Below are positions 1 through 64,000 of a stretch of 64,000 nucleotides of DNA, piece by piece. The position numbers and the translations under genes are program-made. This stretch comes from Bacillota bacterium. GTDB taxonomy: Bacteria > Bacillota > Clostridia > Oscillospirales > QAMX01. The notes below the pieces were generated by a model. That model was not told where the DNA came from. It saw nothing but the letters and a program-made list of their open reading frames with translations, and ran no database searches. Positions within the stretch are counted from its first letter, which is position 1. Each line of letters opens with the position of its first letter. The stretch covers positions 43,941 to 107,940 of the forward strand of contig JAPXRI010000005.1 in the NCBI GenBank assembly GCA_033813635.1, in the 5' to 3' direction.

Positions 1-865
1 TGTCGTGCTGCTTGTCAGTGCAGAACCCGTCGGAGTACCCTATCGGCAGGACCGCGATCTTGACGCTTTTTTTGCACTTATAGTCGGCGCCGTAGCCGAT
101 CGTTTGGTTTCTGTGGAGCCACCTGATCTCGACGATCTGGCACTCGGCGTAGCCGACTTTCGACAGGCCGAAATTGCTGCGGACGGCGATTCTGCCGGTC
201 AGAGCCGAGCCGACGCGGACGGCGTCCATCACCGTATAGGGGTATTTGAACAGGGCGGACGAATTAGCGCTGTGCAGCGTACCGGGATTGAACCCGGCGC
301 GTTTGACCTGGTCCACCACGCCTATGAATTTATCGTACTGGGACTTAACCGCCTTGCCGCTGGAGAAGGCCCGGTTGTAATGGGTGTACATCCCGGTTAC
401 GCGGAGAGCGGGCATGTATTTGTAAACCGACAGCACACGGTCGTATTCCTCTGGCAAGAAGCCGTACCGGCCCATGCCGGTGTCGATCTCAATGTGGACG
501 TCGATGGACGTCTGCTTTTTTTCGGCGATGCCGTTCAGCGCCACCGCAGTATCGTAGGAGCCGACCGTCGCGACAGCATTGTACTCTATCATTTTTTCGA
601 TTTCATCTGGGATAGAAGTTGAGCGCATCACGAGAATTTCCTCGTCGATGAACCCCGAATTTCTCAGCACGATCAGGTCCCTCGGCTCGGTAATCGCGAA
701 ATGCGATATGCCCTCGTCCCGAAGGATGTCGGCGACCTCGAGCAGGCCGAGTCCGTAGGCGTTTCCCTTTAAGACACCGTAAATAATCGCGTCACCGGCC
801 CGATGTCTGATAAGCTGGATATTGTTGTGAATTTTCTGTCTATCAACCACAAGGTACTTTGCCAT
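1..865 (-). CDS. alr: Alanine racemase, first ~288 codons (3' end lies beyond the window start)
   Basis: Not in the ORF track because it exits the window. Reverse-strand translation from the ATG (rc of 863-865) gives MAKYLVVDRQKIHNNIQLIRHRAGDAIIYGVLKGNAYGLGLLEV...HIEIDTGMGRYGF...KIAVLPIGYSDGF. This carries the PLP-lysine K-x-N-A-Y-G-x-G and IDTGM-x-R motifs of Alr. The listed 5..622(+) ORF is its antisense shadow. Confidence 0.85.
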   Translation of the reverse strand, partial: MAKYLVVDRQKIHNNIQLIRHRAGDAIIYGVLKGNAYGLGLLEVADILRDEGISHFAITEPRDLIVLRNSGFIDEEILVMRSTSIPDEIEKMIEYNAVATVGSYDTAVALNGIAEKKQTSIDVHIEIDTGMGRYGFLPEEYDRVLSVYKYMPALRVTGMYTHYNRAFSSGKAVKSQYDKFIGVVDQVKRAGFNPGTLHSANSSALFKYPYTVMDAVRVGSALTGRIAVRSNFGLSKVGYAECQIVEIRWLHRNQTIGYGADYKCKKSVKIAVLPIGYSDGFCTDKQHD

Positions 866-915
866 CATACTTCCGCCCCTTACCCGCTTTTTAGCACCGA
901 TGTTATATTTCTGTT

Positions 916-1968
916 TTACTTTTCCCCGAGCAATTTGCCGCTTGACAAATCATGCCTGATGCGTTTTCCGGCCTTTACTATTTTATCGACGGAAGGATTA
1001 AGCACGAGGTTAAACTCACCCAAAAACTCCGTGAATTCCCCGCTAAAGCCCTTTTTAAAGCGGTAGAGGCCGTAGAGAGGGTTTTCCGGTGACAGGTCGC
1101 CGGATACGCCTCTGAAGTCGTATATCCTGCAGCCAGAGTTAATCGCCCAGCGGATCATTTCCCACTGGAGCAGGTAGTTCGGCATCACGTTGCGGTGGCT
1201 GTTGCAGGAGGCGCCGTACAGATACCAGACCTTGTCGCCGAATTTTATCGCGATCGAACCGGCAATCGGCGAACCCTCGTAAAACGCGATATACAGCCGC
1301 GCGTTTTCGCCGAGATGGCTTAAAAGACTTTTGAAATAGCTCTCCTTTCGGACGACAAACCCGTCGCGGTTTCCGGTTTCGTCCATTATTCTGCAGAAAT
1401 CGTCAAGCCGTTCGGGGCCGCACACGGAGACGGTAACGCCCTTTTTCTGGGCAAGACGTATGTTGTACCTTGTTTTCGACTCAAACGCGCCGAAGACTTC
1501 CTCCTCCGTCCGCCCGCCGACGTCGAGCCTGAATACGTAGCGGGGCTGTATGGATTCAAAATTCTTATTTTCGGACGGCGGCTCAAACCCGAGGGAGAGA
1601 AGCGCTTCCTTGTAGGTCTGATTGTCGGACCTGATGTCCGGGTCAAGCTTGATTATATATGAGCGGTACTCCTTTGCCAGCTTTTTCGCGCCGTCGATGA
1701 GCTCGCGCAGCGCCTTCAGATCGTCCGGGTCGCAGACCGGACCCCTGCAGCCGTACATAATTGTATACGGCAGCAGCGGAAGCTTTCTGATAAGTACGGC
1801 CAGTGTTCCCTTCAGGTCGCCGTGTTCATCGTAGTAGAGTACGGCGTCCCATTTCCAATTTGATTTATGTTCTCCCCACATGCGCGTCTGCATGAAATGG
1901 CCCTTCGGGTGGGATGCGACGAAAGCGTCATATTCGTTATATCGGGACGGCCCGATAAAAAGCGTCAT
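916..1968 (-). CDS. FemAB-family peptidoglycan branch aminoacyltransferase (FemX/MurM-like)
   Basis: 350-aa ORF with full-length FemABX-like sequence (FMQTRMWGEHK..., YLYGASCNSHRNVMPNYLLQWEMIRWA...YDFRGVSG). It lies directly upstream of alr on the same strand. Confidence 0.8.
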   Translation of the reverse strand: MTLFIGPSRYNEYDAFVASHPKGHFMQTRMWGEHKSNWKWDAVLYYDEHGDLKGTLAVLIRKLPLLPYTIMYGCRGPVCDPDDLKALRELIDGAKKLAKEYRSYIIKLDPDIRSDNQTYKEALLSLGFEPPSENKNFESIQPRYVFRLDVGGRTEEEVFGAFESKTRYNIRLAQKKGVTVSVCGPERLDDFCRIMDETGNRDGFVVRKESYFKSLLSHLGENARLYIAFYEGSPIAGSIAIKFGDKVWYLYGASCNSHRNVMPNYLLQWEMIRWAINSGCRIYDFRGVSGDLSPENPLYGLYRFKKGFSGEFTEFLGEFNLVLNPSVDKIVKAGKRIRHDLSSGKLLGEK

Positions 1969-2079
1969 TTGTAATTAACCTCGCAAAAGCTTTTAATTCT
2001 TTCGTTAATATTCTACATCAAAACGGTATATAAGTAAAGAGTTAGCCGGTGCAAATTATAAAAATGCGCAAGCGAAAGC

Positions 2080-3960
2080 TCAATGAGCCACGGGAAGGAC
2101 AAAGGAAACGCCGAATTTATTTCCGTCGGACGTATGCTCAAGCCTTCCGCCGTTCAGCGCGAGATATTCCTTGGCGAGCGAGAGGCCAGTCGCCAGCGCG
2201 ACGGAGGCATTGTCGGAGCAGGCGTATGGCGACTCGATATTGACAATGATGAAGCGCCAAACCTGTCCCTCCTTCCGGAGAACCATCTCCACATCCGAGC
2301 CGGACAGCGCGTACATCGCGAGATTAGAGAGCAGAATGTCCAGCGCGGCCCGTATATGGCTCATATCGGCCGTAATAAAGGCGGGCGGGGGCGGGAGCTT
2401 GGCGTGCACCTTGAGCTGGGCCGCGGACAGCTCCGGGAGCTTTGAGTTCATCACTTCGTCCAGCAGCGCGAGAAAATCGATGCGTTTCAGCACCGGCGCG
2501 GTCACCGGCGAATCGAGCATGATCGTATCCGTCATTTTATCCGAGATGGAGGCAATCCGCTTGGATATCGCCAGGATCTCGGGATTGTTCTGACCGGTGT
2601 CGCCGGCGAGCTCTTTCAGCAGACCGGACTGCTCCTTCAGCTCGCTCAGCGACGAGAGGATCTCGGACAGCTTTTTATTTGACTGGCGGAATTTCAGATC
2701 GGCCGCCGCCGATATAGACTCGTCTATTTTCGATATGTTTGTCTTAAGCTCGTACAGGTCGTCCTTTTCGTCCAACTTGATATCGGGCAGTCTGTCGCCG
2801 ATCGTAATCGCCGAGGAAAAACGCGTAAGTTCGGAGATATCGTTGACAAGCGACGAATACCCCTTGAAAAAAAGCGCGAAAACTACGCCGAAATACAGAA
2901 TGTAAAACGGGATCAGGATCCTGACTACGGCGAGCCCGAGAAAGGCGTCGCTCGCGAAAAAAAGAGCGAACGGCAGCGCGAAGCCGAATATAAATAGCGT
3001 CAAAACCTGCCGGCGCACCTTAATCTGCAGCGGCATCACGGGGACAACCCTGTCGTATATCGATTTAAGGTACAGGTACAAGTCGTAACAGAGGCTTTTT
3101 TTGAAGAACGTGCGGGGCGCGTACTGCGCGTTGCATTTGATTATATATAAGAGCGGAATTCCCAGCGCGAGGACAATGATGAAAAAGCGGGCGCCAATCC
3201 GTCCGGTCTGTCCGTAGATCAGCCACACCGCGAGCGCGATGACCGCGAGCTTAAACTCGATATACACCCAGCTGACGGCCGAAGAGATCGCCCGCTCTAT
3301 GCGGCGCCTGGCGCTTCCGCCGGAGAGAACCACGGACATCGCGACAAGAAACGCGCCCGTGGCCGCGAACAGATAGTGCATTCCGTTTTTCAGCAGCGTG
3401 AACTCAATCCTCGCGTAGCCGTAGCCTTCCAGCGCTGCTCTCGGCTCGAGGACGGCGAGAATAATGACCGTGTCGCCGTAATTTCTCTGCTCCCCGTCGA
3501 ATATCTCCGTGCCGGATCTCTCATAGGGGACCTCGAACGCAACGCTCTCACCTGACGCGCTGCTCTCGCCCTTGTAGGTTCCGGCGGAATATCTGCAGTA
3601 ATAGGGGTAGGAGGCGTTGTCGAGGTAAAGGCTTTCGAAGGTGGGCACGTCGTACACCTCCGGGTCGCTGCAAAGCGTCAGCCCGGTGCCGGCGCTGTAG
3701 GCGAAATACACCAGCTCGTCGTCGTAGCGAAAGCTGACATCGCCGTCGGAAGTGACGGCGGCGTACAGCGAATCGAAATTTTCCAGTGTTACCCGGCGGA
3801 AGGTGCTTGTGGCGGTGTAGTCGAGCACGTCTCCCTCGTTGTTCTTAAGCGCGGAGGAATAGCCGAGCCCGATTAGAATAATCGAAGATGCGGAAATATA
3901 TGTAAACAGCATGAAAAGCAACACAAAAGCCGTAGCCAGACCGCGGAAAAACTTCCTCAT
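2080..3960 (-). CDS. Multi-pass membrane protein with a degenerate histidine-kinase-like C-terminus (HATPase_c-like)
   Basis: 626 aa. It has an N-terminal TM helix, a ~170-aa extracytoplasmic segment, about 6 TM helices, a coiled-coil segment and a C-terminal GHKL-like domain (N-box-like ILLSNLAMYA, then GLSLAKEY...GVSFVLPV). No His occurs at the H-box position and the G1 box (DxGxG) is not recognisable. Confidence 0.6.
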   Translation of the reverse strand: MRKFFRGLATAFVLLFMLFTYISASSIILIGLGYSSALKNNEGDVLDYTATSTFRRVTLENFDSLYAAVTSDGDVSFRYDDELVYFAYSAGTGLTLCSDPEVYDVPTFESLYLDNASYPYYCRYSAGTYKGESSASGESVAFEVPYERSGTEIFDGEQRNYGDTVIILAVLEPRAALEGYGYARIEFTLLKNGMHYLFAATGAFLVAMSVVLSGGSARRRIERAISSAVSWVYIEFKLAVIALAVWLIYGQTGRIGARFFIIVLALGIPLLYIIKCNAQYAPRTFFKKSLCYDLYLYLKSIYDRVVPVMPLQIKVRRQVLTLFIFGFALPFALFFASDAFLGLAVVRILIPFYILYFGVVFALFFKGYSSLVNDISELTRFSSAITIGDRLPDIKLDEKDDLYELKTNISKIDESISAAADLKFRQSNKKLSEILSSLSELKEQSGLLKELAGDTGQNNPEILAISKRIASISDKMTDTIMLDSPVTAPVLKRIDFLALLDEVMNSKLPELSAAQLKVHAKLPPPPAFITADMSHIRAALDILLSNLAMYALSGSDVEMVLRKEGQVWRFIIVNIESPYACSDNASVALATGLSLAKEYLALNGGRLEHTSDGNKFGVSFVLPVAH

Positions 3961-4197
3961 CGCGCCTCACCTTTCGTGGATAAATAGTCGGATTGAAAAG
4001 CAGAAAATGATCGCTTGTTATCCATTATAGCACAAAAAAACGGGGTTTCATATAGGCAATTGATATATAAAGCGCGTAAAGCCGGCCGATAGGGTTACAA
4101 AAACATTATACCACATCTTTATACGGTTTTAGTGAAATATTTCGGGTAAAACGGCGAATGTTTTTTCGACATGCCAGAAGATTTTGGCGCGAAATTA

Positions 4198-4206
4198 TGA
4201 TATAAT
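4198..4206 (+). promoter_or_regulatory. Candidate extended -10 promoter element (TGATATAAT)
   Basis: TGnTATAAT at 4198-4206 abuts the first ATG of the 4207 ORF. This argues that the real start is the RBS-preceded ATG at 4273. The -35 is weak. Confidence 0.35.
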
Positions 4207-4272
4207 ATGACAGGTTGGCACCAAGCGGGCTTGTTTGAACCGAAAATTTCGCTAAAAACGGGGGAAAAACTG

Positions 4273-4905
4273 ATGCTGAAAACGGACAGGACCTGCGTGA
4301 TGAATATGGAAAACGCGATCCGCGGCGCGAGAAACCCGATGAACAGCTGGGCGAAATCGGACAGCTATTTTGACGAAAACGGCAGGTTTGTGCTGGGTGA
4401 GAACGACCTGAAGCTGGCGAGGGGCCTCTGCGCCGCCGGGAGCGACGAGCGGAAATTTATCCGCCAGATATTCGTCTCGGTGGATATCACCGCGCCGCTG
4501 TACTGGTGGAAGGAGTTTGACACCTACAAGGTCGGCACGGTCTCGAATTCGACGAGCACGATGCACAAGCTCCACGCAAAGCCGATTGAGGTCTCGGATT
4601 TCAGCACCGACCGCATGACTGCCGAGAGCCTCGAAAAATTCCGGGCCTACCTTTCCTATCTCGAGCAGGTAAGGCTGCGTTATATAGAGACCGGGGACAA
4701 GCTCTGGTGGGACGATTTGATTCAGCTTCTGCCGTCAAGCTACAACCAGCTCCGCACGGTCACGATGAATTACGAGAATCTGACGAATATGCACTCCGCG
4801 CGGAAATATCACAAGCTTGCGGAGTGGAGAGCGTTTTGCCGCTGGATTGAAGCCCTGCCCTACGCAAACGAATTGATTATAAAAGACGCGCCGGATAAAA
4901 AATAG
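4273..4905 (+). CDS. ThyX-fold (Thy1-like) protein lacking the ThyX RHR...S...R motif
   Basis: The ORF is 4207..4905. I prefer the ATG at 4273, which has GGGGG 8 nt upstream. It aligns by eye to ThyX: APLYWWKEFDTYKVGTVSNSTSTMH versus ThyX [25 protein letters not shown], and ARKYHKLAEWRAFCRWI versus LRADSHAQWEIQQYA. The substrate-binding Arg/His/Ser residues are replaced. Confidence 0.55.
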   Translation: MLKTDRTCVMNMENAIRGARNPMNSWAKSDSYFDENGRFVLGENDLKLARGLCAAGSDERKFIRQIFVSVDITAPLYWWKEFDTYKVGTVSNSTSTMHKLHAKPIEVSDFSTDRMTAESLEKFRAYLSYLEQVRLRYIETGDKLWWDDLIQLLPSSYNQLRTVTMNYENLTNMHSARKYHKLAEWRAFCRWIEALPYANELIIKDAPDKK

Positions 4906-4937
4906 ACCGGCTACCCATGTCTTTAGGAGAATTATAT

Positions 4938-5618
4938 ATGCAGCTGTTTGACGTCCATGTTCACACCGCCGAGGTGAGCCACTGCGGGCGGCTCTCCGCA
5001 TCGGAGACGGTAGAAATCTACGTGTCCGCAGGCTATGACGGCATCTGTGTGACAGATCATTACAACCGGGGTTATTTCGAATCCCTTGAGGGGTCCTGGA
5101 GCGAGAGAATCGACCGCTATTACAGCGGGTACGAAATCGCGCGTGCCCGAGGCGAAAAGCTGGGACTGACGGTTCTGCACGGCGCTGAAATCAGGATCGA
5201 CGGCGCGGGAAACGAATACCTTGTCTACGGCGTCTCAAAGGAGGATATGATTTCGCACCCTCACCTCTACGCGCTCACCATTGAGGAGCTCTCGGATTTC
5301 GTCCACTCCCACGGAGGCATGATCTTCGAGGCGCACCCGTTCAGACCGGATCTGTTTCTGGCGGACACCCGTTTTCTGGACGGGATTGAAGTTTTCAACG
5401 GCAACCCTAGGCATAACTCCTCAAACTACAGGGCGATAGGCGCCGCGGCGGAGAACGGCATGCTGATGCTCTCGGGCTCGGATTCCCACGAGCACGGGGA
5501 CTGCGGCCTCGGCGGCATGGTTTTCAGGACACCTGTCAAAACGGAGGCAGACCTCCTTAGTGCCTTTCGAAGCGGAAACTACGCGTTTTTGGTCACGCCC
5601 CAAAAGCTTGTTAAATAA
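4938..5618 (+). CDS. PHP-domain metal-dependent phosphoesterase
   Basis: N-terminal FDVHVHT (HxH), then VTDH, EAHPF and SGSDSH motifs of the PHP family. The start is moved to ATG 4938, which has the RBS TAGGAGA 7 nt upstream. Confidence 0.75.
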   Translation: MQLFDVHVHTAEVSHCGRLSASETVEIYVSAGYDGICVTDHYNRGYFESLEGSWSERIDRYYSGYEIARARGEKLGLTVLHGAEIRIDGAGNEYLVYGVSKEDMISHPHLYALTIEELSDFVHSHGGMIFEAHPFRPDLFLADTRFLDGIEVFNGNPRHNSSNYRAIGAAAENGMLMLSGSDSHEHGDCGLGGMVFRTPVKTEADLLSAFRSGNYAFLVTPQKLVK

Positions 5619-5640
5619 AGCTTATCATTAAAAAGAAAAC

Positions 5641-5667
5641 GAGCGCTCCGCCGTCGGCGGAGCGCTC
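5641..5667. terminator. Perfect 12-bp hairpin between convergent genes (bidirectional terminator candidate)
   Basis: GAGCGCTCCGCC-gtc-GGCGGAGCGCTC, lying between the PHP stop (5618) and the URO-D-family stop (5675). Confidence 0.6.
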
Positions 5668-5674
5668 GCTGTTA

Positions 5675-6781
5675 TCAGTATCTTCCGTACCTATGCGCGG
5701 CGGAATACATCGCCACCACGTTTTCGGCCGGAGTGTTGTCCTGTATCGCGTGTGTCGGCGCGAAGTGGTAGCCGCGCTTTTCCATCATTATCCCGAGGGT
5801 TTCCCGGCAGACCTCCGTGACGTCCTCCGGTGTGCCGTAGGCGAGCGGGCCGGCGGTGGAGATACAGCCGCGGAAATTCAGCCTTCCGCCGAAACGCTCC
5901 GCCAGATGACGGGGGCTCATGTCCGCGGCCTCGGGCTGGAGCGTGTCGACACCGCGGACGCCCATCTCAATAAAATCCTCGTAGACCCAGCTGGAGGAGC
6001 CGCAGGTGTGGATCAGAACGGGTTTATTGTAGGCGTTCGCCAGGTCGATAAAGCGCTTATGTATCGGCTTTAGAACCCTCCTGTACAGCTCAAGGCTGAT
6101 CATCGGGCCGATCTGCGTCCCGAGGTCCTCGCCGAGCCAGACAAAATCGACGCGCTCCCCGCACTTGTCAAGAAGGCGCTCCATATAGGCGAGCTGGAAA
6201 TCTGCACGCCTTCGCATAAACCGCATCGCGGGCGGATGCTCCGTGATCAGGTGGCACAAGACGTCCTCCATGCCCATGATGCGCCCGTTTGAGTTGATCA
6301 CGTCGGGGATCCCCGCACCGCCTATGCAGACGGCATAATCGCCGGCGTTCAGAGCGGCTTCCAGAGCGGCGTCATAGTCGAAATCGTCCGCATTCGGTAC
6401 AGGGTATGTGTCGAACAGCTCATCAGAGGCGTCCTTTAGCGGGAAATCGCAGAAATCCCAGTACTCCCCGGATTTATGCGTGATCTTTCTCATATAACAG
6501 CCCTCGAGCCTGTCGACTCTCCGGCCTTCCCTCTGAGGGAACAGGTCCGGCCCGGTATAGGGCGCGCCGATGCCGCGATAATCCAGACCCAGCGCCTGCC
6601 GGAGCTCCTCGCCGTTATCCGGCGAAATCCCGAGCAGGGCGCACAGCCTTCTGTGTATCCCGGGGTTGACGTCGTAGCCGATCGGCACTCTGTCCGTCTT
6701 TTCGAAGTTGAACGTCCGCAGTACGCGCTCCCTGGATGTCATCGTCTCGGGAGCCTTTTCTATCACCATATGACCGACCAT
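5675..6781 (-). CDS. Uroporphyrinogen-decarboxylase (URO-D) family protein (MtaA/CmuA-like methyltransferase or decarboxylase fold)
   Basis: 368 aa with URO-D-like sequence throughout (FEKTDRVPIGYD..., WLGEDLGTQIGPMIS..., LIHTCGSSSWVYEDFIEMGVRGVDTLQPEA). The start codon is uncertain (M1, M5 or M14). Confidence 0.7.
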   Translation of the reverse strand: MVGHMVIEKAPETMTSRERVLRTFNFEKTDRVPIGYDVNPGIHRRLCALLGISPDNGEELRQALGLDYRGIGAPYTGPDLFPQREGRRVDRLEGCYMRKITHKSGEYWDFCDFPLKDASDELFDTYPVPNADDFDYDAALEAALNAGDYAVCIGGAGIPDVINSNGRIMGMEDVLCHLITEHPPAMRFMRRRADFQLAYMERLLDKCGERVDFVWLGEDLGTQIGPMISLELYRRVLKPIHKRFIDLANAYNKPVLIHTCGSSSWVYEDFIEMGVRGVDTLQPEAADMSPRHLAERFGGRLNFRGCISTAGPLAYGTPEDVTEVCRETLGIMMEKRGYHFAPTHAIQDNTPAENVVAMYSAAHRYGRY

Positions 6782-6838
6782 CCCTTAAGGCAGGTTATTT
6801 TGTAAACATATCATACCGCGGACATCGGTCAAATGCAA

Positions 6839-7858
6839 CTATTTTTTTGCGGCCAGCACCGTCCCAGGGTAATAGTACGAGAGGATATCCTGATACGACC
6901 AGCCGGAAAGCGCGAGAACCTTCGCGCCGTTCTGGCTCATCCCGACGCCGTGCCCGTAGCCCTCGGTGTTGAACAGCAGACGGTCCGCTCCCTGGGTGAC
7001 GGTGAAATCCGCGCTTTTCAGCCCGCAGAGGAACCGGATGCTCATCCCGTTGACGGTGACGCCGCCGACCTCCGCGCTTAAGACCGTGCCGGACGGGGCA
7101 CGCAGGATGTTTTCAAACCAGGCGTCATCGTCGTCGCTCAGGACGGCGTCGGGGTATTTTTCGAGAAAAACCTTCTTAAAATCGGCTTTGGAGACGACGA
7201 CGCTGTCGGTGTAGCCGTTAAGCTCCGACTCGCCCTCGGGCGCGTCGACGCTGACGAGGTAAGGGACGTCGGTTCCCCAGATATCCTTCGCGCTGTTGGT
7301 CTTCGACCCCGACATCGCGTGGAACACCGTGAGCGCGGGTTTTGAGTCGTAATATAAAACCATGTCGCGGGTGTCCGCGACGGCGTCGGTGATGCGCCTG
7401 ATATAGCTGCTCCCGTTTTCACCCCAGCTCACCGCGAGCGTGTTCAGGTCGGCAAGGGCGCAGCAGCAGGCGGGGTCGTCGCATATAACCGCGTCGGGGT
7501 GCGCGGAGGAATCGACTCCCTCCTTGTAGTATATATAGGTCCGCGCGGCCACGGACTGCGCCCTGAGCGCCTGCTCCGGGAACAGCGCCGGCATTTCGGC
7601 GGCCACGACCGCGGCGACCAGTTCTTCGAGCTCGTATTCGGTCAGCACACCGTCGACCATCACGCTCACCGTGCCGGAATGCGGTTCATGCGCGGTTTCC
7701 GTGCCCGGGGGCTTTGTTTTAGCCGTCGACGCCCCGGTGTGCGCGCTCGTGGATACGACGTTTTTCCAAGATGCCGCGCCGCCCGCTCTGTAGGCTACCA
7801 GGGGCAGCAGAAACGCGGAAGTCCACAGAGCCAGCACCAGCATCGAAGTTCTTTTCAT
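6839..7858 (-). CDS. spoIID: Stage II sporulation protein D (lytic transglycosylase SpoIID)
   Basis: Signal/TM N-terminus, ALRAQSVAARTY, TVFHAMSGSKTNSAKDIWG and GYGHGVGMSQNGAKVLA motifs of SpoIID/LytB. Confidence 0.85.
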   Translation of the reverse strand: MKRTSMLVLALWTSAFLLPLVAYRAGGAASWKNVVSTSAHTGASTAKTKPPGTETAHEPHSGTVSVMVDGVLTEYELEELVAAVVAAEMPALFPEQALRAQSVAARTYIYYKEGVDSSAHPDAVICDDPACCCALADLNTLAVSWGENGSSYIRRITDAVADTRDMVLYYDSKPALTVFHAMSGSKTNSAKDIWGTDVPYLVSVDAPEGESELNGYTDSVVVSKADFKKVFLEKYPDAVLSDDDDAWFENILRAPSGTVLSAEVGGVTVNGMSIRFLCGLKSADFTVTQGADRLLFNTEGYGHGVGMSQNGAKVLALSGWSYQDILSYYYPGTVLAAKK

Positions 7859-7922
7859 AACTTGTCCTCTCCTTCGCGGATTTGCTTTATATATCTCTAT
7901 TCAAACCGGGAGAGGGATATAC

Positions 7923-7960
7923 AAAAAAACGGACGCGGCAACACAGACTCTGCCGCGTCC
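7923..7960 (-). terminator. Rho-independent terminator after the pncB-adh-pfkB gene string
   Basis: On the minus strand, GGACGCGGCA-N10-TGCCGCGTCC is followed by a run of seven T, 18 nt downstream of the pfkB-family stop. Confidence 0.7.
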
Positions 7961-7977
7961 GATGGCTTTATGCGGTT

Positions 7978-8841
7978 TTATTCGGGCAGGGCGCCCTTGT
8001 GGGCGACGGTCCTGGCGCCGGCGGCGTTGCCCTCCCCGAGCGCCGCGGACAGGTCGCGGGTCGAAAGCCAGGAAGCGAGGAAACCGGCCGAAAAAGCGTC
8101 GCCGGCGCCGACTGTGTCAACCACCGGCGCGTCGACCGCGGGTGAGAACGCGGAGCCGACGTCTCTGCGGTAGGCCGCGGCGCCCTCCTTCCCGAGGGTG
8201 ACGACCACGAGCCTGCAGGGAAATTCCTTAAATATCCGCTCCGCGAACGCTTCCCTTTGCAGGGTCTGTCCAAAGAGCAGGGGGGAGACAATCTCGATTT
8301 CCGTGTCGTTCAGCTTAAAAACAGTGCTGAGATCGATCGAGGAGGCGATGATCTCCCGGTCGAAATAGGCCTTTCGCAGGTTAACATCGAAAAATCTTTC
8401 CGCGTCCGGCAGCGCACCGAGAAGAGAGCGGATCGCGCGCTTTGCCGCATCGCTTCTCTTCTGCGCCAGCGAGCCGAAGACGACCGCGTCCGGCCGGAGC
8501 GCGGAAATTCTTTCAAGCTCGGTTTCCGAAAGGGAGACAAAATCGTAGGCGGCGTTTTCGGGCAGCTCAAAGCGCTCGTTCCCGTCGCGCTCGGGGTGAA
8601 CGACGGCTATCCCCGTTTTGTGGGCGGGGTCTGTTTTTACAAAGCTCCTGTCTATTTTATACCGGTACATTTTCGAGAGCGCGGTCGCGCCGAGAGTGTC
8701 CGCACCGACGGCGGAGACTATGTACGAACGAACCCCGAACCGTGCGAGATGCGCCGCCACGTTGAGCGGAGCGCCGCCGAAGTAATAATCGTCCCCTATT
8801 TTGTCAAAAAGGACCTCTCCGACACAAAACACCCTAAACAT
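7978..8841 (-). CDS. PfkB-family carbohydrate kinase (fructokinase-like)
   Basis: N-terminal CVGEVLFD...GGAPLNVA and C-terminal VDTVGAGDAFSAGF (the PfkB DTxGAGD signature). Confidence 0.8.
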   Translation of the reverse strand: MFRVFCVGEVLFDKIGDDYYFGGAPLNVAAHLARFGVRSYIVSAVGADTLGATALSKMYRYKIDRSFVKTDPAHKTGIAVVHPERDGNERFELPENAAYDFVSLSETELERISALRPDAVVFGSLAQKRSDAAKRAIRSLLGALPDAERFFDVNLRKAYFDREIIASSIDLSTVFKLNDTEIEIVSPLLFGQTLQREAFAERIFKEFPCRLVVVTLGKEGAAAYRRDVGSAFSPAVDAPVVDTVGAGDAFSAGFLASWLSTRDLSAALGEGNAAGARTVAHKGALPE

Positions 8842-8843
8842 AA

Positions 8844-9947
8844 TTATCCGAGCCTTTTCTCCAGTATGCCGTACAGCTCGTCCCTGGTAATGGAGGAAAT
8901 CGCGTTGGAAACGTTTTTAGCGCCGGCCGCTTTATCGGCGTATACAGAGAGAGTCTCACGGTCAAGTTTTAAATTTAGCTTCATCTCCGGGCAGGAGGAC
9001 ACGAGGGAGTAAAGCCCGCCGGCGTTTTCGACGCCGCAGAGCGCGTAAATACGTTTTGCGCGTTCGGGCGCGGTTTTGCCCATGAAGTCGACAAAGTCCG
9101 CGATAAAGTACGCGTTAGCGTTTCCGTGCGGCACGCCGTTGTGGTAAGTGAGCATATAGCCGGTGGAATGCACAAAGCCGGTCCCGGTGCGGGAGATAAC
9201 GATGCCGGCGAGTGTCGAGGCGTAAAGCAGTTCCTCCCTAACGGTGTAGCCGAGGTCTCCGGCGAGGGCGCTGCGTATTCCGGAGCAGAGCGCCGGAATG
9301 CATTTTTCCGCGAGCGCGTCCGAGACAGGGTTTGCCTTTTTCATAAAATACCCCTCGACGGCGTGACAGAGCGCGTCCACCGCGGTGGACATCGTCTGTG
9401 AAAGCGGAAGGGACAGCGTGTAGGCGGGGTCGAGAAACGCGATTCTCGCGTAGAGGTCGTTTCCCGAAAGCGAGCGCTTATTCCCGATTTCCGGAACCGT
9501 GAGGATTGAATACGGCGTGACCTCGCTGCCCGTGCCGGCGGTCGTGTTCACGGCGAGAACCGGGAGTGCTTTTTTTCTCTGCGCGGTGAACAGCTGGTCC
9601 TGCGAAAGCCCGGGATTCGCCGCGAACGCGGCGATGGCCTTCGCCGCATCGAGCGGCGAACCGCCGCCGATGCCGACGTTGAAATCCGCACCGTACTCGC
9701 GCGCCGCTCTTCCGCCCTCGTATGCGGTGGAGACCAGCGGGTTGGGCTCTATTTTATCAAATACCAGATACGCTATACCGGCCTCCGAGAGGCCCTTTTC
9801 CGCATCGGCAAGCGCTCCGGAACGGCGCGCCGAATTCTTTCCGCATACGATCATGCAGCGCTCGCCGAACTGCCTGTAATTTGTAAAGTTTTTAAAGCAG
9901 TCCTTTCCGGATAGTATCGATACTGGGTTGTAAAAATCGATGTTCAT
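8844..9947 (-). CDS. Iron-containing (group III) alcohol dehydrogenase
   Basis: 367 aa with GIGGGSPLDAAKAIA and HSTGYMLT...HG metal-site-like motifs. It lies 2 nt from the downstream kinase gene. Confidence 0.8.
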   Translation of the reverse strand: MNIDFYNPVSILSGKDCFKNFTNYRQFGERCMIVCGKNSARRSGALADAEKGLSEAGIAYLVFDKIEPNPLVSTAYEGGRAAREYGADFNVGIGGGSPLDAAKAIAAFAANPGLSQDQLFTAQRKKALPVLAVNTTAGTGSEVTPYSILTVPEIGNKRSLSGNDLYARIAFLDPAYTLSLPLSQTMSTAVDALCHAVEGYFMKKANPVSDALAEKCIPALCSGIRSALAGDLGYTVREELLYASTLAGIVISRTGTGFVHSTGYMLTYHNGVPHGNANAYFIADFVDFMGKTAPERAKRIYALCGVENAGGLYSLVSSCPEMKLNLKLDRETLSVYADKAAGAKNVSNAISSITRDELYGILEKRLG

Positions 9948-9978
9948 ATCAACCCCCCCTGTCCGTTGACAATTGGCT

Positions 9979-11436
9979 TTAAAGCCTTCCGCCTTTCGAG
10001 AGCATTTGCTGCTTGATTTCCCACAGGCTCCGGGTCAGGTCGACGTAGTACTCGTGCGGGTTTTCAAAGCGCTTTACCTCATCCCACAGATGGTCGATGC
10101 AGTCGTCGCAGTAGGCGCGGATATCCTCGAGCGAGGGCAGATCGTATACCAGCTCGCCGCCCTTGAAAATCGGGACGAGCAGTTGCTTGGCGCTGAAATC
10201 GGCGACGAGCTTTGTCTTCCAGGTAAACTCGGGGTGGAAAAGCTTGAAGGGCTGGCTGTCGTCGATCGTCTCGTTGTAAAGGGACAGCACGTCGGCGATG
10301 GCCTTCCCCGTCCCACGCTCAAAGAACCTCCACAAGCGTTTGAAGTGGGGCGTGGTGATTTTGGAGACGTTTTCGGAGAGCTTGATTTTCGGGATAATGT
10401 TCCCCTTGTCGTCTTCCACCGCGCAGAGCTTGTATACGCCGCCGAAAACGGGCTCGCTTCGGGAGGTAATCAGGCGTTCGCCGACACCGAAGGTGTCTAT
10501 GCACGCGCCCTGAATCAGCATTTCCCTGATGATATACTCGTCAAGCGCGTTAGACACAACAATTTTGCACTCGGGGTACCCGGCTTCGTCGAGCTTTTTT
10601 CTGATGCAGCGGGTCAGATAGGTGATGTCCCCGGAATCAATCCTCACCCCGGCCGGTTTAATGCCCTTCGGCTTCAGGACCTCGTCGAAGACACGGATGG
10701 CGTTGGGAAGACCGCTGTTCAACACGTCGTAGGTGTCCAGCAGAAGCGTGCAGCTGTCCGGATAGGTCTCGGCGTAGGCCTTGAACGCCTCGTACTCGCT
10801 GCCAAACATCTGAATCCAGGAGTGGGCCATTGTCCCCACCGCGGGGATTTTAAACAGCCGGTCCGCGAGGGTGTTCGAGGTTACCGGGCAACCGCCGATG
10901 AAGGCCGCGCGGGAGCCGTACAGCGCGCCGGAATAGCTGTGCGCCCTGCGCGCTCCGAATTCCATCACCACGCGCCCGCTGGCAGCCCTGGCAATGCGCG
11001 AGGCCTTCGTCGCGATCAGCGACTGGTGATTGATTGTCGCCAGAAGCATTGTCTCCACAAGCTGCGCCTGCGGAGCGGGACCGCGTACGGTGAGCACCGG
11101 CTCGCCCGGGAAAATCGGGGTGCCCTCGGGCACCGACCAGACGTCGCACGAAAAATGGAAATTCCTGAGATAATCGATGAATGCCGGGGAAAAGATGCCC
11201 TTGCTCTCGAGGCAGGCGATATCGTCCTCGGAAAAATGGAGCGACTGCAGATATTGCACGGCCTGTTCGAGCCCGGCCGCGATGGCGAAGCCGCCTCCGT
11301 CTGGCACCTTGCGGTAAAACAGATCGAAATACGCGATTTTATCCTTTAACCCGTGTTCCATGAAGCCGTTTGCCATTGTGAACTCGTAAAAGTCCGTCAT
11401 CATGGAGAGGTTCATGCCGTTAAAAAGCTTGTCCAT
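9979..11436 (-). CDS. pncB: Nicotinate phosphoribosyltransferase
   Basis: 485 aa with MTDFYEFTMANGF, VMEFGARRAHS and GTMAHSWIQMF motifs typical of NAPRTase. Confidence 0.9.
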   Translation of the reverse strand: MDKLFNGMNLSMMTDFYEFTMANGFMEHGLKDKIAYFDLFYRKVPDGGGFAIAAGLEQAVQYLQSLHFSEDDIACLESKGIFSPAFIDYLRNFHFSCDVWSVPEGTPIFPGEPVLTVRGPAPQAQLVETMLLATINHQSLIATKASRIARAASGRVVMEFGARRAHSYSGALYGSRAAFIGGCPVTSNTLADRLFKIPAVGTMAHSWIQMFGSEYEAFKAYAETYPDSCTLLLDTYDVLNSGLPNAIRVFDEVLKPKGIKPAGVRIDSGDITYLTRCIRKKLDEAGYPECKIVVSNALDEYIIREMLIQGACIDTFGVGERLITSRSEPVFGGVYKLCAVEDDKGNIIPKIKLSENVSKITTPHFKRLWRFFERGTGKAIADVLSLYNETIDDSQPFKLFHPEFTWKTKLVADFSAKQLLVPIFKGGELVYDLPSLEDIRAYCDDCIDHLWDEVKRFENPHEYYVDLTRSLWEIKQQMLSKGGRL

Positions 11437-11594
11437 TATTATGCCTTCCCGCTACTGTTGTATTTATTAAAGCATATTATAACACTATATGCCCGAGGAT
11501 ACAACGCTTTCGGGAGAAAAGCGCATCTCTTCTTGCCATTGTATCGGTTTTGCTGTATAATCAGTTCCAAAGGCAAAACTACGGGGGATTTGAT

Positions 11595-12860
11595 ATGGAA
11601 CGCACAGCGCAGAGCGCGTTCGAACGGTTCGACATGTCAAAACGGCCGAAAAGGCAGAGCGTCTACCTGCGTCCGCTGATATGGGCTTTGAGCTACCCCT
11701 CCATCCTGCGCCACAGGGTGAGAATTTCGAGAGTGAATATGGACGGGCAGAAACCGCCGTACCTTCTGCTCTGCAACCACAACGCGTTTTTGGATTTTAT
11801 GGTTGCCACCGCGGCGATATTCCCGCACAGGGCGAACTACGTCGTCGCGATTGACGGGTTTATAAAGAGGGAGCGACTGTTGAGGAGTATCGGCTGCATC
11901 TGTAAACGCAAATTCACCAGCGATACGGTTTTGGTGCGTCAGCTCCGCACAGTGATTGATAACGGCGACATCGCGGTGATATACCCGGAGGCGAGGTATT
12001 CGCTCTGCGGGACTACGGCGGTGCTGCCGCCGTCGCTCGGCAAGCTCGCCAAGTATTTAAAGGTCCCCGTCGTCACGCTTATAACCCACGGGCACCATAT
12101 CAACTCGCCGTTCTGGAATCTTAAGGGGCGGGGAATCAGGACTGAGGCCGTTTTCAAGAAGATCCTGACCGGGGAAGAGGTTGAAAGCCTTACCTCCGAG
12201 GAGATTAACGCGGTGATCAACAGGGAGTTTCAATACGACGACTACAGATGGCAGAAGGAAAACAACATCAGGGTAAGGTATAAAAAGCGGGCCGAGGGGC
12301 TGCATAAGGTTTTATACCAGTGCCCGAACTGCAAAACGGAATACCGAATCACATCCCGGGGGGACAGACTGCGCTGCGGGAGCTGCGGAAAGGAATGGGT
12401 TATGACCGAACTCGGCGAGCTCCGGGCGGTAAACGGCGAAACGGAGTTTTCGCATATCCCGGACTGGTACGAGTGGGAGCGCGCGCAGGTGAGGGCGGAG
12501 GTTAACGAGGGGAGATACGGCATCACCGTGCCGGTGGAGGTTGAATCCCTCCCGAACGCCAAGGGCTTTATACCCCTCGGCAGAGGCGTTTTAACCCACG
12601 ATATGAACGGATTTTTGCTGAAAAGCGAATATCGGGGCGAGCCGTATACGCTGGTAAAGACCGTGAAATCGCTTTATTCCTGCCATATCGAATACAACTA
12701 TCTGGGTAAGCACGGGGATTGCATCGACTTAAATACGCTCAGCGATACTTACTATATCTACCCCCAGGGCTGCGATTTCTCGGTGACCAAGATGGCGCTG
12801 GCTACGGAGGAGCTTTACGCCGCGGCGACGAACAAGGAACGGGCGGCAGTAAAGGCCTAA
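11595..12860 (+). CDS. Lysophospholipid (PlsC-type) acyltransferase family protein with an internal zinc ribbon
   Basis: HX4D motif (CNHNAFLD), IYPEARYS, and a CPNC...CGSC ribbon. The start is moved to ATG 11595, which has GGGGG 7 nt upstream. Confidence 0.7.
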   Translation: MERTAQSAFERFDMSKRPKRQSVYLRPLIWALSYPSILRHRVRISRVNMDGQKPPYLLLCNHNAFLDFMVATAAIFPHRANYVVAIDGFIKRERLLRSIGCICKRKFTSDTVLVRQLRTVIDNGDIAVIYPEARYSLCGTTAVLPPSLGKLAKYLKVPVVTLITHGHHINSPFWNLKGRGIRTEAVFKKILTGEEVESLTSEEINAVINREFQYDDYRWQKENNIRVRYKKRAEGLHKVLYQCPNCKTEYRITSRGDRLRCGSCGKEWVMTELGELRAVNGETEFSHIPDWYEWERAQVRAEVNEGRYGITVPVEVESLPNAKGFIPLGRGVLTHDMNGFLLKSEYRGEPYTLVKTVKSLYSCHIEYNYLGKHGDCIDLNTLSDTYYIYPQGCDFSVTKMALATEELYAAATNKERAAVKA

Positions 12861-12936
12861 AGGTTCGAAAACAGCCGGGCGCGCCTAATTGCGCACACGA
12901 GCACGGAGGCGCGCCTACATGCTCGCATATATAAGA

Positions 12937-12965
12937 GCCCCGCGTCGGCAAGACGCGGGGCTTTG
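12937..12965 (+). terminator. Rho-independent terminator
   Basis: GCCCCGCGTC-ggcaa-GACGCGGGGC followed by TTTGG, downstream of the acyltransferase stop. Confidence 0.65.
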
Positions 12966-13233
12966 GCGTATCGAATCTGCGTTTCACCGTTTTAACAGAT
13001 CCGATGCGCGTTTTTTCAGCGATTCAAGCGAGCTTATTGCTCCGGGACGCGAGGATATCGCGTCCTGTATATTTTCAGGCAGCGAGAGGTAGAATTTTCT
13101 CGCTTCCCGGTTTTTCTTGACCAGCTCGTGAACATCCCTGTAGTTTTCCGTTATATCGCCTCCGATCCGCAGTCAGCATCCGCCCTATATTATTCCCCGA
13201 ACGGGCCGGAATAGTGACGATTCCGGCAAAAAA

Positions 13234-14418
13234 TCAGGAATCCGTATCGAATTTGATGCCGGCTGTGCTGGATAGCAAAAATACCACCGCGATCAGCAGT
13301 ATCCCCGATGAGATCAGAAACGCCGGCTGGAAGCTGTCGTTGAACACGTGGCTGATTACCAGACCGCCCGCGTAGGTGCCGGCGGCGCGGAAAATAGCCT
13401 GTATCACAGTCACCGCGGTAAGGGAGCTCGCTTTCGTCTCCGGCGACGCCGAGCGGGTAAAAAACACCGAGGTGACGAATAAGTTTAAAACGAGAATGCC
13501 GTGCACGAGCGCGAGCCCGAAAAGCCATTCATACGAGGGGACGAGGCAGATATAGAGCTGGCGCGCAAATGAGATGACGCCGACGAACGCGAGCATTTTA
13601 CGCACGCCGATTTTGCGGAGAATCCTGTCGGCGTAAAACAAAAACGGTATTTCAGTCAGCGTGACAATCAGAAGGTAGGTTCCGTAGCTCGAGGCGTTTC
13701 CGCCCAGCTGCGCGAAGTTCAGATAGAAATAGGTGCCCGAGAATCCCCCGGCAAAAGCCGTTAGCGCGAGGTACACCGTCAGACAGAGGACCCCGCGGTT
13801 TTTAAAAAGGCTTTTCAGGTCCGTGCGCGCTTTTTGCGGGATATGCCCTTTTATCTTCGGCACCGAAAACTGGGAGCAGGTCGCCGCCAGAGCAAGCGCC
13901 CCGCAGAGCGGGCCGAACAGCCAGATGTTTTTGTTCAGAATTTGACCGGCGATGAAGCTCATTACCGCCCAGCCTATCGAGCCCATAAGGCGGACCGGAC
14001 CGAACGGACGCCCGTCTTTTTCGAGAATTTCGAGACAGATCGTATCCGATAGCGACAAAACGACGGAGTGGAATAGAGCGAAAATGATGTATACGGAAAA
14101 GATGAAAAAGAAAACAACTCCGGCCGGCGCGCGGTACCACAACAGGACGGTTATCGCGCCGCCGAGATTGCATACGAAAAGGATTTTGTTTTTATATCCG
14201 GATCTGTCCGCTGCCCGGGCCCAGAGCGGCTGGCCCAGCAGCGAGACGGCTGTGCCCGCGGCAATCACGGAGCCGATGCGGGAGGCGTTTAAACCGCAGG
14301 CTTCCATATATTTCTGAAAGTACTGAGATACTACGCAGTCAAAGAAATAACTGAAAAGATACCAGATAAGCAAAATCCGGTATACTCTGTTGCCGTAGAA
14401 CCGTTTTGTCTCCGTCAT
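13234..14418 (-). CDS. MFS transporter, LacY/oligosaccharide:H+ symporter-like
   Basis: 394 aa and about 12 TM helices. The N-terminal pattern (...GSVIAAGTAVSLLGQPLWARAADRSGYKNKILF) resembles the LacY-type GxxxxxxxxxxQPxxGxxxDxxGxxK loop. Confidence 0.7.
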   Translation of the reverse strand: MTETKRFYGNRVYRILLIWYLFSYFFDCVVSQYFQKYMEACGLNASRIGSVIAAGTAVSLLGQPLWARAADRSGYKNKILFVCNLGGAITVLLWYRAPAGVVFFFIFSVYIIFALFHSVVLSLSDTICLEILEKDGRPFGPVRLMGSIGWAVMSFIAGQILNKNIWLFGPLCGALALAATCSQFSVPKIKGHIPQKARTDLKSLFKNRGVLCLTVYLALTAFAGGFSGTYFYLNFAQLGGNASSYGTYLLIVTLTEIPFLFYADRILRKIGVRKMLAFVGVISFARQLYICLVPSYEWLFGLALVHGILVLNLFVTSVFFTRSASPETKASSLTAVTVIQAIFRAAGTYAGGLVISHVFNDSFQPAFLISSGILLIAVVFLLSSTAGIKFDTDS

Positions 14419-14449
14419 ATGTAATCGGTATCTCCGATGGGTTAAGTAA

Positions 14450-15352
14450 TTATGGCAGGACGGCGATGCCGTCTCTTAGATGTTTTTTTACCAGTTCCGT
14501 TTTGCTTTTAATCTCGGCATCGCTCTGGGGCGAGCCGAAATCACGGTAGCGCTTTCCGGCGGCCGCGTATTTGTTTTGCGCCAGATTGTTGTATTTCAAC
14601 AGCTCGACCGCCTTAATGCCGGGGCCGAAGGAGTTAATAAGCGCGGCGGTGCGGACAAGGTTTTCCTCCCCGTCGTTCTGACCCGGAATCAGGGGAATCC
14701 GAATCAAGATATCGCTGTGGGCGGCGGATAAAAACGACAGGTTTTCCAGTATCCGAGCGTTGTCCCGCCCGGTCAGCGCTCTGTGCATTTCGCTGTCGGC
14801 ATGCTTTATGTCGACTATAAAGGTATCGGTAAGGCCGATGACCTTTTTTATATTTCCGGCGGGGACGCAGAGAGATGTTTCCACCGCGGTGTTTATCCCC
14901 GCGTCACGGCATTTTTTCAGCGTTTCGGCGATAAATTCCGGGTATAAAAGGCTCTCGCCTCCGGAAAACGTAACCCCGCCGGAATCGCCGTAGTAAATGC
15001 TGTCCCGCGCGATTTCCTCAAACAACGCCTCCGGCGTCATCTCCTCGCCGCAGAGGACGAGGGCCTCCGCTGGGCAGGCCTCGGCGCAGTTCCCGCAGGC
15101 CGTGCAGCCACGGCGAAGGTATACGGCGCCGCCGTTAGAGATTTTATGGCGGTCAGGGCACAGGGAAATGCAGCGCCCGCAGCGGATGCAGCGGCTTTCA
15201 TGGTACAGAATTTCCGGCTTTCTCCCAATGCCCTCTGGGTTATGGCACCAGGCGCAGCGGAGCGGGCAGCCCTTCAGATATACGACGGTGCGGATCCCCC
15301 GTCCGTCGTGGAGAGAGGCTCTCGCGATGTTGAATACGGGAGCTTTGATCAT
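14450..15352 (-). CDS. Glycyl-radical enzyme activating enzyme (radical SAM)
   Basis: GCPLRCAWCHNPE (CX3CX2C) plus two ferredoxin-like motifs, CIRCGRCISLCP and CTACGNCAEACP. Its ATG overlaps the GRE stop (ATGA). Confidence 0.9.
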   Translation of the reverse strand: MIKAPVFNIARASLHDGRGIRTVVYLKGCPLRCAWCHNPEGIGRKPEILYHESRCIRCGRCISLCPDRHKISNGGAVYLRRGCTACGNCAEACPAEALVLCGEEMTPEALFEEIARDSIYYGDSGGVTFSGGESLLYPEFIAETLKKCRDAGINTAVETSLCVPAGNIKKVIGLTDTFIVDIKHADSEMHRALTGRDNARILENLSFLSAAHSDILIRIPLIPGQNDGEENLVRTAALINSFGPGIKAVELLKYNNLAQNKYAAAGKRYRDFGSPQSDAEIKSKTELVKKHLRDGIAVLP

Positions 15353-17619
15353 ATGCTTCTATGCTTGGTCCGTGCGATGATGTGGTTTTGCAGCTTTTCG
15401 TCCAAAAGGCAGAATTTCTGGCTGAAGCCGGAAACCCTTACGGCGAGGTTCCTGTGCCTGTCGGGGTGCCTTTGGGCGTCGATCAGCGTCTCGGCGTCCG
15501 TGATGTTGAACTGGACGTTGGAAAGCCCCTTTTTCGCCGCGGCGACAAGGATGTCCGCGAGCCGGCCGATATTGCCGTCGTTGAAGAGCAGCGGATCGAC
15601 CTCGATGATGGCCGAGGTTGTCCCAGGTGTGCGGCGGGTGGGCAGCGACGAGACGGAATTGAAAAGCGCGGTCAGGCCCCTGAAGTCCCTCCCCTGCATC
15701 GGGGAGACGCTGTAGGCGAGAATTTCCCCGTTTCGCCGGCCGTCCGGCGTGGCGGCGGTTTTCAGGCCGTGATCGATCATCCAGAGGAAGGTAAACGGCT
15801 GCGCGTGGAACGCGACGCCGCATTCTTCGCTGATCCTATCCAAAACGTCGCAGCAGAAGTCCGTTATCTCGGCGGCAATGGCGTCGACCGCGGGGAGGTC
15901 GTTTCCGTATTTCGGGGCTTTATTCACAAAGTCAAGGCGCATCGCCTCGTCCGGAAAGTTGTTTTCAAGAGCCGAGATCAACTCGGACAGCGTATAGCGC
16001 TTTTTTATGTAAATCAGCTCGTTTACCGCGGCGAGGGAGTCGGCGAGGTTGGGAATGCCGAACAGCATGAACTGGTAGTAGTCGTATTTCGCGCTCCTGC
16101 TGTTAAAGCCCTTGCCGGATTCCATGCAGCCCTCGGTCAGCATCGCCTTATACGGCAGCGGCTCGTTTACGGCGCTCGCGTCAAGGCATCGCAGCGTCAT
16201 GCGGCAGGCGCGCTCGAGCATAAAGCCGATCTGTTCGTACACCGCGGCCTTGAACCGCTCAAAGGTGTCGAGGGACAGCGGGTCGCCGGTCTCAAGGCCC
16301 GGCGAGAGCTCCGGGCGCAGCATGCTTCTGCCGTTTTTCAGCACATACTCAACCGCTTTCAGCACGTTGCAGCGGAGGCTGACGGCGTGCGGGTTGGATT
16401 TTCCGGGTATGACCGTCTCGACGCAGCCTATCTGGGTATAACCCCGCGCGTCCTCCAAAGAGATGCCCCGGGAGACGAGGGATGGAATCATCACGTCGTC
16501 GTTGAAGAAAAACGGCACGCCTTTTTTGCAGCGCCCGACGACCTGCAGCGCCCGCCTGATAAAATCACGCGGCGTGGCCTCCGAGAACCTGACGGACAGG
16601 CACCGTACGAAATCGAGGGCCTCTGTCGCGTCAAGCATCAGCCAGGAGAGGGCGTTGACCGCGTTTTGTCCGGAAGCGTCGCAGCCGCCGACGCAGGACT
16701 GCTGCACGTCGTAATCCCGGTAGAGCTTGATCCACAGGCAGCAGATCAGCTCGAAAGCGTCCCTTTCCGTAAGGACACCTTTCTCTATGTCCGCCCGGTA
16801 ATAGGGGTATAAAATCTGGTCGAGCCTTCCGAGAGAGTTTGCGTTGACACAGTCCTCATAGGTATTGATCATATGCGCAAACCAGAGGCTCTGCACCGCC
16901 TCGGCAAAGGACTCCGCGGGGTGTTCGGGGACCCGCAGGCAGATTCTCTCGATTTCCATCAGCTCTTTTACGCGTGCGTCCGAAAAGCGCCCGCTCTCGG
17001 CGAGTTCGCGCGCTTTAACGGCATAACGCCTGCCGAGATCCGACCCGGCTTCGCAGAGCAGCAGCATCGCGTCGTAAAGGCTTCCCCCGCCGTTTCGCTC
17101 CGCGTATTTTTTCACCTCTTTCGCGATGCCGGAAAAGCCGAGCTTCAGGACCTTTTCGTAGTCGAGAACCGTGTGGTTGTTGGTTACAACGGAGCCCATG
17201 GCCGCCATCTCTTCGACGAGCGCTTTGTCCTTATCGTCCGCTATCGGCTCGGGGGCGATCCGTTTATATATTCTGCGGGCGTCTTCCCGGAATTCAAAGA
17301 AGCTCTCGATCTCGCGCTCGGAAAAACCGCCGCCCAGCAGCTGCTTTCTCGCGGTTTCGGGATCGCCGGAGACGCGCTCGTAATCGCCGAAATTTCGGCC
17401 GACGATCAGCTCGTCATCCCCGATAATTGCGGGAAAGCCGCGGATGACCGAGGCCACGCCGGAGGCGGAGAGATAATCGTTTGTCCGCCTGTCTTCCGGC
17501 GCCTCGCTGATGCCTTTAAAATAGTAGAAATCGCGCTGAGGGGTAATCAGATCGTTATAGCGTTTGCCGTCTACGGCGTCGGCCCGCAGATTTTTGCATC
17601 TTTCCGATAAAGCTAACAT
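15349..17619 (-). CDS. Glycyl radical enzyme (PFL-fold, Cys-x-Glu type), substrate unknown
   Basis: C-terminal glycyl radical motif NLAVRVSGFSQKF and thiyl loop QIGCVETVIPG. I trim the 831-aa ORF to Met76 (ATG at 17619, RBS GGATGGAGA), because the upstream part overlaps the preceding gene. This gives 756 aa. Confidence 0.85.
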   Translation of the reverse strand: MLALSERCKNLRADAVDGKRYNDLITPQRDFYYFKGISEAPEDRRTNDYLSASGVASVIRGFPAIIGDDELIVGRNFGDYERVSGDPETARKQLLGGGFSEREIESFFEFREDARRIYKRIAPEPIADDKDKALVEEMAAMGSVVTNNHTVLDYEKVLKLGFSGIAKEVKKYAERNGGGSLYDAMLLLCEAGSDLGRRYAVKARELAESGRFSDARVKELMEIERICLRVPEHPAESFAEAVQSLWFAHMINTYEDCVNANSLGRLDQILYPYYRADIEKGVLTERDAFELICCLWIKLYRDYDVQQSCVGGCDASGQNAVNALSWLMLDATEALDFVRCLSVRFSEATPRDFIRRALQVVGRCKKGVPFFFNDDVMIPSLVSRGISLEDARGYTQIGCVETVIPGKSNPHAVSLRCNVLKAVEYVLKNGRSMLRPELSPGLETGDPLSLDTFERFKAAVYEQIGFMLERACRMTLRCLDASAVNEPLPYKAMLTEGCMESGKGFNSRSAKYDYYQFMLFGIPNLADSLAAVNELIYIKKRYTLSELISALENNFPDEAMRLDFVNKAPKYGNDLPAVDAIAAEITDFCCDVLDRISEECGVAFHAQPFTFLWMIDHGLKTAATPDGRRNGEILAYSVSPMQGRDFRGLTALFNSVSSLPTRRTPGTTSAIIEVDPLLFNDGNIGRLADILVAAAKKGLSNVQFNITDAETLIDAQRHPDRHRNLAVRVSGFSQKFCLLDEKLQNHIIARTKHRSI

Positions 17620-17695
17620 ATAGAATCTCCATCCTGCCGCGGAGCGGCGATAAACTGAAATAAGCAAAATCAAATTAAACGCCGGGGTGGAATGA

Positions 17696-20173
17696 TTAGG
17701 TTTTCTTCTGTATATTATATTGCCGGGCCCGCATGCCTGTAAAGCCCGAGGGAAGATTTTTTTTGTCATAACGGTTTGCCAGGCTGTTTGTGACGAAAAG
17801 CCTGGCCTCGTTGGCCCCCTGGGTGACGAATCCGGATATATCAAAGGAGAACGGCGGCCAGAAACAGACTCCGGCGTTTTTGCCGTTCACGGTGAGCGCG
17901 CAGAAGTCATGGACGTCCGAGACAGAGAGGCAAACACCGCTGTCCGAGCCGTCAAAACAGAACGTGAACGGGTAGACCACCGTTCCGGCAAAGCCATCCA
18001 TCCCCGGAAGCCCGTTCCAGAGCCCGGGCACGGGGATGGCAAGGGTCTGCCCGCTTTCCGGTACATAGGGTTTTCCGTAGCTGATCTCGAGATCGGTCCC
18101 GTTTTCGCAGACCATAGCCCCGGTCATATCACCCGAGCGGGGAAGGATTTCCTCGCCGTTTGCCAACAATACGGCGACGACGCTCTCCCTTGCGCAAAGG
18201 GAAAGGGGCAGTTCTCCGCAGACAATGGGGCAGACGAGGGACGAGCCACGCCAGGCGTCGAGCAGGAGCGCTTTTTCGCTCTTTTCCCGAATCAGCACCG
18301 TTCCGCGGAACGTGCAGTCGCCCTCGTTGGTGAAGAAGTACGCGATATGGCCGAGATATATCCGTTTTGAGACGCGGATGTTTGGCGAGGGCGGGGACAG
18401 CAATACCGTCGGCGCCAGCCGCGCGCGCTCCACTGCCTCTACCGCGTTGTCGTCGGTGTACAAAACCACGCGGACGCCGCTTTTTTCGCAGAGCTCCCTC
18501 ACCTTACCGGCGAACAGGTCCTCCCGGCATACAATGTTCCGGTAGCTCTGCGACGCGCAGGAGAGCGTGCCGCCGCCCGCCGTGACCGCGCCCTCGTCGA
18601 AAAGAGAAGCCTCCAGATAGTTGAACTCGATCTGTCCGGTATAGAGCGGGATGCAGGGCGCGTAGGGGCAGCCGTCGTCCCCGACGATTACTGCGACCTC
18701 GGAGGTGTTCGACGCGTCTGCGTTAAACGCGCAGAGCCTTGCGGCGTAGTCAGAGAAGAGCTTCATATGGGGCCACCAGAGGTTGTTCGGGCCGACGTCC
18801 GGAGGCCGCTCGCCGGAGCGCTCGCCGCGCACCGAGTAGTAGAACGCGTGCGGCGCGAGCAGATTGACGCCGCGGACAAGGAGCCAATCGGTCAGCCACT
18901 TGATCTCCTCAAAGCGGAGATCCCAGCCGTAGGCGCCGAAGCACTCGTTTAAACTGCGCTTTCTTCCCCTGTGCAGCGCCGCGTCGGCCGAGCATTTGCC
19001 CTGAGTGCTCTGCTCGCCGGCGAGCCCGCAGCCGTATTTTTCGACGAGGGTTACAAGCTTTTTATCGGAGGACTTCTCAAGCGGATTGCCGTTCAGGCGC
19101 CTGCGACCGCCGGAGCTTTCCGGGATCAGGTAACGCCAGACGACGTCCTGCCCCGGGATGCCGAAAAACTTTTCGCTCCGGATATCGTTCCCCGCGTGGG
19201 GGTGGCCGGTCAGCGCGATATTGCGGGAGGTGCACCACCGGGATAAGGGTTTATAATAGGTATCAAGCATCAGCTTGTCGCAAAGGGAGTTCCAGCGGGA
19301 CAAAAGTTCGCCGTTTCTGTCCCATAAACGGCATAGATCCCGCTCATAAATCCCGTTTTTTGACATGAATGACAGCAGGCCGGAGGTCCAGGGCCGGAGC
19401 CCTCCCGGGAAGCCGCGCCCGGTGGGACTCGGCTCGTCCGTGAACATGCCGATAATCGTTTTGCCGAAATGCGGCTTTAAGCGTTCGTAGAACGGGTCAA
19501 ACCCGAGCTCGAGGACCTTTTCCACCGCATTTCTGTTCAAAACATCCGCATAGAGCGGCGGGTTCGCGCCGCTGTCGTCCTCGTCCGGGAAAAGCCCGCG
19601 GATCACTGCCTTTGAGTAGCGCTCGGCAAATACCAAAAGCCTTCGGTCTGCGCCGGAACCGGCGAGATCCGACCTCGCGGAATCAAAATCGCCGTGTATC
19701 CGTATGTCGGTAAACTCCCCGTTCGTTTCGGTCGCCGTCTGAATCGAGACGACCGACAGCACCTCCGAAGAATTTACGCAGGCCTCGGCGTTTTGCGCGC
19801 CCTCACGGGTAAAAATCTGCATCTCCAGCCCTTTATTGGCATATTCCGGGTATTTTTTTGCGACCTCGCCGTGCGCGGAGCCGGAGGGGTAGGAGGCCTC
19901 GTCGTACAGGATGATATACATGCCGTGGGCCGTGGCCTCCTCCGCGGCGCAGTTTATAGGGTCGAGATATTTCGGGGTCATATACCCGATTTCGCGGCTC
20001 ATGCCGATTCTGGGGTGCGGAATAAAACCGTAAAACCCCTTTTCGCGGAATTCCGCGAGCTGGACGACGATCCCGGAGCGGGTGACATTGTCGTTTAAGA
20101 ACCAGAACGGGGCCGGGGAGTACTCCCGCGGCGGGTTAAAAAAGCTGTTCTGAAGCGATGAAATATCCATCAT
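17696..20173 (-). CDS. Signal-less putative glycoside hydrolase (GH106/rhamnosidase-like N-terminal signature)
   Basis: The start is trimmed to MMDISSLQ (RBS GAGGG 7 nt upstream). The N-terminus FFNPPREYSPAPFWFLND...GFYGFIPHPRIGM matches, from memory, the signature of GH106-type uncharacterised glycosidases. The family assignment is unverified. Confidence 0.5.
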   Translation of the reverse strand: MMDISSLQNSFFNPPREYSPAPFWFLNDNVTRSGIVVQLAEFREKGFYGFIPHPRIGMSREIGYMTPKYLDPINCAAEEATAHGMYIILYDEASYPSGSAHGEVAKKYPEYANKGLEMQIFTREGAQNAEACVNSSEVLSVVSIQTATETNGEFTDIRIHGDFDSARSDLAGSGADRRLLVFAERYSKAVIRGLFPDEDDSGANPPLYADVLNRNAVEKVLELGFDPFYERLKPHFGKTIIGMFTDEPSPTGRGFPGGLRPWTSGLLSFMSKNGIYERDLCRLWDRNGELLSRWNSLCDKLMLDTYYKPLSRWCTSRNIALTGHPHAGNDIRSEKFFGIPGQDVVWRYLIPESSGGRRRLNGNPLEKSSDKKLVTLVEKYGCGLAGEQSTQGKCSADAALHRGRKRSLNECFGAYGWDLRFEEIKWLTDWLLVRGVNLLAPHAFYYSVRGERSGERPPDVGPNNLWWPHMKLFSDYAARLCAFNADASNTSEVAVIVGDDGCPYAPCIPLYTGQIEFNYLEASLFDEGAVTAGGGTLSCASQSYRNIVCREDLFAGKVRELCEKSGVRVVLYTDDNAVEAVERARLAPTVLLSPPSPNIRVSKRIYLGHIAYFFTNEGDCTFRGTVLIREKSEKALLLDAWRGSSLVCPIVCGELPLSLCARESVVAVLLANGEEILPRSGDMTGAMVCENGTDLEISYGKPYVPESGQTLAIPVPGLWNGLPGMDGFAGTVVYPFTFCFDGSDSGVCLSVSDVHDFCALTVNGKNAGVCFWPPFSFDISGFVTQGANEARLFVTNSLANRYDKKNLPSGFTGMRARQYNIQKKT

Positions 20174-20254
20174 GCTGCACCCTCTGAATGAAAGACCGCG
20201 ATTTTTAATCGGAAGGATATCCTCGTTTAATAAATTTCCGCAAGCATTGCCATT

Positions 20255-20283
20255 ATCATACACAAAGAGCCCGGCATTGTCAA
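20255..20283 (-). promoter_or_regulatory. Sigma-A-type promoter for the GH-GRE-activase-MFS operon
   Basis: The minus strand reads TTGACA-17 nt-TATGAT, about 80 nt upstream of the GH start. Confidence 0.6.
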
Positions 20284-20396
20284 TCTGACTTGATGCCCCG
20301 GGCTCCGTAAAGCAGCGCGCCGTGGAACTTCAGGTCCGCGGCACGAGCTTGTACCGGAGGATGTCCTCGGTTTTTTTGACTTGGCGAAATTCTGCC

Positions 20397-20867
20397 TCAG
20401 TCGAAAGCCTTGGTGATTTGCCCGACAAGGGCGGTTATTTCCGCTTCCCGTTTTTTCGAGGACCAGTTGATCACGCCGGAGGCGGCGATCTTTGCTCCTT
20501 TATGCGACAGCGCAGAGATAAGCTGTCTGACGGAACCGTTCCCCCCTAAAAACGCTTTGGGAAGCTTATGGGTGACAAAGCATGCGGCTTTCTTGCCGTC
20601 GAGGGCCGGAATACCGGTCAGGTATTGCTGCATCACCAGCGAAAGCCTAAAACCCCACACCGGTGCGGCGAAAACATACCCGTTAAAACCGGAGATATCG
20701 GGGACAGGGAACAGCGTTACGTTGCCCTTTGCGGCCTCGTCCTCGTTCTCTGCGGAAACCCGCAGGATTTCAGCCTCATGGCCGGCGGCGGCAAGCGAGG
20801 CGCAGAGCTTATCTGCGACGGAGAGCGTGTTGCCCGTTTTTGAATGGATCAGCAGCGCAATTTTCAT
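20397..20867 (-). CDS. Flavodoxin-fold protein
   Basis: 156 aa. The N-terminus MKIALLIHSKTGNTLSVADKL matches the flavodoxin phosphate-binding loop S/T-x-T-G-x-T. The RBS is AAGGAG. Confidence 0.75.
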   Translation of the reverse strand: MKIALLIHSKTGNTLSVADKLCASLAAAGHEAEILRVSAENEDEAAKGNVTLFPVPDISGFNGYVFAAPVWGFRLSLVMQQYLTGIPALDGKKAACFVTHKLPKAFLGGNGSVRQLISALSHKGAKIAASGVINWSSKKREAEITALVGQITKAFD

Positions 20868-20999
20868 AGTTTTTTTCTCCTTTTATTTTGATAACTAAAT
20901 TATAGTTTATGGTTTTACGCTTTACAAGCAAATCGCGGGAATTTTATATACGGTCGCGGAAACACTATAGTATATTCCAGCACGAAAGGGAACAAGCTT

Positions 21000-22634
21000 A
21001 TGTCTGTGTTTTCATATATAGCAAAAAAACTCAAATTCTGGAATAGCGGCGGCTTTGAGCAGCGGCAAAAGCGGGGCGACGATGAGGAGCAGCCCAACGG
21101 GACAGGGTACGACGACGGTCCGAGCGGAAAACTGCCGGAAAACGCCACGCTAGATAAAAGCCTCGAAAAAAACGTTCAGATATTTAAACAGATATTCGGC
21201 GAAAGCGGCGATTTCGTCATCAGAGATTTCAGGTTCGGACCCAGCGATACGGGAAAGGGAGCGATTCTATATATCGACGGGCTGGTGAACGCCATGCTTA
21301 TCACCGAAAGCATATTGAAACCCGTTTTGACATTCGCCAGCTATCAGAAACGCTATTCCGGGAATATGATCGACGAGATCAAGGAGAGCGTGATCACAAC
21401 GAGTCAGGTAGAGGACAACCCCTATTTCTCGGAACTGGCAAAGGGGTGCGCCGACGGCGATACCGTATTTTTGTTCGACGGCTACGACAGGGGACTGATC
21501 ATCAACTCAAAGGGCTGGGAACAGCGGAGCGTCGATGAACCACAGTCCGAGCACGTTGTCCGCGGGCCGCGCGAGGGCTTTACCGAAAACCTCAGGACCA
21601 ATACGGCGCTTTTACGCCGCCGCATAAAGACGCCGTTATTTCGCATGGAGCAGATGGTCATCGGCAGACAGACCAAGACAGGCATCAGCATCGCATATAT
21701 CGAGGGAATCGCCAAGCCCGACGTGGTCAAAAAGGTAAAATACAGGCTATCGAAGATCGATGTGGACTCGATAGTTGACTCGGGGTATATCGAGCAGTAT
21801 ATTGAGGACCACCCGTTTTCGATTTTCCCGACGATCGGATACAGCGAAAAGCCGGATGTGGTTGCGGCGAAAATACTTGAGGGCAGAGTGGCGATCGTCG
21901 TAGACGGAAGCCCGTTTGTGCTGACAGTGCCGCTGCTTTTTTACGAAAACTTCCAGGCGTCTGAGGACTATTATATCCGTACGCTGTACGCGTCGACCAG
22001 CAGGATACTCAGATACCTTGCGTTCGCCATTACCGTTCTAGGGCCGGGTGTGTTTATCGCGTTGACGACCTATCACCAGGAGCTGATTCCGACAACGCTG
22101 CTTTTTACCGTCGCCGCGGCGCGAGAGGGGACGCCGTTCCCGGCATTTCTCGAAGCGATTATTATGGTGATGGCCTTTCAGATTATAAGAGAAGGCGGCA
22201 TAAGGCTTCCGAGGCATGTGGGGCAGGCCATCAGCATTGTGGGCGCGCTGGTGATGGGCCAGGCCGCGGTTTCAGCCGGGATTGTCGGCGCGCCGATGGT
22301 AATTATTATCGCGATAACGGCCGTGGCTGAATTTGTCGTACCGAACCTGAACGAATGCATCGCGGTGCTTCGTCTGTTTTTTTTGATTTGCGCCACGGCG
22401 CTGGGCGGTTACGGCCTGACAATGGGAATGATTGCCTTGTTTATCAATATCGGCGCGCTGGAATCCTTCGGCGTAGAATTCTTCAGCGGGTCAAAATCAT
22501 TGCAGGAATATCAGGACAGCTATATCCGCATGCCGCTCTGGTTTATGGAGAACCGGCCGGCGGACATCGCTTCGGGGAATATGAAGAGAAGATCGTTTTT
22601 CAAGCCGCCCGCGCGTCCGAATAAGCAAAAATAA
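21000..22634 (+). CDS. Spore germinant receptor subunit A (GerA/GerKA family)
   Basis: 544 aa with GPREGFTENLRTNTALLRRRIKTP and a C-terminal block of about 5 TM helices, typical of GerAA-type proteins. Confidence 0.85.
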   Translation: MSVFSYIAKKLKFWNSGGFEQRQKRGDDEEQPNGTGYDDGPSGKLPENATLDKSLEKNVQIFKQIFGESGDFVIRDFRFGPSDTGKGAILYIDGLVNAMLITESILKPVLTFASYQKRYSGNMIDEIKESVITTSQVEDNPYFSELAKGCADGDTVFLFDGYDRGLIINSKGWEQRSVDEPQSEHVVRGPREGFTENLRTNTALLRRRIKTPLFRMEQMVIGRQTKTGISIAYIEGIAKPDVVKKVKYRLSKIDVDSIVDSGYIEQYIEDHPFSIFPTIGYSEKPDVVAAKILEGRVAIVVDGSPFVLTVPLLFYENFQASEDYYIRTLYASTSRILRYLAFAITVLGPGVFIALTTYHQELIPTTLLFTVAAAREGTPFPAFLEAIIMVMAFQIIREGGIRLPRHVGQAISIVGALVMGQAAVSAGIVGAPMVIIIAITAVAEFVVPNLNECIAVLRLFFLICATALGGYGLTMGMIALFINIGALESFGVEFFSGSKSLQEYQDSYIRMPLWFMENRPADIASGNMKRRSFFKPPARPNKQK

Positions 22635-22648
22635 CGAAGGGATTTCAA

Positions 22649-23815
22649 ATGAACCGATTGATTAGCAGAAAGATGGTTTTGTTATCGGTTTTGATACTGT
22701 CCGTGCTTACCTCGGCCTCCTGTTGGGACAGAATAGAGATGGACACGCTGACAATCGTGACCGGGATCTGCCTCGACAAAGCCGAAAACGGAGAGATTAA
22801 AATCACGATGCAGGTGGGCGAGGTGGAGAGCGAGAGCGGAGGACAATCGGAAAAAAAAACAGCGAACAGCTCGTTCTATATGGTCAGCAGCACCGGCGGC
22901 ACGCTCCACTCCTGCGTAACAAAAATCCAGGAGCAGAATAACGGCGAATTGTTTTTAAGCCAAAATCAGATTGTCATCATCTCCAGCGAGCTGGCGGCCG
23001 GCGGGATTGATAACTATATGGACTATTTTCTGAGAGACCGCGATTACAGGCTCGATCAATTCCTGCTGATTTCCGAGGGAAACGCGGTGGATATTCTCAA
23101 AGAAGAGGTTGAAAAAGGAGAAATCCCCGCGCTTACGCTAACGGATATGATTAAGATCCGAAAAGCGGTATCCAAATCGCTCACGGTAAACGTGCGCGAG
23201 TTCATTGACAAATACCTCGACGAGTCGACCGCTCCCGTTATTCCGATTATTAAAACGGAGAAGGACGGAGAAAAAACAAAATTCATTTTTGACGGGATGG
23301 GCGTGATAAAGGACGGAAAACTGATCGGGAAGCTTGACCAGGATCAGACGGACGGTTATCAATGGATAATGGGGACAATGAGAAAAACTGATTTGGACAT
23401 CGTAACGGCGGACGGGAAAATCTCGATATTGGTGACGGGTGAAAACTTAAAAACCTCCGTGGTTTTAAACGATGACAACGGCGTAAGCGTATATCTCGAC
23501 ATAGAGGCCATGCTGAATATCGAGGAGATTACGGGGTTTAAGGGGGCAAAGCTCAAAGATATTGTAGACATTATTCAGGAAGAAGCGCCGACGTTAATCA
23601 ACGGATATATCAGCGACTGTTTTTCGCAGTCAATTTCGCTTAACGCCGACGTTTTCGAGTTCGGGCATAAAATCCACCACCAGCACAAAAAACGGTGGAA
23701 AGAAATCAAAGACAGCTGGGATGAGATTTATCCCAAAACCCGGCTGTACTCGAGCGTCAAGGTTAAAGTGACGGAGAGCGGGTCGGCAGGCAACTCGCTC
23801 GACATGGAACAATAA
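22649..23815 (+). CDS. Spore germinant receptor subunit C (Ger(x)C lipoprotein)
   Basis: Lipobox-like LTSASC after a signal helix. Its length and its position within the ger operon also fit. Confidence 0.8.
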   Translation: MNRLISRKMVLLSVLILSVLTSASCWDRIEMDTLTIVTGICLDKAENGEIKITMQVGEVESESGGQSEKKTANSSFYMVSSTGGTLHSCVTKIQEQNNGELFLSQNQIVIISSELAAGGIDNYMDYFLRDRDYRLDQFLLISEGNAVDILKEEVEKGEIPALTLTDMIKIRKAVSKSLTVNVREFIDKYLDESTAPVIPIIKTEKDGEKTKFIFDGMGVIKDGKLIGKLDQDQTDGYQWIMGTMRKTDLDIVTADGKISILVTGENLKTSVVLNDDNGVSVYLDIEAMLNIEEITGFKGAKLKDIVDIIQEEAPTLINGYISDCFSQSISLNADVFEFGHKIHHQHKKRWKEIKDSWDEIYPKTRLYSSVKVKVTESGSAGNSLDMEQ

Positions 23816-23827
23816 AGGGATTTAAGC

Positions 23828-24955
23828 ATGCAAAACAACCAACCGTGCGAACTGGACAAAGGAAAAATCTCATCATCGCAGTTTATGTTTACAATCATAT
23901 GCTATCTTCAGTCGTCCTCGCTTCTTTTAGCGATAGCAACTTCGGTGACCAAGAGCGATACCTGGATAGTATGCCTTTTTGCGACACTGACAAGCCTTCC
24001 GTTTATTCTGATTTATATCAGTCTGATGAAAAACTTTCCGGGGGAAAATTTATTTTCGCTCAACACGCTCGTTTTCGGAAAGGTGGGAGGGAAATTTGTC
24101 TCGGCGCTGTACCTGTTTTTCTTCATGACGCTCACCTCGCTCAATCTGAGGGATCTTGGCGATTTTGTCAAGAGGAACGTGCTGGTTAAAACGCCGGAGT
24201 ATATCATATTGGTGATTCTGATTCTTGTAGCTGCCTATTCGGTCCGGTACGGAATTAAGAGCATTGCGAAGTACACTACGCTGCTCTGCATAACCGCCGT
24301 CGTGATTATGTCGCTGACGCTGCTCCTTGCCTTCCAGATAATGGATTTAGGAAACATATTACCATTTTTTGACTTTTCCGCAGATAAATACATCCAGGCC
24401 ACGCATATCGTCACCACGATTCCTTTCGGAGAGTGTGTGGTATTGCTGATGTTTATGCCGAATGTGGAAATCAAAAAAACCGAGGTGGGAAAGCGCTGGC
24501 TTATCGGGTTTTTTTTCGGGGCAGCTTCTCTGGTTGTGATTGCCCTTCGGGATATCGCCGTTTTCGGGGACCAGATCAGCATATACACGTTCCCGTCGTT
24601 CGAAACCCATAAGCTGCTGTCCGTGTTCCAGTCGATAAACCGGATTGAGATATTTTTCGCGGTGGAGCTGATCACGCTGAAGTACGTCAAAATCGCGCTG
24701 CTGTTCTATGTGAGCGTGCGGGGGCTTGCGCAGCTTCTCGGGCTGAAATCCTATCGGCAGATTATACTGGTGTCAGGCGTGATTATTACGGTGTACGCGC
24801 TGGTCGTCTATCAGTCAAACATAGACCACATGGCCGCGGCCCAGCAAAGGGAGCCGATTTTCTTTCTTTTGTTTGAACTGATTCTGCCCCTTACCACGCT
24901 GATAATCGCAAAAGCGAGGAAGCTTCCGCAAAAAACAGGAGGTGCGGGTAATTGA
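23828..24955 (+). CDS. Spore germinant receptor subunit B (GerAB-type permease)
   Basis: 375 aa and about 10 TM helices. It begins with the typical ISSSQFMFTI motif of spore germination permeases. Confidence 0.8.
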   Translation: MQNNQPCELDKGKISSSQFMFTIICYLQSSSLLLAIATSVTKSDTWIVCLFATLTSLPFILIYISLMKNFPGENLFSLNTLVFGKVGGKFVSALYLFFFMTLTSLNLRDLGDFVKRNVLVKTPEYIILVILILVAAYSVRYGIKSIAKYTTLLCITAVVIMSLTLLLAFQIMDLGNILPFFDFSADKYIQATHIVTTIPFGECVVLLMFMPNVEIKKTEVGKRWLIGFFFGAASLVVIALRDIAVFGDQISIYTFPSFETHKLLSVFQSINRIEIFFAVELITLKYVKIALLFYVSVRGLAQLLGLKSYRQIILVSGVIITVYALVVYQSNIDHMAAAQQREPIFFLLFELILPLTTLIIAKARKLPQKTGGAGN

Positions 24956-25167
24956 TTCGGGCGATCCTCATTATGATAATTATCGGGCTCGCAGACGTTG
25001 TGCCGATGGTTAAAGCCAAGACGAAGGATCTCCGCACGATCATCTCTTACGCGGCGCTGTACGTCCTCGCGTTTACGCTGGTGCTGCTGCTTGTGGCGGG
25101 GGTACAGCTTCCGAGTCCGATGCTCATTCTCGGTGAATTTATGCAAACGATAGGATTGTCGTATTGA
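24952..25167 (+). CDS. Small two-TM membrane protein, translationally coupled to the ger operon
   Basis: The TTG start overlaps the gerB-type stop (AATTGA), and a strong RBS (AGGAGGTG) lies 7 nt upstream. 71 aa and hydrophobic. Confidence 0.55.
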   Translation: MIRAILIMIIIGLADVVPMVKAKTKDLRTIISYAALYVLAFTLVLLLVAGVQLPSPMLILGEFMQTIGLSY

Positions 25168-25357
25168 TTTGCGAAGGGAGAACGTTTATGGTATAATGCA
25201 ACCGACACCGGCGGGTTTTAAAAGTGCGGATTTCTTAAAGTCCCGCCGTTAAAGGTTTAATTTTAGCCGTGTCACGCAAAAAGACACGGACTACATACAA
25301 AGCAAAAACCGCCAAGGGCGCTATCGGCTGGTCTGTCAGAAAGGGAGGAGCGGCGGG

Positions 25358-25744
25358 ATGGAAAACAAAACGGAAAATCCGGCGAACATGGATAATTTCG
25401 CGAAATTTATCGGCGCAAAAATAACGAAAGCCGAGCCCGGCTTTGCTGTTGCGGAGCTCGAGATAGAGGACAGGCATAAAAACGGGATAGGCATCGTGCA
25501 GGGCGGTGTAACCTATACCCTCGCGGATTTTGCGTTTGCCGCGGCGTCGAACGCCTCGGGGAGAAAAACGGTCGGCGTACAATCGAACATTACATATTTT
25601 CGGCCGCCGAAGGGGGCGCTCCTGCGGGCCGAGGCGCGAGAGGTGTCCTCCACGAAGCGGCTGTGCAACTACTGCGTCGATGTGTACGACGAGCTCGGAA
25701 CATATGTGGCGAGGCTCTGCGCGATGGGGTTTGTCAGGGATTAA
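25358..25744 (+). CDS. PaaI-family hotdog-fold thioesterase
   Basis: 128 aa with ...HKNGIGIVQGGVTYTLADFAFA..., the PaaI/YbdB-type motif. The RBS is AGGGAGGAG. Confidence 0.75.
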   Translation: MENKTENPANMDNFAKFIGAKITKAEPGFAVAELEIEDRHKNGIGIVQGGVTYTLADFAFAAASNASGRKTVGVQSNITYFRPPKGALLRAEAREVSSTKRLCNYCVDVYDELGTYVARLCAMGFVRD

Positions 25745-25815
25745 TAACATGGACCTTGGGCAGGCTTCAAAGAAAAGGATTGGCTCCGTTTAAGAGGTAA
25801 AGGCCGGACTGCTTG

Positions 25816-26205
25816 CTATAGCAGCCCGGCTTTTTCAATATCGGTCCTGATATATTTGGGGAGCCTTTCGAGCGCGGCGCGGTAGGCCTCGTCCACCATT
25901 GCTTTCAGTGCGTCGTCGGAAACGGCGCCGTTCAGGTAGACGGTGTTCCAGTGGGGCTGCTGGGAGGGCGGGCAGAAAAAACCCCGGACGACGGCGCCGG
26001 GGTAGTGCCGCCTGTAGAATAGGGCCGACTCGGGGCTACATTTCAGCGTTACTTTAAGGTCCTTTTCGGATAAATAGATCTGCGCGAAAATTGGGGTTTT
26101 CGCCCCGGCCCATATCCGGATGCAGACGGGGATGTCTCCGAACGGGTAGTCCTCATAGGCGCGGGGCTTTGAAAGACAATAGGCGATGATATCCTGTGGC
26201 GTCAT
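25816..26205 (-). CDS. MmcQ/YjbR-family protein
   Basis: 129 aa. The N-terminus ...YCLSKPRAYEDYPFGD... is typical of the YjbR family. Confidence 0.7.
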   Translation of the reverse strand: MTPQDIIAYCLSKPRAYEDYPFGDIPVCIRIWAGAKTPIFAQIYLSEKDLKVTLKCSPESALFYRRHYPGAVVRGFFCPPSQQPHWNTVYLNGAVSDDALKAMVDEAYRAALERLPKYIRTDIEKAGLL

Positions 26206-26214
26206 ATAATCCCT

Positions 26215-27039
26215 TTAGAGCTTCTGGCATTCCGGGCAGTAATAGACGCTTCCGCCGAGGTATGCCTCTTTGACGATACTCGCTCCGCAGACCGGGCAGG
26301 GAAGCCCGGCCGTTTTTTTGGAGAGGACGGTTGCGTATCCGCCGGGTTTGCCGAACAGGTCCGTCTCGGTGTCGCGCCCGCCGCGCCCGGCCATCTCCGA
26401 GAGGGTGGTTTTAACGCTCTCGAAAAGCGTATCTATCTCCTCCGGCGACAGCGCCGACATTTTCTTTTTTGGGTGAATCTTCGCGCGGAAAAGGATATCT
26501 TGCAAAACGCCGTTCCCGAGCCCGGGGATGCGCTGCCCCGTGGCAAGGAACGCTTTTGCGGAGAGTTTGCCGGAGTCTTCGCGGAAAAGGGACAGGAAAT
26601 AGGCTTTGTCGAAAGCCGCGCTTAACGGGGACGGCTTTGCCTTCGCGCCGAGATAATAGGGATTATCATACTTGCCGTCAATAAACGCGGGCATGCCCCC
26701 GTACATCTGCACGCTGCAGACAAGGGACGAAGTGTCGTCGAATGTGAGCAAAAGCTGGTGCTTTGGAGGGAGCTGCTTCCCCGGCGCGAAATAGCGGGCG
26801 AGGATGCCGTCGAAAAGGGCGATTCGGCAGTCCTCCGCGAATATCTCGACGATGCCGCCGACAGGTGCCGCGCCGGTGATTTTTTTACCCGAGAGCAGCG
26901 CGCCGTAGCTCTCCGGGTCGCCGCTGTACCAGGCGAATTTGTGGGGAGAGGACGCGGCTTTTACGTCTTTTATAACCTTTCCGGCAAGGGTTTCGTTGAT
27001 TTGCCGGGCCAGGGCTGCGCATTCGGGCAGTTCAAGCAT
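26215..27039 (-). CDS. Fpg/Nei-family DNA glycosylase-like protein with Leu in place of the catalytic Pro2
   Basis: The start is trimmed to MLELPECAAL (RBS AAGGAGGA 7 nt upstream). It has an H2TH-like middle segment (GLGNGVLQDILFRAKIHP) and a C-terminal zinc finger, CPVCG...CPECQ. Confidence 0.7.
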   Translation of the reverse strand: MLELPECAALARQINETLAGKVIKDVKAASSPHKFAWYSGDPESYGALLSGKKITGAAPVGGIVEIFAEDCRIALFDGILARYFAPGKQLPPKHQLLLTFDDTSSLVCSVQMYGGMPAFIDGKYDNPYYLGAKAKPSPLSAAFDKAYFLSLFREDSGKLSAKAFLATGQRIPGLGNGVLQDILFRAKIHPKKKMSALSPEEIDTLFESVKTTLSEMAGRGGRDTETDLFGKPGGYATVLSKKTAGLPCPVCGASIVKEAYLGGSVYYCPECQKL

Positions 27040-27052
27040 TGTAGTATCCTCC

Positions 27053-27382
27053 TTAAATATCGCGCTTAAGGCATTTTTTAAGGTCAATCCTGCCGTTTGG
27101 AAGAAAGAAAACGCCCTCGGCCTCAAGCAGCCGGCGCTGATTTTCCGCACCGCCGAAAATATTCCCCCGCGCCATATCGCCGAAGCGGGTTACAACCCTG
27201 TGGCAGGGCAGGCCCGGCGGCGCGGCGCTCATCGCGTAGCCCACCGTTCTCGCCGCTCCGGGCCTGCCGATAACCAGCGCGATCTGGCCGTAAGTCATGA
27301 CCTCCCCGGGGCGGATACGGGAGACCACCGAGTATACGTCCCCGAAAAAGCCTTTGGGCGGTTTGCTCTCGATTCTATTCAT
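27053..27382 (-). CDS. MGMT-family (O6-alkylguanine-DNA alkyltransferase C-domain-only) protein
   Basis: 109 aa with MTYGQIALVIG and PCHRVV, so the active-site Cys is retained. Confidence 0.8.
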   Translation of the reverse strand: MNRIESKPPKGFFGDVYSVVSRIRPGEVMTYGQIALVIGRPGAARTVGYAMSAAPPGLPCHRVVTRFGDMARGNIFGGAENQRRLLEAEGVFFLPNGRIDLKKCLKRDI

Positions 27383-27436
27383 GTTTTTCCATCCCCTGTA
27401 TTTTAACCCGGGAAACCTGACAGCAGCGTGTCATAT

Positions 27437-27772
27437 TTATTCGTACTGTGCGAAAATTCTTCGGCTTTTTTCCTTAATGATGTCCCTGATATGCGCGGGG
27501 GAAATCACCTTGACGTTTTCTCCGAAGCTCAATATGTAGCCGTAGATCCATTCGTCCTCGGGGAAATCGAATTCGAGGGTATAGGTTGCCGTCGCCGTTC
27601 GGACGGACGCGGTCGTCGTCATAGCCGTCGTATAGGCGGTAGATAGCATCGGCGGTGAAGCGTAGGGTTAGGCGGACGGACACGCCGAAGCGTCTGGCGA
27701 GCTCTCTCCCGCCGTCACGCTTTTGCTGTTCAGGAGGATTGTCGTAATCTCCAGAAGTCTGCGAAGTTTCAT
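27437..27772 (-). pseudogene. Decayed YafY/WYL-type transcriptional regulator (HTH fused to the C-terminal domain, with frameshifts)
   Basis: Three frames together read MKLRRLLEITTILLNSKSVTAGE / LARRFGVSVRLTLRFTADAIYRLYDGYDDDRVRPNGDG / TYTLEFDFPEDEWIYGYILSFGENVKVISPAHIRDII. That is an HTH_11-like N-terminus joined directly to a WCX-like C-terminus. The WYL core is missing and there are two frame changes. Confidence 0.6.
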
Positions 27773-27971
27773 AATGCTTTTTCCCATACAGCTGCCGGCG
27801 CCTCGTCCCACACGCGCCGCACCGCGGCATACCGATGAAAAATCCCCGTCCGGGTTATGGATTTATCCATAATAATTATATACCGTAGGGGAAGATAATC
27901 AATAATTACTTTGCATTTTCGGCACGCACGCCGGGATATTATATTATAGATTGCGGAGCGCGGAGGCCGGA

Positions 27972-28376
27972 TTATTTGTCGCTGTCGCAGTAGAGGCAGC
28001 GGTAGACCCCGCTCCTGCGGACGAAGATGTGGTCGATGCCGGGCTCGGCCGAGGTCACGCAGCGCGGATTTTTACATTTTTTAATATTGACGATCTGCTG
28101 GGGCGGCTTGATGTGGAATTTTTCCGCGAGCAGGCCGTTGTTTATTATGTTTACCGTGATGTCGGGGTCGATGTAGCCGAGAATATCCAGGTCGATATCG
28201 ATCGCGGCGTCAACCTTGATGATGTCCTTACGGCCCATCTTCGTGCTCTTGATGTTTTTTATAATGGCGACCGAGCAGTCAAGCTCATCCAACTTTAGGT
28301 AATGGTAGATTTCCATGCTCTTTCCCGCTTTGATATGGTCGATCACGATGCCGTTGGAGATGCTGTCGATATTCAT
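27972..28376 (-). CDS. pyrI: Aspartate carbamoyltransferase regulatory subunit
   Basis: 134 aa with ISNGIVIDHI and the C-terminal zinc motif CKNPRC...CLYC. Confidence 0.9.
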   Translation of the reverse strand: MNIDSISNGIVIDHIKAGKSMEIYHYLKLDELDCSVAIIKNIKSTKMGRKDIIKVDAAIDIDLDILGYIDPDITVNIINNGLLAEKFHIKPPQQIVNIKKCKNPRCVTSAEPGIDHIFVRRSGVYRCLYCDSDK

Positions 28377-28394
28377 GCTCTCTTTCTCCCGTTT

Positions 28395-29312
28395 TCAGAT
28401 TTTGATTTCAAGCAGTTTCATAATCAGCGCCATACGGATGAATTTGCCGTATTCCACCTGATTGAAGTAGCAGGCCCGCGGGTCCGCGTCGACTTCGGGC
28501 GCGATCTCGTTGACCCGCGGCAGCGGGTGGAGAATCTTCATACCGCTTTTTGCGAGAGAGAGCTTTTTCTCGTCTAAAACGTAGCTGTCCTTTAAGCGCA
28601 CGTAGTCGGCCTCGTTGAAAAAGCGCTCGCGCTGCACGCGGGTCATATAGAGCACGTCGAGCTCGCCGATGCTGTCCTCAAGCGAAGCCGTTTCGACATA
28701 GGAGAGCCCGCCGGCGTCGAGCACATCGGCCTTGATATATCCGGGCAGCACAAGCTCCGGCGGCGAGATGAACACAAACCGGATGCCGGGATACCGCGAG
28801 AGCGCGCTGACAAGGGAGTGCACCGTCCGCCCGAACATCAGATCTCCGCAGAAGCCTATCGTAAAGCCGGAGAGGCGCGAGAGCTCTTTTTGGATCGTCA
28901 GAAGGTCGGTAAGCGTCTGCGTCGGGTGGTTGTGGCCACCGTCGCCGGCGTTGATTACCGGCACCCGGGAGACCATCGAGGCGACCCGCGGAGCCCCCTC
29001 CTTCGGGTGGCGCATAGCGATGATGTCGGCGTAGCAGCCGACGGTTCTCACCGTATCGGCGATGCTCTCGCCCTTCGAGGCGGAGGAGCTTGCCGCGTCC
29101 GAAAAACCTATCACGCTGCCGCCGAGCTCGAGCATCGCGGCCTCAAAGCTCAGGCGCGTGCGCGTGCTCGGTTCGAAGAAGAGCGTGGCAAGCTTTTTCC
29201 TCCGGCAGGCGTCCGCGTAGCGGTCCCTGTCGCGGATGATGTCGGAGGCGAGCGCCAGTAGCGCGTCGATCTCATCGACGCGAAGGTCGCAGATATCGAT
29301 CAGATGTGTCAT
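28395..29312 (-). CDS. pyrB: Aspartate carbamoyltransferase catalytic subunit
   Basis: 305 aa with [17 protein letters not shown] and HPLPR motifs. Confidence 0.95.
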
Positions 29313-29313
29313 T

Positions 29314-29955
29314 TTAATCCCCTTTCCGTGTAATCCAGCGCTCGTCCGCGGGATCGTCGCGGAAGGCCTTCAGCCGCGCCACGTCGGATTCCTTTATATA
29401 CCCCTCGGCGAGGGCGGTTTTAATCAGCGAGTCGAAATCCGTCAGGCTGACGTTTTTTATGCCCGCGGACTTCAGCGCTTCGATGCCCTTTGCCATGTTG
29501 TAGGTGAAGATGCTGACGATGCCGAGCACCTCGGCCTTTGCCTCCTTTAAGACGTCCGCCACCTCGAGAACGCTTTTGCCGGTGGAGATCAGGTCCTCGA
29601 CAATCACGACGCGCCGGCCGTGGTCAAGCCTGCCCTCGATCCGGTTGCCGCGGCCGTGGTCCTTCGCGCCGGAGCGCACGTAGCCCATCGGCAGGTTCAG
29701 CAAATGCGCGACGATTGCGGCGTGGGCGATGCCGGCGGTGCTGGTCCCCATCAGGACCTCGCAGTCCGGGTAATGGGTTCTGACTGCGGCGGCCAGCGCG
29801 TTTTCAATCGCGTTTCTGACCTCAGGGGCCGTCAGCGTCAGCCTGTTGTCGCAGTAGATCGGGCTTTTGATGCCGCTCGCCCAGACAAAGGGATCGTCCG
29901 GCCGCAGAAATACGGCGCGGATCGAGAGCAGATATTTCGCGATGTCGTCCTTCAT
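29314..29955 (-). CDS. pyrE: Orotate phosphoribosyltransferase
   Basis: The ORF is trimmed to [10 protein letters not shown] (ATG 29955, which overlaps the pyrF stop as TAATG). PRPP motif [11 protein letters not shown]. Confidence 0.9.
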
Positions 29956-30659
29956 TAGAAACACTCCCTGCCTAAAAATTCCGCTCTGCATCTTTGGTAA
30001 GCCGCCGCCGGGTCCTGCGCCGCCGTAATCGAGCGGCCCACCACGATGAAATCGCTGCCGAGCGCAGCCGCGCCGGAGGGCGTCGCGGTACGCGCCTGGT
30101 CGTCCGCGCAATCCCCGGCAAGGCGTATGCCCGGCGTCACCGCGACGAAGCTTTTGCCGCAGGCGGCCTTGACCGCGCCGACCTCCAGCGGGGAGCAGAC
30201 GACGCCGTCGCCACCGGCCTTCTTGGTGTTTTTCGCGTAAGCGATGACCGTGTCCATCATCGACTCGCCGATTAAAAGCTCGTTTTGCATGCACTCCTCG
30301 GTCGTTGAGGTGAGCTGCGTCACGGCGACCAACAGCGGGCGCGGTCCGTCCCCGAGCCCGTCGAGTGCGGCGGATATCATCGCCGTCGTCCCCGCGGCGT
30401 GGACATTGATTATGTCCGCGTCAAGCGATTTCAGAACGCGCATTGTTTTTCTGACGGTGTTTGGGATATCGTGCAGCTTCAGATCCAGAAATACCCTGTG
30501 CCCGCGGGCCTTAAGCTCGCGTACGACCCCGGGCCCGTCTGCGCAGAAAAGCTCCATCCCGATTTTGACAAACGGTTTTTGATCTCGAAAGCGGGATAAA
30601 AAGGCGAAGACCTCGCCGGCGGAGTCGAAATCCAGCGCGATGATGACGTCCTTTTCCAT
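29955..30659 (-). CDS. pyrF: Orotidine-5'-phosphate decarboxylase
   Basis: 234 aa with IIALDF, VKIGMELF and FLDLKLHDIPNT motifs. Confidence 0.9.
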   Translation of the reverse strand: MEKDVIIALDFDSAGEVFAFLSRFRDQKPFVKIGMELFCADGPGVVRELKARGHRVFLDLKLHDIPNTVRKTMRVLKSLDADIINVHAAGTTAMISAALDGLGDGPRPLLVAVTQLTSTTEECMQNELLIGESMMDTVIAYAKNTKKAGGDGVVCSPLEVGAVKAACGKSFVAVTPGIRLAGDCADDQARTATPSGAAALGSDFIVVGRSITAAQDPAAAYQRCRAEFLGRECF

Positions 30660-30683
30660 ATCATAATCCTTTCAGTTAAGTAT

Positions 30684-31601
30684 TTAGCCGCCGTGCGCGG
30701 CCCCGACCGCGTCGCGCAGGCGCCGGATCCCTAGGCCGTCGCAGACCCTGTGCAGGCTTTCGACGATGTTTTTGCAGGCGTAGGGGTCTACGAGGTTTGC
30801 CGAGCCGATCTGGACGGCCGAGGCGCCGGCCGCAGCCATCTCGATCACGTCATCGGCGGATGAAACACCGCCGACGCCGATGATAGGGATTTTAACGGCG
30901 CGGTATACCTCGTAAACCATCCTGAGCGCTACCGGCAGCACCGCCGGGCCGGAGAGCCCGCCAAAGATGTTTTTAAGGACCGGGCGGAGGGTTCTCAGGT
31001 CAATCCGCATCCCGAGCAGCGTGTTGATCAGGCATATTCCGTCGGCACCCTCGCTCTCGCACGCCCGGGCGATCTCGGCGATGTCGGCGACGTTCGGGCT
31101 CAGCTTGACAAAAATCGGCTTTTTCGTCGCAGCCCTTGCCGCCCGGGTAATCTCCGCCGCGCCGGAAGCCGTCTTCCCGAAGCTCATGCCCCCGTGGGAG
31201 ACGTTGGGGCAGCTGATGTTGAGCTCGACGATGTCGGCGCAGCCGCAGTCCTCTGCCCGGGCGCAGCAGTACGCGTAATCCTCCTCGCAAAAGCCGCTGA
31301 CGTTCAGGATAATCGGGTTTTTGAAATGCTTCCGAAGCTCCGGGAGCTCCCGCGAAAGCACCGTCTCTATCCCGGGGTTTTGCAGCCCGACCGAGTTCAG
31401 CAGCCCGGAGGGCGTCTCGGCGACGCGGGGGCCGGGATTGCCGGAGCGGGGAAGGCGCGTCGTCCCCTTGACGGCGATTGCGCCGAGCAGGTTCAAATCG
31501 TATAGCTCCCAAAACTCCGCGCCGTAGCCGAAGGTGCCGCTGGCCGGGATTACCGGGTTTTTCAGCGAAACACGGCCGAGGTCAACGCTTAAATCCGCCA
31601 T
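30684..31601 (-). CDS. pyrD: Dihydroorotate dehydrogenase (class 1B) catalytic subunit
   Basis: 305 aa with NPVIPASGTFG, ELNISCPN and IGVGGV motifs. Confidence 0.9.
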   Translation of the reverse strand: MADLSVDLGRVSLKNPVIPASGTFGYGAEFWELYDLNLLGAIAVKGTTRLPRSGNPGPRVAETPSGLLNSVGLQNPGIETVLSRELPELRKHFKNPIILNVSGFCEEDYAYCCARAEDCGCADIVELNISCPNVSHGGMSFGKTASGAAEITRAARAATKKPIFVKLSPNVADIAEIARACESEGADGICLINTLLGMRIDLRTLRPVLKNIFGGLSGPAVLPVALRMVYEVYRAVKIPIIGVGGVSSADDVIEMAAAGASAVQIGSANLVDPYACKNIVESLHRVCDGLGIRRLRDAVGAAHGG

Positions 31602-32332
31602 AATATTTCCTCCGTTTTGAACACGGGCCCGTCCCTGCAGACGCGCTTCATTCCGGAGACCGTCTCGATCGCGCAGCCCATGCAGGCGCCGAACCCGCAG
31701 GCCATCCTGGCCTCGAAGCTGTATTGCCCGGGCGTGTCGCGGAGGCTGCGGAGGGCTTTGAGCATCGGCATCGGTCCGCAGGCGAGGACATAGTCGTAAT
31801 CGAGCTTAAGCTTTTTTATCACGTCCGTAACGAATCCCTTTTCTCCGAGGCTTCCGTCCACCGTCGAGACGACGACTCTGCAGCCGAGCGCCTCGAATTC
31901 TTCAATATAAAAGGACTCTTCACTCGTGTTGAAGCCGAGAACCACTGTGAGTTTCTCCCGCTCCGGCAGCCGCTTTGCGAGGCCGTAGAGCGGCGGGATG
32001 CCGATGCCGCCGCCCACCGCCAGCGGGCGCTCGGTATTTACCCGCAGGTCGAAGCCGTTGCCGAGCCCGGCGAGCATCTCGAGGCTTGCGCCGGGAGCCG
32101 TCCCGGCGAGGATTTCAGTCCCTTTGCCGACGACCTTGTAGATCATCTCAAAGCCGCCGGGATAAAAGTCGCTTACGGATATCGGGCGACGGAGGTAGCA
32201 GCCGGATAGCGCGACGCCGGCAAACTGTCCCGGCGCGGTAAAGCAGGCCGCGTCCCCCGAAAAGCGGGCAAGGCGAATGTTTTTCGCGATCTCTTCGTTT
32301 GATAAAAGTGTGCAGCTCTGTTTTCTCAGCAT
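31589..32332 (-). CDS. pyrK: Dihydroorotate dehydrogenase electron-transfer subunit
   Basis: 247 aa with the C-terminal 2Fe-2S motif CGFGACMGC...C. It overlaps pyrD by 13 nt. Confidence 0.85.
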   Translation of the reverse strand: MLRKQSCTLLSNEEIAKNIRLARFSGDAACFTAPGQFAGVALSGCYLRRPISVSDFYPGGFEMIYKVVGKGTEILAGTAPGASLEMLAGLGNGFDLRVNTERPLAVGGGIGIPPLYGLAKRLPEREKLTVVLGFNTSEESFYIEEFEALGCRVVVSTVDGSLGEKGFVTDVIKKLKLDYDYVLACGPMPMLKALRSLRDTPGQYSFEARMACGFGACMGCAIETVSGMKRVCRDGPVFKTEEILWRI

Positions 32333-32395
32333 CGTATCCCCCGTTTAGACAAAATCGAATGCCGCGTGCGCTCGGTTCACGGGCTTAATCCAGCG

Positions 32396-33706
32396 TCATA
32401 TTGCGTTTCCGACGCCGCGCATCCGCGCGCCGTATCTGTCGTCAATCCATACCGTTTCGCCCCTGTAAAGAGCCAGAACGCAGCTTCCCCATACATCCGC
32501 GCCCTCAAAGGGCGTGCTCTTTCCCAGCGATATGAATCTCGCGGGGTCAATTTTATACCGGCTTTCTAGGGAGAAAACCGAGATGTCCGCGGGCTTCCCC
32601 GCCTTAATTCCACATTCGAGGTCAAACGCCGCGGCGGCGGAGACGCTCATCAGCCGTATAAGGCGGCCGAGGCTCAAAAGCCCGGTTTTAACAAGCCCGG
32701 TATACAGGACCGGGAACACGCACTCGAGACCGGTAATTCCCATCGCGCTGCCGGCAAGGCCGTTGCTTTTTTCCGCTTGCGCGTGGGGAGCGTGGTCGGT
32801 GGCGATCATGTCGATCGTACCGTCGGCAAGGCCCTCGCGGAGCGCCTCCATATCGGCCCTCGCCCTGAGCGGCGGATTCATCCTATACCGCCCGTCGTCC
32901 TTCAAATCCTCGTCGCACAGCAGCAGGTAGTGCGGGGCCGTCTCGCAGGTGACGTTCACGCCGCGGCGCTTGGCATCCCTGATTAAAGCGACGCTCTCCT
33001 TTGTCGAGACATGGCAGACATGGTAGCGGCACCCCGTTTTTTCGGCAAGAGATAAGTCTCGTTTGACCATCCGCCACTCGCTCTCCGAGCTGATGCCCCG
33101 CAGGCCGCGCCGCGCCGCATACTGCCCGGCGTGGATGATCCCGTCCGCGGCGAGCGCGTTGTCCTCGCAGTGGGCGGCTATGACTTTGCCGAGGCGCTTT
33201 GCAGAAAGCATCGCTTTTTCCATCACATCTGCGTCTGAGACGCCGGAGCCGTCGTCCGAAAAGCCGGCGACGTACGGCGAGATCGCCTCCATATCCGAGA
33301 GCTCCTCCCCGGCGCGGTTTTTCGTGATGCAGCCGTAGGGACGGACGCCTATGCAGGCGTCTTTTTTTATTATGTCGAGTTCCTTTTGGAGCGTACCCGG
33401 GCAGTCCGGCGCGGGGTTTAGGTTCGGCATCGCGCAGAGGGTGGTATAGCCGCTTTTCGCGGCGGCCAAAGCGCCGGTGCGAATCGTCTCCTTATATGAA
33501 AATCCGGGCTCCCGAAGATGTACATGGACATCGACGAGGCCCGGAAATACGAACAGTGATTTTAAGTTGTAAACAGCGTCAAAGCCTTTTGATGAAATAT
33601 GAGGGGAAATGAAATCAATTTTTCCGTCCGAAACGGAAATATCGCATTTTGAAAATGAATCGCCTCTCTCCGTGTAAACGGTTCCGCCGGACAGCAGGAG
33701 CTTCAT
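32396..33706 (-). CDS. pyrC: Dihydroorotase
   Basis: 436 aa with PGLVDVHVHLREPG and ATDHAPH motifs. Confidence 0.9.
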   Translation of the reverse strand: MKLLLSGGTVYTERGDSFSKCDISVSDGKIDFISPHISSKGFDAVYNLKSLFVFPGLVDVHVHLREPGFSYKETIRTGALAAAKSGYTTLCAMPNLNPAPDCPGTLQKELDIIKKDACIGVRPYGCITKNRAGEELSDMEAISPYVAGFSDDGSGVSDADVMEKAMLSAKRLGKVIAAHCEDNALAADGIIHAGQYAARRGLRGISSESEWRMVKRDLSLAEKTGCRYHVCHVSTKESVALIRDAKRRGVNVTCETAPHYLLLCDEDLKDDGRYRMNPPLRARADMEALREGLADGTIDMIATDHAPHAQAEKSNGLAGSAMGITGLECVFPVLYTGLVKTGLLSLGRLIRLMSVSAAAAFDLECGIKAGKPADISVFSLESRYKIDPARFISLGKSTPFEGADVWGSCVLALYRGETVWIDDRYGARMRGVGNAI

Positions 33707-33736
33707 TTCCTCACCTCTGAAACTTTCTTTCCGGCT

Positions 33737-33765
33737 ATATTACCATAAACGGGAGGCGAATACAA
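33737..33765 (-). promoter_or_regulatory. Candidate sigma-A promoter of the pyr operon
   Basis: The minus strand reads TTGTAT-17 nt-TAATAT, about 30 nt upstream of the pyrC ATG. Confidence 0.45.
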
Positions 33766-33828
33766 GAGGATTCTCTCCGCACAATCAGATTCCGCTTCTG
33801 CGACAAGAAAGCAAGCGGCGCGGGCTGT

Positions 33829-35262
33829 TTACTTGGCGGGTTCGCCGAGCGCCTTCATCACGAGCCGCTGAATCAGCTCGGGATTGCCGAGGCCGTCCGT
33901 CTTCGCGATCGTCTGGCCGATAATCGCCTTCGCCGCGGCGGTCTTTCCCTTCTTGTAATCGGCGACGGATTTCGGGTTTTCCGCCATCGCTTCGGCGACG
34001 AGCTTTGAAAGGAGGGCTTCGTCGTTGATCTGGTAGAGCCCGCGCTCCTCGACCAGTCGCACCGGGTCAACGACACCCCGGGAGAGCTCTTTGATAAGCT
34101 GCTTCGCCGTTCCGGCATTGATCTTGCCGTCGCCCGCAAGGTCGCAGACAGAGGCCATGCCCTTTGCGGAGACAGGGACCTCGCCGCCGTCCGGCGGGAC
34201 GAGCTTGATCACCTCGGATATGGCGAAATTCGCCGCAAGCTTCGGGTAGCGGGTCATTTTCGCCGCGGTCTCGAACCAGTCCGCGACCGCGCGCTCCGTG
34301 GTCAGCAGCTCGGCGTCCAACGGGGTAAGCCCGTATTCTCCGATGTAGCGGCGTTTTCTCTCGTCCGGGAGCGCGGGGATCTCGCTTTTCAGACGGGAGA
34401 GCATCACGCTGTCGGTGACAATCGGCGGAAGATCCGGGTCTGGAAAATATCGGTAGTCGTTGGCGTTTTCCTTCGAGCGCATCGGGAAGGTTTTGCCGGT
34501 GGCCTCGTCGAAGCGCCTTGTCTCCTGGATAATCGTCTCCCCGTTCTCGACAGCCTCCACCTGGCGCCGAAACTCGTACTCGATTGCCTTGGCGACGAAG
34601 ACGAAGGAATTGATGTTTTTCATCTCGGTCCGCGTGTTCAGAACGTTCTCGCCCTTTTTGCGGACGGAGAGGTTGACGTCGCAGCGCATAGAGCCCTCGT
34701 TCATTTTGCAGTCCGATACGCCGGTATAGAGGATGACCGCGCGCATCTTCTTTAAATAGGCGACGGCTTCGTCGGGGGAGCGCAGGTCGGGTTCGGAGAC
34801 AATTTCGATCAGCGGCACGCCGCAGCGGTTGCAGTCGATCATCGTGCCGTGTTTAGCGTCGTGGATCAGCTTCCCGGCGTCCTCCTCAATGTGGATCCGG
34901 GTGATGCCGATGCGCTTTACGCCCGAGGGCGTCTCAATGTCGACGCCGCCGTTCTCACAGAGGGGCAGGTCGTACTGCGAGATCTGATAGGCCTTGGGCA
35001 GATCGGGGTAAAAATAGTTTTTCCTGTCCTGCTTTGAAAAGCTCGAAATGCGGCAGCCCGTGGCGAGACCGGCTTTGATCGCGTACTCTACCACCTTTTT
35101 ATTCAGCACCGGCAGCGTGCCGGGCATGCCCATGCAAACCGGGCAGCACTGGGTGTTCGGCGGCGCGCCGAAGGCGGTTTTGCAGCCGCAGAATATCTTT
35201 GTGTCGGTTTTCAGCTCCATATGGACCTCTAGGCCGATGACCGGCTCGTAATCGCTAAACAT
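33829..35262 (-). CDS. gatB: Asp/Glu-tRNA amidotransferase subunit B
   Basis: 477 aa. The N-terminus [23 protein letters not shown] and the C-terminal YqeY-like tail are present. Confidence 0.95.
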
Positions 35263-36706
35263 TGGCTTTACCCCCTTTGACGTCCTGTTCGAAGGCGTAG
35301 GCGGCGCGGTAGATCTGCGGCTCGGCGAACGCCTTGCCGACGAGCTGCATGCCGACCGGCAAGCCGTTACTGTCCGTTCCGCAGGGTACGGACATCGCCG
35401 GCAGGCCGGCGATGCTGACCGGGACCGTGCAGATGTCCCCGGCGTACATCTCGAGCGGATTTGTTATCTTCTCTCCGATGCGGTACGCGGTCGTCGGCGC
35501 CGTGGGCGAAAGGATCAGGTCCCAGTTCTCGAAAACGCGGCTGAAATCGCGCATAATCAGGCTCCTTACCTTCTGGGCCTTTTTGTAGTAGGCGTCGTAA
35601 TAGCCGCTGGAGAGGGCGAAGGTGCCGAGCATTATGCGGCACTTGACCTCATCGCCGAAGCCCTCGCTGCGGGAGTTCTCGTAGAGCTCGTCGATCCCGG
35701 AGAATTCCGAGGCCGCGCGGCCGAAGCGTATGCCGTCGAACCGTGCGAGGTTCGACGACGCCTCCGCGCTGGAGATCACGTAATAGGCGGCGAGGGCGTA
35801 GTCGAAGGTCGGTATCGAGACATAGTCTATGATTGCGCCCAGGCGCTCGAATCTCTTCGCGGCGTTTTGGACGCTCTCCTTTACCTCTTTGCCGATGCCG
35901 GGACCGTAAAACTCCTTCGGCAGGGCGATTTTCATGCCTGCGACGTCTTTTCCGAGGAGCGCCGTATAATCCGGCCGCGGCGCACTGAGGCTTGTGGCGT
36001 CCCGGACGTCGTGTCCGGAGATGGCGTTCAGCACAAGGGCGTTGTCCCGCACGGTTCCGGTGATCGGGCCGATCTGGTCAAGGGACGAGGCGAACGCCAC
36101 AAGGCCGTAGCGCGAGACGCTGCCGTAGGTCGGCTTAATGCCGACGACACCGCAGAACGCGGAGGGCTGGCGGATTGAGCCGCCGGTATCCGACCCGAGG
36201 GCGAACGGGACTTCGCCTGCGGCGACGGCCGCGGCGGAGCCGCCCGAGCTTCCGCCGGGCACGCGGGAGGTGTCGCGGGGGTTTCTGGTCACTTTGACCG
36301 CGGAGTTCTCTGTGGATGAGCCCATCGCGAATTCATCCATGTTGAGTTTACCGAGCAGCGGACAGCAGGCGAGGCGCTCCGCGACGTCTGCGTCGTAGGG
36401 CGGGACGAAGTTCTCGAGCATTTTCGAAGCGCAGGTGGTTTTTACGCCGCTGGTGCAGATATTATCCTTCAGCCCGACAGGAATCCCCGCCAGCGGCGGA
36501 AGGGATTCGCCAGACGCGCGCTTTTTGTCTGTCTCTTCCGCCGTGGCCAGCGCTTTATCGGCGCAGACGGTCAAAAAAGCGTCTATTTCGGGCTCTTTTT
36601 TGTCGATCTGCGCAAGGTACGCGCGCGTTATCTCCGAGGAGGCAAGCTCTCTCCGGGACAAAAGTCCGGAGAGCTCGGATACCGTTTTATTCAAAATGCC
36701 GTTCAT
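35255..36706 (-). CDS. gatA: Asp/Glu-tRNA amidotransferase subunit A
   Basis: 483 aa with the amidase signature [12 protein letters not shown]...[11 protein letters not shown]. Confidence 0.95.
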
Positions 36707-36738
36707 TTTTAACCTCCTTAATCTGCAGAGCGCGCCAT

Positions 36739-38826
36739 TTATTCCACGACTCGCGGGACGAGAATGTACTCATCCGTCTTCGACGGGGCGTTTTTTATAA
36801 GTGCTTCCCGCGTGGGGGCGGAGACCGGGACATCGTCCCTCAAGACATTGACGAGCGGGACGACGTGCGCGGTCGGCTCGATATCGTCGGTGTTTATCTC
36901 CGAGAGCTTGTCGGCGAATGCGATAATCGCGTTCATATCCTCAACAAGCTTCTGTTTTTTCTCCGGCAACAGCTTCAGTTTCGCGAGGCGCGCGATGTGC
37001 TCCGCGTCGATTTGCGGGTGCTTGACTTTGACCTTTACGGGGTAAGCCGCCGCGTTTTCCTGCGGGGCCTGCGTAAGACCGAGAACGTCGAGCTGTTCCC
37101 TGTCGACGGTGTCGGGGGCGTTCGTCATCGGGCAGGAGGCGTCTTTTATCTTCGGGAACGCGATAACCTCGCGGAGCGACTCCGCGCCGACAAGGAGCAT
37201 TGCGAGCCTGTCGAGCCCGAAGGCGAAGCCGCCGTGCGGCGGCGTGCCGTAGCGGAACGCGTTGAGCATGAAGCCGAAGCGCCGATTTGTCTCCTCTTCT
37301 GAAAACCCGAGAGCCTCAAACATCTTCTGCTGGATTTTTCTGTCGTGGATGCGGATGGAGCCGCTGCCGAGTTCGACACCGTTCAGCACCACGTCGTAGG
37401 CCTGGGCGCGGACGCGCGCGGGGTCGCTCAGCAGGTACCGCACGTCCTCAGGGAAGGGCATTGTGAACGGGTGGTGGGTCGCGACGAAGCGCTTTTCCTG
37501 CTCGGAGTACTCAAACTGCGGGAAATCGGTGACAAACAGAAACTTATAATCGTCCTTTTTGCGCAAGCCGAGGCTGTCGGCGATGTCGAGCCTGAGGGAG
37601 CCGAGTACGCGGCGGACGGTCGAGAGCTTGTCGGCGCAGAAAAGGATAAAATCGCCGGGTTTCCCGTCGGTTAGGGAGACGATTTCTCCGAGTTCAGAGT
37701 CCGTGAAGTATTTTGTCATAATCGAGTAGAACCCGCCGTCCGGGCGGATCGCGATCCAAGCCATCCCTTTCGCACCGTATCCCACCGCCCTGTCGGTGAG
37801 AGCCTCGATTTCCGAGCGGGGCATTTCGGCGCCGCCCTTGATGTTGAGCGCCCGCACGACGCCGCCGGATTTAATCACGCTTCTAAACACAGAGAAGCCG
37901 CATCTGCCGGCGAGCTCGGAGAGGTCGACGATTTTCATGTCGAAGCGCAGGTCGGGCTTATCCGAGCCGTAGAGATCCATTGCCTGCTGCCAGGTGATGC
38001 GGGCAAACGGCTCGGCGATGTCCACCCCCTTCATCTCCCGGATGATGTGCTTGAACAGCTTCTCAAGGTGGTTCAGCACTTTTTCCCGGTCGACAAACGA
38101 CATCTCCATGTCCACCTGGGTGAATTCCGGCTGGCGGTCAGCCCGGAGGTCCTCGTCGCGGAAGCAGCGGGCGACCTGGTAGTATTTATCCATCCCGGCG
38201 ACCATCAGAAGCTGCTTGAAGATCTGGGGTGACTGGGGCAGCGCGTAAAACGTGCCCTGGTGGACACGGCTCGGGACAAGGTAGTCTCTGGCGCCCTCGG
38301 GTGTGGATTTCGTTAGTATCGGAGTCTCCACCTCGATAAAGCCCTCGGCGTCGAGGTAAGCCCTGACCGCCTGCAACAGCCTGTGGCGGCAGCGCAGATT
38401 TTCGAACATCTCCGGGCGGCGGAGGTCCAGAAAACGGTATTTCAGGCGCAAATCCTCCCTGACCTTAACATCGTCGTCCAGCGAGAACGGTAGCGGGTCG
38501 GCCTCGGACAAAAGCTCGAGCCTGGTCGCCCGGAGCTCGACGGTGCCCGTCTTAAGCTTGGGGTTGTAGGTCTCCTCGTCGCGGATGAAAACCTCGCCGA
38601 ACACCGCGATCACGGACTGGTTTCGCAGGGTTTCGACAATGCGGTATTCGTTCTCGGGAATTTTTTGCGCGTTAAAGACAACCTGGAGGATGCCCTCCCG
38701 GTCTTTCAGGTCGACAAAGATGACCCCGCCCATGTCGCGCTTGGTCTGTACCCAGCCGCAGGCGGTGATTTTTCTGCCGACATCCCTCTCGGAGACGTCG
38801 CCGCAGTAGATCGTCCGTTCCATCAT
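36739..38826 (-). CDS. aspS: Aspartyl-tRNA synthetase with a C-terminal GatC domain (AspRS::GatC fusion)
   Basis: 695 aa. Residues 1 to ~590 are a bacterial-type AspRS ([23 protein letters not shown]). The last ~95 aa ([60 protein letters not shown]...YILVPRVVE) align along their length with GatC. No separate gatC ORF precedes gatA. Confidence 0.85.
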
Positions 38827-38879
38827 TTTTTAATCGTTCCTTTCTCGTGGGAGAATACCGGCTTGAGATGGCCAATAAA

Positions 38880-39197
38880 TAAGAAAATCCTCCGCTCCGA
38901 AGCAAAAGCTCCGGGGCGAAGGATGTTGTTCCTCCGCGGTGCCACCCGCATTGCCTAAAAAAGGCCGTCTTAAAAGCACTAACATGCTTTTTGGCTGTAA
39001 CGCGCCAAACGCGTCTGCGTCTACTCGGAAACGCGAATGCGTTTCCTTTCGGACAGAGGCTCCGGGCTGTTCTTCACATCTAAATACCGTGCCGCGCTCG
39101 CACCTTCTCAAAGCGATAAAAGCCTTGATCTGCGGCGGCTCTCTGTAACGGGTTTATAGAGCTACTCTTCCCATCATTGCCGATATGCTTATATATT
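38880..39197 (-). promoter_or_regulatory. T-box leader (tRNA-sensing riboswitch) with intrinsic terminator
   Basis: The minus strand contains AATGCGGGTGGCACCGCGGAGGAAC (T-box core, rc of 38934-38952). Downstream lies the terminator CCTTCGCCCCGGAGC-TTTT-GCTTCGGAGCGGAGG followed by ATTTTCTTATTT. Upstream are stem-I elements (GAAGAGTA, CAGAGAG, GGTGCGAGC) and a specifier-loop-like GTGAAGAACAG. Confidence 0.8.
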
Positions 39198-39204
39198 ATT
39201 AATT

Positions 39205-39233
39205 ATTATACCATACGATATATCCTTTGTCAA
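39205..39233 (-). promoter_or_regulatory. Consensus sigma-A promoter driving the T-box leader
   Basis: The minus strand reads TTGACA-17 nt-TATAAT, a perfect consensus. Confidence 0.75.
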
Positions 39234-39327
39234 ATATTTTATGAAAAAACTGCTGCGATATACGGTGCAATCCGGGTGAAAAAATGGTACAATAACGGTG
39301 CGAAATAAGTCAAAGGGAGTACCGAAA

Positions 39328-39954
39328 ATGGGTGAGAAAAAATGCGTGATTATCGGAGCGGGCGAATTTTCGGGGGAAATCGCCGCACCGGAAGAGCACG
39401 ATCTCGTGATCGCCGCGGACGGGGGTTATGCCCGCGTTCGGGCGCTGGGGCTGAAAATCAACGCGGTAATCGGAGATTTCGACTCGCTGGGATATGAGCC
39501 GGAGCACGAAAATGTAATCCGGCTCAGCGTGGAGAAGGACGACACCGACACATTGGCCGCAATCAGGTACGGGCTTGATAACGGTTGCCGGGAGTTTGAT
39601 ATTTACGGCGGGACGGGGGGCCGGATCTCGCACACGATAGCCAACATCGAGTGCCTCGCGTTTCTGTCGCAGCTCGGCGCGAGGGCGCGTCTTTTCGGAA
39701 ACGGATTCTATATCACCGCCGTAACCGACGGAAAAATCGAGTTTAACGCCGGAACGAAGGGGAAGATATCGGTTTTTTCGCACGGAGACAAGGCGGAAGG
39801 GGTATACCTTGAAGGGCTCAAATACCCCCTTCGGGATGCGACGCTTTTAAACACCTTCCCTCTCGGGGTCAGCAACAGCTTTATCGGCGCAAAAAGCTCC
39901 GTCAGGGTGGAAAGAGGGACGCTGATCGTCATATGCGAGGAGAACGAAAGCTGA
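39328..39954 (+). CDS. thiN: Thiamine diphosphokinase
   Basis: VIIGAGEF, VIAADGG, VIGDFDS and KDDTD motifs. The start is moved to MGEKKC (ATG 39328). Confidence 0.8.
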   Translation: MGEKKCVIIGAGEFSGEIAAPEEHDLVIAADGGYARVRALGLKINAVIGDFDSLGYEPEHENVIRLSVEKDDTDTLAAIRYGLDNGCREFDIYGGTGGRISHTIANIECLAFLSQLGARARLFGNGFYITAVTDGKIEFNAGTKGKISVFSHGDKAEGVYLEGLKYPLRDATLLNTFPLGVSNSFIGAKSSVRVERGTLIVICEENES

Positions 39955-40026
39955 CCGCCGGCAGCGGATAGGATTCTGCTCAAGCAAGGGCGCGCATCGC
40001 TTGCGCATAAGCTCATCTAATAAAGG

Positions 40027-40075
40027 ATATGCCGCCCGGTTAAGCCCGAAAATTCGGCTTAGCCGGGCGGCATAT
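40027..40075. terminator. Long hairpin between convergent genes
   Basis: ATATGCCGCCCGGTTAAGCC...GGCTTAGCCGGGCGGCATAT forms a stem of about 20 bp with one mismatch. Confidence 0.6.
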
Positions 40076-40099
40076 TTAACATTTAACGCAATGCAGCCT

Positions 40100-42250
40100 T
40101 TATATCGCCTTTGGCGGCCACGCGGTGTATTCGCTGGTGTCTCCGAGCTCGGCGGAGAGGGCTTTTGCGGCGGCGGCAATTTTATCGCACCAGGCGATCG
40201 TTTTCTCTATCGGCGGGGTTCCCTGCTCCCAGTTCTCCCATGCATCGAACATCTCCACAAACGGGGCGGGGTCGACAATGCCCGAGCAGAGGCGAGAAAA
40301 GTCGTTTATACATTGGGTCCTGTGGTTTGCGTATACGCCTTTGGCTTCGAGGGCGGAGCGGATGACGCCCCAGGCGACCGTAAACGCCGAGTAGAAAAGC
40401 GCGTCTGCCTCCTCGTCTTCACTATTAAGCTTGCGGCCCTTGTAAAATGAGATAAACTTCTCCCTTGTCTGTGCGACGCCCTCGATCTCGCATGAGACGA
40501 GCTCGGTATAGCCGGACTCGCTGATGCGCTTACGGCGGTTTTCAGGGGTGTCGTGGGCCGCGTCGGCGAGCTCCTCGGTCAGGCTGACGTAGAGGGGCAG
40601 GCGGTGGCGGCCGGGTGCCTTGAGCCAGGTCTCGGCGAGGGCTTCGGATTTCTCATAGAGCTCGTCGCCTACCATGCCGCGGGAGACGGCATCCTGCAGC
40701 GTCAGGAAGAATTGATCCATCGTGAGAACTTCAATCTCGGGATGGTCCTTCAGCTTGTACATCTCGTCGTTGAGCTGCTTGTAAATGCCGTTAGCAATCT
40801 GCGCGAACAAGAACAGGAACAGCGGCCTGGTTTTGCACTCCTCGGATAATTTGACGATATCTTCGATATTGTCCCGGCCGACGTTGGCTATATGGACCGA
40901 GTGGAGTTTCGGAATCTTTCCTTTGGGGTAACTGACCGCGTACGGCGAGCCGCCGAGACCGCAGACAAGCCCGGGGGCTCCGGGGGACAGATATTCCATT
41001 TCACACGCGATAGCCGCGTCGTCTTCGACCTCGCGCCACCAGTCCTGCAGCAGCCAGTTGACCATATTGCAGCCGTTCTGTCCGGACTGGTCCAGCAGCC
41101 GCCGACTCTCCTTCAGGTAGACGGGCGCGAGGTCTTCAGGCCAGAGGAAGGAATAGGTATAGCCCGCTCCGGAGGACGGACCCCAGAAGCAGTCGTTCGG
41201 ACGTCTGGTTTTCTGATAGTATTCGTACATGCCGGGCATAATCTGCACCAGCAGGGGCAGAAAGCCCCAGCTGTACGGGAAAGAGCCCCTGTTCGGGTCC
41301 ATCCAGTTTTCGCAAAGCAGATTGTTCATGACCCACGTCGCGTCGCCGTCGCTGTTGTAGAAGCAGACGTAAACCTTGTTTTTCTCGGCGCGGCATTTCT
41401 CCTCGGGTGGAAGGGGCTGGGCATAGGCCTTTTTGCGGTCGCCCACGCCGCCGTGTATTGTCATATTCGGAGAGCCGGTGCTGCAGAGCGAGAAAAATCC
41501 GAACTCGGCAGCAGCGGCGATATACTCCTTTTCCTGTTCCCACGCGCAGCACCAGACAAGCTGGACTCCCGGCGCCTCCGCGATTTCCATCATCTTTCTG
41601 AAGAGGTTGAGCGTGCGGCGGCACACGCGGTTTCTCGGCAGGTCAATCGCGAACGCGCGGTTGTACACGAGATAGTCTATCTGTTCGTGACAAAAACCGT
41701 GCCAGGAAGACCGGTGGACGCAGAGGTTCGCGTACATGCGGCGGTTGCAGCGGGGCCACAGGTTTTCTACCGCCCATTCCGCGGCGTCCCAGTTATCAGC
41801 AAAGCGGCCGCGCAGGTCGTCGACTTTTTTTATGCCGTGGCGAATCATGTACTCCTCTTCGCAGGGCGCGATGGGCAAAGTGCCTTCGAGACCGCAGAGC
41901 GTGATAGCGATGTTCTGGGTCTGAATAACGTCGGTGTTGTCGTATACGACGTAGCCGCTGACAAGGTCCTTATACTTCTCAAGAACCTCGTCCGGCGTCA
42001 AGCGCTCGGTTATCGGAATGCCGTAATCCTCGGTATAGACGCGCAGCCAGTGGCGCTCGTAGGGGTTGTTGTCCCGGATGACGTAAAGGTGGGGTTCGAC
42101 ACGGTTCACAAGGCCCTGGAGCGCGCGGTACCAGATCCAGAAGTCGGTTCCGGCTTTCAAAGGCTCGGAGAGCGTCAGCCTTTTTACCTTCGGAATATCG
42201 GGAAAAATCGATGTGAGCGAGGGATCGGAAGCCCTGAGGCTTTTTGCCAT
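40100..42250 (-). CDS. GxGYxYP-family putative glycoside hydrolase (signal-less)
   Basis: The start is trimmed to MAKSLRAS (RBS AAAGGATGG). It contains GPSSGAGYTYSFLWP, a GxGYxY(P/S) motif. The family call is from memory. Confidence 0.55.
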   Translation of the reverse strand: MAKSLRASDPSLTSIFPDIPKVKRLTLSEPLKAGTDFWIWYRALQGLVNRVEPHLYVIRDNNPYERHWLRVYTEDYGIPITERLTPDEVLEKYKDLVSGYVVYDNTDVIQTQNIAITLCGLEGTLPIAPCEEEYMIRHGIKKVDDLRGRFADNWDAAEWAVENLWPRCNRRMYANLCVHRSSWHGFCHEQIDYLVYNRAFAIDLPRNRVCRRTLNLFRKMMEIAEAPGVQLVWCCAWEQEKEYIAAAAEFGFFSLCSTGSPNMTIHGGVGDRKKAYAQPLPPEEKCRAEKNKVYVCFYNSDGDATWVMNNLLCENWMDPNRGSFPYSWGFLPLLVQIMPGMYEYYQKTRRPNDCFWGPSSGAGYTYSFLWPEDLAPVYLKESRRLLDQSGQNGCNMVNWLLQDWWREVEDDAAIACEMEYLSPGAPGLVCGLGGSPYAVSYPKGKIPKLHSVHIANVGRDNIEDIVKLSEECKTRPLFLFLFAQIANGIYKQLNDEMYKLKDHPEIEVLTMDQFFLTLQDAVSRGMVGDELYEKSEALAETWLKAPGRHRLPLYVSLTEELADAAHDTPENRRKRISESGYTELVSCEIEGVAQTREKFISFYKGRKLNSEDEEADALFYSAFTVAWGVIRSALEAKGVYANHRTQCINDFSRLCSGIVDPAPFVEMFDAWENWEQGTPPIEKTIAWCDKIAAAAKALSAELGDTSEYTAWPPKAI

Positions 42251-42421
42251 GATTTTTATCCATCCTTTCTGGGCGGAAGTATTGTGCGGGACAAGCATAT
42301 CACAACGCTACGGAGAAATCAACGTCATAACAGGGGTAATATAACGACAAAAACGCGCTACATTTGGAGCATTCACACATGGATTTATGAAAAAACTTGT
42401 GTGACAGCTTCAAGCGAGGCC

Positions 42422-42462
42422 AAAAAAGACCACACTAAAGATACTATCTTTAGTGTGGTCTT
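42422..42462 (-). terminator. Strong rho-independent terminator in non-coding DNA
   Basis: The minus strand reads AAGACCACACTAAAGAT-agt-ATCTTTAGTGTGGTCTT (a perfect 17-bp stem) followed by TTTTGG, so the last two stem Ts plus these four form a run of six T. Confidence 0.7.
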
Positions 42463-42727
42463 AATGTTTGCTAAGTTTAACCGGATATTTTTAAGTCTGT
42501 CAATAATTTTGCACTAATCCCGCTGAAGATAGGTCTTAACCCTATCGTCTGCAACTACCAATTGCTTTTCTTAAATCCGTTCCTGTAATTGTTCTTGTTT
42601 AAGATTCCCATTGCTATCAAGTTTCCGCAGTTTATCAAATATTCTTCCGAATGAAAAGCGTACAAATTACATCACACTCCCTCTTTTTTGCCTTATCTCT
42701 ATTCACTCTATTTGCTCCGACAGGCTT

Positions 42728-42761
42728 GAGAAAGGCGAGGAAACCCTCGCCTTCTCTTTTT
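42728..42761 (+). terminator. Plus-oriented hairpin with a T-run abutting the 3' end of a minus-strand gene
   Basis: GAGAAAGGCGAGG-aaac-CCTCGCCTTCTC followed by TTTTTATT. The T-run overlaps the TAA stop of the 42760..44322 gene. Confidence 0.45.
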
Positions 42762-44322
42762 ATTGCAGGGTCTTTGCCAGCACATCGCCAAGGCGGACTC
42801 TTGCGCCGTAGAACGTGTCGTCATTGTCAGAAAAAACGAACATATCCGGTGCATCTGTTCCGTAAAGAGCCTTGTTCAATTCCGGCGCAGGGTTGACAAG
42901 GGGATTTATAATGCTTGCCAGCTCGTCTGCCGAAAGCAGCTCTTTTGCCATGGTCAGCATTTCAAAGTCGTCAATACCGGCGCGAATCATTTCAAGCCGC
43001 AAAGAACCCACCGGCCCGTCGATTCCGATTTCGTTGCCGTTGTAAAGCAGGCTGCCGTCACCGGGGCGGATTTTGTCGTAGGTAAAGGGGTCATTCCAGG
43101 GGGTGCCTTCCATGCTCCAGTGGTTGGCGCTCCAATACAAAAGCCCTTCGATGTCATAGGCAAACTGCTGCCAGAACAGCACCCGGTGCTGGGCGCCGGT
43201 GTTATCCAGGTTGAGGTCGCAATAAGTCTTCAAATACGGGAAACCGCAGACATACCACCAAGTTTTGTGACCCCTGGCGCGTTCTTCCTTCATGCGGGTC
43301 AAAACGGTGCCAAAGGTTTTGACAATGTCGCCGTTGGGGTCGGCAAATCCATCCTTCACATAGCCGGCGGTACCGTTGGTGCCGAACATGTCCGAGCGAA
43401 GGCACCAGTGGGTTTGGTGCGAGCCTAAGAAAGAGATGTTGTCATACCCCTCTGGGAAAAGCCTGGAATCGCCCAGTGGCGTGATGATCTGGAAACTTGG
43501 CCAAAGCCTTTCAAGTCTTGTTACGGCTAGCCGATAACGCTCTAGCCTTTCGGGGGCAGAGGGTTCATCTACCGGATAAAAAAGCCCTTTTTTCAGCCAG
43601 TCGGGGTTTTGAGAAAGCCTGGCGCGGTAGGCAAGGATGGTTTCATCATCTTTTGCGTAGGGGATGCGAAAGTGTGTTACCCGTGGGTCGTTCAGATAGG
43701 CGTCGGCTCGATCATCGAGTAAGCCAAAAGGAAGGTCATCGGCACAGATCTTGTGATCGAGCAGGAAGTCGTAGTATGTTTTGTAAAGCTCGTCGGCATT
43801 TTCCTCAGACGCGTTGTGCCGCTTTTTAAGATAGTCTTTGTTCAACCCAAACAGTGTGCCGCAGGATGGCACATCGGGCAGCGTAAAACCCCAAACTTTC
43901 GCGGTAAATTCCAACCGGTTTAGCACTTCCCCGTCTTTTTCCACCCGGCACACACCGGTATACACCCCGGCAGAAGTCTCTTTTGAGGCGCTTATGCGGA
44001 CGAAAAAAGATGGCGAATCGTTTCGCGCGGCGGAAAACGTTCCGGTGTTGGGTATCATGGCATCGGGCAGCGGACGATTGCGAACGGGCAGATAAGCAAG
44101 CTGAAACGCTTCCGCGGTAAGAACATCCCCCGTTTCGGAAACGGGGTTTTCGACGCAGAACGTCAATCCCTCTACCGGGTCGTTGGTCCAAATGGTCACG
44201 TGAAAGCCGTCTGTGCCGTTTTTGGGAAGCATTGCCTGATAGGTGGCAAAGCCTCCGTCGTGGTCGTCTTTATACACTTTGCGGGTGGGATGGTTGAAGC
44301 GGCAGCGCAGTTCGTATGCCAT
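42760..44322 (-). CDS. DUF4091-domain protein (GH123-like putative glycosidase), signal-less
   Basis: 520 aa. The C-terminal half (HKTWWYVCGFPY...DNTGAQHRVLFWQQFAYDIEGLLYWSANHW...GDGSLLY) matches my recollection of the DUF4091 pattern. Confidence 0.55.
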   Translation of the reverse strand: MAYELRCRFNHPTRKVYKDDHDGGFATYQAMLPKNGTDGFHVTIWTNDPVEGLTFCVENPVSETGDVLTAEAFQLAYLPVRNRPLPDAMIPNTGTFSAARNDSPSFFVRISASKETSAGVYTGVCRVEKDGEVLNRLEFTAKVWGFTLPDVPSCGTLFGLNKDYLKKRHNASEENADELYKTYYDFLLDHKICADDLPFGLLDDRADAYLNDPRVTHFRIPYAKDDETILAYRARLSQNPDWLKKGLFYPVDEPSAPERLERYRLAVTRLERLWPSFQIITPLGDSRLFPEGYDNISFLGSHQTHWCLRSDMFGTNGTAGYVKDGFADPNGDIVKTFGTVLTRMKEERARGHKTWWYVCGFPYLKTYCDLNLDNTGAQHRVLFWQQFAYDIEGLLYWSANHWSMEGTPWNDPFTYDKIRPGDGSLLYNGNEIGIDGPVGSLRLEMIRAGIDDFEMLTMAKELLSADELASIINPLVNPAPELNKALYGTDAPDMFVFSDNDDTFYGARVRLGDVLAKTLQ

Positions 44323-44367
44323 GGGATCCCCTCTCCTTTTAATTCAAAATATGCTCCAGCGCATTGC

Positions 44368-44535
44368 CTATACGGGATTTTGCGCTGTAAAACGTGCCAT
44401 CATGCGTTTTTGGACGATGGCTATAGTATTGTTTTTGCTTATATAACTAGGCCTTTGTGGTTATCCGATGATACAAACTCTACTTTGGCAAGCCCACATG
44501 CTTTCAGCTGGTGATAAACCCATCCCAGCTATTGG
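44368..44535 (-). mobile_element. Relic of an IS256-family (mutator-type) transposase gene
   Basis: The minus strand encodes ...WVYHQLKACGLAKVEFVSSDNHKGLVI*. Compare the IS256 Tnp segment ...FFQDLKARGLKGVELVISDAHKGLVSAI. A further fragment, AIVQKRMMARFTAQN, follows after a stop. No intact ORF and no inverted ends are recognisable. Confidence 0.5.
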
Positions 44536-44610
44536 ATACACTAGGGGTATGCAATGTAGATATGCAAAATCCGAAATCGCCGGCTTTTTTGCCGTGCTTG
44601 GGCCGTTCTG

Positions 44611-45636
44611 TTAAAAAAGCACGGTCTTTTTAGTTTTTGCGCTTTCGATGGCCTTATAAACCATCCGGATGCTGTGGATATTGTCGCGGCAATCGGTCTG
44701 GGGTCTTGTTCCGCTTTGCAGAGCGGCGAACATTTCGTTGATGCACGCGTCGTGGTAGGTATTTGCCATAGGCATCGGCGCGACTTTCCTAAAGGAAGAA
44801 GTGATCTCGTTTTCGTCGGATATGCCGGTTTTGGCGGTACTATCGGCGGTGGCATCATAGTACAGCTTTTCGGCCCCGTCCCAGAAAACGGCGCCGTTTT
44901 CACAGGCTACCCGCCATTCGGATTCCCAGGAGGTGTTCAATCCGTTGGCGCACCAGCTTCCGCGGTAATCAAACACAGAGCCGTCCTCCATTTCAAAGAC
45001 GCAAATGGCGCTTGCGTTGCCTTGATACCAGGACCAGAACGGGTTGAATTCGTGGCAATAAACGGAGACGGCGTTTTTACCGGTAAGAAACCGGCATGCG
45101 TCAAAGGTGTGGATGGCCATATCGGCAATCAGGGGGCTGTCCATTTCTTCCCGGAAGCCGCCAAAATGAGGATCCAGTTGGAAGTTGGCGGATACCTGGC
45201 CGATCTTGCCAAGGGTTTTGGCATGCAAAAAGTTTCTCAAGGCGTACAACTGTGGGATATACCGTCTGTTTTGCATGATAAAATACTCTTTTTTCGTCTC
45301 GTTTGCGCATTCTACCATTTTTTCCGATTTTTCAAGCGAATCGGACATCGGTTTCTCGCCGAACACGTGGCACCCCGCCCTCAGCGACGTTGTAACAACG
45401 TCGTAATGCGCACTTGGCACAGTAATGTCGAACACGATGGTGGCGTCTTCTTTGTCCAACGCCTCTGTAACGCTTGCGTATGTATTGGCGCTTAACGCGT
45501 ATTCTTTTTTTTGGGCCTCCGCCCTTTCCGGAATAATGTCCACAAGCGCGACGATTTGGGAATCCTCTCGGTTTTTCGCGTGCTTGATCCAGGTGCCAGA
45601 CATCATGCCGCAGCCGGCAACGATTATTTTATGCAT
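44611..45636 (-). CDS. Gfo/Idh/MocA-family NAD(P)-dependent oxidoreductase
   Basis: 341 aa with a Rossmann N-terminus (KIIVAGCGMMSGTW) and the EKP motif (FGEKPMS). Confidence 0.8.
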   Translation of the reverse strand: MHKIIVAGCGMMSGTWIKHAKNREDSQIVALVDIIPERAEAQKKEYALSANTYASVTEALDKEDATIVFDITVPSAHYDVVTTSLRAGCHVFGEKPMSDSLEKSEKMVECANETKKEYFIMQNRRYIPQLYALRNFLHAKTLGKIGQVSANFQLDPHFGGFREEMDSPLIADMAIHTFDACRFLTGKNAVSVYCHEFNPFWSWYQGNASAICVFEMEDGSVFDYRGSWCANGLNTSWESEWRVACENGAVFWDGAEKLYYDATADSTAKTGISDENEITSSFRKVAPMPMANTYHDACINEMFAALQSGTRPQTDCRDNIHSIRMVYKAIESAKTKKTVLF

Positions 45637-45650
45637 GCAGCAACGCTCCT

Positions 45651-46553
45651 TTATATTCTTACCTCATCGCTTTCAAAATTCGGAACCCATTCGCCGCCGC
45701 GGCAGCGCTTCAGATAGTTCAACGCGAAAACCTGCCCGGTATATTCTAAATCGCCTCTGTAAACTGGGTCATGCCAGCCCTCTATGTCGATGCTTCCCTG
45801 AAAACCTGACATCCGGAGGATGGAAATAATATCCGTCCAGTTGCTGTCGCCAAATCCGGGCGTGCGGTGCCAAACAAACGGCTCCCGTCCGCAGATTCCG
45901 CTTTCTTTCACCACATCCCACGCGATTGTCGCATCCTTGCCGTGGACGGCAAATACCTTTTTCGCCCATTTGCGAAGCTGTGGAATCGGATCGACCAACT
46001 GCACCATTTGGTGGCACGGCTCCCACTGCAGGCCGATGTTGTCATGCGGAACCGCTTCAAACATCATCTCCCACGCGGCGGGAGAAAAAGCAATGTTCCA
46101 GTCGCCCCGGGTCCAGTCCCCGTCCATATTGCAATTTTCAAAGGCAATCCGAACGCTTTTTTCCTGCGCAAGCTCCGCAAGCGGGGTAAACACCTCCCGA
46201 TATCTGGGGATAGACTCCTCGACAGGTCGGTCGGGCAGCCGCCCTGCAAAACCGGTTACCAAATCCGTGCCGAAAAGAGGTGCGGCATGAATGAGCTTTT
46301 CCCAGCTTTCTCTGGCCTCGGCCCCTTTTTCCATATCCACCAAAGGATTTGAAAAGAGGGACAGACAGGAAATTCGGCAGCCTGTGCCCGCCAGAATTTT
46401 GCGCGTTTCTTCTGCCAGAAGCGCTAAATCCCAATCGCCGACCGTTTCCCAGAATGTAATGGAAAACGTTTCGAAGCCGTAAGGGATCAGTTTTGGCATT
46501 ACTCTTTTTACATTGTCCACGCTGACCAACGTTCCGATTTTAATTTCATGCAT
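45651..46553 (-). CDS. Xylose-isomerase-like TIM-barrel protein (sugar phosphate isomerase/epimerase family)
   Basis: 300 aa. The family-typical pattern is present (...RIAFENC..., ...HGKDA..., IDIEGWHD...). It lies 14 nt upstream of the oxidoreductase gene. Confidence 0.7.
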   Translation of the reverse strand: MHEIKIGTLVSVDNVKRVMPKLIPYGFETFSITFWETVGDWDLALLAEETRKILAGTGCRISCLSLFSNPLVDMEKGAEARESWEKLIHAAPLFGTDLVTGFAGRLPDRPVEESIPRYREVFTPLAELAQEKSVRIAFENCNMDGDWTRGDWNIAFSPAAWEMMFEAVPHDNIGLQWEPCHQMVQLVDPIPQLRKWAKKVFAVHGKDATIAWDVVKESGICGREPFVWHRTPGFGDSNWTDIISILRMSGFQGSIDIEGWHDPVYRGDLEYTGQVFALNYLKRCRGGEWVPNFESDEVRI

Positions 46554-46660
46554 ACGATATCGCCTCCGAAAAATAATACGGTCAATACTATTATCTATAT
46601 CTGCTTGGTTATTTCTTGCATTTTATTGGTGTATTATGATACGATGTTGGCATAGGGGGT
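46551..46660. repeat. Copy A of a ~110-bp inverted duplication (divergent promoter/operator module)
   Basis: By eye, roughly nine positions in ten are identical to the reverse complement of 47743..47851. The match includes a perfect 25-mer, TCAATACTATTATCTATATCTGCTT (46582-46606 versus rc 47797-47821), and the direct repeats TTGGTGTA/TTGGCATA spaced 21 bp apart. Confidence 0.85.
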
Positions 46661-46667
46661 GGGAAAA

Positions 46668-47537
46668 ATGAATATTAATATGCGGTTTTTTGAGCATGCG
46701 GAGCGCAACAACAGAAGTTTTTATATTTACGATCTGAAAGCGGCGGCGGGGGAGGCGGTATTCGACGCCCATTGGCATACGGAGTTTGAGATTTTATATG
46801 CCGAATGCAACGGCATGGTTAAACTGGACGCAAAAGAGGTTCCGCTCGCCAAAGACAGCTTTGTGTTCATTAACACAGAGCAGCTTCACCAAACCGTCGC
46901 GTATGCAAACGGCAGGATTTTCGCCATGGTTTTTGATTTTGAGCTTCTTGCGTTTAATAACAAGGATTTTTGCCAGACGAACATAATTAACGCGCTGAAA
47001 ACCAAGTCGAGTCTGTTTCCTCAATGCGATAGCTTGGATGAAGCCCTTTGCGAGGAGATCAAACGCCTTCTCAAAAGCATCATAGACGTGTATTACAGCA
47101 ATACGCCGGGGTATGAGCTGAAAATAAAATGCAATTTATATGAGATTATTTTTCTGTTGTATTCCGGCGGGAAGTTTATCCCCCATGAAAAAGAAAAGCA
47201 TTATCCCTTGGCTCAAATTGATTATGTGAAGAAGGCGGTGGCCTATATGGAGGCCAACTATCCCCAGCCAGTCACCATTGACGATTTGGCCAGATGTGTT
47301 AGCATCAATAAATATTACTTTATCAAATTATTCAGGCAGATTACCGGCGAAACGCCGATGGTATTTTTAAGAAATTTGCGAATCGACATTTCGCGGGATG
47401 TTTTGGTGCAAGGATGCTCTGTCACGCAGGCGGCGCTGATGTCGGGCTTTACCAACGTCAGCTATTATATCCGCCATTTTAAAAATAGGCATCAAGTAAC
47501 GCCGAAAAAGTATCAGGATTTGCATAGGCAGCAATAG
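46668..47537 (+). CDS. AraC-family transcriptional regulator (cupin + HTH)
   Basis: C-terminal AraC HTH (ITIDDLARCVSINKYYFIKLFRQITGETP...GFTNVSYYIRHFK). ATG 46668 is preferred over the GTG at 46659, because GGGGG lies 8 nt upstream of it. Confidence 0.85.
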   Translation: MNINMRFFEHAERNNRSFYIYDLKAAAGEAVFDAHWHTEFEILYAECNGMVKLDAKEVPLAKDSFVFINTEQLHQTVAYANGRIFAMVFDFELLAFNNKDFCQTNIINALKTKSSLFPQCDSLDEALCEEIKRLLKSIIDVYYSNTPGYELKIKCNLYEIIFLLYSGGKFIPHEKEKHYPLAQIDYVKKAVAYMEANYPQPVTIDDLARCVSINKYYFIKLFRQITGETPMVFLRNLRIDISRDVLVQGCSVTQAALMSGFTNVSYYIRHFKNRHQVTPKKYQDLHRQQ

Positions 47538-47569
47538 GTAAATAGCGAAGTTTAAGAACCGTCAGGATA

Positions 47570-47689
47570 TCAATCAAATATACCGCCATTCCATCCATGA
47601 AATGGATTTTCACTCCAAAAAATTGCGTCTTGCAAGTCATACATTTTGCGCAATCGGTTGTTTCGGTTATTATTGCAACTATTCCGCAT
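47570..47689 (-). pseudogene. 39-codon remnant of a second araC-type gene (N-terminus only)
   Basis: MRNSCNNNRNNRLRKMYDLQDAIFW... aligns with residues 5-25 of the intact regulator (MRFFEHAERNNRSFYIYDLK). It sits behind copy B of the duplicated promoter module. Confidence 0.35.
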
Positions 47690-47742
47690 TGAAAACTACC
47701 GTGCACCCCTCCCAAAAAAGTTATTGTTGGGTGGTTTTAGTT

Positions 47743-47851
47743 CCCCCTGTGCCAATATCGTGTCATAATATGCCAATAAAATGCAAGAAAAAAACTAAGC
47801 AGATATAGATAATAGTATTGATCATATTACTTTCAGGGGCGTGATTCTATG
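47743..47851. repeat. Copy B (inverted) of the promoter/operator module
   Basis: See copy A. The conserved half-sites TTGGCATA/TTGGCACA are again 21 bp apart (rc of 47769-47776 and 47748-47755). Confidence 0.85.
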
Positions 47852-48010
47852 GATCAGCAAAAAAACATCGTAAAACAAGTGAAGATTTGCGGTGCAGACA
47901 TTGCCGCATTTTCCATTGCTTTAGGTCCAAACGCGACGGAAACCGAACAGTTCGCCGCAAGCCAGCTGCAAAGCCACATCCAAACGGCCTCAGGCATAAA
48001 ACTATCATAG
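47849..48010 (+). pseudogene. N-terminal fragment of a DUF4838-type gene (53 codons, then a stop)
   Basis: MDQQKNIVKQVKICGADIAAFSIALGPNATETEQFAASQLQSHIQTASGIKLS* resembles the N-terminus of the intact downstream gene (…FSIVVPKDANHEERYAASELAHFLALMTKTKLP…). It starts at the position equivalent to the TIM-barrel gene start in copy A. Confidence 0.45.
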
Positions 48011-48184
48011 GGAATTTCTACCCCATCTGCCGACGCTGCGAAACGGAAAGGTATACCGGGCAAAGTATGGAAAAGCGCCCAAACCTCGAATAAGCTACCC
48101 ATTTGCTATCCCTGTCATTTTACTAGAAAAGATGAAAAATAAGACAAAAGGATTTGTCGTAACAAATAAAGGGAGAATATTAAA

Positions 48185-49948
48185 ATGGATATAGTAAAAA
48201 ACGGATCTTCCCAATTCAGTATTGTGGTACCCAAAGACGCAAACCATGAGGAACGGTACGCTGCTTCCGAGCTTGCCCATTTTCTTGCACTGATGACAAA
48301 AACAAAACTGCCCATCATACCCGATAGCGAACCTAAAACCGGTCCGGAAATCCTCATCGGTTACAACAGTCGCACGGATTCCCTGGGCGTATCTCCCGAC
48401 GATACACCCGGCGAGGAGGAATATCAAATTCTTGCCAAGAACGGAGATCTTGTTTTGGCAGGCAGCAAACCCCGTGGGACCCTTTATAGTGTTTATGGCT
48501 TTCTGCAGGATGTGCTTGGTTTTCGCTTTTACGCGCCGGACTGCATTAAAATTCCTTATTCTTCGGACATAACGCTGGAGGACGACCTCTCTTTGTTTGA
48601 TAAACCCGCCTTTCGTTATCGGGAATCTAATTATGCACATCTCACTATAGGCACTAATGCCGCCCGCGCCCGCCAGAATGGTGCCATCAGCAGGCTTTCC
48701 GAAGAACACGGAGGACATCATACTTATGCCCCCGGCTTTTTTGTCCATACATTCCAGAGTTTGATTCCCTCCAAGGAGTATTACGATGAACATCCTGAGT
48801 TTTTTGCCCTTGTCAAAGGCAAACGTGATAACTCACACCAGCATCAAATCTGCCTGACCAATCCGGATGTACTTCACATCAGTATAGAAAAGTCCTTGGA
48901 CGCTTTGCGCAAGAATCCAGAAGCAACACTGATTTCCATTTCTCAAAGCGACAACAACGATCCCTGCGAATGTGAACACTGCCAGAAAATCGCCGACGAG
49001 GAGGAAAGCCAGTCTGGACCGATAATCCATTTTGTCAACGCTGTGGCAGATGCCATCGCCAAAGAGTTTCCTCATGTGATGGTTGACACACTTTCCTATC
49101 TCTATTCCGAAAAACCGCCAAAAATCGTCCGCCCTAGGGACAATGTACAAATCCGTTTCGCGCTGTTAAACCACTGTCATTCACATCCTTTACGTTCCTG
49201 TAAGTTCCAGCCCCACGGCAACAACGGCCAGGGACTTTATATGGAAACCACATTTGCAGACATGCTGCGTGCATGGAGCAAAATCGCGAAGCATATCGCT
49301 ATTTGGGATTATGCGGTGTATTTTGAGTTCTATTTCATGATGCGCCCCAATTTCCACACGCTTGCCGACAATATGCGCTTTTACAAAGAGAACAATGTGG
49401 ACAGCATATTCTACGAAAGCAATGCCAACACCGGAGGCGAAATGGTGGAGCTGCGGGGTTATATTCTGACCCAGCTCATGTGGAATCTTGACTTCGATGT
49501 ACAGGCAGGTATCGCCGAATTTTGCCACGAGTTTTTTGGCGAGGCAGCCCCCTATATACTTGAGTACTTAGATATTACAAGAGATGCGCTGCTCGAAAGC
49601 AATTTCCATATGTGTCTTTCTGACTATCCCACCTCTCTTTGGATTTCCGCCGACCTTTTGAAAAAAGCCGACGCGCTGTTTGATAAAGCAGAACAGGCCC
49701 TCAAGACCGACCCGATCAGGCTAAGACGCGTGCAAAAAGAGCGGTTGGCTGTACGTTTTGCTAAATTTTTCTACCCTGCTTTTGTGTTTGAAGACCGCGG
49801 AGCTGAAGCTGATGCGTTTATGGCCGATCTTCGCTCTCACGGAGGTATCGTAACAAGCACCTATTGGGGTAGTCGTAATATCCGTCAGTTGATATTCCGT
49901 GGTATATGGAGACCTCACGAAGACGATATGGAGGTTATCCCCGACTGA
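48185..49948 (+). CDS. DUF4838-like putative glycoside hydrolase, signal-less
   Basis: 587 aa. It has an N-terminal GH20b/GH67N-like domain pattern and a CECEHC motif, which I recall as typical of DUF4838 proteins. Confidence 0.55.
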   Translation: MDIVKNGSSQFSIVVPKDANHEERYAASELAHFLALMTKTKLPIIPDSEPKTGPEILIGYNSRTDSLGVSPDDTPGEEEYQILAKNGDLVLAGSKPRGTLYSVYGFLQDVLGFRFYAPDCIKIPYSSDITLEDDLSLFDKPAFRYRESNYAHLTIGTNAARARQNGAISRLSEEHGGHHTYAPGFFVHTFQSLIPSKEYYDEHPEFFALVKGKRDNSHQHQICLTNPDVLHISIEKSLDALRKNPEATLISISQSDNNDPCECEHCQKIADEEESQSGPIIHFVNAVADAIAKEFPHVMVDTLSYLYSEKPPKIVRPRDNVQIRFALLNHCHSHPLRSCKFQPHGNNGQGLYMETTFADMLRAWSKIAKHIAIWDYAVYFEFYFMMRPNFHTLADNMRFYKENNVDSIFYESNANTGGEMVELRGYILTQLMWNLDFDVQAGIAEFCHEFFGEAAPYILEYLDITRDALLESNFHMCLSDYPTSLWISADLLKKADALFDKAEQALKTDPIRLRRVQKERLAVRFAKFFYPAFVFEDRGAEADAFMADLRSHGGIVTSTYWGSRNIRQLIFRGIWRPHEDDMEVIPD

Positions 49949-50125
49949 GCATTTTATTTACCAATCTTGCTGTTTTTATGTATAGAAGCGTGAATCGCAG
50001 AAAAGACGCGACTATAGCGGAACGAGCAATGAAAGACAAGGCTGAAAAGTATCCGGCGTACGCCCCCCGGTGGATTCGAATCATATATAATTGCATCGGA
50101 GCAATATATTTTCAGAAAATGGACG

Positions 50126-50166
50126 AAAAAACGGCATAGTCGTAAATAGCGGCTATGCCGTTTTTC
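50126..50166. terminator. Bidirectional rho-independent terminator
   Basis: AAAAA-ACGGCATAG-N13-CTATGCCGT-TTTTT, between the convergent DUF4838 and ABC ATPase genes. Confidence 0.7.
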
Positions 50167-50259
50167 TCAAGGGTATAAAATCCCTATGTGAGGACAGCTT
50201 TAAGCGCGTTTTATACAGTATTTTTAAAACTGAACAGGTCAGGCGGGATTTTTAGATTT

Positions 50260-51132
50260 TTATTTCGAGATTTTCAGCCCGCCGAGGGCGTTGATATAGG
50301 CGTCGTGCAGCGTGGGTATGGTTTTTTCCGAGTTTTCGGTGTTGGCACTGTGGTCCACATATCTGACAAGGGGCATTCCGTCGCGGTACCTGACGGAGGT
50401 GACGAGGGTTTTTTTCAGAATCAGCGCCTCAGCCTCCGGAGTGAGCGTGCATTCCCAGGTTTTATCCAGCAGAGAAAGAATCAGCTCGGTGGTGGCGCCG
50501 GCGTAGACAAGCCGGCCGCGGTCGAGAATCGCGACGCTGTCACAGAGGCGCTCCGCATCGTCAAGTATCTGAGTGGATAGGATGATCGCCTTATGCGGGC
50601 CTAACGAATAGAGGAGATTGTAAAACGAGAGCCGCTCTTCCGGGTCCAGCCCGGCGGTCGGGCAGTCGAGCACCAGGATTTTCGGGTCGCCGACCATCAC
50701 GGAGGCGATCTCAGCCCTGCGGAGCATGCCGTCGGACAGGTCGGAGAGACGCCTTTTGTACTGGTTTTCAAGGCCGACGGCTTTGAGACAGCGGAAAATC
50801 TCGTTTCTTCTCTCGCCTGCCTTTATTTTTTTATAGATGCAGGCAAACTCAAGGTAGGAGTAAAGGCTGATCACCGGGATAGTTTTCGATCTCTGTGGGA
50901 GATAGCCGATAATTCGGGAATAATCCGGGTTTAAAGAAATATCCCCGCCGTCCAGCGTGACCCGGCCCTTGGAGGGCTTGAATTCGCCGGAGAGTACGCG
51001 GAGAAGCGTAGTCTTACCGGAACCGTTTCTTCCGATGAGGCCGAAAATCCCAAAGCCGATGTCAAGGGTTATCGAATTTAAAGCGACTGTCTGGCCATAG
51101 GTTTTTGTGACATTTTCCAGCCTGAGCTTCAC
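50260..51132 (-). CDS. ABC transporter ATP-binding protein (no cognate permease adjacent)
   Basis: Walker A GRNGSGKTT, signature LSDGMLRR and Walker B ILVLDCPTAGLD. The start is moved to GTG 51132, which has the RBS AAGGGAGGAA 9 nt upstream. Confidence 0.8.
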   Translation of the reverse strand: MKLRLENVTKTYGQTVALNSITLDIGFGIFGLIGRNGSGKTTLLRVLSGEFKPSKGRVTLDGGDISLNPDYSRIIGYLPQRSKTIPVISLYSYLEFACIYKKIKAGERRNEIFRCLKAVGLENQYKRRLSDLSDGMLRRAEIASVMVGDPKILVLDCPTAGLDPEERLSFYNLLYSLGPHKAIILSTQILDDAERLCDSVAILDRGRLVYAGATTELILSLLDKTWECTLTPEAEALILKKTLVTSVRYRDGMPLVRYVDHSANTENSEKTIPTLHDAYINALGGLKISK

Positions 51133-51394
51133 GGCTGTAGATTCCTCCCTTATCGAAGTCTTTCGGGCTGACAACGTTTTTAATCCAAAATTGAAAATAA
51201 TCCGGATTCCGACAAAATAAACAAAATTATGAACGCAATTCACATAAAAAAGACGCAAATATCAGTCGGGAAGATCGGCTTTCCGCCTGTGGCACAATTA
51301 TATAATACCGCAATGATACTTTCAATATATATCGGAAACTTTAACAGATAGTTAATATATTGTTATTATATTGACGAAATACGGCCGGCGCACC

Positions 51395-52873
51395 TCAATA
51401 GGGGCCGTAGTGAAACGCGACGGCGCCCAGTAAAAAGGCGACCGATACCAGGGCTGCGATAAACTGAACCTTCCATGAAAACCTAATCCATACTGGGTAA
51501 GGCACGCAGGTCAAGCCGAGGCAGACGATAAGGCCGGGGTTTGTAGGCAGCAGGATGTTCGACAGTCCGTCGCCGAAGCAGAACGTAAGCACGGCCGTCT
51601 GCCTTGTAAGGCCGATAAGGTCGCAGAGCGGGCTTAATAAGGGCATGATCAGAAATGCCTTGGCGGTGGAAGCCCCGATGAAAATCTCTATCATTACAAC
51701 AAAAACGTAGATAAAGAGGACGCCGACAAACGGTGAGGTCCCCTCTATCGCATTCTCGGCGTAGTAGAGCAGCGTGTCCGACACCCCGCCGCCGTCGATG
51801 ATCGTTTTGACGCTTAGGGCCATCAGTACCAGCAGTATGCCGGGCGCGAGGCCGACCGCGTTTTTTATGATTGTTTTCAGCGCGCGCTTTATATTGTATC
51901 CCGAGAGCAGGGACGCGCCTATGCTGCCTGTGAGAAAGCACACCCCGACGATGGGGAGCATCAGATCGGACACTCCGGATAAAAACGATAGGCCGATCAT
52001 CGCAAGCAGAATAACCAGCAGAAAAACGCCTAAAAACCTTACGGCGGTTTTCAGCCGCCCGGTCTCCACGGTTCCCGCCGACAACCTTTTTTCAAGCTCC
52101 TCCCAGGTCCCGGGAGAGGTGTATTTTTCCCGCAGGCCGGAGTCGAGCCGGTAAACCGGCGACGCCTCCGGATTTTTCTCTATCTTTTTCGCGTAACCCA
52201 TCAGAAAAACCATCAGCAGTATATAATTAACGACAAAAAACGCCGCCCGCAGGGCGAAACCGGAGTAGAGCGGGAGATCGGCTATTTTCTGTGACACGAC
52301 GAGGGAAAACGGGTTTGTCAGCGCGGCGCTAAAGCCGAAGCAGGAGGCCATAATGCTCATTCCGAGCCCGACGAGCGTATCCCACTTCAGGCTGTACGCG
52401 ATCGCGATTACAATCGGGACCAGCACGATGTTCTCTTCAAACGTACCGATGACGGAGCTTTCGAACATAAAAAAGAATACCAGGATCCCCATCAGCACAT
52501 ATTTTTTGGATAAGAACCGTCCGACTGTCATCGACACCGCGGCGGCCATCACGCCGCTGTCCTCAAGCACGGTGACGGAGCCTGCAATCCCGAAAACGAA
52601 GAGCACGATGACGGCGACTGACAGGCCGTTCGAACCGGCAAAAATTTCGAACGGCGCGGTGAACCAGCGCCATACGGGATAACCCGGGTTTTGCGTATAG
52701 CTGAAGGTTCCCTCAAGTATCATCTCCCGGCCGCTCTCGACCGTTCTCTGGTATTGGCCGGCCGGCAGGACTTTTGTGAGCACGCCGGCGGCCAGCATCA
52801 GGCATGCGAGGATAATAAAGGCGACGATAAAGGTACGCTTTCCGATTTTGAACATGGCGCTTTGTTCAGACAA
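51395..52873 (-). CDS. YfcC/DcuC-like anion or amino-acid carrier family membrane protein
   Basis: 492 aa and about 12 TM helices. The N-terminus (…KRTFIVAFIILACLMLAAGVLTKVLPAGQY…) resembles YfcC-family proteins. The start is TTG. Confidence 0.6.
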   Translation of the reverse strand: MSEQSAMFKIGKRTFIVAFIILACLMLAAGVLTKVLPAGQYQRTVESGREMILEGTFSYTQNPGYPVWRWFTAPFEIFAGSNGLSVAVIVLFVFGIAGSVTVLEDSGVMAAAVSMTVGRFLSKKYVLMGILVFFFMFESSVIGTFEENIVLVPIVIAIAYSLKWDTLVGLGMSIMASCFGFSAALTNPFSLVVSQKIADLPLYSGFALRAAFFVVNYILLMVFLMGYAKKIEKNPEASPVYRLDSGLREKYTSPGTWEELEKRLSAGTVETGRLKTAVRFLGVFLLVILLAMIGLSFLSGVSDLMLPIVGVCFLTGSIGASLLSGYNIKRALKTIIKNAVGLAPGILLVLMALSVKTIIDGGGVSDTLLYYAENAIEGTSPFVGVLFIYVFVVMIEIFIGASTAKAFLIMPLLSPLCDLIGLTRQTAVLTFCFGDGLSNILLPTNPGLIVCLGLTCVPYPVWIRFSWKVQFIAALVSVAFLLGAVAFHYGPY

Positions 52874-53050
52874 GTGAATCCATCCCGTTCCCAGCGGATA
52901 ATTATGAGAATATTATAGGCCGGAATTATGAAAATTTCTTTAAGACGCCGGAATTAAAATTTATGCAGGCTTTGCGGCTGCTGCAAATTCCGAATTCAGC
53001 CCGGTATGGATAAATGCTGCCGGCAGTATCGACAGAATAGAGAAACATAA

Positions 53051-53194
53051 TATGGAATTTCGGATTTGAGGATTTCGACAGAGAAGAATTTCTATATTTT
53101 GGAGTACTATAAGATCGTCACGCTAGACACGGACATCACAAATTATCCTATGCAGAAAGTCGCCGTAAGCATCGGCATGCGGAGAGTGAAGTAA
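53051..53194 (+). pseudogene. Possible 3' fragment of a GNAT acetyltransferase gene
   Basis: An open frame without a start encodes ...YYKIVTLDTDITNYPMQKVAVSIGMRRVK*, which resembles a GNAT C-terminus. A hairpin follows (GATACCCGCCG...CGGCGGGTATC, 53211-53247). Confidence 0.3.
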
Positions 53195-53291
53195 ACAGCG
53201 CTGTTAAACAGATACCCGCCGGAAAGCAATGCTTTTCGGCGGGTATCGCTATTTGAAAGGCTGTAGATTTTTTATGTGCCTTTTTAGGGGG

Positions 53292-54557
53292 TTAGAAAAC
53301 CCAGGGAACTGCCGTCACGGTATCGTACTTTATCTCCACAGAATAGAGTCCGGTGTCTGGCAGCTTGGCGTTCAGCGGACCCTTTCCGTTATAATACCGG
53401 TACGCCCGCTCCCCGCAGAGGTCCTGATGGCGCCGTTCGCGCCCGTCGCAATAACGGTAGAGGATAAAGTGCCGCCACACTCCGCCGATTCGGAAGCTGC
53501 TCGCGACCGCGTGGTCGGCGCGGGGCAGTGTCGGATGGTTCCAGTCGCGGATTCCGTCGCCGTCGTGGAGTAAAACGGGCGCTCCCAATTCGCCGTCGGT
53601 CACCGGATACGCTACGAGCGGGTTTCTGATATAAGGCTCGCGGGAACTGGACGGGTTGGCGGTCAGATAGAGGCCACCGTCGAGACCGCAGTTCAAGACC
53701 ATCGGGGAGGAGAGTAAGTTGTGGCTGCGCGTAAACCGGTAGGAAAAACCGTCTTCCGATTCATACAGTCTGCCGATATCGGGTCCGCGTGTGTAAACGA
53801 TGTATTTTCCGCCGGAGTAAACGATGCTCGCCTCGGATTCTCTCCCGGGGTCGACGCAAAAAGCCGGGCCGACCTTTTCCGGCCGCCACGCGTAGCCGTC
53901 GTATGTGAAGTACACCACCCGGCAGCCCGAATTGACGAATTCGAGCGGAAAAAGAATTCCTTCTTTATAGCTTATCGGGTTTGACAGACCGGGGCCTGTC
54001 AGCGTCAGCCCAAATTCTTCGCCGTGCGTCAGGCGGTGCGAGAAAATGTCGAGATATTCTCCGTCCCAGCGGAGGTCAAGCCATTCCGTGAGATGTTCAG
54101 TATTGTTTTCAATCCACAGTTTTTTATCGGTATGATACGGGACGCAGTTTGAAAGTAAAAATCCCGTTCCCGCGGCGGGGTGGGGTTTTCCGTCTTCGGT
54201 TTTCGCTCCGAGCGGGACGAAAGCTCCGTTTGCCGGATATTTGGCTAAAAACGACCTCTGGCCGGACAAAAGGGTGTAATCTCTCTGGGGCCGGTTCAGA
54301 GGGAAGGCTTTTTCGGGGACGATATCCGCGATGCTTTTGAAGATGAACCCGTCGTTTCCGACGCACAGGTCGTCAGCCCCGAGTTCGTCCATGCTCGCGA
54401 CCAGCATGCAGGTGTCAGGATCGAGCTGGAGCACGTATCCGAGCTCATAACTGATGTCGTTTGTCGTGTTTTCAGGCTGCCGCGCCGGTTTTTGGAGCAG
54501 CATTCCGTTTCTGACGATCTCGTTTCCGCAGAGGAATCTGTCTTTTGCGATGTTCAT
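53292..54557 (-). CDS. Hypothetical protein (beta-rich, family not assignable by eye)
   Basis: 421-aa ORF with RBS GAAGGGA. It is tightly packed as the last gene of a four-gene operon and has no signal peptide. Confidence 0.6.
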   Translation of the reverse strand: MNIAKDRFLCGNEIVRNGMLLQKPARQPENTTNDISYELGYVLQLDPDTCMLVASMDELGADDLCVGNDGFIFKSIADIVPEKAFPLNRPQRDYTLLSGQRSFLAKYPANGAFVPLGAKTEDGKPHPAAGTGFLLSNCVPYHTDKKLWIENNTEHLTEWLDLRWDGEYLDIFSHRLTHGEEFGLTLTGPGLSNPISYKEGILFPLEFVNSGCRVVYFTYDGYAWRPEKVGPAFCVDPGRESEASIVYSGGKYIVYTRGPDIGRLYESEDGFSYRFTRSHNLLSSPMVLNCGLDGGLYLTANPSSSREPYIRNPLVAYPVTDGELGAPVLLHDGDGIRDWNHPTLPRADHAVASSFRIGGVWRHFILYRYCDGRERRHQDLCGERAYRYYNGKGPLNAKLPDTGLYSVEIKYDTVTAVPWVF

Positions 54558-54573
54558 GTATTATCTGTCCCTT

Positions 54574-55212
54574 CTACAATTCAAGATAGGAAAAAAGAAT
54601 TCCGGCGATATAGCGGTGTCCGCGCTCGTTTGGGTGCAGAGCGTCGTTCATCAGTGGTAAGTGGGTGATTTTACCAGAATCGATATCATCTTCCCAAACC
54701 CTATATACATCGCAGAGCGGGATGCCGTCGTCCTCCGCGGCTTTACGGAAGGTTTTTATATACTCGGGATAGCTTCTGCGGCCTTCAAGCTGGGGAACAT
54801 GCAGTGCGAAATCAAACGGCGGAGGGGTAATAAAAAGCAGCTCAGCCCCGGCGGCGCGCACGCTTCCCGCAATAGTCCGAAGGTTATCGCGAAAATTTTC
54901 GAGCCCGTCCGAGCCCCGGCAGGCGTCATTTACGCCGGCCATCAGCGTTACGAGATCCGGGCGAAGGCTTAAAACATCCGTTTCAAGCCGTTTTATCATA
55001 TCGGTTGTGTTGTCGCCGCCGACACCCGCGTTGAACACGAATGCGGATTTTTTTATGTTCAGCCTGACATACGGTTCAATCAGTTTTTCAGAGAGCAGGG
55101 CGGCGTAGTTTGAAAAACCGTTTGAGGTGCTGTTTTGCTCGGTTATCGAGTCGCCGAGGCAGACAATCAGAGCATGCCCGCCGTTTTTAATTTTTTCGAT
55201 TGTCCTAAGCAT
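54574..55212 (-). CDS. SGNH/GDSL-family hydrolase (esterase)
   Basis: Block I LIVCLGDSITE, block III GVGGDNT and block V NDALHPN. Confidence 0.8.
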   Translation of the reverse strand: MLRTIEKIKNGGHALIVCLGDSITEQNSTSNGFSNYAALLSEKLIEPYVRLNIKKSAFVFNAGVGGDNTTDMIKRLETDVLSLRPDLVTLMAGVNDACRGSDGLENFRDNLRTIAGSVRAAGAELLFITPPPFDFALHVPQLEGRRSYPEYIKTFRKAAEDDGIPLCDVYRVWEDDIDSGKITHLPLMNDALHPNERGHRYIAGILFSYLEL

Positions 55213-55224
55213 GTTTTCGCTCCT

Positions 55225-56679
55225 TTACGCAAAATCCGCGCCGGCGGCGGAGGCCACTTTAAAAACCGTGTCCTCGGGCTTTTCGTACGGGTCCCAGAGC
55301 GTTTCGGCCATAAGCGCGGCCGGGAGCCACTGTTTTTCCTCCCAGAGACCGTCCTCCACAAGGGAGGTGACGGTCAGCCTTTTTGCGCTGCTCCTCACGG
55401 CCGCTTTGACGACCTCCTGAGCGGCCGCGAGGTTCTTAAGCCAGAAGCTCTGCTCATAGCGGATGTAGGGCTTTATCTCCCCGGCGCGCTTTTTCCTGAA
55501 TGCTTTGTCGCTCTCGCCTAGAATGAACGGGCCCTTCTGCGGCTCGAATTCCGGCCAGTAAAGCGAGCATATGCCCTTCAGGACCATACCGAAATCCTCG
55601 TTATCACCCCGGAGACCGGCTATTTTCGATGTGAACGAAACGGTTCCGGCGACGTCGTCGATCTGGCCGGCGTGGTAGGCAAACGGGAAGCTTCCGGCGT
55701 CCTCCCAGGTGATTGTGATGCGCGGGTCGACCGCGGCGAGCTCGCGGAAGTTGCTTTTTACCGCAGTCGCGTGGAGTCCGAATTGAATCCACAGATCGGG
55801 GTACCGGTCAAGCAGCGCTCTTCCGATTCGGTTTACCCAGTTCGTCACGCCGACGGCGATCGGCACGCCGTCGATGTTTTTTTCATCGCACTCCGTCGAG
55901 GTCTGGAAATAGATTCCATCGCCGCCGAGGTCCGCGTATTCGTTCTGATAACGCTTTACGACGGTGCGCGTCCATTTGGCAACTTCCTCCTCGCTCCCGA
56001 AGTGCATATCTTCGCCGGTTCCCCAGCCCCAGGAAAAGCCCCAAATAACCTTAACGCCGCGCGCGTGCGCGTATTCTATGATGTCGCGGGCGTTCACAGG
56101 CGCGAAATCATTCCATAAAATAAGTGTGTTAAGCTTCCATCTGCTCATGTTGTCGATATAACCGCGGTAGTCGTATACCACATGTCCCCAGGTCCAGAGT
56201 CCGCGGTTTTCAACGGCGGGCGCGGATGACAGCGAAAAGTCCGGAACGGCGTCGATAAACGGCCTTGTCTGTCTGGCCCTGTAGTCGCCGGAGAAAATCA
56301 ACTGGTCGGCATAGCGGCGCTCAAAGTCGCGGACGCCGTACAAAACGCCGAGGGCGTCGGCGCCGGCGATTGCGATTGCTTTGTAACCTTCGCAATACGG
56401 GCTCTCGCAGACCCTGATCGCGTACCCCTGGGGTTTTAGATTAAGCGTGACGAGCTTTTTATCGGCGAGGTCGCCGATAAACCGGTTGGATTCCGCCGTC
56501 CCCAGAAAAATGAGGTTTTTATCCTTCGGCAACTCCTCGGCGGAGTACGAGACCGTCAGGACATAGGGGACATATTTCTGTATGACTTTATAGAGCTCGT
56601 TTGCGGCGTATTTTTCGACTCCGGCATAACTCCCGAAGACGATGTGCCATCTTTTTTCGGAAAAACCTTTTACACCCAT
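55225..56679 (-). CDS. Putative glycoside hydrolase (GH20b/GH67N-like N-domain plus TIM-barrel-like core), signal-less
   Basis: 484 aa. The N-terminal pattern is …IVFGSYAGVEKYAANELYKVIQKY…IFLGT…, followed by RGLWTWGH. The family is not verified. Confidence 0.45.
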   Translation of the reverse strand: MGVKGFSEKRWHIVFGSYAGVEKYAANELYKVIQKYVPYVLTVSYSAEELPKDKNLIFLGTAESNRFIGDLADKKLVTLNLKPQGYAIRVCESPYCEGYKAIAIAGADALGVLYGVRDFERRYADQLIFSGDYRARQTRPFIDAVPDFSLSSAPAVENRGLWTWGHVVYDYRGYIDNMSRWKLNTLILWNDFAPVNARDIIEYAHARGVKVIWGFSWGWGTGEDMHFGSEEEVAKWTRTVVKRYQNEYADLGGDGIYFQTSTECDEKNIDGVPIAVGVTNWVNRIGRALLDRYPDLWIQFGLHATAVKSNFRELAAVDPRITITWEDAGSFPFAYHAGQIDDVAGTVSFTSKIAGLRGDNEDFGMVLKGICSLYWPEFEPQKGPFILGESDKAFRKKRAGEIKPYIRYEQSFWLKNLAAAQEVVKAAVRSSAKRLTVTSLVEDGLWEEKQWLPAALMAETLWDPYEKPEDTVFKVASAAGADFA

Positions 56680-56699
56680 TATAGTTCCTTTCTTGTATC

Positions 56700-58103
56700 T
56701 CAGACGTTGAGAGCGTAAAGCTCCCCGTTTTGCAACTCAAGCTCGGCATAAGCCTTTTTGCCGATAAACGGGCTAAAATCGATATCCGGGACGATGTCCG
56801 TCCCGTCGCCCTCGGCGGTTCCGGACACGGCAGCGTTACCGGAAATCAGCCTTACGCCGATTTTTCCCACCATGTTGAGGGACAAAGGCCCGCTTATATC
56901 GAACGGAACGGTCGTGATTTTTCCACCTTTGAGTGAGGCAAAGCCGTCTTTTCTCATCCAGGCTCTGCCTATGTTCCCTCTGACTATTCCGGTGTCGGTC
57001 ACCTTGTGGTCGTGGCTCTGCGCGCCGTAGTATAGACACATTCTCCCTCCGATATCCTCAAAGAAGACCGTCGGGAGCACCATGCCGGCGTCCCACTCGC
57101 CGGGCTTGCCGCAGCAAAGCGCGAAGTCGCCGCGGTTTACCGAAAAATCGACGCCGTCGTACGACCAGGCCAGAAGCGGGCGGATATGCCCGTGAAGGCC
57201 GTTGAAGTGGTTCAGATGGGCGATATACATGCCGTTATAGAGCTGAACGGTCATGCCGTAGGTCTGGTCGCCGAGCGGCGCGCCCTCGGGCGGCTCGATA
57301 ATGACTTTTTCATTATACCAGTCAATAAAATTATCGCTCTCGGCGCGGGCGATCACGCGTATCATCGTGACGCTTTTGTTCGCGATTCCGCCTCCGCCGT
57401 CGTCGGGTGAGTCGCCCTCGAATCTCAGCGTAACGTCGATCTGTTTTTTCTCGGGCAGGACGGCGAGGCCACTGGCCCGGAATGTGTTGCCCTCAATCGC
57501 CGGATCAAAGGCCGGGAAATACGCCTGGAAAGCCGAGCCGTCAAGCGCCGTTCCGGCGACCTTCCAGAGCTTGTAGTACATCACATATTTTTGCTTTAAA
57601 CCATCCCACATGCAAAACACGACGTCGCTTGCGAGGACGCGGTAAGGGTTGCCCTCGAAGCTTTCCCAGTGTTCCGCGTCCTCGGAGCGTTTGAAGCCGA
57701 TGCGAAACGGCTTGTCCTTTGTCTCGCGGTAGACTGCCGCGCCGAGGTATCTGTATTTTCCGAAACGGAGACCTTCGTCGTAGAAACACGCGCAGCACTG
57801 CGCGCCGTCGTCAATCGCATCGGTCATTACAGGATGCCTTTCCCAGTTAAGCCCGTCCCGGGAGGTCATAAAACCGGCGGGGTAGTCGCTATTTTTACCG
57901 CCGAACGAACCTGCCCACATTCCGTATAAGCCGTTTTCATTCCTGAATGCTGACGGGGCATAGGAGCCGATCCCCTCCCAATCAAATTTCTTGGTGATCA
58001 CAGGGTTTTCAGGGTCCTTTTCCCAGGGGTGAAAGGCGCGGACGGTGTTCTCCGAGCGGGATAGGTGCCTGTCGTCAAGAAATAAAAGCTTGTTGCCGCT
58101 CAT
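56700..58103 (-). CDS. Putative beta-propeller glycoside hydrolase (GH43/GH130-like), signal-less
   Basis: 467 aa with …WEKDPENPVI…, …MTSRDGLNWERHPV… and repeated W/G blade-like segments. The family is not verified. Confidence 0.45.
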   Translation of the reverse strand: MSGNKLLFLDDRHLSRSENTVRAFHPWEKDPENPVITKKFDWEGIGSYAPSAFRNENGLYGMWAGSFGGKNSDYPAGFMTSRDGLNWERHPVMTDAIDDGAQCCACFYDEGLRFGKYRYLGAAVYRETKDKPFRIGFKRSEDAEHWESFEGNPYRVLASDVVFCMWDGLKQKYVMYYKLWKVAGTALDGSAFQAYFPAFDPAIEGNTFRASGLAVLPEKKQIDVTLRFEGDSPDDGGGGIANKSVTMIRVIARAESDNFIDWYNEKVIIEPPEGAPLGDQTYGMTVQLYNGMYIAHLNHFNGLHGHIRPLLAWSYDGVDFSVNRGDFALCCGKPGEWDAGMVLPTVFFEDIGGRMCLYYGAQSHDHKVTDTGIVRGNIGRAWMRKDGFASLKGGKITTVPFDISGPLSLNMVGKIGVRLISGNAAVSGTAEGDGTDIVPDIDFSPFIGKKAYAELELQNGELYALNV

Positions 58104-58116
58104 AATATCATCCTCT

Positions 58117-58171
58117 CCGTTAGAATCAAGTTATATTATATACCGAAGGAAGATCCGAACAATTCTAACGG
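58117..58171. promoter_or_regulatory. Perfect 10-bp inverted repeat bracketing a candidate promoter
   Basis: CCGTTAGAAT (58117-58126) and ATTCTAACGG (58162-58171). On the minus strand they flank TTGTTC-16 nt-TATAAT, just upstream of the RBS of the 58103 gene. Confidence 0.4.
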
Positions 58172-58273
58172 TGGACATAATAAGTAAAAATATGTCCGGA
58201 TTTAGTAATTTATTCTGGAACTGCAGGGCGTTTTATGGTATAGTGGTCGTAAAAAAAGCGGGGGCGAGCGGAA

Positions 58274-59215
58274 ATGAGACCGCCTTATACCGGCGAAGAG
58301 ACAATCAATTTCAAAGAGCTTTCGGTCAACGTGGAAAATATTAAGGTGTCGGTTCTGACGGATAAGGGGCTTTTCGACGAGATGCGCGAAGAGGGTCAAG
58401 GCCAGGGGGACACGCATGTCCACGCCTATTACGAGGCGTTCTTGGTAAAGGAAGGGCATTTGTCGATAAAAACGACCGACGCGAGCCTTGAGCTGTACGA
58501 AAACGATTTCGCGATAATCATGCCCGGGGTCTACCATTACACGGCAATGCAGGAGAAGAACACGAAAAGGTACTCGCTCGGCTTTACTTATAAGAAAAAC
58601 AGTTCGGAAAAAGCGGAGGATCTGTACACGGATTTTGACAGGGTGATGAGGGAGAGCGCCGCCAAAAATCAGGAGACAAAGCCCAACCGCGCAGTATGCG
58701 TGCACTCGACGAATATCCGGTCGGCGCTGGACAGGCTTTATGGTTATTATATGTCCGGTTCAGTTCTGAAATGGCAGTATGTGAAGGCCTGCATAAACGA
58801 GCTTGTGCTTTTGATATACGAGGAGCTGTCTAAAAAGGATTTTGTGCCGAACATGGACGAGATTCTGGGCGACAACTCGCTGGCGCGCTCGTACAAGATC
58901 GAGTACATCGTAAACAAGTACTATATGTACGACATCTCGGCGGCCTTTATCGCGGAAAAGCTGTTTTTAAGCGAAAAGCAGGTCAACCGCATTGTAAAAA
59001 AGCTTTACAACCAGACTTTCGGGCAGAAGATAACAGCGCTCCGCATGAAGGTGGCGTCGCAGTACCTCGCCGAGACGTCGATGACGGTTTCCGAGATAGC
59101 GGGGCGGGTCGGGTACACGTCGCTCTGCGGGTTTTACAGCGCTTTTAGAAAATACTGCGGCTGTACGCCGGGAGAATTCAGGAGAGAGGCGTCGGATTCG
59201 AAGCTAGACGATTAA
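58274..59215 (+). CDS. AraC-family transcriptional regulator
   Basis: C-terminal AraC HTH (…ISAAFIAEKLFLSEKQVNRIVKK…GYTSLCGFYSAFRKYCGCTPGEFR). It is divergent from the four-gene operon. Confidence 0.85.
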   Translation: MRPPYTGEETINFKELSVNVENIKVSVLTDKGLFDEMREEGQGQGDTHVHAYYEAFLVKEGHLSIKTTDASLELYENDFAIIMPGVYHYTAMQEKNTKRYSLGFTYKKNSSEKAEDLYTDFDRVMRESAAKNQETKPNRAVCVHSTNIRSALDRLYGYYMSGSVLKWQYVKACINELVLLIYEELSKKDFVPNMDEILGDNSLARSYKIEYIVNKYYMYDISAAFIAEKLFLSEKQVNRIVKKLYNQTFGQKITALRMKVASQYLAETSMTVSEIAGRVGYTSLCGFYSAFRKYCGCTPGEFRREASDSKLDD

Positions 59216-59298
59216 AATTCTGCATTTTTACGGTGAACTCGATAAGATGTTTCCCATAATGAAAGCGCGGGCCCGCTTTAACGGGTCCGCGCTTTCTA

Positions 59299-61194
59299 TT
59301 ATTTCCAGGGCTCAAAGTTCAGTCTGTCTGAGTAATCCTTGCAGATGTCGTTATCCCATTTCAGCTGATCGCGGTATAGAAACACCAGGTTTCCGGGCTC
59401 GTTGCCCGTCGCTATATCAAGCCTGCCGTCGCCGTCAAGATCGGCGCACCAGGGGGAGGCCTTATGTCCCCCGTGAAACCCGATCAGGCTGCCGTCCTTC
59501 CAGGTGATCAGGCGGGCATGCTCGAAGCGTGGGTTTTCGTTTGTCCCGGCGTTCCTGAGCCAGAAAAGCGAGGTGGTCCTCGGGAAGAACAGGTTGAAGG
59601 CCGGGTTGTTTTTCGCCGGTGTACCTGCGACAATATCCTTTATCCCGTCGCCGTCCCAGTCACAGACATAAAAGACCGTCCGGCCGAGCAGCGCGCTGTG
59701 GGACGAGCCCCGCACCGCCGTACCGCAGGTATAGCGGACAAGAGCACCCGAGGAGAGCTCCAAAGGCTTGTCCGGATTTTTACGGGCAAACTGCAGTAAA
59801 CCGTCGATATTCAGGAATAAAAGGGTGTCGCGATCCCACATCGCCGGGCGGGAGCGCCAGGCCCCGGTCATCGGAGAACCGTCAAGCATAAGTCTCCGGG
59901 GCGCGGCGAAGTCCGGCCGGCGCGAGTCCGAAAGGTTTTCGTAGATCAGGTATTCGCCGCGGATGTCGTTTGTAAGCATATCCAGACGGCCGCGGCCGAA
60001 CCAATCGGTGAGCAGCGGGTTAACATAGCCCCAGCGGGCCTCTTCCGGTCCCTGAATAGAGCCGGAATACCCGGCCTGGTGATGGATAAGCTCTCCGCCG
60101 GCGGAAAGGCGGACACCCGGACGGTAGGTCTCGCCGTCTATATGCTCGAAAAACCACACATATCCGCTGGCATCGCCGACGACCGCGTCCCGCTCCGGCG
60201 TCAGGCAGGGAACGGACAGCGTTTCAACGCGCAGAGGTTCGTCTTCGGCCTCGAACGGGGTCAGTTCCTTCCAGAGTCCGCCGGACCTGTCCAGCGAAAA
60301 TACGATGCCGGGATTGCCGCTGGCCACGATTTCCTCCTCGCCGTCGCCGTCGATATCGCAGGGACACATCGCCACGGTGAAATAGCCGCGCAGCAGCGGG
60401 CTGTCCGTCAGGGGATACATTGTGTCGACTACTCTTTCTCCGTCCGCTCTGATGTAGTAGAGCCTGTCGACATCGGCGGAGAAGACCAGCTCCTTTTTGC
60501 CGTCGCCGTCGGCGTCGATCAGGATCGGACAGAGGCGAGGGTTATCGGTGGCGTAGGAAAAGATCTCGCGCGGTGTGCCGAATTCCGGTTTTTCGGTATT
60601 TTCGCACGGGACGAAGTAAATTCTTGAGACGATTTTTTCGCCGAGCCATTTTCCGCTTGCGTCATAGCCCCGTCCGTAGCCCATCAGAGGGTGCTCCAGC
60701 AGGACGCGGCCCATAAATTTCTTCCCGGGAAACGAGCGGAGCGCGTATTTGTCGGCATTGGGGCCCGCATTGTCGGACAGGTTATAGGCGGCGAAATAAA
60801 AGCCGCCCTTTCCGGGACAAAAGCCGGTCAGCTCGCGTCGGCTGCCGGACCGGTCGCTCCGAAACGCTTCAGGAAACGGGACGCGGAAGCGCTCGGCAAA
60901 CGAGAAATTTTCACCGTCCGGAACTACGTCGTAGGCGATAAAGGTGTTTTTTACGGCATCGGCGGTAAGAAACCGTCTTTTTCCGATCCATGCGGGCATT
61001 TTTCCGTTGATCGCGAAGGCGTCTCCGGCGCGGAAGACGCTCTCCCCGCGGGCCCGCGCGTAGGGCCGTACGGTTTTAGCCGTGAAATACAGGATGACAT
61101 CCCGCGTCTCCTCGCGGAAAGCGAGGAGTTCGGCGGAAAGTCCGCGACCCATCTCACTAATGCCCCTGATATGCGCAACGTGAAGCTTAGCCAT
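59299..61194 (-). CDS. FG-GAP/VCBS-repeat beta-propeller protein, signal-less
   Basis: The start is trimmed to MAKLHVAH (RBS AAAGGAGAA). It has four Ca-loop-like repeats: DADGDGKKELV, DIDGDGEEEIV, DWDGDGIKDIV and DLDGDGRLDIA. Confidence 0.65.
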   Translation of the reverse strand: MAKLHVAHIRGISEMGRGLSAELLAFREETRDVILYFTAKTVRPYARARGESVFRAGDAFAINGKMPAWIGKRRFLTADAVKNTFIAYDVVPDGENFSFAERFRVPFPEAFRSDRSGSRRELTGFCPGKGGFYFAAYNLSDNAGPNADKYALRSFPGKKFMGRVLLEHPLMGYGRGYDASGKWLGEKIVSRIYFVPCENTEKPEFGTPREIFSYATDNPRLCPILIDADGDGKKELVFSADVDRLYYIRADGERVVDTMYPLTDSPLLRGYFTVAMCPCDIDGDGEEEIVASGNPGIVFSLDRSGGLWKELTPFEAEDEPLRVETLSVPCLTPERDAVVGDASGYVWFFEHIDGETYRPGVRLSAGGELIHHQAGYSGSIQGPEEARWGYVNPLLTDWFGRGRLDMLTNDIRGEYLIYENLSDSRRPDFAAPRRLMLDGSPMTGAWRSRPAMWDRDTLLFLNIDGLLQFARKNPDKPLELSSGALVRYTCGTAVRGSSHSALLGRTVFYVCDWDGDGIKDIVAGTPAKNNPAFNLFFPRTTSLFWLRNAGTNENPRFEHARLITWKDGSLIGFHGGHKASPWCADLDGDGRLDIATGNEPGNLVFLYRDQLKWDNDICKDYSDRLNFEPWK

Positions 61195-61380
61195 ATTTTT
61201 CTCCTTTAACACTGCGATATGCGCCGATATACCGGCAACGGATTTCATTTTTTTCGCTTTAAACCCGGATTTTATTATATGCGGCGCCCGGAGGTTTTTC
61301 AAGATTTAAAGAAGCGCGGACGAACGCTGCGCTGTCACAAAATCCCCGGATAAGAGTAAAATGATAAAGAGGTGAAAACA

Positions 61381-61821
61381 GTGGATACGAGAGAGCTGTT
61401 TGCCCGAGTCATTAAATGCGAAGCGGGCGGAGAGGGCGACGCCGGGATGAGGGCTGTCGCCACGGTGGTGATGAACCGCGTCAGGGTGCCCTATGGGGAG
61501 TACAGAAAGGTCAACAGGGGCAGTCTTCGCAGAGTAATTGAACAGATATGTCAGTTTTCATGTTATAAAACTGTTATAGGCGGGGTGGCGAACATACAGA
61601 ACGTCTGGACCGCCACGCCGGAGTACGTCCACTATCAGATCGCGGACTGGGCGATCAACGGGGGCATCTATACCGGCGCAGGCTCGCTGAGCCTGTGGTA
61701 TATGAATCCGTTTTCGCCGAGATGCCCGAACCCGTTCCCCTATAACGGAACCGGATACTGGTTCACGAGAATCAACCAGCACTGCTTTTACAATCCCACG
61801 GCGGCTTATGCGCAAACTTAA
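61381..61821 (+). CDS. Spore cortex-lytic cell-wall hydrolase (CwlJ/SleB catalytic domain)
   Basis: …IKCEAGGEGDAGMRAVATVVMNRV… is the Hydrolase_2 signature. The start is GTG 61381 or 61372. Confidence 0.8.
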   Translation: MDTRELFARVIKCEAGGEGDAGMRAVATVVMNRVRVPYGEYRKVNRGSLRRVIEQICQFSCYKTVIGGVANIQNVWTATPEYVHYQIADWAINGGIYTGAGSLSLWYMNPFSPRCPNPFPYNGTGYWFTRINQHCFYNPTAAYAQT

Positions 61822-61845
61822 AACGCGGAGGTGTTTTTTTAATTA

Positions 61846-62244
61846 ATGGCCAGCAGTATCAGTTGGGTAGGCAACAAGGTGCTCGATCCGAACGCGCAGT
61901 ACCGGCCCGCGCAGAACGTTGCACAGGCGGAGCCGGAGACAAAAAAGTGTTCGGCGGATGCGGACAGTCTTCCGACGCAGAGAGATATCGTCGATGAAGA
62001 CAATCTGACGCAGCAGGGGCCTCCTCCCTCGACGGAAAGAGGCTACATACCCTATTATCTCGCGAGCAACATAGGAAAAAACGTGCGGGCCGAGTTCATC
62101 ATCGGCACCAGTCAATACGTAGATAAGACCGGAAAGCTTATCGAGGTGGGCATCAACTATTTTGTGCTTGAAGACGTTAACGCGCGCACCCATACCATGT
62201 GCGACCTTTACTCGGTCAAATTTGTAACCGTACTGCAGCAGTAG
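61846..62244 (+). CDS. GerQ-like spore coat protein
   Basis: The C-terminal half (GYIPYYLASNIGKNVRAEFIIG…GKLIEVGINYFVLED…) resembles B. subtilis GerQ (YwdL). It lies next to the cwlJ-like gene. Confidence 0.6.
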   Translation: MASSISWVGNKVLDPNAQYRPAQNVAQAEPETKKCSADADSLPTQRDIVDEDNLTQQGPPPSTERGYIPYYLASNIGKNVRAEFIIGTSQYVDKTGKLIEVGINYFVLEDVNARTHTMCDLYSVKFVTVLQQ

Positions 62245-62252
62245 GATAAAAA

Positions 62253-62282
62253 AAGCCCGGGCTTAAAGCCGGGGCTTTTCAT
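62253..62282 (+). terminator. Imperfect hairpin with a T-run
   Basis: AAGCCCGGGC-ttaaa-GCCGGGGCTT followed by TTC. It lies between convergent genes. Confidence 0.45.
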
Positions 62283-62298
62283 ATGGTCAAATCGGGTT

Positions 62299-62823
62299 TT
62301 ATTTCGATAAATCATCCTGCCGCGGCTGTCGTAGGTTAGCGGCGTTTGACAGTGCCCTTTGGAATTCCGCGGCGAGCAGCTCCGCCGCGCTTTTCACCTC
62401 GCCGCACATACTCAGGCCCTGGTCGGTGCATTTCGGCTGTATGCCGATAAAGACCACCTCGCAGCCGATTTCCAGCTTCAGATAATTGAGCAGTATCGGA
62501 AGCGGCAGCATGTGCGTGGAAAAGGATATGCCGCCGATATCGCCGGCCGGCACCACGCCGATCTCTCCGGGAGGGGAGCCCATCATCGCAGCGTCCACGA
62601 GAAAGAGCTTATCCGGTCTATAGCGCTTGATAACGCCGGTGAAGTTCTCCGGGGCGGTTGAACCCTGGATGACCAGCACGCCGGAGTCCCGCGCAGTCTC
62701 CCCGAGAATTTTCGCAACATGCATGCCAGCGGCGTCGTCCGACCTCAGTTCGGAGCCGATGCCCATCACCGCATATTTTCGTCCGGGACGGATGCTTTCG
62801 GACAGATAGGCGCGGATATCCAT
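62299..62823 (-). CDS. [NiFe]-hydrogenase maturation endopeptidase (HycI/HyaD family)
   Basis: The start is trimmed to MDIRAYL (ATG 62823, overlapping the upstream stop as TGATG). Motifs: VMGIGSELRSDDAAG, FLVDA and STH. Confidence 0.75.
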   Translation of the reverse strand: MDIRAYLSESIRPGRKYAVMGIGSELRSDDAAGMHVAKILGETARDSGVLVIQGSTAPENFTGVIKRYRPDKLFLVDAAMMGSPPGEIGVVPAGDIGGISFSTHMLPLPILLNYLKLEIGCEVVFIGIQPKCTDQGLSMCGEVKSAAELLAAEFQRALSNAANLRQPRQDDLSK

Positions 62824-63185
62824 CAGAGCTGCACCTTGAGATCGTCCCTGTCGAGGCTTGCGAGATCGATGTTCTGGCTGCAGGAGAGGCATTTTTTTGG
62901 ACAGGTGTCCACGCATTGGCAGCAGAAAATACAGTGCCCTACATTCAGCACAGCTTTCATTTTTTTATCTTCCTTGGTCCCCTCGTTGATTATCCTGATC
63001 GCGCCGGCGGGGCAGTCCTTCATGCACAGCCCGCAGCCTATGCAGTTTGTCGGGTCGTAGTTCAGTCTTCCCCGGTAGTTTTTGACAATCTCCATTTTTC
63101 CCTTAGGATACGCTATCGTCGCGGGTTTTTTAAATAAATGCCCTATCGCTTTTTTCGTTATGATTCCGGGCCGTTTAAATTTCAT
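62823..63185 (-). CDS. 2x[4Fe-4S] ferredoxin-type hydrogenase subunit (EchF/HycF/NuoI-like)
   Basis: Two cluster motifs, CIGCGLCMKDCP and CIFCCQCVDTCP. An ATGA overlap joins it to the upstream gene. Confidence 0.75.
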   Translation of the reverse strand: MKFKRPGIITKKAIGHLFKKPATIAYPKGKMEIVKNYRGRLNYDPTNCIGCGLCMKDCPAGAIRIINEGTKEDKKMKAVLNVGHCIFCCQCVDTCPKKCLSCSQNIDLASLDRDDLKVQL

Positions 63186-64000
63186 ATCACAAGCTCGCTC
63201 CTTATCACAAGGTTAAGTATGATCTGCGCGACTGCGAGCGGCATCATGTATTTCCAGTAGAAGCTCACCACCTGGTCCAGTCTGAGCCGGGCCATGGCCG
63301 AGCGCATAAGGGAGAGCAGCGCGAGGATGAAAATCGTTTTGACAAAAAACAGCAGCAGGTTCACCAGGAAAATATCCGTCACAAACGGGAGGAAGATCGC
63401 GGCGATCACGGCCGCCACCAGCACAAGCTCGCAGTCGTTGGCGGCTTTGAATATCGCCAGCAGCTTCCCGCTGTACTCCACAAACGCGCCTGATACGATT
63501 TCAGTCTCGGCCTCGGGCGCGTCGAACGGGGCGCGCTCAAGCTTGCCCTGGCTCGATATCAGCGCGACGACGAAGGCCGGAATATTCAGAAGGATGTAGA
63601 GAGGGTGTTCCGCGTAATAGGCCGATATCTCCGAGACCGACCAGGAGCCGGCGATCAGCGCCGGGGCCAGCAGCGCGACAAAAAGCGGGACCTCATAAGA
63701 AAACATCTGCGTAAGCGTACGAACTGAGCCGATCGTCGCGTACACATTCCGCGAATACCAGCCGGCAAGGAAGGCCACGAGCGCCGGGACAGTGATCAGG
63801 TACAGCAAAATAATCAGGTCGCCCTCAAAGGAAAAGCTCGACGTTTTTCCGGTCACGGGGACGTAGACGAACGCGGCGGCGACGGCCGCCAGCGAAATCA
63901 GCGGGAGGGTTTGAAACATCCCTTTGTTCGCGCCGGAGGGAATAATCGTCTCCTTGCCGATGAGCTTCAGAAAATCGGCCAGCGGCTGGTACCAGGGCGG
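63182..64000 (-). CDS. NuoH/HycD/EchB-like integral membrane hydrogenase subunit (5' end beyond the window)
   Basis: The frame stays open to the window edge. The sequence upstream of the listed Met reads PPWYQPLADFLKLIGKETIIP, matching the NuoH-family QP-x-AD-x-x-K motif. Confidence 0.75.
   Translation of the reverse strand, partial: PPWYQPLADFLKLIGKETIIPSGANKGMFQTLPLISLAAVAAAFVYVPVTGKTSSFSFEGDLIILLYLITVPALVAFLAGWYSRNVYATIGSVRTLTQMFSYEVPLFVALLAPALIAGSWSVSEISAYYAEHPLYILLNIPAFVVALISSQGKLERAPFDAPEAETEIVSGAFVEYSGKLLAIFKAANDCELVLVAAVIAAIFLPFVTDIFLVNLLLFFVKTIFILALLSLMRSAMARLRLDQVVSFYWKYMMPLAVAQIILNLVIRSELVI

Follow-up and report, generated by a model that had tools for sequence, protein, structure and literature searches.

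A glycyl radical enzyme and activase module of uncultured Clostridia, found here beside a GH106-like protein

Background

Glycyl radical enzymes (GREs) drive a number of anaerobic reactions in the gut, including the formation of trimethylamine, p-cresol and sulfide and the use of hydroxyproline. The latest GRE review (2026) nevertheless describes whole clades as yet without function, and the substrate range of a GRE is usually narrow (PMC13450708). The best solved relatives of the enzyme analysed here are glycerol dehydratase (1r8w, 333 bits) and propanediol dehydratase (5i2a, 308 bits), C-O-cleaving 1,2-eliminases with which it has in common a PFL-like barrel, Gly and Cys-x-Glu loops, and a separate three-cluster activase. 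The sole characterised PFL-like GREs acting on sugars are Escherichia coli YbiW and PflD, isomerases that open 1,5-anhydroglucitol-6-phosphate and 1,5-anhydromannitol-6-phosphate ("anhydroglycolysis") by cleaving a C-O bond adjoining a carbinol, with a product that passes to an aldolase; they too have the Cys-x-Glu loop.

Two further systems are relevant for comparison. GH106 alpha-L-rhamnosidases, such as BT0986 (5mqm) and the Novosphingobium PP1Y enzyme (6q2f), resemble the glycosidase-like protein encoded next to the GRE. Trigger enzymes and enzyme-fused regulators, such as PutA and Ada, combine a catalytic and a DNA-binding domain in one polypeptide, an arrangement found in fused relatives of the GRE only. 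We know of no radical enzyme of this kind, and the terms DNA-binding, helix-turn-helix and fusion are all absent from the 2026 GRE review.

We analysed a 64,000-nucleotide stretch of clostridial DNA (the window), in which a sequence-only reading had proposed an import-hydrolysis-radical enzyme unit for glycosides. Because the GRE clade is repeatedly wired into glycan-degradation operons, a function for it would extend anaerobic carbohydrate catabolism by a radical reaction.

Methods

Relatives of the GRE were found encoded in 214 species genomes and 220 metagenome contigs. Gene neighbourhoods were taken from about 160 loci, 80 of which are the listed genome loci used for the fractions given below; individual related loci carry L numbers. 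Domains were assigned by profile searches (Pfam, NCBIfam), structural matches were obtained with Foldseek from an AlphaFold2 (AF2) model, and operon contexts were counted manually.

Results and discussion

Organization of the locus

An open reading frame check placed five co-oriented genes between positions 13234 and 20867, all on the minus strand, and thereby bore out the gene order first proposed, in which a flavodoxin-fold gene lies upstream of genes for a glycosidase (GH)-like protein, a GRE, an activase and an MFS transporter. The genes and associated features are as follows.

20899..20927, minus strand: promoter-like site TTGTAA-17-TATAAT, 10/12 matches, 5' of the flavodoxin-like gene
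20867..20397, minus strand: flavodoxin-fold gene, 156 aa
20283..20255, minus strand: promoter-like site TTGACA-17-TATGAT, 11/12 matches, 5' of the GH-like gene
20176..17696, minus strand: GH106-like gene, 826 aa, cytoplasmic product
17743..17714, minus strand: promoter-like site TTTACA-18-TATAAT, 11/12 matches, in the 3' end of the GH gene and 5' of the GRE gene
17619..15349, minus strand: GRE gene, 756 aa, PFL-like and Gly_radical domains
15352..14450, minus strand: activase gene, 300 aa, radical SAM with two extra ferredoxin-like clusters
14418..13234, minus strand: MFS transporter gene, 394 aa, MFS_1_like type
12990..13148, minus strand: small conserved ORF, ~53 codons, 3' of the MFS gene, with no canonical start (possibly ATA after a GGAGG site)
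12936..12962, minus strand: terminator-like GC-rich hairpin, 11 pairs, weak T tail

Intergenic gaps are short: 76 nt between the GH-like and GRE genes, -4 nt between GRE and activase, where the activase ATG and the GRE stop share an ATGA overlap, and 31 nt between activase and MFS. Although the near-consensus promoter described 5' of the GH-like gene is present, it is weak evidence on its own, because six sites of that grade were seen in the region against 3.5 expected. We infer co-transcription of the cluster genes; the internal site at 17743..17714 would be consistent with separate transcription of GRE, activase and MFS, the gene order found in L174, and may allow GH and GRE to be expressed apart. 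The hairpin at 12936..12962 is the first strong minus-strand hairpin downstream of the cluster, and the small ORF preceding it is 43-47% identical (tblastx) to a 56-aa ORF that follows the MFS gene in L171 and L174. No Rfam elements were found between 12800 and 21100. In codon GC3 the block does not stand out from its flanks, and it thus bears no sign of recent foreign origin.

A domain search of the genes from 916 to 24955 found no microcompartment shell or aldehyde dehydrogenase domains; such genes are thus absent within ~8 kb, in agreement with the first reading. The glycerol and propanediol dehydratases differ from the window GRE in both their microcompartment and their aldehyde-processing context.

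The glycyl radical enzyme and its activase

The 756-aa protein is a PFL-fold Cys-x-Glu GRE, as first identified. It matches the PFL-like (PF02901, 412 bits) and Gly_radical (PF01228, 71 bits) profiles and carries the glycyl loop RVSG731F and the Cys-x-Glu loop G-C399-V-E401; Gly731, Cys399 and Glu401 are invariant in an alignment of 25 family members. On sequence grounds it belongs to the PFL-like GRE superfamily, with a predicted barrel, an RVxG glycine domain, a catalytic Cys and an activase alongside. The Cys-x-Glu motif typical of the GRE 1,2-eliminase/isomerase class is present and family-invariant.

The enzyme proved as unlike any characterised GRE as had been supposed. The NCBIfam equivalog models for HypD, CutC, HpsG, HpfG, PflD and the indoleacetate/hydroxyphenylacetate decarboxylases gave 210-341 bits where 1000-1150 are required; PflD ranks with the best of these matches (336 bits against 1109). 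Scores to the solved structures of PflD and YbiW were 277 and 240 bits, and the PFL2-3 subfamily model TIGR01774 was also below cutoff (415 bits against 678). These values place the GRE, as judged from sequence, in a Cys-x-Glu clade without a characterised member.

The activase scores 316 bits to TIGR02494 (cutoff 174). Since it contains CPLRCAWC plus two CxxCxxCxxxC motifs (at residues 29, 55 and 83), it is a three-cluster activase, as originally described. In about 62 of the 80 genome loci listed, the gene directly 3' of the GRE encodes an activase homologue.

The GH106-like, flavodoxin-fold and MFS proteins

Of the description "signal-less glycosidase-like protein", the first part stood, as a sequence check found neither a hydrophobic stretch nor a signal peptide at the N-terminus (public gene callers pick the next Met, giving 825 aa). 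The second part holds at the level of fold, but the direct sequence match to PF17132 is below threshold (25 bits, cutoff 29) and spans residues 14-90; the C-terminal jelly roll matches NF045579 (E 1e-9). Across 98% of its length the protein shares ~37% identity with thousands of ~820-aa PF17132-positive proteins, and acidic residues D92, E93, D247, E248, E411 and E456 are invariant in this clade. With the AF2 model (pLDDT 85, pTM 0.87), the best PDB matches by Foldseek were the GH106 rhamnosidases 6q2f (E 4e-39) and BT0986 (E 2e-37); the three leading matches were all GH106 (E 4e-39 to 7e-37), with the next folds at ~1e-11. The model thus confirms, at fold level, a predicted GH106 architecture of a (beta/alpha)8-type fold plus C-terminal jelly roll. 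The N-terminal motif and jelly roll are common to the protein and the GH106 rhamnosidases, and the folds match with a TM of ~0.68, whereas the window protein is only ~14-15% identical to them, ~280 residues shorter, cytoplasmic and under the Pfam GH106 cutoff. Unlike them, it sits in an uncharacterised ~820-aa clade, and its glycosidase role is predicted from the model.

The flavodoxin label turned out weaker than claimed: the protein carries an SKTGNT phosphate loop (TGNT motif), but Pfam Flavodoxin_1 (21.5 bits against 25, E 2.7e-4) and TIGR01753 (21 against 123) are sub-threshold, and PDB flavodoxins align with the N-terminal half (E ~2e-4). Its gene has an AAGGAG ribosome-binding site, and the product is a possible electron donor to the activase.

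The transporter is best matched by the generic MFS_1_like profile (PF12832, 130 bits). The label of a LacY-like oligosaccharide:H+ symporter is weaker than claimed (NF007077, 41 bits against 429), and the SetA and HcaT models are likewise far under cutoff. Two relatives are known at >=61% identity, one in L174, following GRE and activase, and one in L171, on its own adjoining gerA.

Conservation of the neighbourhood

Across the ~160 related loci the activase is the only conserved neighbour of the GRE, and neighbour clustering found nothing besides these two in more than six loci. The proposed import-hydrolysis-radical enzyme unit is not conserved between genomes, one of the two outcomes that the first reading had named as refuting it. 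GH-like relatives occur within 10 kb of the GRE in 4/80 genome loci; these are 23-35% identical, are not orthologues and, among loci with gene order listed, do not occupy the adjacent co-oriented slot. A homologue of the window MFS is near the GRE in 0/80 genome loci, and an MFS beside GRE and activase was found elsewhere on one contig only (L174). Homologues of the window flavodoxin are likewise missing from the 80 genome loci and from all ~160 related loci. The associations of GH, MFS and flavodoxin in the window are therefore essentially unique. At its core the locus has a radical module of two genes, GRE plus activase, and the cluster is a lineage-specific assembly around this portable module; it cautions against annotating a tidy-looking four-gene operon as a functional unit.

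The syntenic relative L171 has the order gerA-MFS-small ORF-NAPRTase without flavodoxin, GH, GRE and activase. Because the flanking order is kept in the absence of the block, the latter is an indel, and the MFS gene of L171 has been kept without a GRE.

Carbohydrate context of the GRE family

The GRE family is large and occurs mainly in uncultured gut and rumen Clostridia. Its members are 51-63% identical to the window GRE, and the 80 listed genome loci come almost entirely from Clostridia metagenome-assembled genomes. Many copies are fused to a DNA-binding domain (see below), while others, here termed domain-less, are found with the following neighbours.

GH78: L059, L086
GH125-like: L087
GH92 and RpiB-like isomerase: L054
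GH76-like: L060, L061
GH127 and PfkB kinase: L108-L110, L120
GH38, D-lyxose/mannose isomerase and class II aldolase: L076
Heparinase II/III-like: L020
Class II aldolase: L066
SIS: L006
AGE-like epimerase: L117
Fucose-isomerase-like and apiosidase-like: L093
GH28 directly after the activase: L030, L031, L104; also L033, where the GRE has a fused domain
Solute-binding lipoproteins: L057, L122
AEC permease: L175
MFS transporter: the window, L174

By manual count, 9 of 31 distinct contexts of domain-less copies have a glycosidase or polysaccharide lyase gene in the run of co-oriented genes 5' of the module and ~16/31 are evident sugar operons; as GHs are common in these genomes, enrichment of sugar genes near the GRE was judged rather than computed against a background rate. 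At the level of the family, the recurrence in carbohydrate operons supports the glycoside-catabolic link first suggested for the window. It suggests that the substrate is a single small molecule, hydroxylated, imported and derived from sugar, and presumably tied to the breakdown of pectin-type (rhamnose-rich) and mannose-containing glycans. The more specific suggestion, that the GRE acts on the product of the GH, cannot hold as a rule for the whole family, because GREs are narrow and the adjoining glycosidases belong to at least 10 families; at the window locus it is possible.

On balance, and with moderate confidence, we favour a GRE that would cleave a C-O bond of one sugar-derived substrate by radical chemistry and that has been recruited here behind a GH106-like glycosidase. 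The leading alternative is chance juxtaposition, in which GRE and activase form a mobile module with a substrate unrelated to the GH106-like protein or the MFS, and the block landed, or was retained, between gerA and the MFS gene. The block-free order of L171 and the highly variable neighbours of the module fit this view, as do its position between spoIVB and spo0A in one family clade, with zero sugar genes, the promoter-like site preceding the window GRE, and the presence of GH-like relatives in Bacillus, Paenibacillus and Clostridia without any GRE. Against it, a co-oriented large glycosidase-like gene lies directly 5' of the GRE in several lineages independently (the window, L086, L087, L020 and L060), genes for sugar isomerases, kinases and aldolases adjoin the GRE elsewhere, L174 repeats the MFS after the activase with the same 31-nt gap, and the GC3 of the block is like that of its flanks. 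Weighing both sides, we regard chance juxtaposition as a serious yet rather unlikely explanation.

Active site and proposed reaction

Residue mapping onto glycerol dehydratase (1r8w) covered eight positions, all of which are invariant within the GRE family. Four are kept (His164 as His149, Tyr339 as Tyr303, Cys433 as Cys399, Glu435 as Glu401) and four are changed (His281 to Asn259, Ser282 to Ala260, Asp447 to Val413, Tyr640 to Phe609). The catalytic Glu, the acid His (His164/His166) and Tyr339 are thus common to the GRE and the glycerol and propanediol dehydratases, but within the active-site set (His164, His281, Ser282, Tyr339, Asp447, Tyr640) only His164 and Tyr339 are retained, so that the set of these dehydratases is not matched. 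Since the substrate pocket differs, the enzyme should act on something other than plain glycerol or 1,2-propanediol.

The chemistry of the favoured reading and its link to sugars are drawn by analogy with characterised Cys-x-Glu GREs. The 2026 GRE review provides the roles of Glu435 and His164 in glycerol dehydratase, and from it a role for the Cys-x-Glu Glu of the window GRE, hydrogen bonding to the substrate hydroxyl, may be deduced. The activase, reduced possibly by the adjacent flavodoxin-fold protein, would cleave S-adenosylmethionine and generate a radical on Gly731. The radical would move to Cys399, which would abstract hydrogen from a carbinol carbon of the substrate; Glu401 would deprotonate the hydroxyl on that carbon, and His149 (counterpart of acid His164) would protonate the leaving group on the neighbouring carbon, breaking the C-O bond with dehydration, ether cleavage or ring opening as the outcome. 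Locally, a rhamnoside-like glycoside or its sugar might be taken up and trimmed by the glycosidase, after which the GRE would convert one product. Aldolase genes adjoin family GREs in L066 and L076, a parallel to the aldolase that takes up the YbiW/PflD product; unlike YbiW and PflD, the family GREs occur with glycosidases and non-PTS transporters, and the window enzyme scores far under the equivalog cutoff of 1109.

A second alternative is a microcompartment-free diol dehydratase, in which rhamnosides would yield L-rhamnose and, by fermentation, 1,2-propanediol; the GRE would convert this diol (or, alternatively, glycerol) to an aldehyde that an alcohol dehydrogenase reduces. It draws on the closest solved structures, the retained Glu/His dyad, the recurrence of rhamnosidase families (GH78, GH106-like) near the family, the RhaD/FucA-type identity of the class II aldolase 5' of the GRE in L066, and an Fe-alcohol dehydrogenase gene 3.3 kb from the cluster (8844-9947). 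Two unrelated genes, however, separate that gene from the cluster, and aldehyde dehydrogenase, phosphotransacylase and shell genes were not found nearby. Moreover, His281, Ser282 and Asp447 are common to both known dehydratases where the family invariantly has Asn, Ala and Val, the scores to these enzymes reach only ~310-330 bits, and mannosidase operons, of which there are many among the contexts, would give no propanediol. We consider this route improbable.

Fusion to an AraC-type domain

An N-terminal AraC-type DNA-binding domain is fused to the GRE in 69 of the 120 top proteins and in ~60/80 genome loci, a feature that further sets the family apart from the glycerol and propanediol dehydratases. 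Upstream of the fused genes is a conserved box, cGCAAttTTGGAGTAGA, adjoining the -35 position of their own promoter. In 1.9 Mb of DNA its weight matrix gave 65 matches, 54 of them directly 5' of fused GRE genes and most of the others preceding split domain ORFs or operons with a fused GRE as the last gene. With a DNA-binding domain of their own and the box beside the -35 element of their promoter, fused members are probably self-regulating enzymes, appearing to control their own operon as PutA and Ada do.

That the family is instead regulatory, with the GRE domain sensing anaerobiosis or a ligand for the AraC-type domain and the window copy a degenerate remnant of little catalysis, is very improbable: most members are indeed fused, with the box at their own promoters, and AraC-type regulators are the commonest separate neighbours of the module (10/121), but the catalytic Gly, Cys, Glu and His are invariant, a dedicated activase accompanies the GRE whether fused or not, the window has a conserved, full-length copy with neither domain nor box, and almost all box copies in the DNA scanned lie at the module's own promoter, a pattern that favours an enzyme controlling itself over a regulon.

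Taken further, the favoured reading leads to a bolder and unlikely proposal: that this is the first GRE on a neutral unphosphorylated sugar or glycoside from pectin or mannan, acting by radical dehydration or C-O cleavage (ether or glycosidic), and that in most members it doubles as a transcription factor, a substrate-sensing AraC-GRE "radical trigger enzyme" that would turn on its own operon through the box. The fused domain and its operator also offer a practical handle, as ligand-dependent DNA binding could reveal the substrate before in vitro activation is solved.

Fused and unfused copies are interspersed in a rough neighbour-joining tree, and domain-less copies are embedded in operons. 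The window GRE starts at the conserved core, without an AraC-type domain, and around the cluster the box scores <=2 bits at best, true sites having a median score of 29. The best explanation is that domain-less copies, the window GRE included, sit downstream of other genes and borrow their regulation.

The sequence-only reading had proposed this region as a candidate import-hydrolysis-radical system for glycosides. Its glycyl radical enzyme (GRE) is indeed undescribed and carbohydrate-linked, but the combination of transporter, hydrolase and radical enzyme is not a conserved system. The portable unit is the GRE and its activase, usually equipped with its own DNA-binding domain and operator; in the window the module has lost both and lies inserted downstream of a GH106-like gene, beside an existing MFS gene. 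A tie between the GRE and carbohydrate catabolism is supported, and the most useful outcome is that relatives fused to a DNA-binding domain offer a direct route to substrate discovery.

Organization of the gene cluster

The predicted gene set at 13234-20867 was recovered as five co-oriented open reading frames (ORFs), which are listed here with a promoter-like site found by motif scan:

20867..20397 (-), flavodoxin-like protein, 156 aa
20176..17696 (-), glycosidase-like (GH-like) protein, 826 aa
17743..17714 (-), promoter-like TTTACA-18-TATAAT, just 5' of the GRE gene
17619..15349 (-), GRE, 756 aa, PFL-like and Gly_radical domains
15352..14450 (-), activase, 300 aa, TIGR02494
14418..13234 (-), MFS transporter, 394 aa, MFS_1_like

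Intergenic gaps are 76 nt (GH/GRE), -4 nt (GRE/activase, where the activase ATG runs into the GRE stop in an ATGA overlap) and 31 nt (activase/MFS). The promoter-motif scan also located the previously described TTGACA-17-TATGAT at 20283..20255 and one more promoter-like site 5' of the flavodoxin-like gene; because 6 such sites were observed in the region versus 3.5 expected, none is strong evidence alone. An Rfam search of the cluster leader (E up to 0.1) detected no riboswitch or other RNA element. Two antisense ORFs cross the GRE gene, at 15361-16812 (+, 483 aa) and 16873-17610 (+, 245 aa), and were read as by-products of high GC3 (0.77) since the GRE gene on the opposite strand is Pfam-supported.

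The cluster is flanked by unrelated genes, namely nicotinate phosphoribosyltransferase (NAPRTase) and an acyltransferase on one side and a gerA-type germination operon on the other, the latter indicating that the host (GC ~55%) is a spore-forming Firmicute. In a protein search, proteins identical to those of the window occurred in metagenome assemblies only. A pair encoding an Fe-type alcohol dehydrogenase and a PfkB sugar kinase (7978-9947, -) lies 3.3 kb past the MFS gene on the same strand, with the NAPRTase and acyltransferase genes in between.

Labels proposed for the accessory proteins fared less evenly. The transporter is a generic MFS_1_like protein rather than "LacY-like", as the LacY, SetA and HcaT models all score far under cutoff. 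The flavodoxin-like protein has the expected TGNT loop, but its database matches are sub-threshold. The glycosidase-like protein matches GH106 in predicted fold, but in sequence it scores 25 bits, under the Pfam GH106 cutoff of 29. It shares 35-39% identity over 98% of its length with thousands of ~820-aa proteins of Paenibacillus, Bacillus and Clostridia, most of them annotated PF17132 (GH106). The three best PDB matches of its AlphaFold model (30 homologues; pLDDT 85, pTM 0.87) are GH106 rhamnosidases (E 4e-39 to 7e-37, TM ~0.68), versus E ~1e-11 for other glycosidase folds. It is thus a distant, shorter, cytoplasmic GH106-like protein and a putative glycosidase.

Neighbourhoods were examined for two relatives of this protein and include sugar-binding proteins, Gfo/Idh/MocA oxidoreductases, AP_endonuc_2 proteins and AraC regulators; no GRE was found near either. 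At one locus (L169:3693-9424; L-numbers denote DNA loci, from genomes or metagenome contigs, around relatives of window proteins), a 37%-identical relative occurs with a sugar-binding protein, AP_endonuc_2 (xylose-isomerase-like), DUF6807, Gfo/Idh/MocA and an AraC regulator, a gene set reminiscent of oxidative glycoside-cleaving systems.

Identity and predicted chemistry of the GRE

Assignment as a GRE with a three-cluster activase is well founded: the former matches PFL-like (412 bits) and Gly_radical and carries RVSG731F and G-C399-V-E401, and the latter matches TIGR02494 (316 bits). Characterised GRE eliminases comprise the glycerol, propanediol, DHPS and hydroxyproline dehydratases, CutC, IslA/IseG and HpsG, and characterised isomerases comprise HplG, YbiW and PflD, while whole GRE clades remain unassigned (2026 review, PMC13450708). 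Identity with a characterised GRE is ruled out by NCBIfam equivalog scores of 210-341 bits versus cutoffs of at least 1000. The enzyme is also under the cutoff of the broad PFL2-3 subfamily (NCBIfam). Its best-scoring solved structures are glycerol dehydratase (333 bits), propanediol dehydratase (308) and HpyG (302), with PflD and YbiW at 277 and 240 bits. The terms "glycoside", "DNA-binding", "helix-turn-helix" and "fusion" are absent from the same review, and a full-text literature search returned no account of this GRE family or of an AraC-GRE fusion.

The family itself is large. A protein search returned one identical sequence and, after it, numerous full-length relatives sharing 54-63% identity. 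By scanning, relatives were located in the genomes of 214 species and on 220 metagenome contigs; the 80 genome loci listed derive nearly all from uncultured Clostridia of animal and human guts. In a 25-member alignment (mean identity 59%), Gly731, Cys399 and Glu401 are invariant.

HMMER alignment onto glycerol dehydratase showed that the thiyl Cys, Glu435 (Glu401), His164 (His149) and Tyr339 (Tyr303) are kept, and that His281, Ser282, Asp447 and Tyr640 are replaced by Asn259, Ala260, Val413 and Phe609; all eight mapped residues are invariant within the family. Propanediol dehydratase, in contrast, retains His, Ser and Asp where the family has Asn259, Ala260 and Val413. A simple diol dehydratase is thus unlikely, given the four changed pocket residues. 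In glycerol dehydratase, Glu435 is assigned the role of base and His164 that of proposed acid in water loss (PMC13450708), from which we infer eliminase or isomerase chemistry for the window GRE; by its sequence, the enzyme would break a C-O bond beside a carbinol, and its substrate would not be a simple C3 diol. YbiW and PflD, Cys-x-Glu GREs able to cleave C-O within a sugar and feed an aldolase, are the closest functional analogy, and by sequence the nearest enzyme is glycerol dehydratase; the window GRE belongs to neither group.

Conservation of the gene neighbourhood

The tblastn and phmmer comparison took in ~160 loci, among them 80 genomic ones, each with flanks of at most 10 kb. In ~62 of these 80, the gene immediately 3' of the GRE encodes the activase. 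Relatives of the window GH-like protein occur in 4 (23-35% identity; not orthologues) and the window MFS and flavodoxin in none, such that a conserved GH-GRE-activase-MFS unit is rejected and the GH/MFS association on which the earlier interpretation depended is not conserved. All-against-all neighbour clustering revealed no further family in more than 6 of the 80 loci, and two recurrent clusters correspond to spoIVB and spo0A, backbone genes of one clade. In this clade spoIVB is upstream of a fused GRE-activase module in L013, L014, L017, L052, L067 and L080 (directly so in L014, L052 and L067, which have no adjacent carbohydrate genes), and L014 and L052 also have spo0A a few genes further along; there the module has the look of an independent insertion.

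Searching with the MFS yielded two relatives only. Locus L174 has the window's order of GRE fragment (77% identity to window residues 479-754), activase (60%), MFS (61%) and small ORF, and shares the 31-nt gap. At L171, the MFS gene (63%) stands between gerA (64%) and the small ORF, with NAPRTase (85%) next; this is the window backbone without flavodoxin, GH, GRE and activase. The MFS gene can therefore exist without these genes, and the 6.4-kb block is an indel with respect to a conserved backbone. A recent arrival by horizontal transfer was rejected, as GC and GC3 of the block are not distinct from those of the flanks. The small ORF, 3' of MFS in the window (12990-13148, -, ~53 codons) and conserved after MFS in L171 and L174 (43-47% aa identity), has no ATG, GTG or TTG start in the window, where a GGAGG site is followed by ATA.

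Fusion to an AraC-type domain and a conserved box

An N-terminal AraC-type domain of ~110 aa (PF12833/PF00165) is fused to the GRE in 69 of the top 120 proteins and in 60 of ~80 genome loci, giving single polypeptides of ~870 aa (e.g. L002, L005, L007-L019 and many others). Environmental clades at greater distance (38-48% identity) are without the domain. In the gut clade, a rough neighbour-joining tree intermixes copies with and without it, indicating that the domain was lost or gained repeatedly.

The 90-500 nt spacer upstream of fused genes carries a conserved box, cGCAAttTTGGAGTAGA. The form GGAGTAGA occurs in 22/60 upstream regions versus 2/326 controls, and TTGGAGTAGA, with up to 2 mismatches, in 45/60. 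A TATAAT-like hexamer follows the end of the box at a distance of about 17-20 nt, which places the box where class II AraC-type activator sites lie; in L013 (fused gene 9662-12262) the box precedes the start by ~57 nt. Scanning 1.9 Mb with a matrix returned 65 matches, 54 of them directly upstream of fused GRE genes. Most others precede either split domain ORFs or solute-binding-lipoprotein genes, the latter heading operons that end in a fused GRE (L039, L058). We read this pairing of fused GRE and own box as probable self-regulation. The window GRE has no AraC-type domain, and the matrix scan found no box near its cluster. A local AraC regulator was rejected as well, the AraC-like genes of the window (46.7 and 58.3 kb) being >25 kb away.

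Carbohydrate context of unfused copies

The usual distance from an unfused copy, that of the window included, to the co-oriented gene ahead of it is 26-102 nt.

Partner genes of unfused GREs, by locus
Window: GH106-like
L086: GH78-like and GDSL esterase
L087: GH125-like
L059: GH78 and RpiB-like isomerase
L054: GH92 and RpiB-like isomerase; GH78 downstream
L060, L061: GH76-like
L108-L110, L120: GH127 and PfkB kinase
L076: GH38, D-lyxose/mannose isomerase, class II aldolase
L020: heparinase II/III-like
L066: class II aldolase
L006: SIS
L117: AGE-like epimerase
L057, L122: solute-binding lipoproteins
L175: AEC permease
L093: fucose-isomerase-like and apiosidase-like
L030, L031, L104: GH28 directly 3' of activase (also L033, with a fused GRE)

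By our count of distinct unfused contexts, the co-oriented upstream run includes a glycoside hydrolase or polysaccharide lyase in 9 of 31. Evident sugar operons make up ~16 of the 31, an enrichment that is a judgement, not computed versus background; in the other contexts the neighbours are unknown or have housekeeping roles (BipA, ArgRS and an AAA protein among them). GH38, GH28, GH2 and GH78 recur near fused copies as well. Two themes emerge: rhamnose-rich pectin (GH78, GH106-like, GH28, GH127, GH2, apiosidase-like, GDSL esterases) and alpha-mannosides (GH38, GH92, GH76-like, GH125-like). That GREs are narrowly specific (PMC13450708), taken with the many glycosidase families adjoining this one, argues for a single substrate common to these operons, rather than each glycosidase's own product.

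In L108-L110 the PfkB kinase gene is directly 5' of the GRE. At L072:6365-19799, five paralogous ~700-aa genes without a Pfam match, which may form an undescribed glycan-active family, and an AEC-type permease surround a fused GRE with its activase. A URO-D-like gene (uroporphyrinogen decarboxylase / methyltransferase-type) is present in the window (5675-6781, -), and among the 112 neighbours of distant environmental clades of the GRE (L126-L168), 3 are URO-D-like proteins.

Several loci encode a second, shorter GRE (~650-790 aa) a few kb from the family GRE:

L002:14560-16515, with own activase
L013:6482-8596, with own activase
L017:6604-8550, with own activase
L020:4177-6243
L025:4286-6412, with own activase
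L026:3525-5510
L040:4772-7138, with own activase
L095:179-2152
L148:7672-9819

These score 108-232 bits against the window GRE, vary in glycine motif (RIGGYS, RVSGWN, KISGYS, RLYGFS, RIHGTF) and look like further uncharacterised GRE clades.

Follow-up and report, generated by a model that had tools for sequence, protein, structure and literature searches.

A T-box-controlled operon encoding a natural AspRS-GatC fusion in Clostridia, a candidate covalently tethered asparagine transamidosome

Organization of the locus

The window analysed here, that is the whole stretch of 64,000 nucleotides of contig JAPXRI010000005.1 from a Bacillota bacterium, carries on its minus strand an open reading frame of 695 amino acids (positions 36739..38826) in which an aspartyl-tRNA synthetase (AspRS) is fused to the amidotransferase subunit GatC. 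The strand had been left out of the initial annotation and is assigned by the open reading frame analysis. According to Pfam and NCBIfam profiles, the protein consists of a complete bacterial-type AspRS, a linker of 20 residues and a complete GatC. Specifically, the AspRS module (residues 1-585; 37072..38826, minus strand) is composed of an OB-fold anticodon-binding domain (tRNA_anti-codon, PF01336, residues 21-106) and a class II catalytic core (tRNA-synt_2, PF00152, residues 124-560), with a GAD domain (PF02938) inserted at residues 314-407. Residues 2-587 are matched by the aspartate--tRNA ligase profile NF001750 with 821.5 bits (equivalog cutoff 443) and by TIGR00459 with 750 bits (cutoff 373.85). 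The QSPQ, FRDE and GLDR motifs are invariant across the Clostridial fusion family, and the best PDB matches of the module are bacterial AspRS chains, including that of the P. aeruginosa ND-AspRS (4WJ3_M, E 1.5e-170).

The linker (residues 586-605; 37012..37071, minus strand) is followed by the GatC module (residues 606-695; 36742..37011, minus strand), which ends at the stop codon of the fusion (36739-36741, minus strand). This tail, described as GatC-like in the initial annotation, scores well above the cutoffs of both GatC profiles. PF02686 matches residues 621-690 with 71.6 bits (E 6e-20; gathering cutoff 23), while TIGR00135 covers residues 607-695 at profile positions 5-93 of 93, with 84 bits in the context of the fusion and 89.9 bits when the tail is scored alone (cutoff 47.1). 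Moreover, the tail aligns end-to-end with the crystallised GatC chains 2DF4_C (6-94 of 100) and 4WJ3_C (14-103 of 104).

Downstream of the fusion lie gatA (483 aa; 35255..36706, minus strand; TIGR00132, 624 bits, cutoff 481; Pfam Amidase) and gatB (477 aa; 33829..35262, minus strand; NF004012, 615 bits, cutoff 338; Pfam GatB_N and GatB_Yqey), both above their equivalog cutoffs. The ATG of gatA, at 36706, is separated from the fusion stop by 32 nt that contain an AAGGAGG ribosome-binding site, and gatA and gatB share 8 nt where the one ends and the other begins. A tblastn search of the window (E<0.01) revealed no further gatC, aspS-like gene, gatA or gatB. The layout initially proposed, with a full-length AspRS, a short linker, a full-length GatC tail ending in YILVPRVVE, gatA 32 nt further on followed by gatB, and no free-standing gatC in the operon, is thus confirmed. 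In addition, a Pfam scan of 20 further open reading frames of the window, comprising the ten nearest neighbours and the ten largest of the others among the 53 called, found no glnS, asnS, asnA or asnB, and ARAGORN detected no tRNA genes in the window.

Upstream of the fusion, a T-box riboswitch leader (38909..39186, minus strand) is preceded at a distance of about 20 nt by a sigma-70-type promoter (39205..39233, minus strand), in which TTGACA and TATAAT, spaced by 17 nt and accompanied by a TG extension, match the consensus at all 12 positions. The locus would then be expressed as one transcription unit running from the promoter through the asparagine T-box to aspS::gatC, gatA and gatB.

Authenticity and distribution of the fusion

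The fusion of the two genes is not a peculiarity of a single sequence. All 120 of the best listed homologues are proteins of 692-738 aa that carry PF02686. In each of 80 related genomic loci, AspRS and GatC are encoded in a single uninterrupted frame with gatA and gatB downstream, and every one of these loci holds one gatC only, no other being present within about 6 kb. The fusion is found in at least 80 species-level genomes at 56-67% protein identity. In other words, the fusion gene is real and natural, and GatC is part of a single polypeptide reading frame.

A sequencing or assembly error masking a stop and a start between aspS and gatC, against which the initial annotation had warned, was considered separately. 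Such a hidden stop and start is absent from 80 of 80 related loci and is ruled out as well by 120 of 120 listed protein clusters, which derive from numerous assemblies and sources, and a 100%-identical copy in an independent JGI contig (P0001) counters the same reading, to which we assign practically no probability.

The initial annotation had also proposed a survey of domain architectures, and this shows that the fusion is already catalogued: databases hold the AspRS-GatC architecture for hundreds of Clostridia and Desulfobacterota, under names such as 'bifunctional AspRS/GatC' (NCBIfam NF009460) and 'Multifunctional fusion protein' (UniRef). The window protein is therefore a further example of a fusion that databases already contain. 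In the literature, our search found no paper describing the natural AspRS-GatC fusion and no experimental study of it, the sole aspS-gatC match being an artificial operon; likewise, the fusion goes unmentioned in four reviews (PMC7373986, PMC2330236, PMC9499178, PMC8762117). A query spanning the junction returned mostly fragments from a library of representatives clustered at 50%, a level of clustering at which full-length fusions seem to be hidden in clusters with unfused AspRS representatives. The divergent fragments and free GatCs retrieved from this library led to the Desulfobacterota lineage and to the free-gatC relative described below.

The Desulfobacterota lineage (NF009460; PRK12820) shares with the window protein the identical order of OB fold, class II core with GAD, linker and GatC, and its operon is likewise aspS::gatC, gatA, gatB. 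Nevertheless, the window protein scores 642.4 bits against NF009460, below the cutoff of 1379, and is not an equivalog, although the match extends over residues 5-693 and profile positions 23-721 of 723. In its AspRS part, the window protein shows only about 45% identity to the Desulfobacterota fusions, no more than to four unfused AspRS representatives used for comparison, and in its GatC part about 35%, as against 55% to a free GatC. No T-box was found in the Desulfobacterota locus. On these sequence grounds, the window protein is assigned to a separate Clostridial lineage, distinct from NF009460, and the two fusions probably have independent origins.

The closest relative of the window (L083) has, at the same locus, a free gatC, no aspS module and a decayed leader, the two leaders having been compared by local alignment with shuffles. 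The free gatC at this locus implies that the fusion can be lost and that at least one lineage manages without the tether. This return to a free gatC is one of the points in favour of the view that the fusion is tolerated rather than adaptive, having arisen by neutral loss of the stop codon between adjacent aspS and gatC genes and bringing no channelling gain over separate subunits. The sequence and length of the linker, which are not conserved, point in the same direction, as does the functioning of a T-box-controlled transamidation operon in C. acetobutylicum (PMC4052509), in which the genes are reportedly not fused (Saad et al. 2012). On the other hand, the fusion has been kept in the at least 80 species-level genomes mentioned above in spite of their divergence, and a second lineage, with no special relationship to the Clostridial one, has it too. 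That the fusion has persisted and has probably recurred suggests that it is of some selective value, and we regard neutral tolerance as rather unlikely.

The linker and the possibility of a free GatC

Across the 77 homologues compared, the linker measures 14-33 aa (median 19), is weakly conserved and is rich in Ala, Lys, Glu, Gly and Ser. In an AF2 model built on an alignment of 36 sequences, pLDDT falls below 50 at residues 582-602. This single-chain model is poor overall (mean pLDDT 63.5), with the C-terminal half of the GatC tail unstructured, and is too poor for judging whether the linker is long enough to reach from the C-terminus of AspRS to the N-terminus of GatC when the transamidosome is in a productive arrangement.

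A flexible, Lys-rich linker would be accessible to proteases, and half of the 77 homologues have an in-frame ATG, GTG or TTG at most 12 codons from the GatC boundary. Both features could be taken to mean that free GatC arises anyway, by linker proteolysis or by internal initiation, so that the AspRS and the GatCAB present in the cell would both be of the usual kind. However, a start codon of this kind is combined with an upstream SD-like motif in only 6 of the 77 homologues, at positions that are not conserved; the window's own fusion has no SD-preceded start codon ahead of the first GatC helix; and the linker bears no sign of a conserved cleavage site. Among the same 77 homologues, moreover, neither a stop inside the linker nor a conserved internal start was found. 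The production of free GatC from the fusion gene is consequently considered very improbable, and a single polypeptide comprising both modules remains the preferred reading.

An asparagine-specific T-box riboswitch

The Asn-specific T-box upstream of the fusion had been overlooked in the initial annotation. Scanning of the whole window at the Rfam gathering threshold gives no match, and the T-box is seen when an E-value threshold is applied: RF00230 aligns to the leader over the full model (1-219) with 77.5 bits and E 5.2e-17, below the gathering score of 93, the leader having insertions relative to the model in the distal region of Stem I and downstream of Stem I. Specifier, core and terminator can all be located. 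The specifier is AAC (Asn), at 39071-39069, overlapped by a GAA (Glu) triplet at 39072-39070, and lies in the context GAAG-AAC-A (39075-39068), in which the codon is followed by a purine. The T-box core GGGUGGCACCGCG occupies 38947-38935 and includes the UGGC bulge at 38944-38941. The intrinsic terminator (38877..38924, minus strand) is a 17-bp hairpin, AUCCUUCGCCCCGGAGC/GCUUCGGAGCGGAGGAU, followed by a U-run; the hairpin is present in the MFE fold (z = -3.9 versus shuffles) and is also recovered by a terminator scan. As read from the sequence, the 5' arm of the terminator can alternatively pair with the T-box core to form an antiterminator.

These elements are shared by the family. The T-box core motif occurs upstream of the fusion in 58 of 81 loci, and the specifier loop, the T-box sequence and the terminator/antiterminator features are kept in 56 related leaders. 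In the alignment of the latter, the AAC specifier is invariant (56/56), a purine follows it in 54, and the longer GAAC is present in 47. By the general mechanism that these features predict, uncharged tRNA(Asn) would bind the AAC specifier through its GUU anticodon and the UGGC bulge through its free 3' end, stabilising the antiterminator and thereby allowing read-through into the operon. The predicted Asn T-box riboswitch is the strongest evidence for the function of the operon.

tRNA(Asn) and the specificity of the synthetase

In one related genome bearing the fusion, tRNA-Asn has U1-A72 and G73, and tRNA-Asp has G1-C72. U1-A72 is the identity element that GatCAB requires (PMC4206432, PMC2330236). 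The invariance of the AAC specifier in the leaders and a tRNA-Asn with U1-A72 together identify the operon, as judged from its sequence, as an Asn-tRNA(Asn) transamidation unit. The AspRS module is genomically coupled both to gatA and gatB, through the operon, and to the sensing of tRNA(Asn), through the AAC specifier of the T-box.

The residues of the anticodon domain do not themselves point to non-discrimination. In P. aeruginosa AspRS, H31 and G82/83 of this domain are ND determinants, associated with the acceptance of tRNA(Asn). The two positions are H/G in P. aeruginosa and mycobacteria and L/K in E. coli, while the fusion has Met32 and Glu in their place and so resembles neither the ND enzymes nor that of E. 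coli; Met32 is invariant in the Clostridial fusion family. The AspRS module is presumably non-discriminating and would charge tRNA(Asp) as well as tRNA(Asn).

A proposed tethered transamidosome

Taken together, these observations lead us to regard as likely a T-box(Asn)-controlled aspS::gatC-gatA-gatB unit that forms a covalently tethered Asn transamidosome. The first gene would give rise to one polypeptide of 695 aa, in which about 20 flexible residues link AspRS to GatC. Since GatA requires GatC for folding and for GatB binding (PMC2330236), each AspRS subunit would carry its own GatA-GatB by means of its GatC. The resulting complex, (AspRS-GatC)2(GatA)2(GatB)2, would constitute a standing transamidosome, assembled without tRNA, in which Asp-tRNA(Asn) would be delivered from the AspRS site to the tethered amidotransferase and converted to Asn-tRNA(Asn). 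It is plausible, as initially suggested, that the fusion hard-wires the transamidosome; that the fusion protein stays intact in the cell, that the complex has this stoichiometry and that channelling brings a benefit are likewise inferences.

A more far-reaching interpretation, which we advance tentatively and to which we give somewhat less credence than to its negation, is that of a constitutive, tRNA-independent transamidosome, in effect an AsnRS partly in cis, that commits GatCAB to asparagine and that would have originated at least twice (in Clostridia and in Desulfobacterota) and been lost at least once, with the riboswitch decaying simultaneously. As a counterpoint, a permanent AspRS tether could hinder the synthesis of Gln-tRNA(Gln) if the genome had neither a GlnRS nor a second GatCAB.

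The known chemistry of the pathway is unchanged by the fusion. If the interpretation is correct, the locus would represent a natural experiment on how much substrate channelling helps to keep mischarged Asp-tRNA(Asn) from translation; the extent to which the known non-covalent transamidosomes channel their substrate is still argued. The fused and split forms would permit a clean comparison of mistranslation and kinetics, and the link to T-box(Asn), together with a close relative that has neither the riboswitch nor the aspS module, offers an evolutionary handle on the payoff of the tether. Furthermore, a natural fusion present in hundreds of species could make the complex available in a stable form to structural studies, which in the case of the Gln complex had to rely on a comparable engineered fusion (3AL0).

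Comparison with known systems

With regard to regulation, the closest counterpart is found in C. acetobutylicum, where aspS and gatC are reportedly separate genes. This organism has a T-box-controlled transamidation operon whose specifier loop contains overlapping Asn and Glu codons (PMC4052509, PMC4574755). Overlapping codons are common to this 'NT-box' (Saad et al. 2012/2013) and to the window, where GAAC occupies the same place; within the window family, however, only AAC is invariant (56/56), whereas the overlapping GAA is limited to 47 of 56 leaders.

As for the enzymes, the components encoded in the window are those of the Asn-transamidosomes of T. thermophilus, H. pylori and P. aeruginosa (PDB 3KFU, 4WJ3). 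In particular, the AspRS is of the bacterial, GAD-containing type, like that of 4WJ3, and 4WJ3_C and 3KFU_G can be aligned with the GatC. When not fused, AspRS and GatCAB come together only via tRNA(Asn), and complexes with a bacterial-type AspRS are dynamic (PMC3367201, PMC2330236). The known Asn-transamidosomes are non-covalent, whereas in the window an amidotransferase subunit is encoded as a covalent part of the synthetase.

Covalent extension of GatC has precedents. Yeast GatF has a GatC-like core that is extended at its N-terminus (PMC4027206), and in Mycobacterium smegmatis a stop-loss mutation fuses GatC to GatA in a laboratory-selected mutant with raised mistranslation (PMC7541841). 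Both cases indicate that GatC tolerates covalent extension, but neither joins the amidotransferase to a synthetase. An analogue in this respect is chain C of PDB 3AL0, a GatC-linker-GluRS engineered for crystallising the Gln-transamidosome of T. maritima. As in the window, GatC is covalently joined to a synthetase belonging to its own pathway, in this case a non-discriminating one; unlike the window protein, the construct is man-made, contains a class I GluRS and has the opposite order, the C-terminus of GatC being connected to the N-terminus of the synthetase.

The AspRS-GatC fusion and its genomic context

The aspS::gatC gene (36739-38826, minus strand) is a single ORF of 695 aa in which AspRS and GatC profiles both match above their cutoffs, in agreement with the initial annotation, according to which aspS runs on into GatC. 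In particular, Pfam delineates an OB-fold anticodon-binding domain (residues 21-106), a class II D/K/N catalytic core (124-560) with a GAD insertion of the bacterial type (314-407) and a GatC domain (621-690; 71.6 bits, gathering cutoff 23). The NCBIfam equivalogs for aspartate--tRNA ligase (NF001750, 821 bits against a cutoff of 443) and gatC (TIGR00135, 84 bits against 47.1) cover residues 2-587 and 607-695, respectively. The latter match spans profile positions 5-93 of 93, as proposed for a full-length GatC-like tail, and the Pfam and TIGR00135 scores dispose of the concern that this tail might fail the GatC profile. Moreover, the tail aligns end to end with two crystallised GatC subunits, 2DF4_C of S. 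aureus (residues 6-94 of 100) and 4WJ3_C of P. aeruginosa (14-103 of 104); in a PDB search, the fused arrangement was absent from solved structures.

Downstream of the fusion stop codon (36739-36741, minus strand), gatA (35255-36706) starts after a gap of 32 nt containing an AAGGAGG ribosome-binding site, and gatB (33829-35262) shares 8 nt with the gatA end; both genes, on the minus strand, score above their equivalog cutoffs and lie where they had been placed. As anticipated, the operon has no separate gatC: tblastn on the 64-kb window found no second gatC, gatA or gatB, and no other aspS/asnS/lysS-like gene. Immediately downstream of gatB and in the same orientation lies a pyrimidine biosynthesis cluster (28395-33706) encoding dihydroorotase, a PyrK-like Fe-S subunit, dihydroorotate dehydrogenase, a phosphoribosyltransferase-domain protein and aspartate carbamoyltransferase, and a divergent thiamin pyrophosphokinase gene (39298-39954, plus strand) lies upstream of the fusion operon. 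Further away, a cluster at 40100-49948 combines genes of putative glycoside-hydrolase-like proteins (GxGYxYP family, GH123 catalytic domain, DUF4838) with those of a GFO/IDH/MocA oxidoreductase and of a TIM-barrel protein resembling xylose isomerase, and several large ORFs elsewhere (2080-3960, 15361-16812 and 55225-56679) gave no Pfam match. A GerA-family spore germination protein (21000-22634, plus strand), the G+C content of 55% and the best matches assign the window to a spore-forming Clostridia lineage, for which the genome collection contains no close species representative (>70% AspRS identity).

Conservation of the junction

Among the 120 best matches in a collection of 5.8 billion proteins, all carry PF02686 and measure 692-738 aa; they include an isolate protein bearing the UniRef name 'Multifunctional fusion protein', and a 100%-identical fusion is found on an independent JGI contig. 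With each GTDB species represented by one genome, a scan yielded at least 80 loci with 56-67% identity, nearly all from Clostridia, Oscillospiraceae or Eubacteriales gut MAGs, with Peptostreptococcaceae, Anaerovoracaceae and Acidaminobacter in addition. In every one of the 80, the AspRS and GatC matches share one frame with no intervening stop, exactly one GatC-like stretch is present, and gatA and then gatB follow as far as each contig reaches. A sequencing error hiding a stop and a start between the domains is excluded by this unbroken frame, and the junction is not an artefact. Five of these loci (L001, L002, L031, L061 and L069) come from MAG records titled Prevotella, Bacteroidaceae, Bacteroides or Phocaeicola dorei; their fusions are 60-67% identical to that of the window, and such labels on carriers of a typically Clostridial operon probably reflect mis-binning or mislabelling. 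In the representative library, P0122, a predicted protein of 363 aa, joins an SdhA/FrdA flavoprotein N-terminus to the C-terminus of AspRS, a linker and GatC; its most likely origin is a chimeric contig or an erroneous gene call.

The two modules are separated by a linker (37012-37071, minus strand) that, in the homologues compared, is weakly conserved, measures 14-33 residues (median 19) and is rich in Ala, Lys, Glu, Gly and Ser; it is followed by a conserved GatC start, I-D-V-x-x-V-A-x-L-A-x-L. In the 80 loci and the window, the linker nearly always ends in a Lys/Arg-rich stretch abutting this start (KKKK, KVKVKH), a basic patch that might contact tRNA or be a mere relic. An in-frame start codon with a Shine-Dalgarno-like motif close to the GatC boundary occurs in only 6 of 77 homologues, and the window fusion has none ahead of the first GatC helix; hence, there is no conserved internal-initiation route to free GatC.

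A T-box leader and the specificity of AspRS

The initial account of the locus, right in all details as to the fusion and its neighboring genes, had missed a T-box upstream of the fusion. Specifically, a sigma-70 promoter matching 12 of 12 consensus positions (TTGACA-17-TATAAT, 39233-39205, minus strand) precedes a T-box leader (39186-38909, minus strand) recognized over the full model (77.5 bits, E 5e-17), although insertions in the leader keep it short of the gathering score, 93. The leader comprises a specifier region GUGAA-G-AAC-A (39075-39068, minus strand), a T-box core GGGUGGCACCGCG with a UGGC bulge, and a terminator hairpin of 17 bp followed by a U-run; the 5′ arm of this hairpin is able instead to pair with the core. 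The specifier is AAC (Asn) in 56 of 56 alignable leaders of related loci, with a purine following in 54. In the window specifier loop, GAAG-AAC-A, the Glu codon GAA overlaps AAC; since the preceding G is found in just 47 of the 56 leaders, dual Asn/Glu sensing may not be general.

In a fusion-bearing genome, a tRNA-Asn gene met by chance shows U1-A72 and G73, and a tRNA-Asp shows G1-C72. U1-A72 is the element recognized by bacterial GatCAB (PMC4206432, PMC2330236), and G73 can pair with U or C at the variable T-box bulge position. Taken together, the promoter, the T-box, the invariant AAC and the U1-A72 tRNA-Asn show an operon predicted to sense uncharged tRNA(Asn) and to supply Asn-tRNA(Asn). 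This riboswitch and tRNA context is also the best, albeit indirect, evidence suggesting that the AspRS module is non-discriminating, that is, charges tRNA(Asp) as well as tRNA(Asn). At two anticodon-domain positions associated with non-discrimination, the window AspRS aligns with Met and Glu, neither like non-discriminating enzymes nor like E. coli.

A close relative with a free gatC

The free-standing GatC nearest to the window tail (P0146; 96 aa, own Met start) is found on contigs from many samples. Its locus (L083 5700-6291; also L084 and L085) shares the flanking synteny of the window, with a divergent thiamin pyrophosphokinase, gatC-gatA-gatB and pyrC-pyrK-pyrD, and has the highest similarity to the window of anything found (GatA 69.5%, GatB 71%, PyrD 75%, thiamin pyrophosphokinase 72%); in five fusion loci compared, GatA and GatB identity is 62-65% in four and lower in L077. 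This locus has no aspS and no detectable T-box, but its leader retains, in the window order and at much shorter spacings, a -10 box, a block ACAGCCCGGAGCC adjoining the specifier, and the terminator, whose local alignment scores 56 against a shuffle mean of 18 ± 2.3 (maximum 27). From this one comparison, the locus is most simply read as having lost the riboswitch core and the aspS module by a secondary deletion; in other words, it resembles the product of a fission of the fusion whose riboswitch has decayed. Such a deletion would place a further AspRS elsewhere in the genome concerned. It also suggests that the aspS of the fusion may be an additional copy dedicated to Asn, by analogy with C. 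acetobutylicum, where aspS is present three times (PMC4206432), one of these genes being T-box regulated (PMC2494555, PMC4206432).

A proposed tethered transamidosome

GatA folding and GatB binding depend on GatC (PMC2330236). With GatC forming part of AspRS and being the sole gatC product of the operon, each operon-made GatA-GatB would assemble on an AspRS subunit and, AspRS being dimeric, we infer a complex of composition (AspRS-GatC)2(GatA)2(GatB)2. Where the proteins are separate, they come together only in the presence of tRNA, and their complex is dynamic if AspRS is of the bacterial type (PMC3367201); a tether would make assembly independent of tRNA and hold the stoichiometry at 1:1. 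The AlphaFold2 single-chain model of the fusion is poor overall (pLDDT 63.5): confidence is low in the linker (582-602) and moderate in the N-terminal helices of GatC, and the C-terminal half of GatC is left without structure, a pattern to be expected of a subunit folding against its partners. A covalently tethered transamidosome, in which an intact polypeptide in vivo would form the complex and favor channelling, is a plausible mechanism, open to experimental test.

Comparison with known systems

The AspRS-GatC architecture is already in databases: the window fusion can be aligned over its full extent to NCBIfam NF009460 (PRK12820), named 'bifunctional aspartyl-tRNA synthetase/aspartyl/glutamyl-tRNA amidotransferase subunit C', but scores only 642 bits (cutoff 1379). 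Divergent fragments that span the junction, taken from the representative library, obtain their best scores on NF009460, and a search with one of them retrieved a large second lineage of fusions, about 720 aa long, in Desulfobacteraceae, Desulfatiglans, 'Deltaproteobacteria' and Thermodesulfobacteriota. This Desulfobacterota lineage has the same aspS::gatC-gatA-gatB operon, which sits beside glnA (glutamine synthetase) and glnE in divergent orientation (L081 6001-11205; L082); no T-box was found there. The GatC of the window shares 55% identity with a free-standing GatC and only about 35% with the fused GatCs of Desulfobacterota. For its AspRS, identity to these fusions is about 45%, a level also seen with the four full-length unfused AspRS representatives in the comparison. 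In a rough neighbor-joining tree the two fused groups lie apart, with free GatCs between them, which points to, though it does not prove, independent fusions. A literature search found no paper describing or testing a natural AspRS-GatC fusion; that of the window belongs to a widespread, database-annotated and apparently uncharacterised class, and its novelty is confined to a new lineage or member of this known class. A man-made analogue in the opposite orientation is chain C of PDB 3AL0, a GatC-linker-GluRS engineered to crystallise the glutamine transamidosome. As for the regulation, C. acetobutylicum, as quoted in PMC4052509, PMC4574755 and PMC11404447, has a T-box over its transamidation operon in which, as in the window, a Glu and an Asn codon overlap.
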